A stretch of DNA of 64,000 nucleotides, from contig NIVC01002285.1 of NCBI GenBank assembly GCA_002269645.1, forward strand, positions 1 to 64,000. The letters run 5' to 3'. The translations under genes and the position numbers were made by a program. The notes under the pieces are model-generated. The model searched no databases. It saw nothing but the letters and a program-made list of their open reading frames with translations, and was not told the DNA's origin. Shown here piece by piece: positions 1-64,000 of this stretch. Every line of letters starts with the position of its first letter. Within the stretch, counting starts at the first letter, position 1. The stretch comes from Macrostomum lignano (taxonomy: Eukaryota).

Positions 1-1530
1 GAAGTAAAAGAAGGTATAGTAACAAGAGCATGAGATCTTTGTTAATCTAGATGAGTCGTTTGGGTACAGATGTTACAATCTTCTAATGCTGGCGTATCCG
101 GCTAAAATACATTACAGAAGCCTAAATATGTTTTGCAGTAAAATTTTTAGTGCATACTGTACATATTGATGCTTTTCAGGCTTTTGTATTTTGAATTTGA
201 ATTATTTTGAGTGTCGCAGTATTAACGGATTAATGGTTCATGGAAAATCGATAACTCCATAAACGATAACTTTACAAGAAAGAAAATAATTGTAAGTGAA
301 AGGTTATAGCTCGAAGACTTCAGGTTTGAAAAAGACAAAACTAAAAGCTTTTTCTTCCAGAAAATATTGGCCAGCCTTTTTGTTGCCTTCTGATAAAAGT
401 TCAACCAACATTCATAAAATGTCGCTGCGTATTTTTGTTTCTTCCACTTCTGGAAGTATGAAAGTAAGCATACTGTTTGCTATTTGCAATTTATCTAGTT
501 GTAAAAATAAACCTAAAAGTTGTGACCAACATTATCTAGTCAGTACAAGCATTTAGGTATAATTCTAAATGATTACATTATAACATGCATTATATACTAT
601 ATTTGGTTTTGCTTAAATTAGAAATTGCTTAACTATTACTTGGTAATTTAGTTTATTGACATTATACAAAAATAGCATCAGATGATTTTGTTCTTCAGCA
701 TTATTCTTAATGCAATTTTTTATTGTTTTTAAATGCGCATGTATTTATAAATGCATTTAATTTATAATTATAGCCTATTATAACATTTTCATTAATATCA
801 ATATCTATTTATTTTATAAGAATTAAAATTTTAGCCTATTTTGAATCTAAAAATCTTATCTTTAATTTCTAGATGTTTAATAATTTTTTTAAGTTCAAAA
901 GTGGCTAAAACAATTTGTCTTAAGTTTCCAAATTGAACTCAAAGTATATTTGTATTTTACTAAAAACCATAAAATAATATAAAAAATATAAATTAAATAC
1001 AGTCATTGAAGTGCTTATAACTTATAAGACTTAATATTTATAACATATATAAAAAAATCATTTTAATATTTTGAAATTTTTTTCTGTTATAATACTCATT
1101 ACAAAAATTTTCAAATAATATAAAGTCAGAGCTAGATATTTACAAAATAATAAATAAGCAAAATAGTTTAAAATTTTAAGCATAACTGATAACTTATATA
1201 TATATTTAAGTTTTACAACAGTTTGGAAAACTATTATTTATTGTTTTTATATACAAAGGCTCTAGACCTTAGGCTATATAAGTTTCTTTTCTGTGCTAAA
1301 AGTTAAAGCAGCCACACATTTGCCTTAGGCAAATTTGTTTATCGAATATTAGACAAGGAACAAGAAGTAAAACAAATTTAATTCTATAGATAAGACTATT
1401 CTATTTATCAATGTTGTCATTGCATCTGTTTTAACTTACAAAACTGCTTTTGGGAATCTTGGGAATCTATTTACTTTTGCTATGTAGAACTGATCTATAT
1501 TGATTGCCTATTTTTACATTCAATGCCCAG

Positions 1531-4425
1531 ATCAAGGAGCAGCAGGCATATATTAAGCGAATCCTAGATGGCCTGGGCTTGGCTTATGAGGAGATTGACA
1601 TATCCGATCCAAAGAATGCCGAGGCCAAGGCTGAGATGCAAGAAGCTGCCAAGACACACTCGAAATCTGTGGTGCCTCCACACTTGCTGCGGGATAACAA
1701 TTATATTGGCGTGAGTTTGGGAGAGACAGTCATTCAGGGGTAAGATAGTCATGCAGGGGTGAGACAGTCATGCAGGGGTGAGACAGTCATGCAGGGTGAG
1801 ACAGTCATACAGGGGTGAGACAGTCATGCAGGGGTGAGACAGTCATGCAGGGGTGAGACAGTCATGCAGGGGTGAGACAGTCATGCAGGGTGAGACAGTC
1901 ATGCAGGGTGAGAAAGTCATTCAGGAGTGAGATAGTCATTCAGGCGTGAACAGTCATGTATGGAAGTGTAACGATCTTTGGGGTGAGATAATGGTGGATG
2001 AGGGTAAGAGTGATGTGTGGATGTGAGAGGTATGTGAGATGTGAGAGTGGATGGTATGGGATGAGATCCTGCTGGATGGGATGAGAGGAGTGATAGAGAA
2101 GGGGTTGCGCCTGTGAGGTAATTAGTAATGGGTAGAGGTGAAGCTGCAGAAATCAAGGTAATCTTGAAAAAAGTTAATTGTTGGACAGCAATAATAAAGT
2201 TGCATTCAATGGCATTGGCAGGATGGGCAAGATTTCTACGACGCTGTTGAGGACGACAATATTGAGGTGTTCCTGCAGGTGCCCGGTGCGAAAGAGGTAA
2301 ACATCTGCTGTCAGTAATAGCTGCTTTTTCGATACATATCGGGACTTGGGTTAGCTGGTGTGTTATGCATCACATTTACTTATTTTCGATACATATCACT
2401 TGAGTTATCTTGTGTGTTACATTATATTTTCGATACATATCGGGACTTGAGTTATCTTGTGTGTTACGCATCTCATTTACATATTTTCGATACATATCGG
2501 GACTTGAGTTATCTTGTGTGTTACGCATCCCATTTACATATTTTCGATACATATCGGGACTTGAGTTATCTTGTGTGTTACGCATCCCATTTACATATTT
2601 TCGATACATATCGGGACTTGAGTTATCTTGTGTGTTACGCATCCCATTTACATATTTTTCGATACATATCAGGACTTGGGTTCTCTTGTGTGTTACGCAT
2701 CCATTTATATATTTTCGATACATATCGGGACTTGATTATCTTGTGTGTTACGCATCCCATTTACATATTTTCGATACATATCGGGACTTGATTTATCTTG
2801 TGTTTACGCATCCATTTACATATTTTCGATACAATCGGGACTTGAGTTATCTTGTGTGCTACCCGTCTATTTTACATAACTTTCGATACATATTGGTGCT
2901 TGGGTTCTCTTGTGTGTTGTTACGCGTCAATTTTGCTTTTACATAATTTTCGATACATATCGGCATCGAGGTAAGGAATTAAATCAGAAGTGTTACCAGA
3001 CATGCACCAGCCCATACTTTACTGCCCCCTTCTCGCACCAATTTTAGAAGAAAATCGAGCCACTGGAAAAAGGAGGAAGCGACGAAAACGACACGGAAAA
3101 GGTGCCTCAGGATTGACGGAAGAGTTGGCCCTGGCCTGTCTGCTTCTGTTTGACTGTTCTGCCCAGTCTTGTGTCATAGAGTGTAGATTTCTTTTTGCTT
3201 GATTCTTCAGGTTATTTTATTGCGCTAGTAACACACACACACCGTTTTTTTACCTGTGCTAATTTTACTAACAATCTGCTTCTGTTACGCTAAAGATTTT
3301 TACATGTTTTGCTTTACTTGTAAAATTTGCCTTTCTTGTTTCGCATTCCTTTGATTAAATGTTTTGCGCGAAATTTCGGACTGCACGAATCAGTGGAGGG
3401 GGGGCATGCGATAGTTGAAGTGCCACTGGACTTTGCTCTGCTGACTGACCTGCCAACCCGGATGCATGAGCGCGAGAGTCGCAGCAGTTATTAACTTGGA
3501 TTGCATTGGACTGGTCACGCCTAAGCATGCGTTGTGCCGTGCGTTCCTTGTTGAAGGTAATTCTCTCTGTAGTTTGAATATGAGCTTTCGTATTTTTGCT
3601 CAAGCATTCCACAGCAGCGGTTCCGGATTGTAGTGCCGTTCTCTCCCTGGTTCCTTGCCTCATCTCAGGCCTGATTGTAGTGCCGTTCTCTCCCTGGTTC
3701 CTTGCCTCATCTCAGGCCTGATTGTAGTGCCGTTCTCTCCCTGGTTCCTTGCCTCATCTCAGGCCGGATTGTAGTGCCGTTCTCTCCCTGGTTCCTTGCC
3801 TCATCTCAGGCCTGATTGTAGTGCCGTTCTCTCCCTGGTTCCTTGCCTCATCTCAGGCCTGATTGTAGTGCCGTTCTCTCCCTGGTTCCTTGCCTCATCT
3901 CAGGCCTGATTTTTCCTTCTTTTTTAGAGCGAGAAAATCGAAGACCAAGAACAGAGGGGCGATAAAGAAGAGGAGGACAAAGGCGGAGACAAGGAGAAGG
4001 AAGAGAAGGAGGATGGCGACGAGGGTTCAGAGACTGGTGAGAAAAACAAAGAGTCGGATAAGAAGGACAAAGAGTCCGAAGAAAATGATGAAGAGGAGGA
4101 GAAGGATAAAGAAGCGGAAGCTGAGGATAAGGATTCTGATAAGGTCAAAGACACCGACATGAAAGACAAAGAGTCTGATGAGAAAGACAAAGAGTCCGAG
4201 GAGAAGGACAAAGAGTCTGAGGAGAAGGACAAAGAGTCTGAGGAGAAGGACAAAGAGTCTGAGGAGAAGGACAAAGAGTCTGAGGAGAAGGACAAAGATT
4301 CTGAAGAGAAGGACAAAGAGTCTGAGGAGAAGGAAGAAGAGCCAAAAAGAAAGACCAAGAAGTCAACAGATTCGGATGAGGAGAAGGACGATAAAAAGAG
4401 CGAATCGAAGGCAGAAGACGATTGA
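1531..4425 (+). CDS. SH3BGR: SH3BGR-family thioredoxin-fold protein with long acidic tail; exons 1531-1710, 2222-2296, possible 3048-3101, 3928-4425; first coding exon not found
   Basis: Spliced translation IKEQQAYIKRILDGLGLAYEEIDISDP...VVPPHLLRDNNYIG|DGQDFYDAVEDDNIEVFLQV fits the SH3BGR pattern (IKKQQ..V..L....I.Y..VDI; PPQIFN...YCGDY..F..A.E......FL). All junctions are phase 0 with AG/GT. The last exon encodes KDKESEE repeats and ends at TGA 4423-4425. Confidence 0.85.
1720..1955. repeat. 19-20 bp minisatellite (GAGACAGTCATGCAGGGGT) in SH3BGR intron
   Basis: About 10 visible tandem copies beginning just after the 1711 donor. Confidence 0.9.
2325..2962. repeat. 57-bp minisatellite (TTTTCGATACATATCGGGACTTGAGTTATCTTGTGTGTTACGCATCCCATTTACATA)
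   Basis: About 11 copies; the 19-aa periodicity of overlapping ORFs matches 57 bp. Confidence 0.9.
3625..3910. repeat. 47-bp minisatellite (CTGATTGTAGTGCCGTTCTCTCCCTGGTTCCTTGCCTCATCTCAGGC) x6
   Basis: Period 47 (copies at 3671 and 3718); ends just before the 3927 acceptor. Confidence 0.9.
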
Positions 4426-5793
4426 TGACAGGAAATGGCATCATCTGCGAGTATTTAATGAGCGGTTTTTACCATTTATGATGATATTTTACAATCTAAA
4501 GCCATTTACGAGGTAACAGGCAACATGTATTGCTTACTGCCCTGCTGATCTCCTATGCGTCTTATTTAGCGTCAATCTTCATTTTAACCGCTTCTGTTAT
4601 TAACCTGGACTCAAATCGTTAAGTATGTGTGATATTTATTTGATTTATACCGTGTTAAGTTTTTATATATTTGGAATGACCAAAAAGTAGGCTGATACCA
4701 ACTGCTCCAGCAATAAGTACCCGATATGCATAGCTACTCCGTGTTAAGAAATATTGAATTGATTTTTATTTACTGAGCGGATTTCTGTTCAACATAGTTC
4801 ACTGCGCTTCTCCACCTTTTATTGACTCGCGTTTTCTTATTTATAAAATATAGCGTTTGCTGAATCAACATTGTTTTAATCACTGCCTAGCTCTACCTTT
4901 ACTAAACTGTACTTCATTAATTTAAGCTCGTTGACTGACTGATTTGCTTATCATACTTTAAAACAGTCTTATTCTAAAAAAGTCAAATGTAAGCAAGATG
5001 TCAGCATGGCTACTTGCTGCTAGTAGACAGATTAGTGTATGCGAGTAGTTTTTTTAAATGAAATATGAATTATGACTTGAAAATTTGAATACAGTTGGTC
5101 TTCGGTGAAATCAAATTCTCGTAATTTTCGCTCGTTGGGACCGTATGATCCGAAACTGCAAATACTCGTACATAACCGCCTAAGAGTACAAAAGCACCAG
5201 GCGTACTCAGAGTCGCAACTGTGAGCCCGCAGTCTTGCATAATTTATTACATTTGACAACCCTATCCTCCAGCGCGCAGTTGCAGTCGCGCCACCTCGAT
5301 CGAACTTGAGAGGTCTTGTTCGGTGCTCTCGCGCACAGACGGCACACCTCTCCCTGCCCTTTGAGCTTGCATATGGCTATCCGACACTCCTATTGAAGGA
5401 GTGTTCTCAGAATTGCCTTCTCGCTTCACACGCCAAGGTATAATAAAAAAGAGTTCTCAAAAGTCCTGCGTTCCACTGCTGTGTGGCAGCTCTTTTTTGA
5501 AAAAAGAATATCTATTCAGAATTGGGGTTGGAGACTTGCACAGGAATAAATTATATTTTCCACTTACTGTCGTCTGTGCTATAGCTCCAAACCTCAGTCG
5601 GCAGCTGCAGTTGGGGCAAGGCCATGCAGCTAAAAAACTCGTACAAGGCAAGGCATAGAAATATAAAATACGAGTAATTGCTAACTCTGCGCTCAACACT
5701 CGTCTCGAAACTCTTGTCCTGAAGGGACTTTGAGACAAGGACTCGCGTATACTGTATACTTGTATTTTCGAAAAACATAATCTGTCTTTCGAG

Positions 5794-7346
5794 ATGGAGC
5801 AGATAGCGGCTATGGTACTTCTAGTATTGCTTAATTCTTGCCAGTTCTCTCCAGCAATCCCAGCTTCTCCTAGTAGAAGCAATTCCAAGCTGCAAGAGAA
5901 GAAATACGCGGACCCAAATAGCAACGAAACGGCCAGCGTCTTCATCATCCCCGCACCAAATGGTGCGGCAAAGGTAATCATATTATTTCCATGCATTTTG
6001 TTGCTCGTCAGTGGCGAGGCAAGCCCGTTTCTGAGCAAGGATCTCGTGAAACATGAATCCTAGTAGCTGTTTTAAATTCCCGCAATAAAACTGCTCGGCA
6101 GGCAACGTGGCAACCAGCTATGAGAACTTGGGCAGCGAGTACGAAACAGACAAATGTTGCCGAGACCACGACACCTGCCCGCACTCCATCACCGCGCTGC
6201 AGACTCGCTATGGATTGAAAAATCCTTTTTTGACTACACTGTCTGATTGCGAGTGCGACGTTAAGTGAGTTCAGCCTTCTCAGCTGTTGTTGCGAAACAG
6301 CACGATTCTACCTGATCTCTACCTTGTCCCCTCTCCCTCTCCCTCTGTTTCTTCCGTCCCCCTCTCTGTTTCTCCTTCCCCCTCTCTGTTTCTCCTTCCC
6401 CCTCTCTGTTTCTCCTTCCCCTCTCTGTTTCTCCTTCCCCCTCTCTGTTTCTCCTTCCCCCTCTCTGTTTCTCCTTCCCCTCTCTGTTTCTCCTTCCCCT
6501 CTCTGTTTCTCCTTCCCCTCTCTGTTTCTCCTTCCCCCTCTCTGTTTCTCCTTCCCCCTCTCTGTTTCTCCTTCCCCTCTCTGTTTCTCCTTCCCCCTCT
6601 CTGTTTCTCCTTCCCCCCTCTGTTTCTCCTTCCCCTCTCTGTTTCTCCTTCCCCCTCTCTGTTTCTCCTTCCCCTCTCTGTTTCTCCTTCCCCCCCTCTG
6701 TTTCTCCTTCCCCCTCTCTGTTTCTCCTTCCCCCTCTCTGTTTCTCTTCCCCCTCTCTGTTTCTCCTTCCCCCTCTCTGTTTCTTCTCCCCCTCTCTGTT
6801 TCTCCTCCCCCTCTCTGTTTCTCCTTCCCCCCTCTGTTTCTCCTCCCCCCTCCCTGTTTCTCCTTCCCCCTCTCTGTTTCTCCCCTCTCCCCCTCCCCTC
6901 AGTTTCTCCATTCTCCCATCTCGCTTGTTTCTCCCTTCGTCCTCTCTCCACCTGTGCTTCTCCCAACATTTCTCCCTCTCCCAATTAATTCATTCTTTCT
7001 CCCCCCTCTCTCGGTCTCGTTGCCGCCGCCTCTAGCAGGGCATGCAAGATTCTGAACCTTCTCTAGAACCCGCGGCCGTGGCCCCCGCAGGTTCTACTTC
7101 TGCCTGAAGCAGGCCGCCCAGATGTCCGCCACCGCCCAGTTTGCCGTCAAAATGTTCTTCGAGACACTTCGAATGCCCTGCTTCCAGCTGGTCAGCCGGC
7201 CGGTGTGCCAGAGCCGGCACTTCCTGTTCGGCACCTGCCAGGGTGGTGTGAAAAACCGGACGGTGGCCGAGCTGCGCCGGCTGCCGTTTTTCACGGACGA
7301 CCTGGCCAGGGCTGTGGCCGGCGGCCATCTGAGGTTCCGGACGTGA
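5794..7346 (+). CDS. PLA2G3: Secreted phospholipase A2, group III (bee-venom type); exons 5794-5973, 6102-6264, 7091-7346; needs +1 nt near 5953 (about 199 aa restored)
   Basis: Hydrophobic N-terminus, then FIIP[G]TKWCGKG (Ca-binding loop), TDKCCRDHDTCP (His-Asp), SDCECDVKFYFCLKQ and AVKMFFETLRMPCF, matching the group III order IIYPGTLWCG..G / CCR.HD.C / CDCD.KFY.CL / GKMYFN....CY. Exons total 599 nt; one extra base gives 200 codons. Confidence 0.88.
6335..6900. repeat. 20-21 bp polypyrimidine minisatellite (CCCTCTCTGTTTCTCCTTCC) in PLA2 intron 2
   Basis: More than 25 near-identical tandem copies. Confidence 0.92.
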
Positions 7347-7431
7347 CGATTGTAAATAAAAGCAGAGATATCGCATCAAAACCGGAACTGACAATAGAAG
7401 AGACGATTCAATCATTCTCGAACCGGAAGTG

Positions 7432-7872
7432 GTCCCACAGTCCTGCAGAAGGGAATCAGATTGGATGTCCTAAGAAATGAGGAACCTGGTGCCCCACAGT
7501 CCTGCAGAAGGGAATCAGATTGGATGTCCTAAGAAATGAGGAACCGGGTGCCCCACAGTCCTGCAGAAGGGAATCAGATTGGATATCCTAAGAAATGAGG
7601 AACCTGATGTGGTGCCGCAGTCCTGCAAAGAGAATTAGCTTGGATATTCTAAGAAATGAGGAACCGGATGCCCCACAATCCTGCAGAAGGGAATCAGATT
7701 GGATATCCTAAGAAATGAGGAACCTGATGTGGTGCCGCAGTCCTGCAAAGAGAATTAGCTTGGATATTCTAAGAAATGAGGAACCGGATGCCCCACAGTC
7801 CTGCAGAAGAGAATTAGCTTGGATATTCTAAGAAATGAGGAACCGGATGCCCCACAATCCTGCAGAAGGGAA
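7432..7872. repeat. About 59-bp minisatellite (CCCACAGTCCTGCAGAAGGGAATCAGATTGGATGTCCTAAGAAATGAGGAACC...)
   Basis: Period 59 (7442, 7501); about 7 copies with two alternating variants. Confidence 0.88.
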
Positions 7873-8410
7873 TTTGTTAAAAAAATTCACATTAAATTTC
7901 AAATTCATGCAAATTCTGTCAAATTGATGATCAGTTGACAAGCGAATTAAGCATGCTTAACGCAAGTCCATGTCATACAACAAATCCCTCGAAAGCGCTA
8001 CAGAGTGAATCTGCTGGACCATTTCAGTGAGCACGTGTTTTGTGTTCAGATGTTTACATTTATATACCGTACATGTACGCTCGTAAAATAACGTGATTTT
8101 GTCAAATGGATTTTACTAGTCGATTTCACTAGAATAAGAAAAATACACAGAGTTTTTATTGCTGTGATTCAAATCGAGTCAAACGACATGGCACCGTTCC
8201 ATGAAAGTTACCCTTTAGGATTACAGGGGGGCTGAGGAACAGACCCTCCGGCTAAAATCCCTAAGTAACTAAGTTCCTGATTCACAGCCTTCAAACCCAA
8301 GCCCCAAGCCATGCACAGGGAGTGTATATCCCTGAAGATCATACACGCGCAACCCCCTGATTTACACTGGCCATGCGACTTATCTACGACAAAAATATAT
8401 ACAAAATTTT

Positions 8411-8474
8411 GGGTAAACGGCGGGAGTAACTTCAACTGTACATTTGAGCCAAAATGCTTCGTCATCTAATTAGT
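8411..8474 (+). other. Degenerate 28S rRNA-like fragment (helix 69-71 region), copy A
   Basis: GGGTAAACGGCGGGAGTAACT is a 21-nt identity to the remembered conserved LSU sequence; after a diverged 15-nt middle comes AGCCAAAATGCTTCGTCATCTAATTAGT (LSU: AGCCAAATGCCTCGTCATCTAATTAGT). Flanks are not rRNA-like, so this is not an rRNA gene. Confidence 0.65.
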
Positions 8475-9147
8475 ACTCCGTCTATATTTTGGTGGGCATT
8501 TTTGCGACTTACATTGGCTTGGCTGGGCTCCTCGCAAGCCGGCCGGGCATTGCGCATGTATGCTGACGATGCCTATGTCAGCGCCGCTGTACAATGTACA
8601 CCCTGCATGAGCATATGCTGATGCGAGCTCAGAGGTCAGGCAAGTCAGACCTCGACTGTCGCCTTGCACAATTCCCAAATAATGGTATTAAAATCTGTGC
8701 GCATCTCTGCATTTTGACATCTGTAGTATAAGTTCGAATATTTGAAGCGCCGATATATAGCCAACAACTTTATCTGTGTATTTCTTATCGCAATAAGAAG
8801 TGAAAGGAATATAAAACACATAAAGGGCATATTAAAAATGAGGCAAAGGCATGCGCATCTAGCTAGCTAGGCTAAAAAAAGCAGCGCAGTAAAAAATAAA
8901 ATTAGGCGCACGAAAAGTTTCTATAATACTCAAAGTAGCAAAGCATACATTTTATATATGATATCAGTAAATAACAGAACCAAAAAACTGAATATGCAGA
9001 ATTTTAGTAGAAGATTATGAAATTGATAAGAGCGGGCAAGTATTTTTGCATTATTTTACAAAAGCTGATTAATTAATTTGCTATCGTGCAGGTAGGAAAG
9101 TTGAAGCTATAATATTAAAGTATTCGGTAATTAAATTCTGTTGCTAA

Positions 9148-9205
9148 GGTAAACAGCGGGAGTAAATTTGCATTTAGTTACTAGCCAGATTGCCTCGCCA
9201 TCTAA
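9148..9205 (+). other. Degenerate 28S rRNA-like fragment, copy B
   Basis: GGTAAACAGCGGGAGTAA ... AGCCAGATTGCCTCGCCATCTAA: the same two blocks and spacing as copy A. Confidence 0.5.
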
Positions 9206-9218
9206 ACAGCGGTAGCAC

Positions 9219-10320
9219 TTATTTTCCGCCGCCGGCGCTGTGGCGCAGGTCGCTCAGCGCCCGGCGCAGCAGGCCGTAGCGCGAGACGCCGGGCCACAGA
9301 AGGGCGCCGAGCGCCGCCACGTAGCCCAGCAGGAGGCCGCTGACGCTGGCGCCGATCAGCGCCACGGCTAGCAGGGCGGCGCCGGCGCCAAGTGCAAAAG
9401 CGCGCGGACGATACCGCCGAATGGCGAAAATTCGGCGAATGGCGGCGGCGAGGGAGTCGCCCCGGGCCGACAGGCGGCGACAGACGGCGGTGTAGCAGGC
9501 CTGCGGGAGTGAGGGGCGGCACGGGTTCTCAGTGATGCAGACTGCGGATGCTGCAAGGACTCAGCGGGCAAGAGAAACATTACTCTAAAGCTGGGGTGGA
9601 TTTTAAGCAAGGTATGATTTCAGATTGTATATGATTTTAAGTTGTATATGATTTCAAGTTTTACATGATTTCAAATTGTACATGATTTCAAATGGTACAT
9701 GATTTCCAATTGGGCATGATTTTAAATTGTACATGATTTCAAATTGTACATGATTTCAAATGGTACATGATTTCAAATTGTACATGATTTCAAATTGTAC
9801 ATGATTTCAAATTGTACATGATTTCAAATGGTACATGATTTCAAATGGTACATGATTTCAAATTGGGCATGATTTTAAATTGTACATGATTTCAAATTGT
9901 ACATGATTTTAAATTGTACATGATTTTAAATTGTACATGATTTCAAATTGTACACGATTTCAAATCGGGCATGATCTGAGCGGGCGCAGCCCCAGACGCC
10001 CAGCTCACCTGGTCAGCCTCGGTCCAGGACTCTCCCAGCAGCAATGGGGCCAGGAGTTTCGGCACGGCGAAATCGGCGGTCACGGCCAGCAGGCACAGGA
10101 GGGTCAGGCAGGCCAGCGGGGCGGGCCGGGCCACCGCCATCAGGGCGAAGGCGAGGGTGAGGCCGGCCAGCAGGCAGCCGAATGCCAGAGGCCGCTCCCA
10201 GTGCAGCACGGCATCGGCGCGGACCAGCACGTGGCGCCAGGGCTGCAGCGCGACTGCGAACTGGCTAGCGCGGGACTCGCGAACCTGCAGCTGAGTCTGC
10301 TCACTGTTGGATGACTGCAT
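9219..10320 (-). CDS. ARL6IP1: ARL6IP1 (reticulon-like ER-shaping protein); exons 10320-10009 and 9500-9219; 197 aa
   Basis: LQPWRHVLVRADAVLHWERP, ADFAVPKLLAPLLLGESWTEADQ and GYVAALGALLWPGVSRYGLL align with the remembered ARL6IP1 LQGWGEVMLMADKVLRWER / ADYLVPILAPRIFGSNKWTTEQQ / TYLIVTSLLLLPGLNQHGII. Phase-0 GT/AG intron; TAA at 9221-9219. Confidence 0.9.
9614..9972. repeat. 17-bp minisatellite (CATGATTTCAAATTGTA) in ARL6IP1 intron
   Basis: About 20 tandem copies. Confidence 0.92.
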
Positions 10321-10385
10321 CTGGTGCAGCAAGCATTAAAACGTTGATATACTACTAGAAGTATTTTATACAGAACACGAACGCA

Positions 10386-10553
10386 TACATGCGCAACCTT
10401 AGGAATCACCCAGCCGCTTCTATTGGCAACAGATACATGTAAGTCGCTATTGGCTGAGAGCAGTCACGTGACTACTATTCCGTCCAATAGCGACTTACAT
10501 GTGTGTTGCCAATAGAAACGGCCGAGCGAATCCCAAGGTTGCGCCAAAGCATG
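10386..10553. mobile_element. Palindromic MITE-like element, copy 1 (about 65 bp upstream of ARL6IP1 ATG)
   Basis: Arms GCGCAACCTTAGGAATC..TTCTATTGGCAAC..ACATGTAAGTCGCTATTGG and CCAATAGCGACTTACATGT..GTTGCCAATAGAA..CCCAAGGTTGCGC around a central GTCACGTGAC (10463-10472). No TSD seen for this copy. Confidence 0.7.
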
Positions 10554-11184
10554 ACAAGAAGAGTAGCTTATCTGACTAAAATTTGGTGTTCAGCTATTCA
10601 GTTAAAGATCTTCTATAAGAATATTCTATAAAACAAATAGAGGTTCAGATTTTCTGTAAGAAATGAAGCACTATACAAAATATATTAGCTGAATAGAAGC
10701 CATATATTTGCAATAATCTGATTACAACTTGTTAAGAACCTAGAAAGTTTTCAAATAGTTAAAAACTGTATATTGCCCTAAAAATGTTTTAGATATTTAA
10801 TTGCTAATATTATAGATGTATAAAATTTGTTTAAAACTTAATTTTAAAAGTATAAAAATCTTTCAATACCTGGCTCAAAATACTAAAAATGTTTTTATAT
10901 CATCATTAAAAATGACAAGTTAATAAAAAAAATTTAGAAAATACTAGCAATCTAGTGCCCCCCTTCAGGGCACCTAGTAAGCAAGGAAAAAATGGAAAAA
11001 TTAAAAAGCGCATTTTCTTAAGAACCAGTTCCTTCTTAAGTTTTAAAAATCACCACATTCAAGTAAAATTTTCATGGGCTATGGTTTGCTATGAATCTCT
11101 TTTTTTCTAAAATTAACAAAGACGACAAAATAAAGCTTTCACAAAGATAACAGACATTCCCTCTAAATAGAAAACATAACCAAG

Positions 11185-11480
11185 AAAGCAAGCATCCCCC
11201 CAGATAGCAAGCATCCCCCTAAATACCAAGCATCCCCCAGATAGCAAGCACCCCCCCCCACATAGATAGCAAGCATCCTGCAAATATCAAGCACCCCTAA
11301 ATAGCAAGCATCCCTGGATAGAAAGAATCCTTTACATATAGATGCACATAGCTAGTACCTCTCTCTCTCCCAAATAGCAAGTACACCCCCTTGAGAGCAA
11401 GCATCCCCCGATAGTAAGCACACCCCCTAAATACAATAGCAAGTATCCTTTAGATAGCAAGCATTCACTAGACAGCAAGT
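11185..11480. repeat. Degenerate about 19-bp tandem repeat (AAATAGCAAGCATCCCCC)
   Basis: Repeated ATAGCAAGCATCCCC core with drift. Confidence 0.7.
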
Positions 11481-11529
11481 AGCTAGTGCAAATATTTCAA
11501 TTAATAATTCAATAAGCACTTTCTTAGGT

Positions 11530-12185
11530 AGTGCAATCCTTGGTCAATCAAGTGCAGTAATCCTTGGCTTATCAAGCAAAGTAATCCTTGGTTTATCAAC
11601 ATGCTTGGGCGCAACCTAGGGATTCACCCGGCCATTTCTATTGACAACACACACATGTAAGTTGCTATTGGACGGAATAGTAGTCACGTGACTGCTCTTG
11701 GATGGAATAGTAGTCACGTGACTGCTCTTCGCCAATAGCGACTTACATGTGTGTGTTGCCAATAGAAATGGCCGAGTGATTCCCAAGGTTGCGTATGTGT
11801 TTATCAAGTGCAGTAACTCTTAGTTTATCAAGTACATAATCTGTTGAAATGAACAAGTCATGAGCTGAGAGTATGCAAGACAAGACAAAAGTGCCAAGAG
11901 CACCAACAACCAACGATACAATTTATTATAAGCGAGGTTCAATAGTAGCCACCCCCATCCCATCCCAGGGCTAAAACACCAACAATGTACATTAAAATCA
12001 CGATAGAGCAGAGACGTGCAAAGAGTGAGCCATGGACCATGAGTACACGCACAGAGTTAAAAACACAAACAATACATAGAGTAAAAGCATACCCCAACCT
12101 CACGCACCAGGCCCAACATAATCCTTGGTTTATCAAGTGCAGTAATCCTTGGTCAATCAAGTGCAGTAATCCTTGGTTTATTAAG
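11530..12185. repeat. 24-bp tandem repeat (ATCCTTGGTTTATCAAGTGCAGTA), split into patches
   Basis: Copies at about 11530-11599, 11800-11830 and 12115-12185; interrupted by the MITE at 11600. Confidence 0.7.
11600..11799. mobile_element. Palindromic MITE, copy 2 (inverted vs copy 1), hAT-like
   Basis: CA...TG ends with 8-bp TSD TTTATCAA (11592-11599 and 11800-11807) inside the 24-bp tandem unit; the central GTCACGTGAC unit is duplicated. Confidence 0.75.
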
Positions 12186-13767
12186 CTCATAAAAAGAAAA
12201 TTTCACTACTTTTATACACTTTATATACACAACTAAGATTTGAACCCAGGTTGCTGCATTAGCAGTCCAGTCTGTTCAGCTCTAGGCTAGCTCTCATTGA
12301 AGTTATTATCAGTGAATTTGTAGCACTTATATAATTCAACATTCATACCAAGTCAAATAGAGTAAAAGTCACATTAAGCAGTTATGACATTAAAGTTAAC
12401 AAAATGGTTATGTAATATAAATCAAGTACTGTGCTATGCTTCCACACTCAATGCTGTAACACAATTCAATTCACTGTCAAAATTCAGCCAGTATACAGAC
12501 GATAAATAAAAAGGCTATTATATTGCAATCTATTTTGGAATCATAATTCAACCAGTCAGTTTTTTTTCTAGCATTCTTACAATGCATTTCAAGTCAAAAG
12601 AGCTGCTTGACCTTTGCAAAAAAAGCATGTTTTTAAATATTTAATCCCTTTAGCATTGAGCAATTTCTTAGCCACGTTGCATGTACCATCACGAAAAAAT
12701 TTCTAATCAAACAATGCAAGTTTGAAGAAAATTGGTTGAGCCATTTTTCTAAAACTGATTGAATACCTAGATAGATACCAATAGACCATTTTTAGTATTT
12801 AGAAAATATTATAAATAGCTAAATAATATAGGGCCTATTAAACTAATATCTTAATTATTAATTATTTATATTTATACTTCAATAATTTACCAATAAGATT
12901 AGTTTATAAAATGTAAAATAGATTTTTAAAACTTGAATTACTACAATTTGATCTAATTCATTAAATTTCATTAATCATATGACATTATTCATTAAAATTA
13001 TTCATTAAAACTTCAAGCTCATTTCTATATTCACAAATTATTCTATAATTTATCTAGGAAAAAAGTAAAATAACTATTAAGGAGGTAAAAGGCTGCTAAG
13101 ACTCAGAAATATATAATTAATCAAGCAATTGTAAAAACAATGCTAAGATTAAAAAGACTAAGAATAAAGGAAGGGCTAGATGTCAGTTATTTTAATATAA
13201 AACATATGATAAAATTCTATGCATCAAACTTCATCATAGAAAATACTATGAATGTTTTTATAATTTGCATAGGGCCTACTAACAAATATTTTTTATATTC
13301 AATCTACTGAGCTACATGCTATCAGCATCCTTGAAGCCGAAAAAATTCGTCTTAACTCTAAAGAAACCAGTATAGCTTTGCTAGAGAGTGCCGTGTCAAA
13401 TAATCAGTTTATAACTGTTAAGCTCACTATACCGTAGGCGTAGTGTAGTCTCGAAACGATCATAACGAAGTTTCACAGAACCTACTTTCACAGAATCGCC
13501 GAACGGTTTGAACTTTTGTTTTTTACTCAGAAGAACAAGTTTTCGTTAAAGACATAAGAAAAATACGTTTTTTAGTGATATAAATCAAGAAAAGGGTAAA
13601 TAAAAAATATATAAATAATATGCATATCTTTTTTGTGTAAAGGACTGTTGCTACGATGTTCCTACTATCTTCAAAGTTCAAACAATCAGCATCATTAACT
13701 TATTTTTCTCACCAAAACAATCTGTGAGAAGATATTTGCTTGAAGTTATGACAACTAGCATGTCCTA

Positions 13768-16700
13768 ATGGGAACAAGGACGATCGATGACCTTCTCCTT
13801 ACGCAATACATTAAGGAACTTTCTACAAGTCAGACCATAGTCAAACAATGTGACTCATCGCCGTATAAGCTTCCGCTAAAGCATACAAACATCCTAGCAA
13901 CGCATCGAGGGCTTCTGCCACGCCAGTCGGACAGTAGTCAAGACCCTAAAGATCGTAAGTGCAACAGTGCGAGATCAAGATCTTCAGGTCCGACAGGTAT
14001 TCAACGGAAGACTCGTCTTTCAGTCGCTGGAAACGGATTAACCGAAGGTGAGTCAAAACAAAGGACAAGAAACAAAAGCATCGACAGTGAGGAAATCAAC
14101 GAAGCAGATTTAACCCACGGGAGCCAACGTCGAAGCTCCCATTCAAGGAGCAGAAGAACTAAGTCCAGCGTTCCAGCATACTTGCAAGTTCCTTCCGTTT
14201 ATGTCGTCACTGCCTTTATAAACGGTGATAGAAGCAAAAGTGCTCGTGTTTCGGCGCCAAATTTTGAAAAGCTGCTTGAACAGTGTACCAAAAAGCTCAG
14301 ATTATCTAGTGCTGCTAGGAAGCTGTTCTTGAGTTCTGGAAAAGAAGTTCCGAGAACTGCAACAATTCCAAGAGGAACTGAAATATATGTCTCCGTTGGC
14401 GAAGCTTTTAAAGACCCAGCAAAACTACTAGAGAAGAGACTCAATTTGGGAGCTGATGTCCAATGGACTCTGAACGGCATCAATCTGCCCAGTGACAGGG
14501 AGAGAGAAGCAACCAGACCCGTGTCGACCCCACGCGGCTTGAGTGAACAGGCGACTCGCAGGAGAATACTCATCTTTCCTAATGGAAAAGGAATCAACGG
14601 AATCGAAATACTAGCCAATGTTTCGAATCTTGACGAACTCAAGTACAACTGTACGCTGAAGTTCAACTTTGGTCAGCACATCAAGCGAATTCTTTTAAAT
14701 GATGGAGTTGAAGTAGAGAATATTGAGGCAGACATTCCTGAAATTGATCCTCTGCTGAATAATTCTCATGGCACTCCCCTTTTGGGACCTGTGTGGGCCA
14801 GCAAGGGCGAGGACATCAGCCCAATGGGAGTCGAGGAATACCTCCGGGACGTTATTCGATTCGTAAAACAAAAGAGGAAATTGTCCCGAGACTATCGAAG
14901 CCAGCTCAAATTGGTCTACAACTCGGATGACAGAGAGTCTCTGGCTAAGGACAAGAAGCTGACCGATAAAAAGATTCTGTCGATGACCGACGACGAAATT
15001 CAGTCGGAGTTGGACAAAGAGGGCGACAAGATCAGGCAGTACAATGCTTTCCTGGAGAATCACGAGCTCATGCTCGAGTACGTTGAGCCAGAAGCAAAAA
15101 ATGAGCAAGAAGAGGGAAGCAAATTTACAATGAAGCACATTAGGGCTCTTCCAGAGAACCACTCTCTGGTGTCTGGCAGCCCAGGTCTTCGAGTGATCGT
15201 GTTCATGAATGGCACGGACTCCAATCCTGTCAACGCATTCTTTAACATTCACGAGGCGTCGCGTGGTCTTAAGAAAGACAAAAACCGCAGGCAGATAATT
15301 TTTCAACGCTTTCTGGACAGCTTATCAGCTAATTCTCTGCTAGCCCACAAGAGCAGCAAGTCAAAGGGCATTCTTGTTCGGCGGGTGTTCACTAAGACTG
15401 GAACTGAGATCACGGATGCCATGACAATTGAGCAGGAGCAACAAATCTGGATTTCTCACGGCGAAGACTGGATTGACCCGTTCACCTACTGCCTACAGGC
15501 CGAGATCAGCAAGGTGACCGAGTGGAAGAAAGGAGACCGCAGGTTTGCCATCGTTCGATCCGAGATGCCGCAGATCGATGAGAAGACAACCTGGCGAGCG
15601 CAGCTCGGCGTTCCAGACAACATCGAGCAGCACCTTCTGCCCGAGCCGGAGCCGAGGAACGAAGAGGAGGAAGAGCCTCAGGAAGAGGAGAAGCTACCAG
15701 AGGAATCTGTGCCAGACGATGGTTGCTTCCTGACGAACTCAAAGAATAGGCAACTCTGCCTGTTCGTGGAGCCCGTAGTTGGGACGCAGCGACAGCCAAA
15801 AGAGGCTCCAAACGCTGGTGACGGTGGCGACAAGGCGAAGCACGTGTGGCCGGTGTGGCCTCGAGCGGGCGTTTCTCAGATCTGGGTTGTGCACAAGAGT
15901 GGCCAGATTACCCTGAAGAATTTCAAAATCGCTCTGACCTTGGTCGATGCAGAGATTCAGACCGACTTGCAGGGTGCGACCATGAGAGGCCGGCTCGTTC
16001 AGTTCACTCCTCTGGAAGAAGACCGAGTTCCGGCCGCGCAAAAGTGGGAGTTCGGCAGAGATGGACTGATTTACTCCCAGATGGAGCCAGGTTTTGTGCT
16101 TACGTACCTGGGTGGCTTGTTGGACGAACCCCACACAAGGCCCAAGAATGAGCTGTATGAATCCAGCTTGAACTATCGCAACATGCTAGCCGCCTGTGAG
16201 CCCCTTTCGTCACGTGACGATGTGAGCGGCAAGTTGCGGGAGCAGCTGGATAAGTACCAACGATTCGGCCTGCGCCTTAGCAAGTTCGAAAACTTTAGCA
16301 CCTGGAGGAAGGCCGGCGAGGGCAATGAGAAGTCTGAAAAGCACAAGGATCCCAAATGGAGCAAACTGGCTCTACTCTGGCCAACTGACAAGAATGGTGA
16401 CCTGATTGAGGATCTTGACTGGCCGCTGGAGTGCCACATGCTGGCTTTCGCTCCTCCGCTCAAAGAGTTCAAGCCAGAGACTGAGAGCCCAAAACGATTC
16501 TTTTGCTTGAAAAACGGCGAGAGAAAGGAGCAGTTCGGCGTGTTCGTCACAGCCCCGGACATGACCAACATGAAGAAGCAGAAGAAGCAGGGCAAGAAAA
16601 AGGGTAGCCGGAAGCATCAGGCAGCAAGCAGTCAGGAAGAGACGGATTCATTTGTAGTTGATGACTACATTCACGTTCCCCATTGCTCAGAGATGACTGT

Positions 16701-19700
16701 GCAGCAGGTGGAGTTCAAGATCTTCCTGGAGTGCTGCACCAACCTCCTCGGCCTGTCCTCTGCGGCAAGGCGACTGTTCGATGAGAATGGAATTGAGCAC
16801 GAATCATTGGAGAAGCTTGAAAAAGACCAAAAACTGTACGTCTCCGTTGGCGAGCCGTGGTCGGATCCGAAGTACTCGAAGCAGCAGCTGGAAGCCCGAT
16901 CGATGCTCGTCAAGCTAGCTGAAGATGTTGACAAGATTCGCAGCTTCGTGGCCTTGAAGCAAACTGCGGCACTGGTGATCACAGCCGAAAGTTTGACCGC
17001 CGGCTCGAAGCTCGGCGTGTCCCGGGACCTGCTGACCAAGCGAGAGCGCCGCGCGAAGCAGCTCCAAGAGTCGGAGAGCCCGCCAGATGCGAACTTTGAT
17101 TCCAGCAACGAGGATGAGGATGAAGAGGAGGACGAAGGACTCACTGCTCACCAGCGGGCCTGCCGCCGCAGTGACGCTGAGAAGGTGAGACGCGACGGTC
17201 TGAAGTGGCCGTGGGAGAGAATTGTGAACAACGACTTGGATCAAAGCGCTGATGATAGCGCTGAACGGCAGGCGCCAGACCCGGCGCCGGCGAAAAAACA
17301 TCGTCAAAACAAGAGTTTGAGTCTGAAGCAGTTTGTTCTGGAAGACGGGTTCATCTCGGCTAGAGAAAATTCCAATCTCGTCCTGACTGCCGCTGCCAGC
17401 CCAGACGCTCGCGTCCTTGAAGTGTCACTGGAAAAGCGGGCGCCAGACAATTTATTCCAGCGCTGGCAGCTGAATAACAACGGCTCAATCGCTCTGAAGT
17501 ACCGGCCAGGTAATGTTCTCACAGTCAAGCTGCCCACTGTGACACGATTCTCATCTGAGACAGTCGACATCGAGTCTTCCATGCTGACTGTGCAGCCGCT
17601 GAAGGCATATCAGTTCGGTCGGGCTCACCAGCTGTTCTCCGTTGACAGCCAGCGGTCGACCATCTGCTGCTTTGCGACAAGCGCTTTGGACGTCGCCGTT
17701 ACCTCGGCGAACCAGTCTGGCTGCTGCACCTACTATGTGAGCACCGTTAAGGGCGAGAGCCTCGATCAGCCGGGTTACATAGCCTACCTGGAGACCAGGC
17801 AACAGGAGTCACGAGTTAAGAAATGCTCAGTGTGCGTCTCCTGTGCCAAGTCTCTCCGCGGAAAGTACAAGCTCCAAAAGATCGCCCCGGGCGCCCGGAC
17901 GGACTTTGCCTGCGCGTTTGGCAGGGCCAACGAGCTCGGACTGAAGGAGCGTGGCTCCTTTGCAGTACTCAACGATAAGATTGACCTGGCTGAAGGAGAG
18001 GACAAGGCCACGCTGAAGCGCTGGGAGGATGAGATCCAGGTGCAGCGGAACAAGCTGTCGGTCAAGGCCATTTCTAACCGCCTGTCCGAAGCACAAACTC
18101 CTCGGCCGATCCGCGTCCTGGCTTATCGCAACGGCGAAGGCCGGCTGTGCAAGCCCGTGCCGGTCTACGGCACCAGCCTGCAGGGCATCATGGACCAGTG
18201 CGCTTCAAAGCTGCGCATTTCCTGGGCGGTGCGCAAGCTCTACCTGGAAGACGGAACCCCGGTGCTGGACTTGGACGACCTGCGCAGCTGGTGCGCCACT
18301 CACGCTGAGCAGGTGCGTAGGCGGCAGAAGGAAATCGAAGAAGGCCGCCTGCAGCCGGAGATGGACGAAATTCGAGACGAGGTGGAAAAGTCAGGGACTC
18401 CTAAGGTCGACCCAACACCAGAGAATTCGCCCCGCAGTCCCGAGAAGTCTGTCATCAGTAGACGCGACAGTTTGGAGCCCAGACTCAAGCAGAAATATTT
18501 CGTGATTGGCTCAAACTTTACAACGCCAACTGCCTACACAATGTCCATTAGTCTCTACTCCATTAACTTCCTGGACGAGATCCTACCGCAGGAGAGACTC
18601 GACTCGGGGGACACCGAAATGATTGTGCGGTACAGCATCTTCGGTCAGACGATTTGCACAGACCCGTTCATCAACGAGGAAGCGTTCGAGGGCGAGAAGC
18701 GCGAGATTCAACTCAAATCAGAGCTGCCGATTCTGCGCCGGTTCTTTAAGGAGAAGTTCAGCCTGATGAAGTTCGACCTGGTCCGAATGCCGGAGGAGAC
18801 GGTGCTGGCCACGAGCTACGTTCCCCTGGACACGCTGGTCCGCGAGGAGCACGAGGAGTTCGTCAACTCCACCAAGATCGCGGCCGACTACGCCTGGTAC
18901 AAAAAGTCGGCCGCGAAGCCGAAGGGCCAGAGAACCCACGCGTCGTTGCACGTGGAGATCAGCATCACCGTGTCCATCGACATCGAGGTGGACAATGATG
19001 ACGAAAGCGGAGATGCTGGCGAGTTGAGAGAAGCTCAGGCGATGCCAAGCGAGGCGGCTGCCCCTGCTGACTCTAATACAGCGGAGGAGGCCGGCGCTGA
19101 TCCAGCAGCAGATGCTGCAGAGTCGCTTCAGGCCGAATCCGCGGTGCTGAAGGACGAGCAACCAGCGCCAGACCCACATGAAGTTGTCGTCGAGCTCTGG
19201 GCCTCCACTGGAGAGGCCTTCGTGCCGCTGCACCAGGCTCACAGAGAATTCCGCAAGATGGCTCAACAACGCAAGGACCTGCGCCAGGTTCTCAACAGCA
19301 AGGATGCCGACAAGCACATACTCAAGATGATGCAGGGCCGCCGACTGCAGGCCCAGGAGCCGGGCACGTTTCGGTCAACCACCGACCCCCAGAACCCGGT
19401 AGTCGTTGAGGGCGGCTGGCAGACGCCCAAAGGCGAGGAAGTGATGGTTGAACGCGAGATAAGCGAGCTGGAGGGCAAGGAGGCGAAGATCCGGGAGAAG
19501 CACGCAGCCAAGCAGTCTCAGCCACGCCGTCCCGCGTTCGACTTCGACAGGCAGCTGTACCGACAGTCCAGCATGCTCCGGCTGCGCGTGTTTGTCAACG
19601 GCGAGGATCCGAAGACGGCAACGACAGTCTGGGCTGAGACCATCCACCAGGTTCTGGACACGGCGACAACTCGACTGGGCTTGCGAAAGCCGGCCAAGAT

Positions 19701-20223
19701 TCTCTTCTGCCTCGACGGCAAAGACGTACACGACATCGGGCAGCTGAGCCGGGACCAGCTACTTTGCGTGTCCAGCGGCGAGCCCTTCCAGCCACCCGGG
19801 TCGGCGCTGGAGACCGTGGAGATCAAAGCCAACTGGGGCCGCGCCAAGCGCCAGTACGGCCCCGGCGCCACCAACTTCCACGTGCAGGCGCGCAGCCACC
19901 CCCTGGTCGGCGTGGACCCGTTCGGGCCGCCGCTGCACGGCGCCAACGCGAAGCCGTCGCCACCGCTGGTGCCGATCTACGACAGTCGGCGCGTCCGCGT
20001 CTTCGAGAACGGGCGAGCGGTCGGCGAGCCGGAGAGCGTCTTTGGCGACTCGCTGGAGGCCCTGCTGGCGGCCGCCACCAAGCGACTGAAGCTGCGCAAT
20101 CCGGCCGTCTGCTTCTACAACGAGGAGGGCCACCGGGTGCTCAGCTTCAACGAGATATCGCGCGATGACCTGCTGTACGCGTCCACCACCAACAAGGGCT
20201 TCATCCGGCCGGAGAGGCGCTGA
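13768..20223 (+). CDS. DCDC1: Doublecortin domain-containing protein 1-like (multiple DCX repeats plus ricin-B/beta-trefoil repeats), single exon, 2151 aa
   Basis: Uninterrupted 6456-nt ORF. DCX-type repeats include VTAFINGD...LLEQCTKKLRLSSAARKLFLSSG...IYVSVGEAF and LRVFVNGE...LDTATTRLGL...LCVSSGEPF. QxW motifs (SQIWVVHKSG, QKWEFGRDG, FQRWQLNNNG) match the remembered DCDC1 architecture. Confidence 0.88.
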   Translation: MGTRTIDDLLLTQYIKELSTSQTIVKQCDSSPYKLPLKHTNILATHRGLLPRQSDSSQDPKDRKCNSARSRSSGPTGIQRKTRLSVAGNGLTEGESKQRTRNKSIDSEEINEADLTHGSQRRSSHSRSRRTKSSVPAYLQVPSVYVVTAFINGDRSKSARVSAPNFEKLLEQCTKKLRLSSAARKLFLSSGKEVPRTATIPRGTEIYVSVGEAFKDPAKLLEKRLNLGADVQWTLNGINLPSDREREATRPVSTPRGLSEQATRRRILIFPNGKGINGIEILANVSNLDELKYNCTLKFNFGQHIKRILLNDGVEVENIEADIPEIDPLLNNSHGTPLLGPVWASKGEDISPMGVEEYLRDVIRFVKQKRKLSRDYRSQLKLVYNSDDRESLAKDKKLTDKKILSMTDDEIQSELDKEGDKIRQYNAFLENHELMLEYVEPEAKNEQEEGSKFTMKHIRALPENHSLVSGSPGLRVIVFMNGTDSNPVNAFFNIHEASRGLKKDKNRRQIIFQRFLDSLSANSLLAHKSSKSKGILVRRVFTKTGTEITDAMTIEQEQQIWISHGEDWIDPFTYCLQAEISKVTEWKKGDRRFAIVRSEMPQIDEKTTWRAQLGVPDNIEQHLLPEPEPRNEEEEEPQEEEKLPEESVPDDGCFLTNSKNRQLCLFVEPVVGTQRQPKEAPNAGDGGDKAKHVWPVWPRAGVSQIWVVHKSGQITLKNFKIALTLVDAEIQTDLQGATMRGRLVQFTPLEEDRVPAAQKWEFGRDGLIYSQMEPGFVLTYLGGLLDEPHTRPKNELYESSLNYRNMLAACEPLSSRDDVSGKLREQLDKYQRFGLRLSKFENFSTWRKAGEGNEKSEKHKDPKWSKLALLWPTDKNGDLIEDLDWPLECHMLAFAPPLKEFKPETESPKRFFCLKNGERKEQFGVFVTAPDMTNMKKQKKQGKKKGSRKHQAASSQEETDSFVVDDYIHVPHCSEMTVQQVEFKIFLECCTNLLGLSSAARRLFDENGIEHESLEKLEKDQKLYVSVGEPWSDPKYSKQQLEARSMLVKLAEDVDKIRSFVALKQTAALVITAESLTAGSKLGVSRDLLTKRERRAKQLQESESPPDANFDSSNEDEDEEEDEGLTAHQRACRRSDAEKVRRDGLKWPWERIVNNDLDQSADDSAERQAPDPAPAKKHRQNKSLSLKQFVLEDGFISARENSNLVLTAAASPDARVLEVSLEKRAPDNLFQRWQLNNNGSIALKYRPGNVLTVKLPTVTRFSSETVDIESSMLTVQPLKAYQFGRAHQLFSVDSQRSTICCFATSALDVAVTSANQSGCCTYYVSTVKGESLDQPGYIAYLETRQQESRVKKCSVCVSCAKSLRGKYKLQKIAPGARTDFACAFGRANELGLKERGSFAVLNDKIDLAEGEDKATLKRWEDEIQVQRNKLSVKAISNRLSEAQTPRPIRVLAYRNGEGRLCKPVPVYGTSLQGIMDQCASKLRISWAVRKLYLEDGTPVLDLDDLRSWCATHAEQVRRRQKEIEEGRLQPEMDEIRDEVEKSGTPKVDPTPENSPRSPEKSVISRRDSLEPRLKQKYFVIGSNFTTPTAYTMSISLYSINFLDEILPQERLDSGDTEMIVRYSIFGQTICTDPFINEEAFEGEKREIQLKSELPILRRFFKEKFSLMKFDLVRMPEETVLATSYVPLDTLVREEHEEFVNSTKIAADYAWYKKSAAKPKGQRTHASLHVEISITVSIDIEVDNDDESGDAGELREAQAMPSEAAAPADSNTAEEAGADPAADAAESLQAESAVLKDEQPAPDPHEVVVELWASTGEAFVPLHQAHREFRKMAQQRKDLRQVLNSKDADKHILKMMQGRRLQAQEPGTFRSTTDPQNPVVVEGGWQTPKGEEVMVEREISELEGKEAKIREKHAAKQSQPRRPAFDFDRQLYRQSSMLRLRVFVNGEDPKTATTVWAETIHQVLDTATTRLGLRKPAKILFCLDGKDVHDIGQLSRDQLLCVSSGEPFQPPGSALETVEIKANWGRAKRQYGPGATNFHVQARSHPLVGVDPFGPPLHGANAKPSPPLVPIYDSRRVRVFENGRAVGEPESVFGDSLEALLAAATKRLKLRNPAVCFYNEEGHRVLSFNEISRDDLLYASTTNKGFIRPERR

Positions 20224-21229
20224 GACCCGAGAGCTTCGTCTGTGCACTGCTGTAGACTTGAGCAACTTTTGCAGCGCAAGCATGCAAATTCTTAATTTTA
20301 AATCCGTGCCTATTTCTGATTTGGTGTTTATGACAAATCGATTTTGAATAGTTTTGACAAATATCTAGCATCTAAAGTAGAGCTGGACATTTTTCCTAGA
20401 TTGCAAAAGCTAAGCAAAACCAGGATTTTTGATACGAATGAAGCTTTACTAAACTTTGTTAGAATGTTTACGGTCGTAGTTATTTTGCTGAGTGCAAGAG
20501 AAATCACAACTGTCTTTTTATGTGCCTATTATTTTTGCTTAATCAAATGCCAAAACACGATACTTATGCAAATTTAAACTCAAATTAATTGAAATATTTT
20601 GTTTCTGATTGACTCCCGCGCACAGAATCCCCGCTGCCTGCCTGATTCATCTTCTGGCTGAGATGGGCTTGAGAAAATAAGCAAAGTTTTTCTTGTTTTA
20701 ATCCGTATTGATTGTTTTTAATAATCGCCTCCGATTTTAATATCTAATTAGCAGATTTTTATCGATATTTTTATTGATTTATTGATTGATATTTTTCAAC
20801 AATTTTTCCGTAATAGCTAAATTGGGTGATTTTTACATATCCGATGGAGCACTTGTACAGCCGATTCAAATTGAAATATCATATTAACTCTCTCTTCTGG
20901 CCTGCTATTGTACTACTAGTATGGCAGTAGTAGTATCTCCCGCGCATGGTTTCGCTGTGTGAGCTACTGACTACCCTGCTACTTATGATTGCAGTAGGAC
21001 CCACTGAACCCGTTTGCTGTGGCACCCACCCTGTCTCCCAACTCTGCGCTCTTACACATTTTGGCCTTTTCAAATCCGTCTATCCGTCTCTATCTATCAG
21101 TTTATTAAATATACATTATTGAATACTGCTTCGATGTCACAATGACTTTCTTGGTTTTTTTAAGACTCGAGTCGCATCTTTCAGACAGGCTGCTCAGAAC
21201 AGGGAAATCAGCCCTGCTCCAATGTAGCT

Positions 21230-21600
21230 TATGGCTCATCCTCAGAACGAAAGACTGCCCCAGGCAAGCCTGTGGTGACATCAGCAACGGGCACTGCTTG
21301 AACTCTACCGCAGGGACATCAGGGTGGTGACCATGGCCCTCTCGGTAGATGGCTGCTTTGTCAGGCATCGTCATCTCCAGGGAAAAATCCGTAGCGAGGA
21401 ATGCCCATTCTGCCTCTGGTGTCGAGAATGCGGAGCACTTCATCTGTGAATCTTCACCTTCATCTTCGCCTTTACCCAGGACAGGCTCACCTCCCTCGGC
21501 ACAAACCCGGACCTCTCCGACGTTTTCATGTCCGAGAATCTCTGCCAGCTCGTCCGTCCGCTACCTAAGGGCTACCGGGCGAGCGACCATCCACCTCCTG
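21230..21600 (+). mobile_element. Decayed non-LTR retrotransposon ORF2 3' end (CCHC zinc knuckle)
   Basis: With one frameshift it reads LLELYRRDIRVVTMALS..C..RHRHLQGKIRSEECPFC-SGVENAEHFICE...VRYLRATG, resembling the L.R.D.R.L...LTGH......G...S..CP.C....E..EH.LC.C tail of I/R1/Loa-group LINEs. Confidence 0.5.
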
Positions 21601-22539
21601 GACTCTCCGGAGGGGGACTGCCCTGCGGACACCACCGGAACTCCCTTTCGCAGGAGATTTCATATCTCCTGCGAACACGCCCCGATCGCAGTTGCCTACT
21701 TTCAGTAGCAAGTTCGGCACTGACTGAATAGCACAAAAGTACAAAGTGTCCTAACATTCAATTAGCTAGAAAATGAGCATTGGCGACTCGCTACTACAGT
21801 TGTTTAGCCTCAGTCTCATTCAGCATCTTGCACTTAGGCCTTACCGGAGTAATTAATGGGCTGATGGCGCTCTGATAAAGCCGATATAATCTGCGAATCA
21901 CGTGGCTGCCCGACCCCCCCCCCGTCGCCGCTTCATCAAATTTAGTGACAGAAAGAGGTGATGCTCAGAGTGAGCGGGCCAGAAACAAAGAAGTCCCAAT
22001 CAATCAGACTGATGAACTAGATAAGGAGATATCCAAGCGAGCTCTCGGCACTTCTGTCCAGAGCCGGCGGCAGCAACAGGGGCTGCGCAGGGTCGGCCAG
22101 ACAGCCGCAATCCTCCTTTTCCAGCCTTGAGCCCCGTATAATCCCAGATTGAGAATTTTGAATTAAAAAAAGAAGCAAAAAGGATTAAATTAATATATTA
22201 CTCTATTTGACCTTCACTTGTGACCTTGCTTTATATTTTAATGCTTAAGCATATATGAGCTGAAAACGAATTTCAAACTCAGGGACTGCAGGCTGCTGTA
22301 TCAGCATACGGAGAAGTGCAAATGGAAAGTAGCACGAGACAGATAATAGCAAATGTGATGATGATGGGGAAGGTAAAGCTGGGAGCTGCTCACAGTGCGT
22401 TAAGTCTGAGGGGATGGTCTGACATTGACGGGAAAAATACACAAAAGGTACAAACGATTCAGTTTTTCTGGGTGCACAAAATGAATTGAATAATTTTTTC
22501 TTATAAATGTAATCACATTTTATGGGTTTCAATTTCACT

Positions 22540-22975
22540 CAGATGAGCACCCTACCCAACTCAGAGGAACACCCTACCCAACTCAGAGGAACACCCTACC
22601 CAACTCAGATGAGCACCCTACCCAACTCAGAGGAACACCCTACCCAACTCAGAGGAACACCCTACCCAACTCAGATGAGCACCCTACCCAACTCAGATGA
22701 GCACCCTACCCAACTCAGATGAGCACCCTACCCAACTCAGATGAGCACCCTATCCAACTCAGATGAGCACCCTACCCAACTCAGATGAGCACCCTACCCA
22801 ACTCAGATGAGCACCCTACCCAACTCAGATGAGCACCCTACCCAACTCAGATGAGCACCCTACCCAACTCAGATGAGCACCCTACCCAACTCAGATGAGC
22901 ACCCTACCCAACTCAGATGAGCACCCTACCCAACTCAGATGAGCACCCTACCCAACTCAGATGAGCACCCTACCT
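22540..22975. repeat. 22-bp minisatellite (GAGCACCCTACCCAACTCAGAT)
   Basis: About 20 copies. Confidence 0.92.
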
Positions 22976-23464
22976 AGAATCCAATATTCAAAATCCCGAG
23001 CAGCCTAACACAGATCCCGAATCCCCCAGTCTGCTCAGAAGCATTTCCCTGTCGGTTCAGAAAAGCGATCTGAATTCCCTTGCACAGCAGGGGCAGTGAA
23101 GCCACCTGCCATCCTCAATTGAATCTCCCTTCCCAAATCCTCAATTGAAACAGAGAACACGGAAACTCAATAGCTGCTATCGCAGGTGCAAACAGAACGA
23201 TGCCCCCCATTTCTATTTGAGCAGCAAATTCCTCAGCAAGCAGCAAACTCAAAGCAGATTTTTATCCGCTATCGAGTGTTGGCTCACTTCTCCTTGCACA
23301 CCTGCTGCAGTTGCCAGCTGGCCTTGGGGTGATGCAATTTGTGCAGTTTGCAAAATTCTGCCGATTGGAGCAGGGAGGAAATATCCTTTGTCGACTTCTG
23401 GGGTGGACCCGTCCCCTCGTTGCGTTTCCAACTTATTCTGCGTTTTCCCAACCAACATAGAGAA

Positions 23465-23967
23465 AGCGTCACTGAATGGCGCCAGCGTCACTCAATTGGC
23501 GCCAGCGTCACTCAATTGGCGCCAGCGTCATTCAATTGGCGCCAGCGTCACTCAATTGGCGCTAGCGTCACTCAATTGGCGCCAGCGTCACTCAATTGGC
23601 GCTAGCGTCACTCAATTGGCGCCAGCGTCACTCAATTGGCGCCAGCGTCACTCAATTGGCGCCAGCGTCACTCAATTGGCGCCAGCGTCACTCAATTGGC
23701 GCCAGCGTCACTCAATTGGCGCCAGCGTCACTCAAAGCGCCAGCGTCACTCAATTGGCGCCAGCGTCACTCAATTGGCGCTAGCGTCACTCAATTGGCGC
23801 AAGCGTCACTCAATTGGCGCTAGCGTCACTCAATTGGCGCCAGCGTCACTCAATTGGCGCCAGCGTCACTCAATTGGCGCCAGCGTCACTCAATTGGCGC
23901 CAGCGTCACTCAATTGGCGCCAGCGTCACTCAAAGCGCCAGCGTCACTCAATTGGCGCCAGCGTCAC
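23465..23967. repeat. 20-bp minisatellite (GCGCCAGCGTCACTCAATTG) overlapping complexin stop codon
   Basis: About 25 copies; the TCA of the last unit (23964-23966) is the complexin TGA. Confidence 0.92.
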
Positions 23968-26594
23968 TGGATCGCGCACTTGTCCTGCGCATCAGCCAGG
24001 ACCCTCTGCGGCACGCCGGCCACGGAGCGCACGGTGTCCCGCACGACGCCCTCGGGCAGGAAGGAGGCCAGGTTGTCCTCGGCCGGGTCCCGCTCGGCCG
24101 CCAGCTCCTCTGCCGTTTTCCGCTTCCGGCCGAGGCGGCCCGCTGCGCCGCCGAAAAAGTGCTCGTCACCGTCGCCGAAATGCTGCGGGTCCGCCTTCTT
24201 GGGAATGTTGTACTGCTCGGCGGGAGGGACGAGGAATATTTGAATTTTTTCTTGTCAGATTTTACCTTCCATGATAATTCCCTTCCACAGAGAATTGCCC
24301 CTCCCGATAATTCCCCTTCCCAATAATTCTCCTTCACGATAATCCACCCTCCTGATAATTCCCCTTCCCGATAATTCCCCCTTCTGATAATTCCCCTTTC
24401 CCGATAATTCCTCTTCCCGATAATTCCCCTTCCCGATGATTCCCCTTCCCGATAATTCCCCTTCCCGATAATTCCCCTTCCCGATAATTCCCCTTCCCGA
24501 TAATTCCCCTTCCCGATAATTCCCCTTCCCGATAATTCCCCTTCCCGATGGTTCCCCTTCCCGATAATTCCCCCTTCTGATAATTCCCCCTCCCGATAAT
24601 TCCCCTTCCCGATAATTCCCCTTCCCGATAATTCCCCTTCCCGATAATTCCCCCTCCCGATAATTCCCCTTCCCGATGATTCCCCTTCCCGTTAATTCCT
24701 CATTTCCAAAAAAATTCCCTTTTCTGGATAATTCCCCTTTCCGATAATTCCCCTTTTTCGATAATTCCCCCTAAAAACAGCTTAGTCAGCCCTGTTGCTG
24801 TGAATTTGCCAATCAGAGTTGGTTTGGCTATGAGCCGCAGCCGCTCCTGACCTGCCGCCTCTCACCTTCTCCCGAATCCCCTGCCGCATCTCCTCCCTCT
24901 CAGCCTCCATTCTGCGGTGCTTTTCCTCCCGCTTTCGCTTCTCCTCTGCCAGCGCCTCCGCGATCGCCGCCCGCTGCTCCGCCAGGCGCTCCGCGTCCTC
25001 CGCGCTCGTCTCGTCACCGCCGGTCATCTTGCCTGCCACGGGGACAGTTGGGGACTCAGTGAGTGAGTTTGGGAGCTCAGTGAGTGAATTGGGGACTCAG
25101 TGAGTGAGTTTGGGAGCTCAGTGAGTGAATTGGGGACTCAGTGAGTGAGTTTGGGAGCTCAGTGAGTGAATTGGGGTCTCAGTGAGTGAGTTTGGGAGCT
25201 CAGTGAGTGAGTTGGGAGCTCAGTGAGTGAGTTGGGAGCTCAGTGAGTGAATTGGGGACTCAGTAAGTGAGTTGCGGGGCTCAGTAAGTGAGTTGGAGAG
25301 CTCAGTGAGTGAGTTGGGGAGCTCAGTGAGTGAGTTGGGGAGCTCAGTGATTTGGGGAGCTCAGTGAGTGAGTTGCGGAGCTCAGTGTGATTTTGGGAGC
25401 TCAGTGAGTGAATTCGGGAGCTCAGTGAGTGAGTTAGGGGGCTCAGTGAGTGAGTTGGGAACTCAGTGAGTGAGTTGGGACTCAGTGAGTGAGTTGGGGA
25501 CTCAGTGAATGAGTTTGGAACTCAGTGAGTGAGTTGGGAACTCAGTGAGTGAGTTGGGGACTCAGTGAGTTAGTTGAGAACTCAGTGAGTGAGTTGGGGA
25601 CTCAGTGAATGAGTTGGGAACTCAGTGAGTGAGTTGGGGACTCAGTGAGTTGGGGACTCAGTGAGTTAGTTGAGAACTCAGTGAGTGAGTTGGGGAGCTC
25701 AGTGAGTGAGTTGGGAACTCAGTGAGTTAGTTGAGAACTCAGTGAGTGAGTTGGGGACTCAGTGAATGAGTTGGGAACTCAGTGAGTGAGTTGGGGACTC
25801 AGTGAGTTGGGGACTCAGTGAGTGAGTTGGGGACTCATTGAGTGAGTTGGGGAACTCAGTGAGTGAGTTGGGAACTCAGTGAGTGAGTTGGGGACTCAGT
25901 GAGTGAGTTGGGGACTCATTGAATGAGTTGGGGACTCAGTGAGTGAGTTAGGGACTCAGTGAGTGAGTTGAGAACTCAGTGAGTGAGTTGGGGACTCATT
26001 GAATGAGTTGGGAACTCAGTGAGTGAGTTAGGGACTCAGTGAGTGAGTTGAGAACTCAGTGAGTGAGTTGGGGACTCATTGAATGAGTTGGGGACTCAGT
26101 GAGTGAGTTGAGAACTCAGTGAGTGAGTTGGGGAACTCAGTGAGTGAGTTGGGGACTCAGTGAGTGAGTTGGGGAACTCAGTGAGTGAGTTGGGGACTCA
26201 GTGAGTGAATTGGGGAGCTCATTGAGTGAGTTGTGGAGCTCAGTGAGTGAGTTGGGAACTCAACTCAGTGAGTGAGTTGGGAACTCAGTGAGTGAGTTGG
26301 GGACTCAGTGAGTGAGTTGGGAACTCAGTGAGTGAGTTGGGGACTCAGTGAATGAGTTGGGAACTCAGTGAGTGAGTTGGGGAGCTCAGTGAGTGAGTTG
26401 GGACTCAGTGAGTGAGGGGAACTCAGTGAGTGAGTTGGGGACTCAGTGAATGACTTGGGAACTCACTGAGTGAGTTATGGACTCAGTGAGTGAGGGGGAA
26501 CTCAGTGAGTGAATTGGGGAGCTCAGTTATTAATCTCACCTTTGACAGACTCCATCTGTTTTCCCACCAGCTGTTTGGCGATGAAGCTGGCCAT
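23964..26594 (-). CDS. CPLX: Complexin with C-terminal CAAX (CAIQ); exons 26594-26540, 25032-24866, 24212-23964; 156 aa
   Basis: MASFIAKQLVGKQMESVK-GKMTGGDE...EEKRKREEKHRRMEAEREEMRQGIREK|YNIPKK...GRLGRKRKTAEEL...QDKCAIQ*. Matches the complexin N-terminus and central helix (KMEAERE..RQGIRDKY.I.KK). GT/AG phases consistent; 471 nt. Confidence 0.95.
24270..24770. repeat. 16-bp minisatellite (CCGATAATTCCCCTTC) in complexin intron 2
   Basis: About 30 copies. Confidence 0.9.
25048..26528. repeat. 20-22 bp minisatellite (GGGGACTCAGTGAGTGAGTT) filling complexin intron 1
   Basis: About 70 copies occupying nearly the whole intron. Confidence 0.92.
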
Positions 26595-28674
26595 GGCTGC
26601 TGACTGCACCGAGGCGTTTTGTCTCCGCAAAGCTGTGTTTTTTTATAGAAAAATCTCCTTGAGTTGCCGCCCTGTCGATGAGGCAGAGGGTGACGGGATG
26701 CAGACGCTAAGGCTGGTGCTTTAGAAAGCAAGGAATCTGTTGATGGATGGAGCCGAGCGCAGGGGTTGTTAAGGGGGGAATTTATTTTTAAACTCCGCTC
26801 TCAGCGGGCTGAGGTTGCCATCCCGGCAGGCCTGCATGCATTGGCTGAGGGGGGGCACGGAGACCCGAGGGGAGCTCAGGACAGATCCCCGAGCTGGCAT
26901 GCGGCTCGGGTAATGAGACACTGCCGGGTACTCGGGCCGGGCAAGGGGAGGGCGGAGCTCGGCTCTGCTCCGAAAAATACAAAGCAGGTAAGAATTCCGA
27001 AGATGGAAATGGACTTCGAATACGACACCCGGGAGAAGCAGCGAACCCTGAGGTAGTTTCCCAGCCGACCCTTAGCAACCTGAGCTGGAAATGGCGTAGC
27101 GCTCAGAGAGACAGGCCTTTTGCTCTGGCGAGTCGATGATTCAGAGGGAATCTGTGGCGGATGAGTCGGAAATTCACTCCCGAGTGCACCAGCGCCCCCC
27201 CCCCCACCGAGCAGATGCGATCCTACTCAGTCTAGTCCACCCGAAGCCGCTGCCTGCCTTCTTTTTTATTCAGACCCAACTGGGGGATCTTAAGCTAGTT
27301 AGCTCCCCAATTAATTTTCCCCTACAGACAGTCTTCCCCTCACAACCCGGACTCCCATCGCTCACCCGGAATCTCCCCCTTATCGCCGCTCGTCCTCACA
27401 TCTAAGAAGGCTAATTTTCAAGCCCCAGCTCTTCTCAGAGAGCAATTCTCAGAGGGCGGCATCTTTGCCAGAAGTCGGGGCGCGGAGGCTGGGATTGAAC
27501 TAATGTTGATGAGGCGGCTCGCGGGGATGAAAGGGGCGGAGAGAGGCAGGCCTCAGTTTTCAGTCTGTTTCATCTGTTCGGATTTACGAGTACATTAAAA
27601 ATTCGCTTTTTTATAACATCCGCAATAGACTACTAATTTTTTCAAGTAAGTAGTGTGATAAGAATACACGGCAGCTCTGAAATTTCACTGATTTTTATCA
27701 TCAGGATACGAGTAAAAGGTTGATTATACAAACAAAATCGACAGACCAAAAACATTTTACCGATGAAAGGGTCTTGGAGATTGTTGGATATAAATAGTTG
27801 AATTCCTGCAATGCTCAATTCAAAAGTTCAATTTAATAGCCTGCTCAAGAACCCTCCTGAGATTAGAGTGCAGTCCAAAGCACTTCAAGCAGCTGATTGA
27901 TGAGCTGTGTTTTATGATTTCTGTTTTGTGGTGGAAAATTCTGGCTAACAGTTTAAAAGCTACTCAATGAGCCTTTGCTATCTTCATGCTTTTTAAAATA
28001 TTTTCTGCGCATCAGGTGGTGTTCTGAAATGGCAATCATTCCGAGATTATTCTGGGCCGAGATCGTCCTAGAGGGATCTGCTGTTTTGATTCTGCTTTTT
28101 TATCTTTTCTGTGTTTTTTGAATATTTCTCTCACACTATAGCAAACCATAAATGAATAATATTTTTCTCCTAGCAAATCATCTATTTAATTGTTAAAATA
28201 CTTTGGAATTCAAAAAGCAATGATCAATTTTGCTCGAAAACGGTTTGCAGTACTTGCAGGGTGTACAAGGCTTGCAGGGTGTGCAAGGCTTAAGGGTGTA
28301 CAAGGCTTAAGGGTGTACAAGGCTTAAGGGTGTAGTCGTACAAGATATTGCACGGGGGTTTTAATAGATATTTTGTTTTAGTAAACAAAATTTCCAAGGG
28401 CAATTGGCAGTCAGTATTGTAGGATTAAAATTTTTCATGTCTTATTGTTTCATTAATGATACTGTCTGAGCACTAACTTACTCAGCAACAAAAGTTTTGA
28501 TGCAGCCGTCACAGCCGTGTCCGAATTCTTGAGAGAAAATCTGCAGGAATAACAACTGATTAAGTCTTAGGCCTCGTCCCAAGAAATCTTATATATTATC
28601 TTATCGCTGGCTTGGAGCAACTCACTTGGCTCCCAATTCTGCCGCCGTGACACAAACTGCGTAAATAGTTTACA

Positions 28675-29612
28675 GAGTGGAATCGGATTGAGTGGAGATC
28701 TATATTGCGGTCTGCCTGGTCAGAGTGGAATCGGATTGAGTGGTGATGTACATTGCAGTCTGCCTGGTCAGAGTGGAATCGGATTGAGTGGTGATGTACA
28801 TTGCAGTCTGCCTGGTCAGAGTGGAATCGGATTGAGTGGGGATGTACATTGCGGTCTGCCTGGTCAGAGTGGAATCGGATTGAGTGGGGATGTACATTGC
28901 GGTCTGCCTGGTCAGAGTGGAATCGGTTAGTGGGGATGTACATTGCGGGCTGCCTGGTCAGAGTGGAATCTGATTGAGTGGGGATGTACATTGCGGTCTG
29001 CCTGGTCAGAGTGGAATCGGATTGAGTGGGGATGTACATTGCGGTCTGCCTGGTCAGAGTGGAATCGGATTGAGTGGGGCTGTACATTGCGGTCTGCCTG
29101 GTTAGAGTGGAATCGGATTGAGTGAGGATGTACATTGCGGGCTGCCTGGTCAGAGTGGAATCGGTGAGTGAGGATGTACATTGCGGTCTGCCTGGTCAGA
29201 GTGGAATCGGTGAGTGGGGATGTACATTGCGGTCTGCCTGGTTAGAGTGGAATCGGATTGAGTGGGGATGTACATTGCGGTCTGCCTGGTCAGAGTGGAA
29301 TCGGATTGAGTGGGGATGTACATTGCGGTCTGCCTGGTCAGAGTGGAATCGGATTGAGTGGGGATGTACATTGTGGTCTGCCTGGTCAGAGTGGAATCGG
29401 ATTGAGTGGGAATGTACATTGCGGTCTGCCTGGTCAGAGTGGAATCGGATTGAGTGAGGATGTACATTGCGGGCTGCCTGGTCAGAGTGGAATCGGATTG
29501 AGTGGGGATGTACATTGTGGTCTGCCTGGTCAGAGTGGAATCGGATTGAGTGGGGATGTACGTTGCGGTCTGCCTGGTCAGAGTGGAATCGGATTGAGCG
29601 GGGATGTACATT
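28675..29612. repeat. 48-bp minisatellite (GAGTGGGGATGTACATTGCGGTCTGCCTGGTCAGAGTGGAATCGGATT)
   Basis: About 20 copies; 16-aa ORF periodicity. Confidence 0.92.
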
Positions 29613-30120
29613 AATGCATAAGTTGGGGTTTTAAGAATCCAATGTACTTTTTTGTTGCGTCGCCGAGCTGCAATTTGCTTGAGAAGCTGCTTGAACCTCG
29701 AAAAGAGAAACATCCAGACGGGGTTCCAATGCAGAGGCTCGTCAGGATCCCTTCAACAGTAATTAAGAACTTTGATCGGCCGATGAGGAACCTATAAAAG
29801 AATCTGAAGAGCAGTTTGATTGGCCCGGGCTGGGTTCCTGCATAAATAATAGATCAGGGGATGCCAACGCCCTGCGCTCAGAATGGTCTCTGGGGCTGCT
29901 GAAGAACTAATACAGGGGGCTGTGCCGCTGCCCTGCCATGACCTCCCCGGCATGAAAAATTAATGCAGGAGCCCTGAGTGAGTAACTCAGCTGCCGGGTG
30001 GCTGCGGCAGCGGACCCGCCTATCAAACCGACCAGCAGGTATTTATCAGGGATTTGCTGACAAGACAAAAATTATACTGATTTCTTCCAAAGAGAGACTG
30101 CCTCTACTCTTCCTGTCGAT

Positions 30121-36693
<6,573 letters not shown>

Positions 36694-36759
36694 TTTGATG
36701 ACTCGACTTGGTTGGATTGTTGCTGAGAGGAAATGAAACAGAGTGACTGAGACCAAAAC

Positions 36760-38432
36760 TATGAGAACAGTTGAGATAAATTATGAGAAAAGTTGAGATA
36801 AAGTATGAGAACATTTGAGATAAAGTATGAGAACATTTGAGATAAAGTATGAGAACAGTTGAAATATGAGAACAGTTGAGATAAAGTATGAGAACAGTTG
36901 AGATAAACTATGAGAACAGTTGAGATAAATTATGAGAACAGTTGAGATAAATTATGAGAACAGTTGAGATAAATTATGAGAACAGTTGAGATAAATTATG
37001 AGAACAGTTGAGATAAATTATGAGAACAGTTGAGATAAAGTATGAGAACAGTTGAGATAAAGTATGAGAACAGTTGAGATAAACTATGAGAACAGTTGAG
37101 ATAAAGTATGAGAATAGTTGACAAACTACGAGAATATTTCAGATAAACTATGAGAACAGTTGAGATAAACTATGAGAACAGTTGAGATAAAGTATGAGAA
37201 CAGTTGAGATAAAGTATGAGAACAGTTGAGATAAAGTATGAGAACAGTTGAGATAAACTATGAGAACAGTTGAGATAAAGTATGAGAATAGTTGACAAAC
37301 TACGAGAATATTTCAGATAAACTATGAGAACAGTTGAGATAAACTATGAGAATAGTTGGGATAAACTATGAGAACAGTTGAGATAAAGTATGAGAACAGT
37401 TGAGATAAAGTATGAGAACAGTTGAGATAAAGTATGAGAACAGTTGAGATAAACTATGAGAACAGTTGAGATAAACTATGAGAATAGTTGGGATAAACTA
37501 TGAGAACAGTTGAGATAAAGTATGAGAACAGTTGAGATAAAGTATGAGAATAGTTGAAATATGAGAACAGTTGAGATAAAGTATGAGAACAGTTGAGATA
37601 AACTACGAGAACAGTTGAGATAAACTACGAGAACAGTTGAGATAAATTATGAGAACAGTTGAGATAAATTATGAGAACAGTTGAGATAAACTATGAGAAC
37701 AGTTGAGATAAAGTATGAGAACAGTTGAGATAAAGTATGAGAACAGTTGAGATAAACTATGAGAATAGTTGAGATAAAGTATAAGAACAGTTGAGATAAA
37801 CTACGAGAACAGTTGAGATAAAGTATGAGAACAGTTGAGATAAAGTATGAGAACGGTTGAGATAAAGTATGAGAACAGTTGAGATAAAGTATGAGAACAG
37901 TTGAGATAAAGTATGAGAATAGTTGAGATAAACTATGAGAACAGTTGAGATAAACTATGAGAATAGTTGGGATAAACTATGAGAACAGTTGAGATAAAGT
38001 ATGAGAACAGTTGAGATAAAGTATGAGAATAGTTGAAATATGAGAACAGTTGAGATAAAGTATGAGAACAGTTGAGATAAACTACGAGAACAGTTGAGAT
38101 AAAGTATGAGAACAGTTGAGATAAATTATGAGAACAGTTGAGATAAATTATGAGAACAGTTGAGATAAACTATGAGAACAGTTGAGATAAAGTATGAGAA
38201 CAGTTGAGATAAAGTATGAGAACAGTTGAGATAAACTATGAGAATAGTTGAGATAAAGTATGAGAACAGTTGAGATAAACTACGAGAACAGTTGAGATAA
38301 AGTATGAGAACAGTTGAGATAAAGTATGAGAACGGTTGAGATAAAGTATGAGAACAGTTGAGATGAACTATGAGAACAACTGAGATAAACTACAAGAACA
38401 GTTGAGATGAACTATGAGAACAACTGAGATAA
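36760..38432. repeat. 22-bp minisatellite (TGAGATAAAGTATGAGAACAGT)
   Basis: About 75 copies with recurring higher-order variants. Confidence 0.95.
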
Positions 38433-38954
38433 ACAATACAGTAAGACTATCAAGATCAACACAGAGACTTGGTCAATATTAACCAGGCAATTTTGCTACA
38501 CAAGTTGTTAAGCAAGCCAATCACAGGTAAACTGACTGATGTTTCTTCGCTGTTGTCAGAATCGCCCCGCAGTCCCTCAGTTTGCCTCTCAGTTTTACTT
38601 GCCTCCTTAGTCAAAATTGAATTTCTTCGAAATCAAATAAACAAAATAACTAATAATAAAGACGTGATTTTAATTGTGTGCAGGTTGACAAGTCTGAAAC
38701 TCTACTTGAATTTTTATTTTGCTCTCAATGTGAAAGTCGAACTCTGTGAGAGCGGGATTGTGACTGGGTAGTCTCTCGTTTGAGACACTGTGTAACGTTC
38801 CGTGTTTGAATTTTTCAAATTATTTGTCAGCACTGATGAGCGTCTCTCGCGGCTACCAGTCAGTGACGAACCGCTTGCTCAGGTGGTCGAGACGACTCAG
38901 CTTCTGCATCAGCTCTGCCATCGACTCATCGGAGCTGCGGATGCCGGTGCGGTG

Positions 38955-39548
<594 letters not shown>

Positions 39549-40734
39549 CAAACCATTTGGACTGATCGGTTTGTTGATCGAGTCAGATCGATAAATTTGA
39601 TCGATTCGCCTCACCCATCCGATTGCTGTGAATTCGAGCTCTGCTCATTCTCAAGTTCGATCAGATCTGCCAATATCGGGGTGGGGGTTCTGTACAGAAG
39701 CACGATAAAACAAAGACCCCAGCAACCGCACAGATCAGGAGCCGCTCCTCACCCTCCAGCCGATCCCCCTGCGAGTTCGAGCGAGCCCGAGGGTTCGGGG
39801 CAGCCTCCGCAGTTTCTGAAATTATTAAATTCTCGCTGTATTGCTCCGACACAACAAAACGCGGTGGAGAGCAGTGCTTTGACCGGCTCAGTGCCAGGCG
39901 CCCCCCTTTCCCTGAACTCGGCAAATGATTTTTGAGCACGATTTCGCGTTCAAGATGGTCGCTTATTGCGAGCGAGAGATCGAGTTGCGGGTGAAACCCG
40001 ACTCCAGATTGGTAGGGCTGTAATGAGTTCATCCATCAGTCCCTGCCCAGCAGCTCACCCAGGTGAACAGTCAGAATGCAGCATGTCAGGAGAAGGCCAG
40101 CCAGTAGCGGTGTGCAGATCAACACTCTGAAACAGTTTGCAAGCTTCGGACTTAAAAAAACTCGTGTTTTACGATAAGTTCGATTTGTCTTAAGCAATGG
40201 ATTACCTGTTGATGCCGAGTGACATTGCGGAGATCAGGTGCTGCTTGAAAATCGAGTTTTTTGTATAACAGATCAGACCAGAGCCTCGGTCGGAGCAAAG
40301 TAGCTGTTGAGAACCCCGCCAGTTGCCAAGCTTTTAGGCTAAACGTGTCGCCTCCTCTCGAGACCCTGATTGGACGGCTGGGTTGCCTCCGGCTGCAGGA
40401 TTCGCTCAACAGGTGGGCTGCCCGGGCTGCTCAGCTGGACTGCATGCGGATGTGTCTCAGCAGGGGGAGGCTAACTGGGGATTGTAAATTAACGAAGCAA
40501 TTGATTAAAAGACCAATATTACTGGCTTTAGCTTGCTTGCAGGGGGATTTCGGCACTGGAAGCAGGCTATGAGAACAGTTACTTTTAAAAGACAGAGCTA
40601 AATTATGAGAATTTGCAACTAATCATATCACCTGATGAAATGAATGAAAGAGCTTTTAAGCTTCCGAACTCAACAATAGTGCGCTTCATCTGGCATCCCA
40701 TTCACTTAGTAAATTTTCACTGTATTCACCTTCT

Positions 40735-41523
40735 GCTATCTACTGTCTGCTATCTACTGTCTGCTATCTACTGTCTGCTATCTACTGTCTGCTATCTACT
40801 GTCTGCTATCTACTGTCTGCTATCTACTGTCTACTATCTACTGTCTGCTATCTACTGTCTGCTATCTACTGTCTGCTATCTTCTGTCTGCTATCTACTGT
40901 CTGCTATCTTCTGTCTGCTATCTACTGTCTGCTATCTACTGTCTGCTATCTACTGTCTGCTATCTACTGTCTACTATCTACTGTCTGCTATCTACTGTCT
41001 GCTATCTACTGTCTGCTATCTTCTGTCTGCTATCTACTGTCTGCTATCTACTGTCTGCTATCTACTGTCTGCTATCTACTGTCTGCTATCTACTGTCTGC
41101 TATCTACTGTCTGCTATCTACTGTCTGCTATCTACTGTCTGCTATCTACTGTCTGCTATCTACTGTCTGCTATCTACTGTCTGCTATCTACTGTCTGCTA
41201 TCTACTGTCTGCTATCTACTGTCTGCTATCTACTGTCTGCTATCTACTGTCTGCTATCTACTGTCTGCTATCTTCTGTCTGCTATCTACTGTCTGCTATC
41301 TACTGTCTGCTATCTACTGTCTGCTATCTACTGTCTGCTATCTACTGTCTGCTATCTACTGTCTGCTATCTACTGTCTGCTATCTACTGTCTGCTATCTA
41401 CTGTCTGCTATCTACTGTCTGCTATCTACTGTCTGCTATCTACTGTCTGCTATCTACTGTCTGCTATCTACTGTCTGCTATCTACTGTCTACTATCTACT
41501 GTCTGCTATCTACTGTCTGCTAT
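40735..41523. repeat. 14-bp minisatellite (CTATCTACTGTCTG)
   Basis: About 56 copies. Confidence 0.95.
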
Positions 41524-42128
41524 GCTGTTTATACCGTCTTGCAGTCTGCAGCCATTGAGCTAAAATCGAAGGTATTTCCGACTTCCAAAGTAAAAAAACT
41601 GCACTTAATTCTAAGTGCTGTTAAGTTATAAATGCAGGATAATGAAAATGGAACCAGACGTAATTGAAAGCCTTAAAGCAATTAAAACGATTTACGCCCA
41701 CGTCAACTGTTGGAGACGGGCACTGTATTGTTCCATTGTACTCAAGCATTTCTCAAACACTTTGCAGCCAGCTCAATGGAAAATTGGAGTAATTATGCTT
41801 AATTGCGTTATTTTTTTAAATAGCTATTAAATTTTACTTCATTTAAAATAAACCCCAGCCGCTCCTGACTCTCGCTCTGTATTCTATTTGTTCGCTCAAG
41901 GAAATCAGGTGACTCTATGATCACGAGCTCGCAATAAAAGTTGTGAAAGAGTACGGCGTCTACTCTTTTTTTCAGTAGTTTGTCTGCGCAGTGTCGCTAA
42001 AATTATGGTCCAGCTAAAATTTCCTTTCCTTCCTGAGGGCCTTTGTGGCCTCAGGAGCATATGGGGTTAGGAATGAACATCAAGCATTTGTCTCGATGTA
42101 CACAAGTGAATGCACGAAGGACGAAACT

Positions 42129-42320
42129 TCTAGCTCAGCCAATAAGAGAGCAGTAAGGAAAGAGGTCGAAGTCAGACGGACGAAGCTCAGCCGGGGGTGT
42201 GGGGCAGGCCCAATCTAGCTCAGCCAATAAGAGAGCAGTAAGGAAAGAGGTCGAAGTCAGACGGACGAAGCTCAGCCGGGGGTGTGGGGCAGGCCCAATC
42301 TAGCTCGGCCAATGAGAGCA
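42129..42320. repeat. 85-bp tandem duplication (about 2.3 copies)
   Basis: TCTAGCTCAGCCAATAAGAGAGCAG... begins at 42129 and 42214, with a partial third copy. Confidence 0.8.
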
Positions 42321-42365
42321 GTAAGAGGTAAGCAGTTAGCTTAACTGTTTATCGGCCTGGCTGGG

Positions 42366-42622
42366 CATAAGGCGTAGGAATGGGGGGGGGCAGTGCCTGC
42401 GGCGCTAAAATGAGTGCCTGCGGCGCTAAAATGAGTGCCTGCGGCACTTTATAAAATGAGTGCTGACAAGATGGATTCTGAAAATAATTGGTACATTATA
42501 ATGTGCATTTTCTATATAAAAAAATCTAACTCGACGGGGGCGTGCGCCCTGTGCGGCCCCCCGCCCCTAAATCCGTCACTGAACCTGCCCCCCCAGTTTT
42601 TGAAACGTTCACTACGCCTATG
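42366..42622. mobile_element. 257-bp hAT-like MITE
   Basis: Termini CATAAGGCGTAG / CTACGCCTATG with sub-terminal GGGGGGGCAG / CTGCCCCCCC; 8-bp TSD TGGCTGGG at 42358-42365 and 42623-42630. Confidence 0.75.
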
Positions 42623-43780
42623 TGGCTGGGTGGGGCGTCACCCCTTTTCTCTCGTGCTCTCTATGCTTACGTCTTTCAAGTTTCTTTGTCTTTCAAGTTT
42701 CTTTGTCTTTCAAGTTTCCCCGCAATCCTCAGTCTAAAACTAATTTCTATATAAATAATTTCGATTATTGGGGCAATCTGGAGTCGGTAAATTTGATGCA
42801 AATTCAAGGGTCTGCTTTTAGAAAGCCAAACACGATTTTTGCAGCTTCAGAAACTTTTCAGAAACTGTTTCAGAAAACATCTTGTAAAATAAAGAATAGT
42901 TTAATACAGAAGACTACTCAGCGCCGTTCTGGAAAATTTATGCATCTAAAATGTTTAAAAAATGTTAAACTTTTTTTACTGTTTCATTACAACAGTATTC
43001 ACACTATACTGTTAAGTAGTAGCATCAGAAAATTTGCACCGTTTTGAGGTAAACAAACAGAAAACTTATTACTTGAATCAGTTAGCAGTTTTCTTTTTTA
43101 CGGAAGGTACGTAATTTGTGGGCCAGGTGTTTCTGAAGCTCTCTCAACCAGCTTCTCCTTTGATTAGCCCTTCCAGTTGACCGAGTCCCGAGCCCTCCCC
43201 CGTGATGAGTGAGCACTCAATTTAGCGGCATCTTTCAGAGCAGAATTCTGTTAAAGCTCTCTTTCGGTCTTCTTTCAGGTGTTTTTAATTGCCTTTCTGC
43301 AACAACAGAAGTGCAGCAGCTCAGCTCTTCAATCCGTCTGTTGTTGCACGCTGCAGCGAACGGTGTGTAACCATTCATTTCCCAGTGGCAGCTCTGCTTC
43401 CGCAAGCTCACCCCGACTCCCTCCCGTGATTACGGAATTTCTGCGTCTATGGCAAACAGACTTCCTACCCCAGCACCCCTTTAGTCTCCCGCAGTCGGCA
43501 GTAGAGCTGCCGCAAAAATTGTTTCGTTAATTGGAAATTAAACTTGGATGAAAAATTAGAGAATTGAACAAAGAGTTGGTTTTAGAATCACGTGACTTTT
43601 ATTTGATTTAACAATCTTAGATATAACAAGACGAGTAGTATACTATTAGAAAGCCAGCACAGAAAAGAACAACATAACTGTATAAAAAACTGCATTTTCA
43701 GAAGTAGAGAGAAAACAGCATGGCAGTATGAATAACAGTGTCAAGCAGCTTGTTCCAGCATACTCCATCAGCATGTGCTT

Positions 43781-43985
43781 TTAGTTTTGGGCCTGTTGCC
43801 ATGCTCTGAAGCACGGTTCAAGGCACAAGCTTGGCTGCCCGTTGCCAGCGGCACAGAGAAAGGCAGTTCGCTTCTGCAGGCCAGCATTGCTGCAAATTCG
43901 ACAGTGCATTGTTGGGTGTCGCTGTGTGGCAGTAGCTGGCAAGCGCGTTGGCAGATGCAGCGCAGCAGCAACATTTTGCTCGAGG

Positions 43986-44027
<42 letters not shown>

Positions 44028-45540
44028 GGGAGCCTTCCACCTCGCAAGCGCCCAACGCCGGTATCGCAGACTAAAATTCGCTGACATGCTTCTAAATAAT
44101 GCAAGAACGTGCGGGAACCGCCAATGTGCTTACAGGCAATAAAGGAGTTGAGAACAAGTTGCAGCAAGAGATAAGAGGCCAGCTTGAAAAACCACTTCTG
44201 CGTTCTTCTACTTGTCTTGTAGGGCTCACAACTAGCGTCCATCCTGTCCACTCCTCCCATGCTGTGATTGTAGTCTAGAGCTGTCTGAGACTTCAGCAGT
44301 TGCTGCTCCTGACCGCCCGCTGAACCCTTGTAACTTGCACACAGTTGGCCGAGCCGGCACTGTCTGGCATGTACACGGTCTTTAGGCCAGAGGCTCGCCG
44401 ATCCACAATCTTCACAGCAAGCAGATCCCCACGCCTAGAAAAGGCGTTGGATGGTGGGTGCAACACCTGCTGCTTCAGAGCCGCGGGAACGCCGCGTTGT
44501 GCTCGCATGCACTGTGCCTGTCAACAGAGTGTCTGTCTGGAGCAACCAGTCAGCGAGCCGTGCCGAGCAAAACCAGGTATCACAGAAGATCCTGTACCCG
44601 AGGTCCAAGATATCCCGAGACAGTTCTACGACGATGAGTTTCGAGAGCGACAGCTGCTGCGCATCCTGGCCGAACAGGTTGTTTTGGGCCGCAGTGGAGT
44701 GGATCAGAAAGTTCCACAAATAGCCGCTGTTCGATTCGGCTAGACAATACAGCTTGATGCCGAGCTTTGCCTTTTTGTTTGGCATGTACTGAAGAAAGTG
44801 GAGCCTACCTTTGTAAAGTAGCAATGACTCGTCAACAGAAATATGTTGATGTGGCATGTACTTATTTTGACAGATGGACTGGACTTTGTTCAAAAAAGGT
44901 CGATCTTGCTAATCGGATCGGCTTCGTTCACCTCCGTGCAATCGTAGCAGCGAAACCAGGTCATGGTGAGCTGAAACCTGTTACGCGACAGGCATGACTC
45001 ATGGTGGAAGAAGTCCTGATGGTATATTAGATCGGTTGACCAATACATGCTAATATCTGGCTTCTGTACTACTCCCATGTGGAGCAGAATTCCGATAAAC
45101 TTCTTCACTTCATTCAGGTTGCATGGCTTCCAATTTAGGAGCTTCCATGGCAGCTCTCCGTTTTCTTGTTGAATTTGCGTGACAGCTCTGTCTGATCTGG
45201 CGCTTGTCCAGTCGCACAAACTTTGCAGCAGACTGTCGGGAAGAAACTGACCAAGGATAGCAGCCACACCATTTTCGATGTTGTCCGGCACAAGAAAATC
45301 CGGATGCAGACCAGGCAAGCCGAGAAACTCGATAAGTGGGTTGGGCCGATGATCCGTTTCCGGAGTGGTATCATGCCAGTTATCTTCGATGTTGTCTGGC
45401 GGATTCACAATCTGGACCTCCTCAGGGTCACTCTGCTCATCAGAGGAGCCTCCACTGGTACCAGATGCAGTCACGTATGATTCGTCATCTGAGTCGCTAT
45501 CCAAGCCCAAATTTTGAAGGGTTGGATTGCCAGTTTGCAT
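43781..45540 (-). mobile_element. piggyBac-family transposase (about 586 aa if three 1-nt indels are corrected)
   Basis: Acidic N-terminus, EVKKFIGILLHMG..YWST..LSRNRF, ISVDES..KGRLHFLQYMPNK..KLGIKLYCL, GYRIFCDTWF, LTGTV, DYNHSMGGVD, KWFFKL and a C-terminal CRIC..C..LCLEPCF domain. Frame breaks near 44903, 44505 and 44315. TIRs not found. Confidence 0.9.
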
Positions 45541-46914
45541 TGTAGAATATTGTTTGAAAAATTATATTTGTGGAATATTGATGAAAAATATTTTTTTTGG
45601 TTTATCCTCATTTCACAGGAAGCGAACATATATGCAATACTCGTACTGTATTGCATTCATCCCTTTGAAAACCCAAATCTTATTGTCTATGGCAATCACT
45701 TACGTAAAAATGTCTATGCTTGCAATACTTTGTCTCATCTCTTTACACTACGCATAATAAATGAGATGGATATACGAAGCAATATCTGTTTGTGGCAAAA
45801 AAGTGACTTCGGTTTGTCTACCAGTCCTGGGCTGCTTCTGGAAGCATGGCTGGTAGCTATTTTTGGCTGGCTCTGACTCGATCTGCTGGCCATAGACAGC
45901 GGGTGTAGTTAGAATTATATTGTGTCAAGATTTCGCAGGCCACATCACGGGCCGAAATGAAGATATGTGAGCCTAGTCTATGGCCAAACTTTTGCCAGAA
46001 CGATTGAGTATAACATATGTACTCGTAATTAACGTATACTTAAAAGTTGTATCAAATAACCATTAAATGTATCAATAATTGTCACATACATTGCTAGCAA
46101 AATTCATTGTCCGTTACAGGTTCACATCTTGCTTCCATTCACCGCTTGTCTCCTACAAGAAGAAGCTAATTTTAGCTCCATCCTTCTCCAGAGTGGCTAT
46201 TGGGTTGCGCGACGGGCCAGGCTCATTGTACTCCGTCTGGCGGTGCTCCATTGAAACCACCTTCGACTCTGAGTGCAATGTTCCGTGAGACTGCTTCAGC
46301 TTAAGATTAACCATCAGATAGAGATTAATTCAGCAGTTCAGGGATTAGTATTATGACGACACATTCGATCTAATCCTAATCCTAATCCTAAGCTGCTTCA
46401 TCAACAAGCTTGTTGATGAATGGCCTCCGTTATCTTGGCATGGCAGCGGATTTGAGCCGGTTTGCGGTTGTGCGAGTAAATAATTTTTCATGACGTGTAT
46501 CTGTTGACATCCTGGCTTAAGCTTAAAATCTTGATCATTTTCCTGGGAGAAAGTTTCGAAGATGGGTAATTTTTCAGTCTTTTCCGCACAAAAATTTGAA
46601 TTTTGAGCATATCAATTGAAATTAAAGTCCAGCTGCGCGAGTTTAATGTTGGGATGACTACTAGATATGCCGCTTCATTTTATCTACGAGTAAAACGTTT
46701 TTTGCCCCCATCCGACAATAAGCTCGTAGCTAGTGTATTTTCAGGTATTAAACTGTGCTAATAATTCAGACTCTCTGGTGGGTTGCTGCTGTGGTTTAGC
46801 GGTTGTGAAATTTTGCGTTTGTGAAAGCAACCCATCTCTGTCAAGTCCTTGGAGATCAACTATGAAGCAACGTGACTACATGTACTCATACCTTCCTCGG
46901 TAACAAGAATCTGC

Positions 46915-47790
46915 TTGCCTTCTAGTCCTTTAGTGCTTTAGTATTTTAATGCCGGTGTTTTAGTCCTTTAGTGTTTTAGTATTTTAATGCCGGTGTTTTA
47001 GTCCTTTAGTGCTTTAGTATTTTAATGCCGGTGTTTTAGTCTTTTAGTGTTTTAGTATTTTAATGCCGATGTTTTAGTCCTTTAGTGCTATAGTATTTTA
47101 ATCCCGGTGTTTTAGTCCTTTAGTGTTTTAGTATTTTAATGCCGATGTTTTAGTCCTTTAGTGCTTTAGTATTTTAATGCCGATGTTTTAGTCCTTTAGT
47201 GCTATAGTATTTTAATCCCGGTGTTTTAGTCCTTTAGTGTTTTAGTATTTTAATGCCGATGTTTTAGTCCTTTAGTGCTTTAGTATTTTAATGCCGGTGT
47301 TTTAGTCCTTTAGTGCTTTAGTATTTTAATGCCGGTGTTTTAGTCCTTTAGTGCCGGTTTTCTAGTCCTTTAGTGCCTGTGTTTAAGTATTTAATGCCGG
47401 TGTTTTAGTCCTTTAGTGCCGGTTTTCTAGTCCTTTAGTGCCGGTGTTTAAGTATTTAGTGCCGATTTTCTAGTCCTTTAGTGCTTGTGTCTTAGTCCTT
47501 TAGTGCCTGTGTTTTAGTCCTTTAGTGCTTGTGTCTTAGTCCTTTAGTGCCTGTGTTTTAGTCCTTTAGTGCTTGTGTCTTAGTCCTTTAGTGCTTGTGT
47601 CTTAGTCCTTTAGTGCCTGTGTTATAGTCCTTTGGTGCCTGTGTTTTAGTCCTTTAGTGCCTGTGTTTTAGTCCTTTAGTGCTTGTGTCTTAGTCCTTTA
47701 GTGCCTGTGTTTTAGTCCTTTAGTGCTTGTGTCTTAGTCCTTTAGTGCCGGCGTTTTAGTCCTTTAGTGCCTGTGTTTTAGTGTTTTTGT
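46915..47790. repeat. Composite minisatellite: 38-bp unit grading into 22-bp unit (GTCCTTTAGTGCCTGTGTTTTA)
   Basis: Period 38 at 46948/46986; period 22 after about 47460; shared GTCCTTTAGTG core. Confidence 0.88.
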
Positions 47791-48424
47791 GTTGTAGTGT
47801 TTCCTTTAGTACTTGAAGACTTGGAAGTACCCAGAAGTACCCAATCTCACTAATGCACTTCGCAACTTTCACGGGTATTTCAGTAAAATTTGCACGAACT
47901 TCGAGTGCAGCGCCCTTTCACTCTGCTTGAGGAGGCTATGTTTCGAGCACGTGATGCGTCGGGCCCCCGAAGCCCTTGAAGAAGAAAAAGCACACTCGAG
48001 AAGCTCGGACCGACACAACAGAAGGGGCAAAGATGCGGTTGTTCATTTTCTGTCCTTCATTCGACGAACCCAATGCACTGATCACAGTTATTATGTCACT
48101 TTTATTGATGGCCTGACGGTAAGGAATTGGACGCTCCGCCCCCTCCCCAAGTGGTAATTAGCACTCTTTGGAAGCCTTTAAATAGCTTTAAACAACATCC
48201 GAATGTCGTAAATGTTCTACAGATTCTTCGTCTTTTCGTAATAATAAATAGGATTGAATACTTCTGTCATTGCGAGGTCAGCTTTTCCTGTTCTATCAGA
48301 GTGCGACCAGTGGCCGGGTGCAGCTACCGTCCTTCATGTTCTCTTGTAGCTTCTTCGCTGCGTCCCGATGTAGCACTCATACTTCATTGCACGATTCTCC
48401 ACAATGTCTACCTTCCTACTATAG

Positions 48425-48945
48425 CTGGTGTGGAAGCCAGTTAGTAAGCTGCATGGTGCGGAAGCTGGTGTGGAAGCTGGTGGGAAAGCTGGTGTGAAAG
48501 CCAGTCATGAAGCTGGTGTGGAAGCTGGTGTGGAAGCCAGTCAGGAAGCTGGTGCCGAAACTGGTGTGGAAGCTGGTCAGGAAGCTGATGTGGAAGCTGG
48601 TCAAGAAGCTGGTCAGGAAGCTGGTGTGGAAGCTGGTGTGGAAGCCAGTCAGGAAGCTTGTGTGGAAGCTGGCGTGAAAGCCAGTTAGGAAGCTGGTGCC
48701 GAAACTGGTGTGGAAGCTGGTCAGGAAGCTGATGTGGAAGCTGGTCAAGAAGCTGGTCAGGAAGCTGGTGTGGAAGTTGGTCAGGAAGCTGGTGTGAAAG
48801 CTTGTGTAAAAGCCAGTCATGAAGCTGGTGTGGAAGCCAGTCAGGAAGCTGGTGTGGAAGCTGGTGTGGAAGCTGGTGTGAAAGCCAGTCAGAAAGCCAG
48901 TCAGAAAGCTGGTCAGGAAGCTGGTCAGGAAGCTGGTGTGAAGGT
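48425..48945. repeat. 12-bp-based repeat (GGAAGCTGGTGT / GGAAGCTGGTCA)
   Basis: About 43 variant units. Confidence 0.88.
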
Positions 48946-49164
48946 CAGCTCGCATATCCAGCAATCCCAGTCGAATTCTGAGTCTTCATTGGAGTGCCGA
49001 GTGCCGAACTGATCGGCCATTGGTCGGCAGAAATTCCTTCAACCCTTGCCCAATTCCCCAAAAAGCCAAGGCAGAGCCGATGGGCAAGGAAAAAGTCACG
49101 CGAAGAGAGGAGCTTAAATTAGCCTGCCGCAGAAAGATCCAGCAACGCAACTGCACCGGCTCCG

Positions 49165-52100
49165 ATGATGGAGTCGAACTCGAGCCTGTCGGGCGGAGCT
49201 GCGCTGCACAGCCAGGCCATGAGCAGCGGCAAGGTGGCCGCCACGGCTGTCTACCTGCTGATTGTGGCCGTCGGCCTGTTCGGAAACAGCCTGGTGATCA
49301 TCACGGTGCTCATCGATCGGCGAATGCGGGCGAGCGTCACCAATCTGTACATTCTGAACCTGGCTGCCGCCGACCTGTTGTCCCTGCTGCTGGCGGTCTG
49401 GCAGATTGTGCTGCACCTCCTGTCCGAGGAGTGGCTGCTGGGGCTGGCGCTGTGCAAGGCGCAGCGGTTCGCCATGACAACAGCACTGTATGCCTCTGTC
49501 ATCACTCTCACCATCGTCTGTGTGGAGCGGTGAGTTTGTAGGGGAGCTTTAACTCAAGCAGTAATGCTATTTCTATGACCCATGTGCCCTCACACAGGCA
49601 CATGCTCACAGGGGGTACAGCGCCCTGATGTTCTCATTATACAATCTATGTGCCTTGGTGGTTGGCCTTCGTGTGCGTGAATCTATTAGCTTGCACAGCA
49701 GTCCCTGACAGCAGTCCCTGACAGCAGTCCCTGACAGCAGTCCCTGACAGCAGTCCCTGACAGCAGTCCCTGACAGCAGTCCCTGACAGCAGTCCCTGAC
49801 AGCAGTCCCTGACAGCAGCCAGTCCCTGACAGAAATCCCTGACAGCAGTCCCTGACAGCAGTCTCTGACAGCAGTCCCTGACAGCAGTCCCTGACAACAG
49901 TCTCTGACAGCAGTCCCTGACAGCAGTCCCTGACAGCAGTCCCTGACAGCAGTCCCTGACAGCAGCCAGTCCCTGAGAGCAATCTTTGACAGCAGTCCCT
50001 GACAGCAGTCTCTGACAGCAGTCCCTGACAGCAGCCAGTCCCTGAGAGCAATCTTTGACAGCAGTCTCTGACAGCAGTCCCTGACAGCAGTCCCTGACAG
50101 CAGTCCCTGACAGCAGTCCCTGACAACAGTCCCTGACAGCAGTCCCTGACAGCAGTCCCTGACAGCAGTCCCTGACAGCAGTCCCTGACAGCAGTCCCTG
50201 ACAGCAGTCCCTGACAGCAGCCAGTCCCTGGCAGAAATCCCTGACAGCAGTCCCTGACAGCAGTCTCTGACAGCAGTCCCTGACAGCAGTCCCTGACAAC
50301 AGTCTCTGACAGCAGTCCCTGACAGCAGTCCCTGACAGCAGTCCCTGACAGCAGTCCCTGACAGCAGTCCCTGACAGCAGCCAGTCCCTGAGAGCAATCT
50401 CTGACAGCAGTCCCTGACAGCAGTCCCTGACAGCGGTCCCTGACAGCAGTCCCTGACAGCAGTCCCTGACAGCAGTTGGCCTACAACAGCCAGTGAAGGC
50501 CATTTAAATCCGGAAGCTTCAGATAAGGAAGCGGGGTTCGCACCTCGGTGGCACCTGACGGATTTGACGGATTCGGGTGAACCGGAAGCGACGCCCTGGA
50601 TTAACTATAGTCCCAGCTTTTCTGCAAGCGCCGCAGTCAGCTCTGGACCGACAAGCTTAAGTCGGACAGGTCAATTCAGCAAATTGATTCTGTGTTGCAG
50701 CTAGAATCGCCAGTCAATAATTCATCAGCCTGATGGCTTCCTCTGCAGCCTCCCCTGCGCTGCCCCATCGGCTGATAAAAAACACAGCGGCTCCGCTCCC
50801 CGCTCGGCAACCGAGATCGAACAGATTCTTTTGATATCCTTGAAGCTTTCCCAGTTCAGAATAAAAAAGGCCTAAGACATGCGCTCCGACCGTAGCTCGT
50901 ACATCATGTCACGGAGTTCTTGGAAGGCCTTCTCCAGTGTCTCATCTGGCCTCATCTGGTCGAATCATCTAAGACTCATTTAAAACTCAGTCCAACATTC
51001 ATTGCTACATGCATTGACGTTTGATCTGAGCTGCCGAAAAAGCCTTGCAAGAAGCCAGAGCTTCAAGAAAACGAGGAACAATCTCGCAATGTCCCCTTCC
51101 CGACCGAGAAAAGTTTAAGAAGACGAGTAGAAATCGGAGCTCCGGCTTTTCTCCGCCAAAATCTCACAGTCCCTGGGGAGAAGTTCGGGATTTGAAATTC
51201 GAGCGGAGCCAGCAGAAACCATCAGGAAGTTGAAATCTTACAGGGCCAGGCCAGAACCCTCCTCTATCTGGCGGATTCTGGCGGCAGTTCGCCAATCCAT
51301 TAGTCAGGCTCCGAAGTCTCCGGAAAATGGGGCTCCCTACGCTCAGTGAACTTGTTTTCAGCTGAGTAGTACTCGAAGGAGTTGAGGAACATCTACCCCG
51401 AACAATGCTCTCAAAATGAATATGGGAATCAGTGTAGAGCGTAAATCATTGAGTATGAGTATGGGCAGTTTATCAATTATTTAGAGAATTCAGGCAATCG
51501 AGTTGAGTCATTGGTGCAGAATCCTTACTTGAGAATAGATATGTATTTATGCTTCGGCTTTGGGGAAAAAGGAAAAGGAGGGCCGCAGAAGTCCCATTAG
51601 GCAGCCAAGCAGATCCCACGCACCAGACTGGCGGAGATTCTGTGCTGCAGAAAGGGTGGGTTGGGAGTCACGAGGACGAACTGTCAGCTCTGCTTGAGCT
51701 GGCGGAAGCAGAGCGCTGACAGACTGGGGGCTTTCTGTCTTCAGCAAAAGTGGCAACGGATGTCCTGGGTTTTCTTTTCCTTTCGTTTCCTGGAACTTTT
51801 AGAAAATTCAAGTTTGCTGACAGATTCTGTTAAACATTGTTTAGCTATTTCTCTGTAGCAGTTGAGTGTCATTATTAAAATAGATAAGAAAAAGTCCTAC
51901 GAAAATAAGCGTGATCTCGATCTAGGCAACGATGGGTGGGGTGTCAGTGACACAACAAGTGACCGGTGTGGGGTATCAGTGACCCAGCAAGTGACCAGTG
52001 TGGGGTGTCAGTGACACAGCAAGTGACCGGTGTGGGGTATCAGTGACACAGCAAGTGACCAGTGTGGGGTGTCAGTGACACAGCAAGTGACCGGTGTGGG

Positions 52101-53404
52101 GTATCAGTGACACAGCAAGTGACCAGTGTGGGGTGTCAGTGACACAGCAAGTGACCAGTGTGGGGTATCAGTGACCCAGCAAGTGACCAGTGTGGGGTGT
52201 CAGTGACACAGCAAGTGACCAGTGTGGGGTATCAGTGACACAGCAAGTGACCAGTGTGGGGTGTCAGTGACACAGCAAGTGACCGGTGTGGGGTATCAGT
52301 GACACAGCAAGTGACCAGTGTGGGGTGTCAGTGACACAGCAAGTGACCAGTGTGGGGTATCAGTGACCCAGCAAGTGACCAGTGTGGGGTGTCAGTGACA
52401 CAGCAAGTGACCAGTGTGGGGTATCAGTGACCCAGCAAGTGACCAGTGTGGGGTGTCAGTGACACAGCAAGTGACCGGTGTGGGGTGTCAGTGACACAGC
52501 AAGTGACCGGTGTGGGGTGTCAGTGACACAGCAAGTGACCGGTGTGGGGTGTCAGAGGCGGTGTCAGCCAGTACAAGCAGGTCCGGCCCACCGCACCCGC
52601 AGCTACGTGGCCATCGTGCACCCGATGCGCGCCCACCTGCTGTTCTCCCGCCGCCGCGCCCTGCTGAGCATCCTGGCCTGCTGGCTGCTCGGCCTCGCCC
52701 TGGCCAGCCAGAGCCTCGCCTTCCTCGCCGTGGTGCCGCAGTCGCCGGGCGGCCGGCTGCGCTGCTTCGCCAAGTACGGCGCCACCAGGCAGGAGCACGA
52801 GGCCGCGATGAAGTGGGTCGGCGCCGCCGAGATCTGCCTTTTCTACTTCCTGCCGCTGGGCCTGCAGATCGTGCTGTACAGGCGGATGACCCTCGCCCTG
52901 TTCGGCGGCGGCGGCGGCGGTCAGGGCGGCGGGCCTGGCCGAGACCAGAGCCAGCCGAGGAAAAACAACGAAGCGAGCAGCACGGCCGGGCGCAAGCAGG
53001 TGGTGAAGATGCTGATCGCCTGCGTTGCCGTATACTTTGTGTGCTACCTGTCCAAGCTGCTGGAGGTCCTGTTCAACATCATCGACTTCCATCCCATCCG
53101 GCGGGACAGCGCCCAGGTGATCACCATGGCGATGGTGTACGCCAATTCCGCTGTGAACCCGCTGCTGTACACCGTGTTCAGCAGCAACTTCCGGCACCAG
53201 TTCCGGCTGACGTTTCGGCGCTGCTTCGGCCGGAAAAGCGGCGACGGAGGTGCCGCAGCTCTGGGAGGGCCCGGAAGGCGGTTCGACAGCCTGGCCAGCA
53301 ACAGAGGCGCCGGGATGCTGCAGCAGCAGCCGCAGCCGCAGAAGGCTTCGCTCAAGACTGAGGCTGCCGATCCCAGCATTCCAATGCTGCCTGTGGAGCC
53401 ATGA
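49165..53404 (+). CDS. Class A (rhodopsin-like) GPCR, peptide-receptor type, ligand unknown; exons 49165-49529 and 52603-53404; 388 aa
   Basis: GN(TM1), NLAAADL(TM2), W..G...CK, ER|YVAIVHP (intron splits ERY, phase 2), CW(TM4), FLPL(TM5), RKQVVKML(TM6), NSAVNPLLY..FSSNFR(TM7/H8). Exons total 1167 nt. Confidence 0.93.
49695..50475. repeat. 13-bp minisatellite (CAGCAGTCCCTGA) in GPCR intron
   Basis: About 58 copies. Confidence 0.93.
51935..52555. repeat. 32-bp minisatellite (CAGTGACACAGCAAGTGACCAGTGTGGGGTGT) in GPCR intron
   Basis: Period 32 (52201, 52233); about 19 copies. Confidence 0.93.
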
Positions 53405-53544
53405 GTTACTTGGCTCTGGCAAGCTGAGGATGAGGAGAAAAGGATATTTCTAGTTTTTACTCACAACTCAATGAACTTCAATTATGCGACTTTGTTACTC
53501 ACTAAATTCTGCGACTCATCCTATTCAATGCCTCGTCTGATTCT

Positions 53545-53735
53545 AGGCCTCACATGATTCTATGACTCATACGATTCTGTGACTCATCTGATTCTAGGCC
53601 CCACATGATTCTATGACTCATACGATTCTGTGACTCATCTGATTCTAGGCCCCACATGATTCTATGACTCATACGATTCTGTGACTCATCTGATTCTATG
53701 ACTCATCTGATTCTATGACTCATCCGACTCTACGA
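53545..53735. repeat. Degenerate 17/50-bp tandem repeat (ATTCTATGACTCATCTG)
   Basis: Repeated GATTCT(A/G)TGACTCAT core. Confidence 0.75.
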
Positions 53736-54584
53736 CTCAAAAAATTCTTAGACTCCTCCAACTCACTGATATCTGATCCGCATGTGACTCCCGCTACTGC
53801 GACTTTTTTAATCAACTACTTATAAAAGCGTTGGAAATGTCTCTATTGAAAACTGATGGTCAGCGAGGACCTCAAAATGAAATACTTTTTATTGAAATCC
53901 TAATCTACTCAAAATGCTGCTCTCTGTGCTTATACTCTACACAATCGCTTTTGTTGTTGGTCCATCAGCAAATTATAACCATTTTTGTTGTTTCGCCTCT
54001 AAATGAGATAATCGAGCGAGCGTAAAAAATTAACAGACTAACAAATCAACCCCGTGTACCATTTTAAATCGTTTTGGACCGAAATTCCTAAGTTAATGCA
54101 CCAATTTCCTGTAAAACTTATGCGGCAAAACTGAATTCCACCGCGTCTGTCAGAGAAATTCGAGTTCGGGTTTTCGCTTTTCTCGTTTTTTAGCCTCGTG
54201 ACTTTGCGATGGAAATGGCTGCGCAGATTATAAATGCAAATCAAGACTCCATTGGGGATTTCCCCATTAAATTTTAACAAAACTCCCGGGCTAAGGTTAG
54301 GGTTAGGTTGAGTTTTGAAAGTTGCATGAAATCAATTCTGTGGCAGATGCAGCCATCTGGAATTCATCAGATAATTAAGTCAGCTCATTGCTAAACTATT
54401 TAAAACCCAACTGTACAAGCAACTCTTTAATAATTATGTTAATATTATGATTATTATTTTAGTCTGAGCAAACCTGCAATGCAATCTTATATAGTACCAC
54501 AAGAACTTTATAAAGAGCTGTGTAGTCTTTTGCCAGCTTCAAAAGTGAGTGTCATTTCCAGGCTGCATAAAGTCCAGCGGATGA

Positions 54585-54850
54585 GCCAGGGTGCAGCCTG
54601 GTGGTTAGAGCGTCAGACTCACGACTTGACGGTCGGGGGTTCGATTCCCGATCCCATCGGAACAATTTGTGTCCTTGAGCAAGACACTTAACTCTGCATT
54701 GCTTCAGTTCACCCAGCTGGGGTAACTGAGGGTGTGTGTGGCGACCCCCAAGTCTTCAGATGCGCCGCGTAATGGTTGCGGCTGAGCTGTCGGTTGCACA
54801 TCTGCCCATTGGGGCAGGTGTAATTAATTATTATTATAATATTATTATAA
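54585..54850 (+). mobile_element. tRNA-derived SINE with CORE-like central domain and (TTA)n tail
   Basis: A-box-like TGGTTAGAGCG and B-box GGTTCGATTCC, then TGTGTCCTTGAGCAAGACACTTAACTCT..GCTTCAGTTCACCCAG (resembles CORE TGTGACCTTGGGCAAGTCACTTAACCTCT..CCTCAGTTTC), then an AT-rich simple-repeat tail. Confidence 0.75.
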
Positions 54851-55231
54851 ATTGCGCTTTTGGATACTATAAATAAATTTTTAAATATTTTAAGCTAATA
54901 GATGGTCTGTCTAAACCTGTATTTTTCCATGTGCGACTGCAAATTATACTTAATCTGTGAAACTATAACTAAGATACGCACCCTAAGATTAAAGCTATCA
55001 TTAGCGCCTTTCCAAGAAATGACTTGCAACGAGCGGCACGCCGAAAGAGATGAAGACAATGCGAGATAGAGGAAGCTGAATTGCAAAGGTCAGCGCTTGG
55101 CTTCAAAAATTTTATATGCGCCCACACGGAGGCGTATTGAGGCCTCAGTTCCTGTAATGATTTGCCAGATGAGGTTGATGTCCACATGGGAGGGGGGCTT
55201 CACTTCGATACCGTTCCGAGATGAAATTGGC

Positions 55232-56226
55232 TGTCATGTAGTCAGGCTGTCATGTAGTCAGGCTGTCATGTAGTCAGGCTGTCATGTAGTCAGGCTGTCA
55301 TGTAGTCAGGCTGTCATGTAGTCAGGCTGCTTTCATCTAGTCAGGCTGTCATGTAGTCAGGCTGTCATGTAGTCAGGCTGTCATGTAGTCAGGCTGTCAT
55401 GTAGTCAGGCTGTCATGTAGTCAGGCTGTCATGTAGTCAGGCTGTCATGTAGTCAGGCTGTCATGTAGTCAGGCTGTCATGTAGTCAGGCTGTCATGTAG
55501 TCAGGCTGCTATCATCTAGTCAGGCTGTCATGTAGTCAGGCTGTCATGTAGTCAGGCTGTCATGTAGTCAGGCTGTCATGTAGTCAGGCTGCTATCATCT
55601 AGTCAGGCTGTCATGTAGTCAGGCTGTCATGTAGTCAGGCTGTCATGTAGTCAGGCTGTCATGTAGTCAGGCTGTCATGTAGTCAGGCTGTCATGTAGTC
55701 AGGCTGTCATGTAGTCAGGCTGCTTTCATCTAGTCAGGCTGTCATGTAGTCAGGCTGTCATGTAGTCAGGCTGTCATGTAGTCAGGCTGTCATGTAGTCA
55801 GGCTGTCATGTAGTCAGGCTGTCATGTAGTCAGGCTGTCTTGTAGTCAGGCTGTCATGTAGTCAGGCTGTCATGTAGTCAGGCTGTCATGTAGTCAGGCT
55901 GTCATGTAGTCAGGCTTTCATGTAGTCAGGCTGTCATGTAGTCAGGCTGTCATGTAGTCAGGCTGTCATGTAGTCAGGCTGTCATGTAGTCAGGCTGTCA
56001 TCTAGTCAGGCTGTCATGTAGTCAGGCTGTCATGTAGTCAGGCTGTCATGTAGTCAGGCTGTCATGTAGTCAGGCTGTCATGTAGTCAGGCTGTCATGTA
56101 GTCAGGCTGTCATGTAGTCAGGCTGTCATCTAGTCAGGCTGTCATGTAGTCAGGCTGTCATGTAGTCAGGCTGTCATGTAGTCAGGCTGTCATGTAGTCA
56201 GGCTGTCATGTAGTCAGGCTGTCATG
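55232..56226. repeat. 16-bp minisatellite (GGCTGTCATGTAGTCA)
   Basis: About 62 copies. Confidence 0.95.
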
Positions 56227-57673
56227 AACTGAGCTAAAATCTGTGCAAAAGCATACGGCACAGTTTCTATTATCAGCTGGAGATTTTGATGGCGGCTAAG
56301 TCGGTCCCGGATGCGTAAGCTCGGGACCCGGCAGAAATCGCGACTTTCCAGAAATAGCCGGCTTAAGATAACGGCGGTAAACATTTCGGGCCAGTTGCCA
56401 AACAGCCTTGTTGACAGATCTGCAGAAGCGAATTCGCCCCTCAGCAACCTTCATCCGGCAGCTGATTGCCGGAGCGAGGCGGGGGCGCCCTGAAAATTGG
56501 CCATCAGCCATCAGCCAAAATGCTTTAAAATGTCATCGGCGAGACAAGAATATCAGCGGCCCTGCCGTCCCCTGCATAGTCAACCTGATTGCGATCTTCT
56601 CAAAAATCAGAACGCCTCATTTTTGCTCTCTCGCCTGTCTGTCTGGTTGCATGCCTCGAAAACTTTGCCAATGTTGCTTTTTTGAGGCTTTCCAGCACCC
56701 AGTGAGAGCTCATCTCGGGCTCGCATGTGCGAGCCCTTCGGAATTTGCCCGCAGGGGCAATCCCAAGTTGAGCAGGAACACATCCCGCTCTCTTCCTTAG
56801 TTCTCTGTCTGTTAGCTATTATTTCTCATCCTGCCGCAGGACATTCTTGGGAAAGCTTCTCTTCAAAAAAGGGTAAAACTTGAAGCTAGGAGCAGAAAAT
56901 AGGTGTGGAATTTCCCGATCGCTTGCCAAACAATAACAGCCTGTCGCGTGATTTGAGAGCAAAAATAAACTAAGGTGGGACTCAAGGCGGTGGCTAGAGG
57001 TGCACCTTCAGGAAATGGAAACTCATTTCCCGTATAGTGCCTCTGGTCGCTTTGCTCAACCGGTTAAAACAATAATTGCACTCTGAGTCATGGAGACGCT
57101 CAACAGTGCTCAGAGGGTGTGTGGGAACCTTTTCGAATGCTGAAGTTCTTCCCCACGGTTTTTGAGCGTCTGTCTGCAATAAATTGTTTCTTTCTAAAAC
57201 AATGCTCAAAATTCAGCTTTGCCTGCTCGAGCAGAAAAGCCTAATTGTTCAAGCGTTACAGATTTACAGATTTTAGACGTTTAGTATGTGTGGACTTAAT
57301 CTGAATGCACTAAAAAATGCAGATCAGCTACTATTAGTAGGTTTAGTGATCAGACTGATAGATTATTTCAGTTTTATTTTCCTGAAAAGGAAGACTTCGT
57401 GCCGACTGTCCTAAAAATTTCCTAAACTTTTTATAAGGCTGGAAAATGTGAGACATCTCCCTCTCTCATTCACGAAATCGTGAGAATCGTGAGACCGTCT
57501 CTTTTTAAAACCGGGTGCCTGGTTAGTTAATAATTAATCCAGCACACGGGCTGGCTGCCTGATCCTTACTGTATAAAGCAAAAAGCTTTGCGCACCAACC
57601 GGAGGTAGCAAGATGCTACATCAGTCCCCGCGAACGTGCCTGCAGAGGCTGGCAGATCAATTATTTAAGCCCG

Positions 57674-60270
57674 ATGACGCGCTCGCTCCGCTTCCTGCAC
57701 TACTCGGCCAGCCGCATCAAGCCTGGCTGCTGCGCGTCCTTCTCTGCTCTGCTGCTGCTTCTGCTGGCGTTGCTTTTTCTGTTTCTTGTAAGTACTTTGA
57801 CGTCTTTAAAGTTCCTAGACCCTGAGGCTAGGCTTGCCTGTGTCACGATTCCCTCAGGATGAGTTGGGCAGAGTGGCTTTGGGGGTAAACGCGTCTTGAC
57901 TCTCGTGCCGCTAAATCTGGTTCGGTTGTGTACGAAAATTGACCGCGGGCTGACGATTAGAAAGTCAGAAGGCCGTCGAACACCCTGTGTGAGCGTTTGA
58001 GTGAGTGAGCGCCTGTGTACAGTATTCACGCGCTTGCATGTGCTCAGGACTCAGCGCTGGTTGTGGGATGATGTTGATGAAGGCGTTGCGCCTTGGTGCC
58101 CACAGCCCATCTGCGAATAATTTTTCCTTCAACATTTTCCCCTGACTCTATTTATCAACCCACAAGAGACCGGCCGGTTTCTGCAAGCAGCAGCGGCTGC
58201 AGCCACCCGCACCCATCCCGGGTAGTGGCCGCATTCCCAAGCTGCTGCACTATGTATTCAGGAGCGCCGAAGTTTTCTCAAACTATTCGCCGCTGATCAG
58301 CTCATGCCTGCACTTCAATCCCGACTGGACTGTCTACCTGTGGCGGGATTCCGACGTCAGACAGCTGATCCGCTTGCACTATCCGGACATGGCTAAGCTG
58401 TTCGAGGCCTACTCTACCGACCTGATGCGGTCTGACGCTGCCAGATACCTGATCTTGCATCATCTGGGAGGTAGTCGCGCTTGCTTCGTTTGTGTAAATT
58501 TCCCTAGATCCGTGATGACGCATCAAGCGCAATGATTCTTACCGTGCGATTGACGTCATCTCAAAGTCAATTAGCTATTATCCAAACATCACGAGCAGCA
58601 TGCTCCATTTAAGAATAAAAATGTAAAACAGAGTCAAAAAGCGTTTAATACACAACAGGGGTCTCCTGAGGCCAAGGGGCGTCGCTGTTTCGTTAGGGCC
58701 CACAGCAATCCGTCTGGTGCTCGGTTTCCCGGGCAACGAGCTGGCCGACTCTCTGGTCGAAGCTCCAGCTGCCTGTCGGGTCCTGACCCTCTCTGGTTCC
58801 GATCCCCAGCACGATCACTAACCGTCAGATTGAATGGACTGGGGCTGACACTCACAATAAAAGGTGTTAACTGCCGCCAATTCCGAGTGGCAGTCTCGTA
58901 TATCCCCAAGACAGCTCCGAAAGTATAGGCAGATCAGCAAAGACACCCAGGACATCACCAGGACCCTCACAGGCTACAGGAACTCTGCCCCCATTCAGTG
59001 GCCTTGACAATGGACCGGAATTTCATCTGCCAATGCCTCCACCAACAACAACCCGACGAGCCTCTTTCTTCCTTAGCGAATAACACGCTGCAGAAGGCCC
59101 TCCGCACCTCCATGGCTGGCTCCGAGCCGCGCCGCAAACCTGACCTCCTTCTGGCGACGCCCCTTCTTGAGGATTCGCAAACGAAGTAGCAGAATTCTCC
59201 ACCCTCAGGAGTGTACATCGACTTGGACATCGAGTGTGTGCAGCCGTTCTACCCAACCCTGGCCAACTACACTGCCTTTCTGGACCGGGAACGCACCGAC
59301 CAGACAGCCGTGATCTGGCAGACCCGGCTGGCGGCGATGAACAGCGCCATGGGCTCGGTGCCTGGGCATCCGTTCTTCGCTTTCGTGGCGCGGCGGATGC
59401 AAGCTGGTGCCGATGAAGGCGACCAGTTGGCTGGCGGTGGTGGCGGTGGAAAGCCGAAAGCGACCAGTGCATATGTGGCCACGGGGCCGGGGATGCTCAC
59501 CGAAGCCTACAGAGAGTGGCAGCTGCGACGCCAGCCCGGGATGAACAGCAATGAAGACGTGGTTCTGCTTGGCTGGGATTTCTTCTCTGGTTTTGTTGAG
59601 TCACGAGCTGATCTGTGGAGGATCTGCAGGGCTCGGTTCGGAGGTGAGCTTTTGTCTGAAATTTTGTTCAAAGCATATCTAACTGACTAAACTCCCTTCC
59701 TAACTACCTTATCTACGTAAGCACCTACATACCTAACCTACTTGTCTAGCTACCTTAGTAAAAACCTGTTAGAATGCACGGAAATACATATCTTGTATCT
59801 TATCTAAAAATTTAACAAGTGACCGATTTATCAAACTTTAATAAAAAACGTGACCTTTTCTATAAATTAGAACTATTGATTCACTTGAGTGGCTATATAT
59901 ACTTTTGTTATTACTGTAACGCTACATGTACTTTGCAAACCTTTGCCAAACAATTTAAAAGCGTAAAATTTAAAGGTAACTGCTGACAAATCAATGAAGT
60001 GATTGATACTGTTGACATGATTTTTTTGTATTTTTTGTAGGTATCGTGAATGGCAGAAGGCGAAAGCGACCGCGGGGCAGGCGATCCATGTCGTTCAGAA
60101 TCTGCCGCAGAATTCTTCGCACACAGTCCTGGAAGCGTGAAGAGTCAACAACCAACACTATCGCATTTCACCGGTTTATGCACCTGGGATACCCGGAGAA
60201 TCAGGCCAAAATATGGGGCGTTTTTAATGTCACCATGCGCTTTCCAAGAATTTCGTTTTACTATCATTAG
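57674..60270 (+). CDS. Type II membrane glycosyltransferase, GT32 / DXD (SUR1/CSH1/OCH1-like); exons 57674-57787, 58167-58470, 59209-59643, 60041-60270; 360 aa
   Basis: N-terminal anchor ALLLLLLALLFLFL; IPKLLHYVF..NPDWTVYLWRD..YP..MRSDAARYLILHHLG|GVYIDLD..MNSAMGSVPGHPFF..TGPGMLT. All junctions GT/AG and in phase; 1083 nt. Confidence 0.88.
58680..59190 (+). mobile_element. Decayed RNase H-bearing LINE fragment in GT32 intron 2
   Basis: FVRAHS..PGNELADSL (RNase H end, W[VI].[GA]H.G..GNE.AD.L), DITRTLTGY and FICQC, broken by stops and frameshifts. Confidence 0.42.
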
Positions 60271-60779
60271 GACCATTTGATTAGGTACAGTTTACTGTTT
60301 CTGTGCACAACAATTCAATTTAGGGATTTTATCTAATGCTAAAGACGCCAAGGCGTACAATATACTGCAAACAAACAATCGAATGCTTGTTAGATTGCAA
60401 CTTAGTTAAAATGCTCCTTTGATGCTTGTAGTCGATCGTTTTAATTAGTACTTAGGCTTTTTACACAGTTAAGCTTTTATTTTCAATATTCTGCTTGCCT
60501 GCCTACCCATCTGTCTATCGTCCTTATTAAGTGCATATTGTCCGCTCAACTCTCGGACTTTGTCCAACTCTCGAGCTTTTCCCTCTAATAACGATAATTT
60601 ATTGAAATTAAACATTTCAATAAATTAATAAATTTCGAAGAATAAATTTCTTCGAAACGCAGTGTCAATTTTTTTTCCAAAAGTATACGTTTTATAAACG
60701 TAATAATCATTGTTGTTTACTGTTTTTGATAAAGTAAATTGTTTACTGTTTCTGATAAAGTTAAAATTATTAAAGATAA

Positions 60780-63497
60780 ACGTATTCATTTCCCGATTGA
60801 CATTCAGATTTACATTCAAATTTTAACAAAGCCGCTGTAACTTTTCTTTACTTGAACGAAACGCTTTAAATTTTTACAAAAACTTTGACGCAATCAAGAA
60901 AAAAAACTACGTAAAATATCTCAGCATTTAAAAATAGACTGTACAAATTATTCACACATAAAGTTTGTTCCTATCTCCTTAGTGTATTATTATGCAACTC
61001 AACAAAACAGCTTAAAATACACGCAGAGCTACGAAACTTTATTTTTCTCTTGACGCACGCGAGATGCGTTGGCAAGTCAAAAATCAGCACCCTAGCTTAA
61101 AGCCTGTACGAGTTATTCACCTGCAAACTGTGTTCCTATCTCCGTAGTGTATTTTGGGGGTCCAGCTTGACATTCGCTGACAGACACTTCTACTCAACGC
61201 AGAGCTACGAAACTTTATTTTTCTCTTGACGCATGCGAGATGCGTTGGCAAGTCAAAAATCAGCACCCTAGCTTAAAGCCTGTACGAGTTATTCACCTGC
61301 AAACTGTGTTCCTATCTCCGTAGTGTATTTTGGGGGTCCAGCTTGACATTCGCTGACAGACACTTCTACTCAACGCAGAGCTACGAAACTTTATTTTTCT
61401 CTTTACGCATGCGAGATGCGTTGGCAAGTCAAAAATCAGCACCCTAGCTTAAAGCCTGTACGAGTTATTCACCTGCAAACTGTGTTCCTATCTCCGTAGT
61501 GTATTTTGGGGGTCCAGCTTGACATTCGCTGACAGACACTTCTACTCAACGCAGAGCTACGAAACTTTATTTTTCTCTTGACGCACGCGAGATGCGTTGG
61601 CAAGTCAAAAATCAGCACCCTAGCTTAAAGCAGAGCTTCTCACCAGCAGCAAATCTGCCGGGCAAGATGCGCCTGATAATTCCTTGTACTTCTGCGGCAG
61701 AAGTATTTTTAAGAGCTAGCATTTGATGAAAAAGCAGCGGTAGAGATCTTTGCAAGTCGCTAGCTATGTCCCGTCTCATTAATGGGCCGTTCTGCTCCAT
61801 CCAGTAAAGAAGCTGAATGGCAGAATTGGCATAGCAGTCTGCTCCGCTATTTCTTAGTCCACAGAGAGGCTGCGGCTCTGAACTTCTTGATGATGTTTGT
61901 TTGGCAGCCTTTGCCCCTGAACTATGCTCTTGACGAGGCTCTGTTCTAACATTTTCCTCAGCAGGTAGAGATGTGTAAAGATTAGCGTTGAGGCTTTTAG
62001 GAAGCTGTGTATCAACGAAGCGGCGCTCAGGATATCGTTGGCGAAAGCAATCTGGGTCGTAGGCATAATGACCTAGGAGCAAAAGAACTGCCATTACATG
62101 GCAGTCACAGCCAGCTGTTCGGCTACCCAGAAAGAGGATCCACTGTTTAAAAAGTCTTCTGCATGGCTGCATGGTGTAGCAGACTCCCAATGAGTCCCGT
62201 TTTCGACTTCCGGGCTTCACCAGATGGCTCAAACAACTCCCGATCATGAGGACCCCACTAAAGCAGCGTAAAAATGATGCGATGCGTGCTCATTAAGGGA
62301 TGTGTGGCAGGGGGTCCGTACAGAAATTATTTTTAAGGCTCAGGTGGGTGACCCAGCTATATGACCAGAGCCGAATTTGTGAATTTTCTATCCCGTCATA
62401 TGTTTCCCATTAGATGAATTCCCTGACTGTAATCTCGTACAGTCTCTAATACTGGAATAACTCATACAGGCTTTAAGCTAGGGTGCTGATTTTTGACTTG
62501 CCAACGCATCTCGCGTGCGTCAAGAGAAAAATAAAGTTTCGTAGCTCTGCCTTGAGTAGAAGTGTCTGTCAGCGAATGTCAAGCTGGACCCCCAAAATAC
62601 ACTACGGAGATAGGAACACAGTTTGCAGGTGAATAACTCGTACAGGCTTTAAGCTAGGGTGCTGATTTTTGACTTGCCAACGCATCTCGCATGCGTAAAG
62701 AGAAAAATAAAGTTTCGTAGCTCTGCGTTGAGTAGAAGTGTCTGTCAGCGAATGTCAAGCTGGACCCCCAAAATACACTACGGAGATAGGAACACAGTTT
62801 GCAGGTGAATAACTCGTACAGGCTTTAAGCTAGGGTGCTGATTTTTGACTTGCCAACGCATCTCGCATGCGTCAAGAGAAAAATAAAGTTTCGTAGCTCT
62901 GCGTTGAGTAGAAGTGTCTGTCAGCGAATGTCAAGCTGGACCCCCAAAATACACTACGGAGATAGGAACACAGTTTGCAGGTGAATAACTCGTACAGGCT
63001 TTAAGCTAGGGTGCTGATTTTTGACTTGCCAACGCATCTCGCATGCGTCAAGAGAAAAATAAAGTTTCGTAGCTCTGCGTTGAGTAGAAGTGTCTGTCAG
63101 CGAATGTCAAGCTGGACCCCCAAAATACACTACGGAGATAGGAACACAGTTTGCAGGTGAATAACTCGTACAGGCTTTAAGCTAGGGTGCTGATTTTTGA
63201 CTTGCCAACGCATCTCGCGTGCGTCAAGAGAAAAATAAAGTTTCGTAGCTCTGCGTGTATTTTAAGCCGTTTTGTTGAGTTGCATAATAATACACTAAGG
63301 AGATAGGAACAAACTTTATATGTGAATAATTTGTACAGTCTATTTTTAAATGCTGAGATATTTTACGTGGTTTTTTTTCTTGATTGCGTCAAAGTTTTTG
63401 TAAAAATTTAAAGCGTTTCGTTCAAGTAAAGAAAAGTTACAGCGGCTTTGTTAAAATTTGAATGTAAATCTGAATGTCAATCGGGAAATAATTACGT
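60780..63497. mobile_element. Foldback / Mutator-like non-autonomous element, 2718 bp, with long modular inverted arms
   Basis: Left arm 60780-61631 is the reverse complement of right arm about 62455-63497. Termini ACGTA.../...TACGT; 9-bp TSD TAAAGATAA at 60771-60779 and 63498-63506. Arms contain a 176-bp unit (left period marks 61025, 61201, 61377, 61553; right 62471, 62647, 62823, 62999, 63175). Confidence 0.9.
61612..62247 (-). pseudogene. Gene fragment in the foldback core containing a USP (peptidase C19) Cys-box
   Basis: CGLRNSGADCYANSAIQLL (61863-61807) fits GL.N.GNTC[YF].N[SA].[LI]Q.L. No His-box; the ORF runs into the left arm and stops. Confidence 0.72.
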
Positions 63498-64000
63498 TAA
63501 AGATAATTAGTTTAAAAAAAGATATTTACTTTCGATTTTTCTCATTAGCTTTAACACCAACAACGAAAAAAGACATAATGTAGACATGTAGTGCAAGCAA
63601 AACCAAGAATGGACTCAATGGATCCTATATATTCACTTTTGTTATAGTGGTCATTTAAATAGGAAAATTGTTATAAGATTGAGGTGGGGGTGGAGAAGAA
63701 CTTTCTTAGAACGGTTGTTTTTGAATTTGCTGACACCAGTGAGGTGGGGCGGATTCCTCGTTTGAATTGCCGCCGGCGTTGAGTTCGCACGAATAAAACC
63801 GGAAAAACGCGCAGACGAATCACAACGAAATTTCTTCTCCTGTTTTACTCCGACAGCCGGGTTCTCAAGTCCGGGGGGAGGGTAGTTGTAATCGTAGCGG
63901 AGCGGTCGTATAGCGGCCCGGTCGTTCAGATCCGTAGACTCAATTGGTCTTGACACCGTAAATCTGCTTTGGAATTGTCGTACTGATTACTGTCAGTAGA

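What the first reader, a model, noticed from the sequence alone, without database searches (positions are those of the whole stretch)
60771..63506. Foldback/Mutator-like element with 176-bp modular arms carrying a deubiquitinase (USP) fragment: an animal Pack-MULE-like system
Seen directly: a perfect 9-bp TSD (TAAAGATAA), matching ACGTA termini, and near-identical inverted arms of about 850 and 1040 bp. Each arm has a unique outer part of about 245 bp plus 3.4 or 4.5 copies of a 176-bp unit. The core of about 820 bp has no recognisable DDE transposase, but its ORF has a USP Cys-box with the catalytic Cys and oxyanion Asn. Established: 9-bp TSDs and long repeat-built TIRs typify Mutator-related foldback elements, and gene-fragment capture (Pack-MULEs) is mainly documented in plants. 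The protease passengers I recall in DNA transposons are Ulp1/OTU types, not USP. Inference: a recently mobile family that either captured a host USP exon or derives from an undescribed autonomous transposon encoding its own deubiquitinase.
Basis: partly seen in the sequence, partly recalled or inferred. Interest (0 to 1): 0.85.

Follow-up and report, generated by a model that had tools for sequence, protein, structure and literature searches.

The report
Foldback transposon carrying a deubiquitinase remnant
A 2.7-kb mobile element in the flatworm Macrostomum lignano, with long repeat-built inverted arms and a 9-bp target duplication, looks like a gutted copy of a little-known transposon family whose transposase is naturally fused to a ubiquitin-removing protease, not an element that stole a host gene.

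Summary
A 2,718-bp element (60780-63497) sits between perfect 9-bp direct repeats (TAAAGATAA). Its arms are 852 and 1,043 bp and 98% complementary. Each arm is a 76-bp terminus, one diverged repeat unit, then 3.5 or 4.6 copies of a 176-bp unit. The core is 823 bp. The window is Macrostomum lignano contig NIVC01002285.1.

The "Mutator / Pack-MULE, captured host USP exon" reading is not supported. The core ORF carries a SWIM-like zinc-knuckle module followed by the first ~77 residues of a USP domain (Cys box only, below Pfam threshold). The same module order occurs in metagenomic proteins. P0007 (1,048 aa, 20 near-identical copies) is HTH + DDE + SWIM-like + complete USP. P0001, the closest relative (40% identity), has the complete USP. 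The DDE of this clade is the Harbinger/IS5 type (Pfam DDE_Tnp_4), not MULE and not Zisupton/KDZ.

Most likely the element is a non-autonomous deletion derivative of a transposon that encodes its own deubiquitinase.

Open points:
- A 9-bp duplication does not fit Harbinger-type elements, so the arms and the core may have different origins.
- No other copy, autonomous parent or empty site could be retrieved.

Interest is moderate.

The parts
60771..60779 (.). Left copy of the 9-bp target site duplication, TAAAGATAA
   Evidence: It is identical to 63498-63506 and directly abuts the terminus.
60780..60855 (+). Left terminus, the 76 bp of the arm that are truly unique. It starts ACGTA and carries TTGACATTC and a second ACATTCA.
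60856..61020 (+). Diverged copy of the repeat unit in the left arm, 165 bp
   Evidence: alignment to the 176-bp unit; 53-nt block at 81% identity.
61021..61631 (+). Left array of the 176-bp unit, 3.5 copies at 99% identity
61632..62454 (-). Core of 823 bp. It is a remnant of the C-terminal part of a transposase-USP reading frame, read on the minus strand. There are stop codons upstream of 62289.
61612..62247 (-). 211-aa ORF. It runs 21 nt into the left array, which supplies the stop codon.
61951..62130 (-). SWIM-like zinc-knuckle module and its conserved tail (LGSRTAGCDCHV...LLGHYAYDPD..F..Y....F.D...PKSLN). It is homologous to the C-terminus of DDE_Tnp_4-type transposases.
   Evidence: P0005-P0008, E 4e-6 to 3e-4 against the whole library; tblastn; hhalign, probability 97.5%, E 5e-12.
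61632..61863 (-). N-terminal ~77 residues of a USP (peptidase C19) domain. The Cys box has the catalytic Cys and an Asn at -5. The fragment is cut off by the junction with the array. There is no His box.
   Evidence: Searches (P0001, E 6e-28; P0001 passes Pfam UCH).
62455..63256 (-). Right array of the 176-bp unit, 4.6 copies in inverted orientation
63257..63421 (-). Diverged copy of the repeat unit in the right arm
63422..63497 (-). Right terminus, 76 bp. It differs from the left terminus at 2 positions (positions 6 and 8).
63498..63506 (.). Right copy of the 9-bp target site duplication, TAAAGATAA

Best explanation
This is a non-autonomous, internally deleted copy of a cut-and-paste DNA transposon in Macrostomum lignano.

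Its autonomous parents are inferred from metagenomic relatives. They encode one long protein: C2H2 fingers, a helix-turn-helix, a Harbinger/IS5-type DDE catalytic domain (Pfam DDE_Tnp_4), a C-terminal SWIM-like zinc knuckle, and in one sub-lineage a USP (C19) deubiquitinase.

In the window copy the DDE part and three quarters of the USP are gone. What remains is 823 bp covering the SWIM-like module and the USP Cys box, between two long inverted arms.

The arms (76-bp terminus plus tandem 176-bp units) carry a repeated motif, TTGACATTC, within a 53-nt conserved block. I infer that these are multiple transposase-binding sites. The element would be moved in trans by a full-length relative. It inserted into A+T-rich DNA with a staggered 9-bp cut.

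The USP fragment cannot be an active enzyme because it lacks the His box. In intact relatives the deubiquitinase is part of the transposase. I infer that it protects the transposase or repair factors from ubiquitin-dependent turnover, or modulates repair of the break.

Shown: the insertion anatomy, the homology of the core to transposase-USP proteins, and the DDE type of those proteins.
Inferred: that arms and core share one origin, trans-mobilisation, and the role of the USP.
For: - Insertion hallmarks: a perfect 9-bp duplication, matching termini and 98% complementary arms.
- Exhaustive phmmer search with the core ORF. P0001 scores E 6e-28 at 40% identity over residues 70-221 and has a complete USP (Pfam UCH E 1e-14). 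P0005-P0008 match the SWIM-like module.
- P0007 has a DDE, the module, and a full UCH domain (E 2.8e-12, profile positions 2-253).
- P0001 and P0007 are collinear. The P0001 contig also encodes P0007-like transposase residues 516-588 upstream of the USP.
- The family profile matches the window core at probability 97.5%, E 5e-12.
- DDE type. P0011 (60% identical to P0007) passes DDE_Tnp_4. The L008 ORF scores 68.9 bits on DDE_Tnp_4 and aligns with the P0007/P0010 profile from the DDE through the SWIM-like module at probability 99.4%, E 3.8e-21.
- The P0007 cluster has 20 members at 90% identity or more. Most are intact at 1,048-1,050 aa, so it is a multi-copy family.
- Relatives have tandem-repeat arrays next to the ORF, with copy-number differences between copies, as in the window arms.
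Against: - No DDE remnant lies in the element, and no autonomous copy lies in the window or in the 26-kb paralogous stretch.
- PHIS/Harbinger-type elements make duplications of 0-3 bp (PMC12730594). The one distant relative with visible inverted repeats (L015) shows at most a 3-4 bp duplication. So 9 bp does not fit the transposase type.
- Homology upstream of the SWIM-like module is not significant.
- The module has a 9-residue insertion and a Cys-to-Asp change relative to the family.
- Two breakpoints are needed to leave an internal ORF fragment between both arrays.
- No relative's termini or duplication could be recovered.
Confidence: 0.58

Rival explanations
1. Chimeric foldback element. 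The arms belong to a Mutator/Foldback-type family that makes 9-bp duplications. The core is a passenger, a fragment of a different transposon's transposase-USP gene that became trapped between the arms. This would be Pack-MULE-like capture, but of a transposon gene rather than a host gene.
For: - A 9-bp duplication and long repeat-built arms are typical of MULE, Rehavkus and Foldback elements (PMC6446971). They are not typical of PHIS elements (PMC12730594).
- The core is an internal ORF fragment bounded on both sides by mid-unit junctions with the arrays.
- L015, a distant relative of the transposase clade, appears to have only a 3-4 bp duplication.
Against: - Relatives of the transposase-USP gene themselves carry long tandem-repeat arrays next to the ORF.
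- No MULE-type sequence lies anywhere in the element.
- In bacteria, the IS903 group of the IS5 family makes 9-bp duplications (my own knowledge). A 9-bp cut is therefore not foreign to this DDE type.
Confidence: 0.25
2. Pack-MULE-like capture of an exon of a host USP gene.
For: The Cys box is canonical. Gene-fragment capture by elements with long inverted repeats is well documented in plants (my own knowledge).
Against: - The USP fragment is fused in frame to a transposase-specific SWIM-like module.
- The best homologues are transposase-linked USPs. Cellular-type multi-USP proteins match only 34-52 residues around the Cys box.
- No close M. lignano protein was found in 1.84 billion representatives. 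This is weak evidence, because gene calls on this assembly are sparse.
Confidence: 0.05
3. Local inverted duplication or long-read assembly artefact (missed-adapter palindrome), not a mobile element.
For: The assembly is PacBio-based and known to contain errors and excess copies (PMC10733133). Only one copy was seen.
Against: - A perfect 9-bp direct repeat lies exactly at the ends of the inverted repeat.
- The arms differ in unit number.
- The core is asymmetric and unique.
- The element lies 60 kb inside a 187-kb contig.
Confidence: 0.03

Closest known systems
Foldback-type elements of Drosophila (FB, Galileo, Tetris)
   Same: Very long inverted arms made of a terminal segment plus tandem units. 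Unit number differs between the arms. The core is short or variable. FB makes a 9-bp duplication (my own knowledge; Galileo and Tetris papers listed).
   Different: Galileo has a P-type transposase and FB is placed with Mutator. Here the only coding remnant points to a DDE_Tnp_4-type transposase fused to a USP. There is no sequence similarity to those elements. The host is a flatworm.
PIF/Harbinger-ISL2EU-Spy (PHIS) superfamily and bacterial IS5
   Same: Relatives of the core ORF have an HTH_Tnp_4-like region and a DDE_Tnp_4 catalytic domain with the DDE residues conserved.
   Different: PHIS elements make duplications of 0-3 bp, usually have short inverted repeats and often a separate Myb/SANT protein. 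Here the duplication is 9 bp and the arms are about 1 kb. The transposases of the relatives carry C2H2 fingers, a SWIM-like C-terminal knuckle and, in some, a USP.
DNA transposons whose transposase carries a ubiquitin-like-modifier protease
   Same: A cysteine protease of the ubiquitin/SUMO system is fused to, or encoded beside, the transposition enzyme. Examples are Ginger1 with OTU or Ulp1, MULEs with Ulp1, and Helentrons with OTU or VTD (PMC2836005; PMC9741609).
   Different: The protease here is a USP (C19), a different fold family from Ulp1 (C48), OTU and VTD.
Trichomonas vaginalis XP_001314237.1 (transposase_11 + Peptidase C19)
   Same: An IS4/IS5-type DDE transposase fused to a C19 ubiquitin hydrolase. 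Bao, Kapitonov and Jurka noted it in one sentence (PMC2836005).
   Different: It is a protist protein known only as a domain combination. I could not retrieve its sequence, so its relatedness to this clade is untested. No element structure was described for it.
Rehavkus (Mutator-related, arthropods and annelids)
   Same: 9-bp duplication, inverted repeats up to 400 bp, and a minisatellite near one end (PMC6446971).
   Different: Rehavkus transposases are MULE-like with a PHD finger. Neither was seen here.
Zisupton / KDZ
   Same: A large multi-domain transposase, found in marine invertebrates among other hosts.
   Different: Zisupton makes 8-bp duplications and its proteins hit Pfam PF18758 (PMC12730594, PMC9297572). 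None of the relatives hit PF18758.

Membership tests
Class II (cut-and-paste) transposon insertion | Terminal inverted repeats flanked by a target site duplication | tested here: met
   The duplication is 9/9 identical. The termini match at 26 of 28 positions and the arms are 98% complementary.
Class II (cut-and-paste) transposon insertion | Multiple copies in the genome, or an empty site in a paralogue or allele | not testable with these tools
   Only the window and 26 kb of contig NIVC01002164.1 were readable, and neither holds another copy. Twenty candidate ORFs near the element were not on record, so the paralogous site could not be fetched.
Foldback-type element (structural class) | Long inverted arms built of tandem units, with a short non-transposase core | tested here: met
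Mutator / MULE superfamily | 9-11 bp target site duplication | tested here: met
   (9 bp).
Mutator / MULE superfamily | MULE-type DDE transposase (Pfam PF10551) in the element or in its autonomous relatives | tested here: not met
   The element has no DDE. Proteins sharing its SWIM-like module hit DDE_Tnp_4 and not MULE.
Pack-MULE (host gene-fragment capture) | The internal fragment derives from a normal host gene | tested here: not met
   The fragment is contiguous with a transposase module. Its best homologues are transposase-linked. A host parent gene could not be searched for in the genome.
PHIS (PIF/Harbinger-ISL2EU-Spy) | DDE_Tnp_4-type catalytic domain | tested here: inconclusive
   Met in relatives: P0011 at 29.1 bits and the L008 ORF at 68.9 bits, against a cut-off of 24.8, and hhalign E 3.8e-21. 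The window element itself retains no DDE.
PHIS (PIF/Harbinger-ISL2EU-Spy) | Target site duplication of 0-3 bp | tested here: not met
   9 bp here. The PHIS values come from PMC12730594.
Zisupton / KDZ | KDZ transposase domain (PF18758) and 8-bp duplication | tested here: not met
   No PF18758 hit in P0007, P0010, P0005 or the L008 ORF. The duplication is 9 bp.
USP / peptidase C19 | Cys box with the catalytic Cys and an Asn at -5 | tested here: met
   GLRNSGADCYANS. The Pfam UCH hit is below threshold (E 0.0019, 18.3 bits against 23.9). All PDB hits are USPs. The homologue P0001 passes UCH at 55 bits.
USP / peptidase C19 | His box and the catalytic Asp/Asn, that is, a complete catalytic domain | tested here: not met
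   The ORF ends about 77 residues into the domain, at the junction with the array.
SWIM zinc finger (PF04434) | CxCxnCxH signature passing the Pfam threshold | tested here: inconclusive
   Relatives give only sub-threshold hits (E 0.03-0.04). The window copy reads GCDCH where the family has GCC[SA]H, and it has a 9-residue insertion.

The most novel reading that the evidence does not exclude
The element is the first structurally defined member (termini, arms, duplication) of an undescribed lineage of eukaryotic DDE transposons. The lineage would be IS5/Harbinger-related in its catalytic domain. It would also make 9-bp duplications and have foldback-type arms about 1 kb long built of tandem units. 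Its transposase would end in a SWIM-like knuckle and, in one branch, a USP deubiquitinase. A USP-class enzyme would then be an integral part of a transposase, in animals and marine plankton.
Probability: 0.4. Interest if true: 0.65.

Novelty: new variant of a known kind. Interest (0 to 1): 0.5.

Why it matters
Transposons are known to carry Ulp1, OTU and VTD proteases. This suggests that tampering with ubiquitin or SUMO marks helps transposition. A USP-class enzyme built into a transposase would add a fourth, independent recruitment and strengthen that idea.

The intact relatives (P0007 family, 20 near-identical copies) give a concrete, testable protein.

For M. lignano, a transgenesis model, an element with defined ends could also be of practical interest.

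Tried and rejected
- Word-indexed protein search with the ORF: no hit.
- Rfam on the window: nothing.
- Searches with P0007 and with the family alignment found only four further metagenomic proteins, none with a source name.
- The IMG/VR scan gave nothing.
- I tried to reach the paralogous site on NIVC01002164.1. The gene calls are sparse. Twenty ATG-to-stop ORFs within 10 kb of the element are not in the collection. The empty-site test therefore failed.
- I looked for inverted repeats and duplications in the relatives' contigs (L001, L003-L014, L020-L022). None had both ends. Only L015 has inverted repeats, which are old and have no clear duplication.
- I suspected that the stretch upstream of the ORF (..IENSQIRLWSYSWV..) continues the transposase 'PENW' region. 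Neither tblastn nor hhalign supports this, so I do not claim it.
- Zisupton (my recollection of a SWIM-plus-protease transposase) was rejected on PF18758 and on duplication length.
- Literature searches for USP or C19 in transposons found only the one-sentence T. vaginalis note. Gladyshev and Arkhipova 2009 could not be read.
Full report
**Where the window comes from.** The 2,151-aa ORF at 13768-20223 is recorded on NCBI contig NIVC01002285.1 at the same coordinates as in the window. That contig belongs to assembly GCA_002269645.1. This is the Mlig_3_7 assembly of the free-living flatworm Macrostomum lignano (PMC10733133). The assembly is known to hold mostly three paralogous copies of each region. 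A second contig, NIVC01002164.1, carries the identical gene and is 99.5% identical over 17 kb.

**The observation.**
- A 2,718-bp element (60780-63497) is flanked by a perfect 9-bp direct repeat, TAAAGATAA.
- The termini match at 26 of 28 positions and occur nowhere else in the window.
- The arms are 852 and 1,043 bp. The in-register 871-nt pair is 98% complementary.
- The arrays are 3.5 and 4.6 copies of a 176-bp unit at 99% identity.
- The unit variants occur in mirror order in the two arms. The right arm has one extra copy of one variant, as expected from slippage or unequal exchange inside an array.

Two refinements:
- Only the first 76 bp of each arm are unique. The rest of the "outer" part is an older, diverged copy of the same unit. 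A 53-nt block is kept at 81-83% identity.
- The 9-mer TTGACATTC occurs nine times in the window, against 0.68 expected. All nine are inside the element: once in each terminus and once per full unit. I take such reiterated blocks to be candidate transposase-binding sites. This is inference.

An assembly palindrome is unlikely. The duplication is exact, the arms are unequal, the core is asymmetric, and the element lies 60 kb inside a 187-kb contig.

**The core.** The 823-bp core holds a 211-aa minus-strand ORF, 61612-62247. The ORF runs into the left array, which supplies its stop codon. Stop codons lie upstream of 62289. The Cys box GLRNSGADCYANS gives only a sub-threshold Pfam UCH hit (E 0.0019, 18.3 bits against 23.9). 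All PDB sequence hits are USP catalytic domains (USP15, USP7, USP9X, USP2; best E 0.0014). It covers about 77 residues of a domain of about 300 residues and has no His box. It cannot be an active protease.

**What the core derives from.** A word-indexed search found nothing. An exhaustive phmmer scan of 1.84 billion representatives found nine proteins.
- The best is P0001 (E 6e-28, 40% identity over ORF residues 70-221). It has the same stretch (LGHYxYxPDxFRQRxPxRRFxDTxLPxxLN), then a linker, then a complete USP with Cys and His boxes (Pfam UCH E 1e-14).
- Four others (P0005-P0008) match the stretch just upstream. This is a SWIM-like zinc knuckle, C..C.IG.R..GCC.H, followed by LLG.Y. It scores below threshold on Pfam SWIM.
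- In P0007 (1,048 aa) this module sits between an N-terminal DDE region and a full C-terminal USP domain (UCH E 2.8e-12, profile positions 2-253).
- P0001 and P0007 are collinear. The P0001 contig also encodes, just upstream in another frame, P0007-like transposase residues 516-588 (E 6.6e-6).
- A profile of the family matches the window core at probability 97.5%, E 5e-12.
- Ordinary cellular-type USPs (P0002-P0004, P0009) match only the Cys box.

The USP piece is therefore part of a transposase-USP reading frame and not a captured host exon.

**Which transposase.** The DDE region of these proteins does not hit MULE (PF10551) or KDZ/Zisupton (PF18758).
- It gives weak hits to HTH_Tnp_4 and DDE_Tnp_4.
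- P0011, 60% identical to P0007, passes DDE_Tnp_4.
- A JGI metagenome scan found eleven more distant loci. One of them, the L008 ORF (751 aa), scores 68.9 bits on DDE_Tnp_4 and ends in the same knuckle.
- The L008 ORF aligns with the P0007/P0010 profile from the DDE to the knuckle at probability 99.4%, E 3.8e-21.
- The catalytic D, D and E are conserved in the alignments.

This is the Harbinger/IS5 type of transposase, not Mutator.

**What the relatives look like.**
- P0007 stands for 20 sequences at 90% identity or more. Most are intact at 1,048-1,050 aa. They come from ENA assemblies, including TARA Oceans, so this is a multi-copy and probably recently active family in some marine eukaryote.
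- In its longest contig (L020) the ORF is preceded, in the same frame and across a single stop codon, by a 580-aa ORF with two C2H2 fingers.
- The ORF is followed by at least 1.7 kb of tandem repeats with periods of about 60 and 102 bp.
- Copies differ in repeat number (L001 against L020).
- P0010, from TARA, has the C2H2 fingers, the DDE and the knuckle, but no USP.
- The USP is thus an accessory domain of one branch.

**Best explanation and its weak point.** The simplest reading is that the window element is a deletion derivative of such a transposon. It would be moved in trans through its arms. It would have lost the DDE part and most of the USP.

The difficulty is the 9-bp duplication. PHIS elements make 0-3 bp (PMC12730594). 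The only distant relative with visible inverted repeats is L015. It has 150-bp units in its arms and shows at most a GATT duplication. Nine base pairs with repeat-built arms is the Mutator, Rehavkus or Foldback pattern (PMC6446971).

So a real rival is a chimera: foldback arms of another family enclosing a fragment of a transposase-USP gene. I could not decide between the two. No relative's contig contains both ends. The M. lignano genome outside the window was not searchable. The paralogous site could not be fetched. From my own knowledge, the IS903 group of the bacterial IS5 family makes 9-bp duplications, so this cut length is not foreign to the DDE type.

I give 0.58 to the deletion-derivative model, 0.25 to the chimera, 0.05 to host-exon capture and 0.03 to an artefact.

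**Comparison with what is known.**
- Structurally, the element is a foldback-type element like FB, Galileo or Tetris.
- By the transposase of its relatives, it is nearest to PHIS/IS5.
- By the idea of a protease in a transposase, it parallels Ginger1 and MULEs with Ulp1 or OTU (PMC2836005) and Helentrons with OTU or VTD deubiquitinases (PMC9741609).
- For a USP (C19) the only precedent I found is one sentence on a Trichomonas vaginalis protein that combines transposase_11 and Peptidase C19. No paper in the library holds DDE_Tnp_4, UCH and transposase together.

I therefore rate it a new variant of a known kind. It is ordinary as a non-autonomous foldback insertion. It is unusual in pointing to a barely described transposase-USP lineage with an unexpected duplication length.

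**Verdict.** Observation confirmed. Interpretation partly supported. Interest is moderate (0.5).

Noticed in passing
window 13768-20223; L019 (NIVC01002164.1:99550-126005, reversed): There is a single-exon 2,151-aa DCDC1-like gene (DCX2_DCDC1, Ubiquitin_DCDC1, Cep120-like). An identical copy lies on a second contig that is 99.5% identical over 17 kb and more diverged in the repeats downstream. This is a paralogous subgenome block or a haplotig of the neopolyploid M. lignano assembly.
   Followed up: partly
window 43781-45540 (minus strand): A piggyBac-type transposase (DDE_Tnp_1_7 plus its zinc finger) is broken into three ORFs and contains a poly-Q run. It is a decayed piggyBac copy or a derived gene.
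   Followed up: partly
window 2410-2946, 6261-7055, 23145-24326, 28596-29713, 34511-35473, 36118-36693, 40613-41563, 48419-48964, 49606-50503: Many long minisatellite arrays show up as repetitive pseudo-ORFs on both strands. They take up a large share of the window.
   Followed up: no
window 60713-60764: A 26-bp tandem duplication (TTGTTTACTGTTT[T/C]TGATAAAGT[A/T]AA) lies a few bases upstream of the insertion site. The target region is very A+T-rich.
   Followed up: no
L020 202-5154, L022 115-5109: In the P0007 family the C2H2 ORF and the transposase-USP ORF are in the same frame, separated by a single stop codon that is kept in independent copies. This could be a short intron, a read-through, or a host with a reassigned stop codon.
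   Followed up: no
L015 116-3704: A distant DDE_Tnp_4 plus SWIM-like element from a JGI metagenome has inverted repeats about 150-300 bp long. The left arm is made of two 150-bp units. The arms are 78-82% identical, and a GATT duplication is possible.
   Followed up: partly
P0002, P0003, P0004, P0009: Four predicted proteins of 1,800-2,900 aa consist of four to six tandem, near-identical complete USP domains. They are either real tandem-USP genes or read-through models of tandem gene arrays.
   Followed up: no
window 52478-53404 and 59211-59690: There is a rhodopsin-family GPCR exon (7tm_1) and, 1.1 kb upstream of the element, a 159-aa ORF with no Pfam hit. The element lies between or within host genes, but the gene structure was not resolved.
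   Followed up: no
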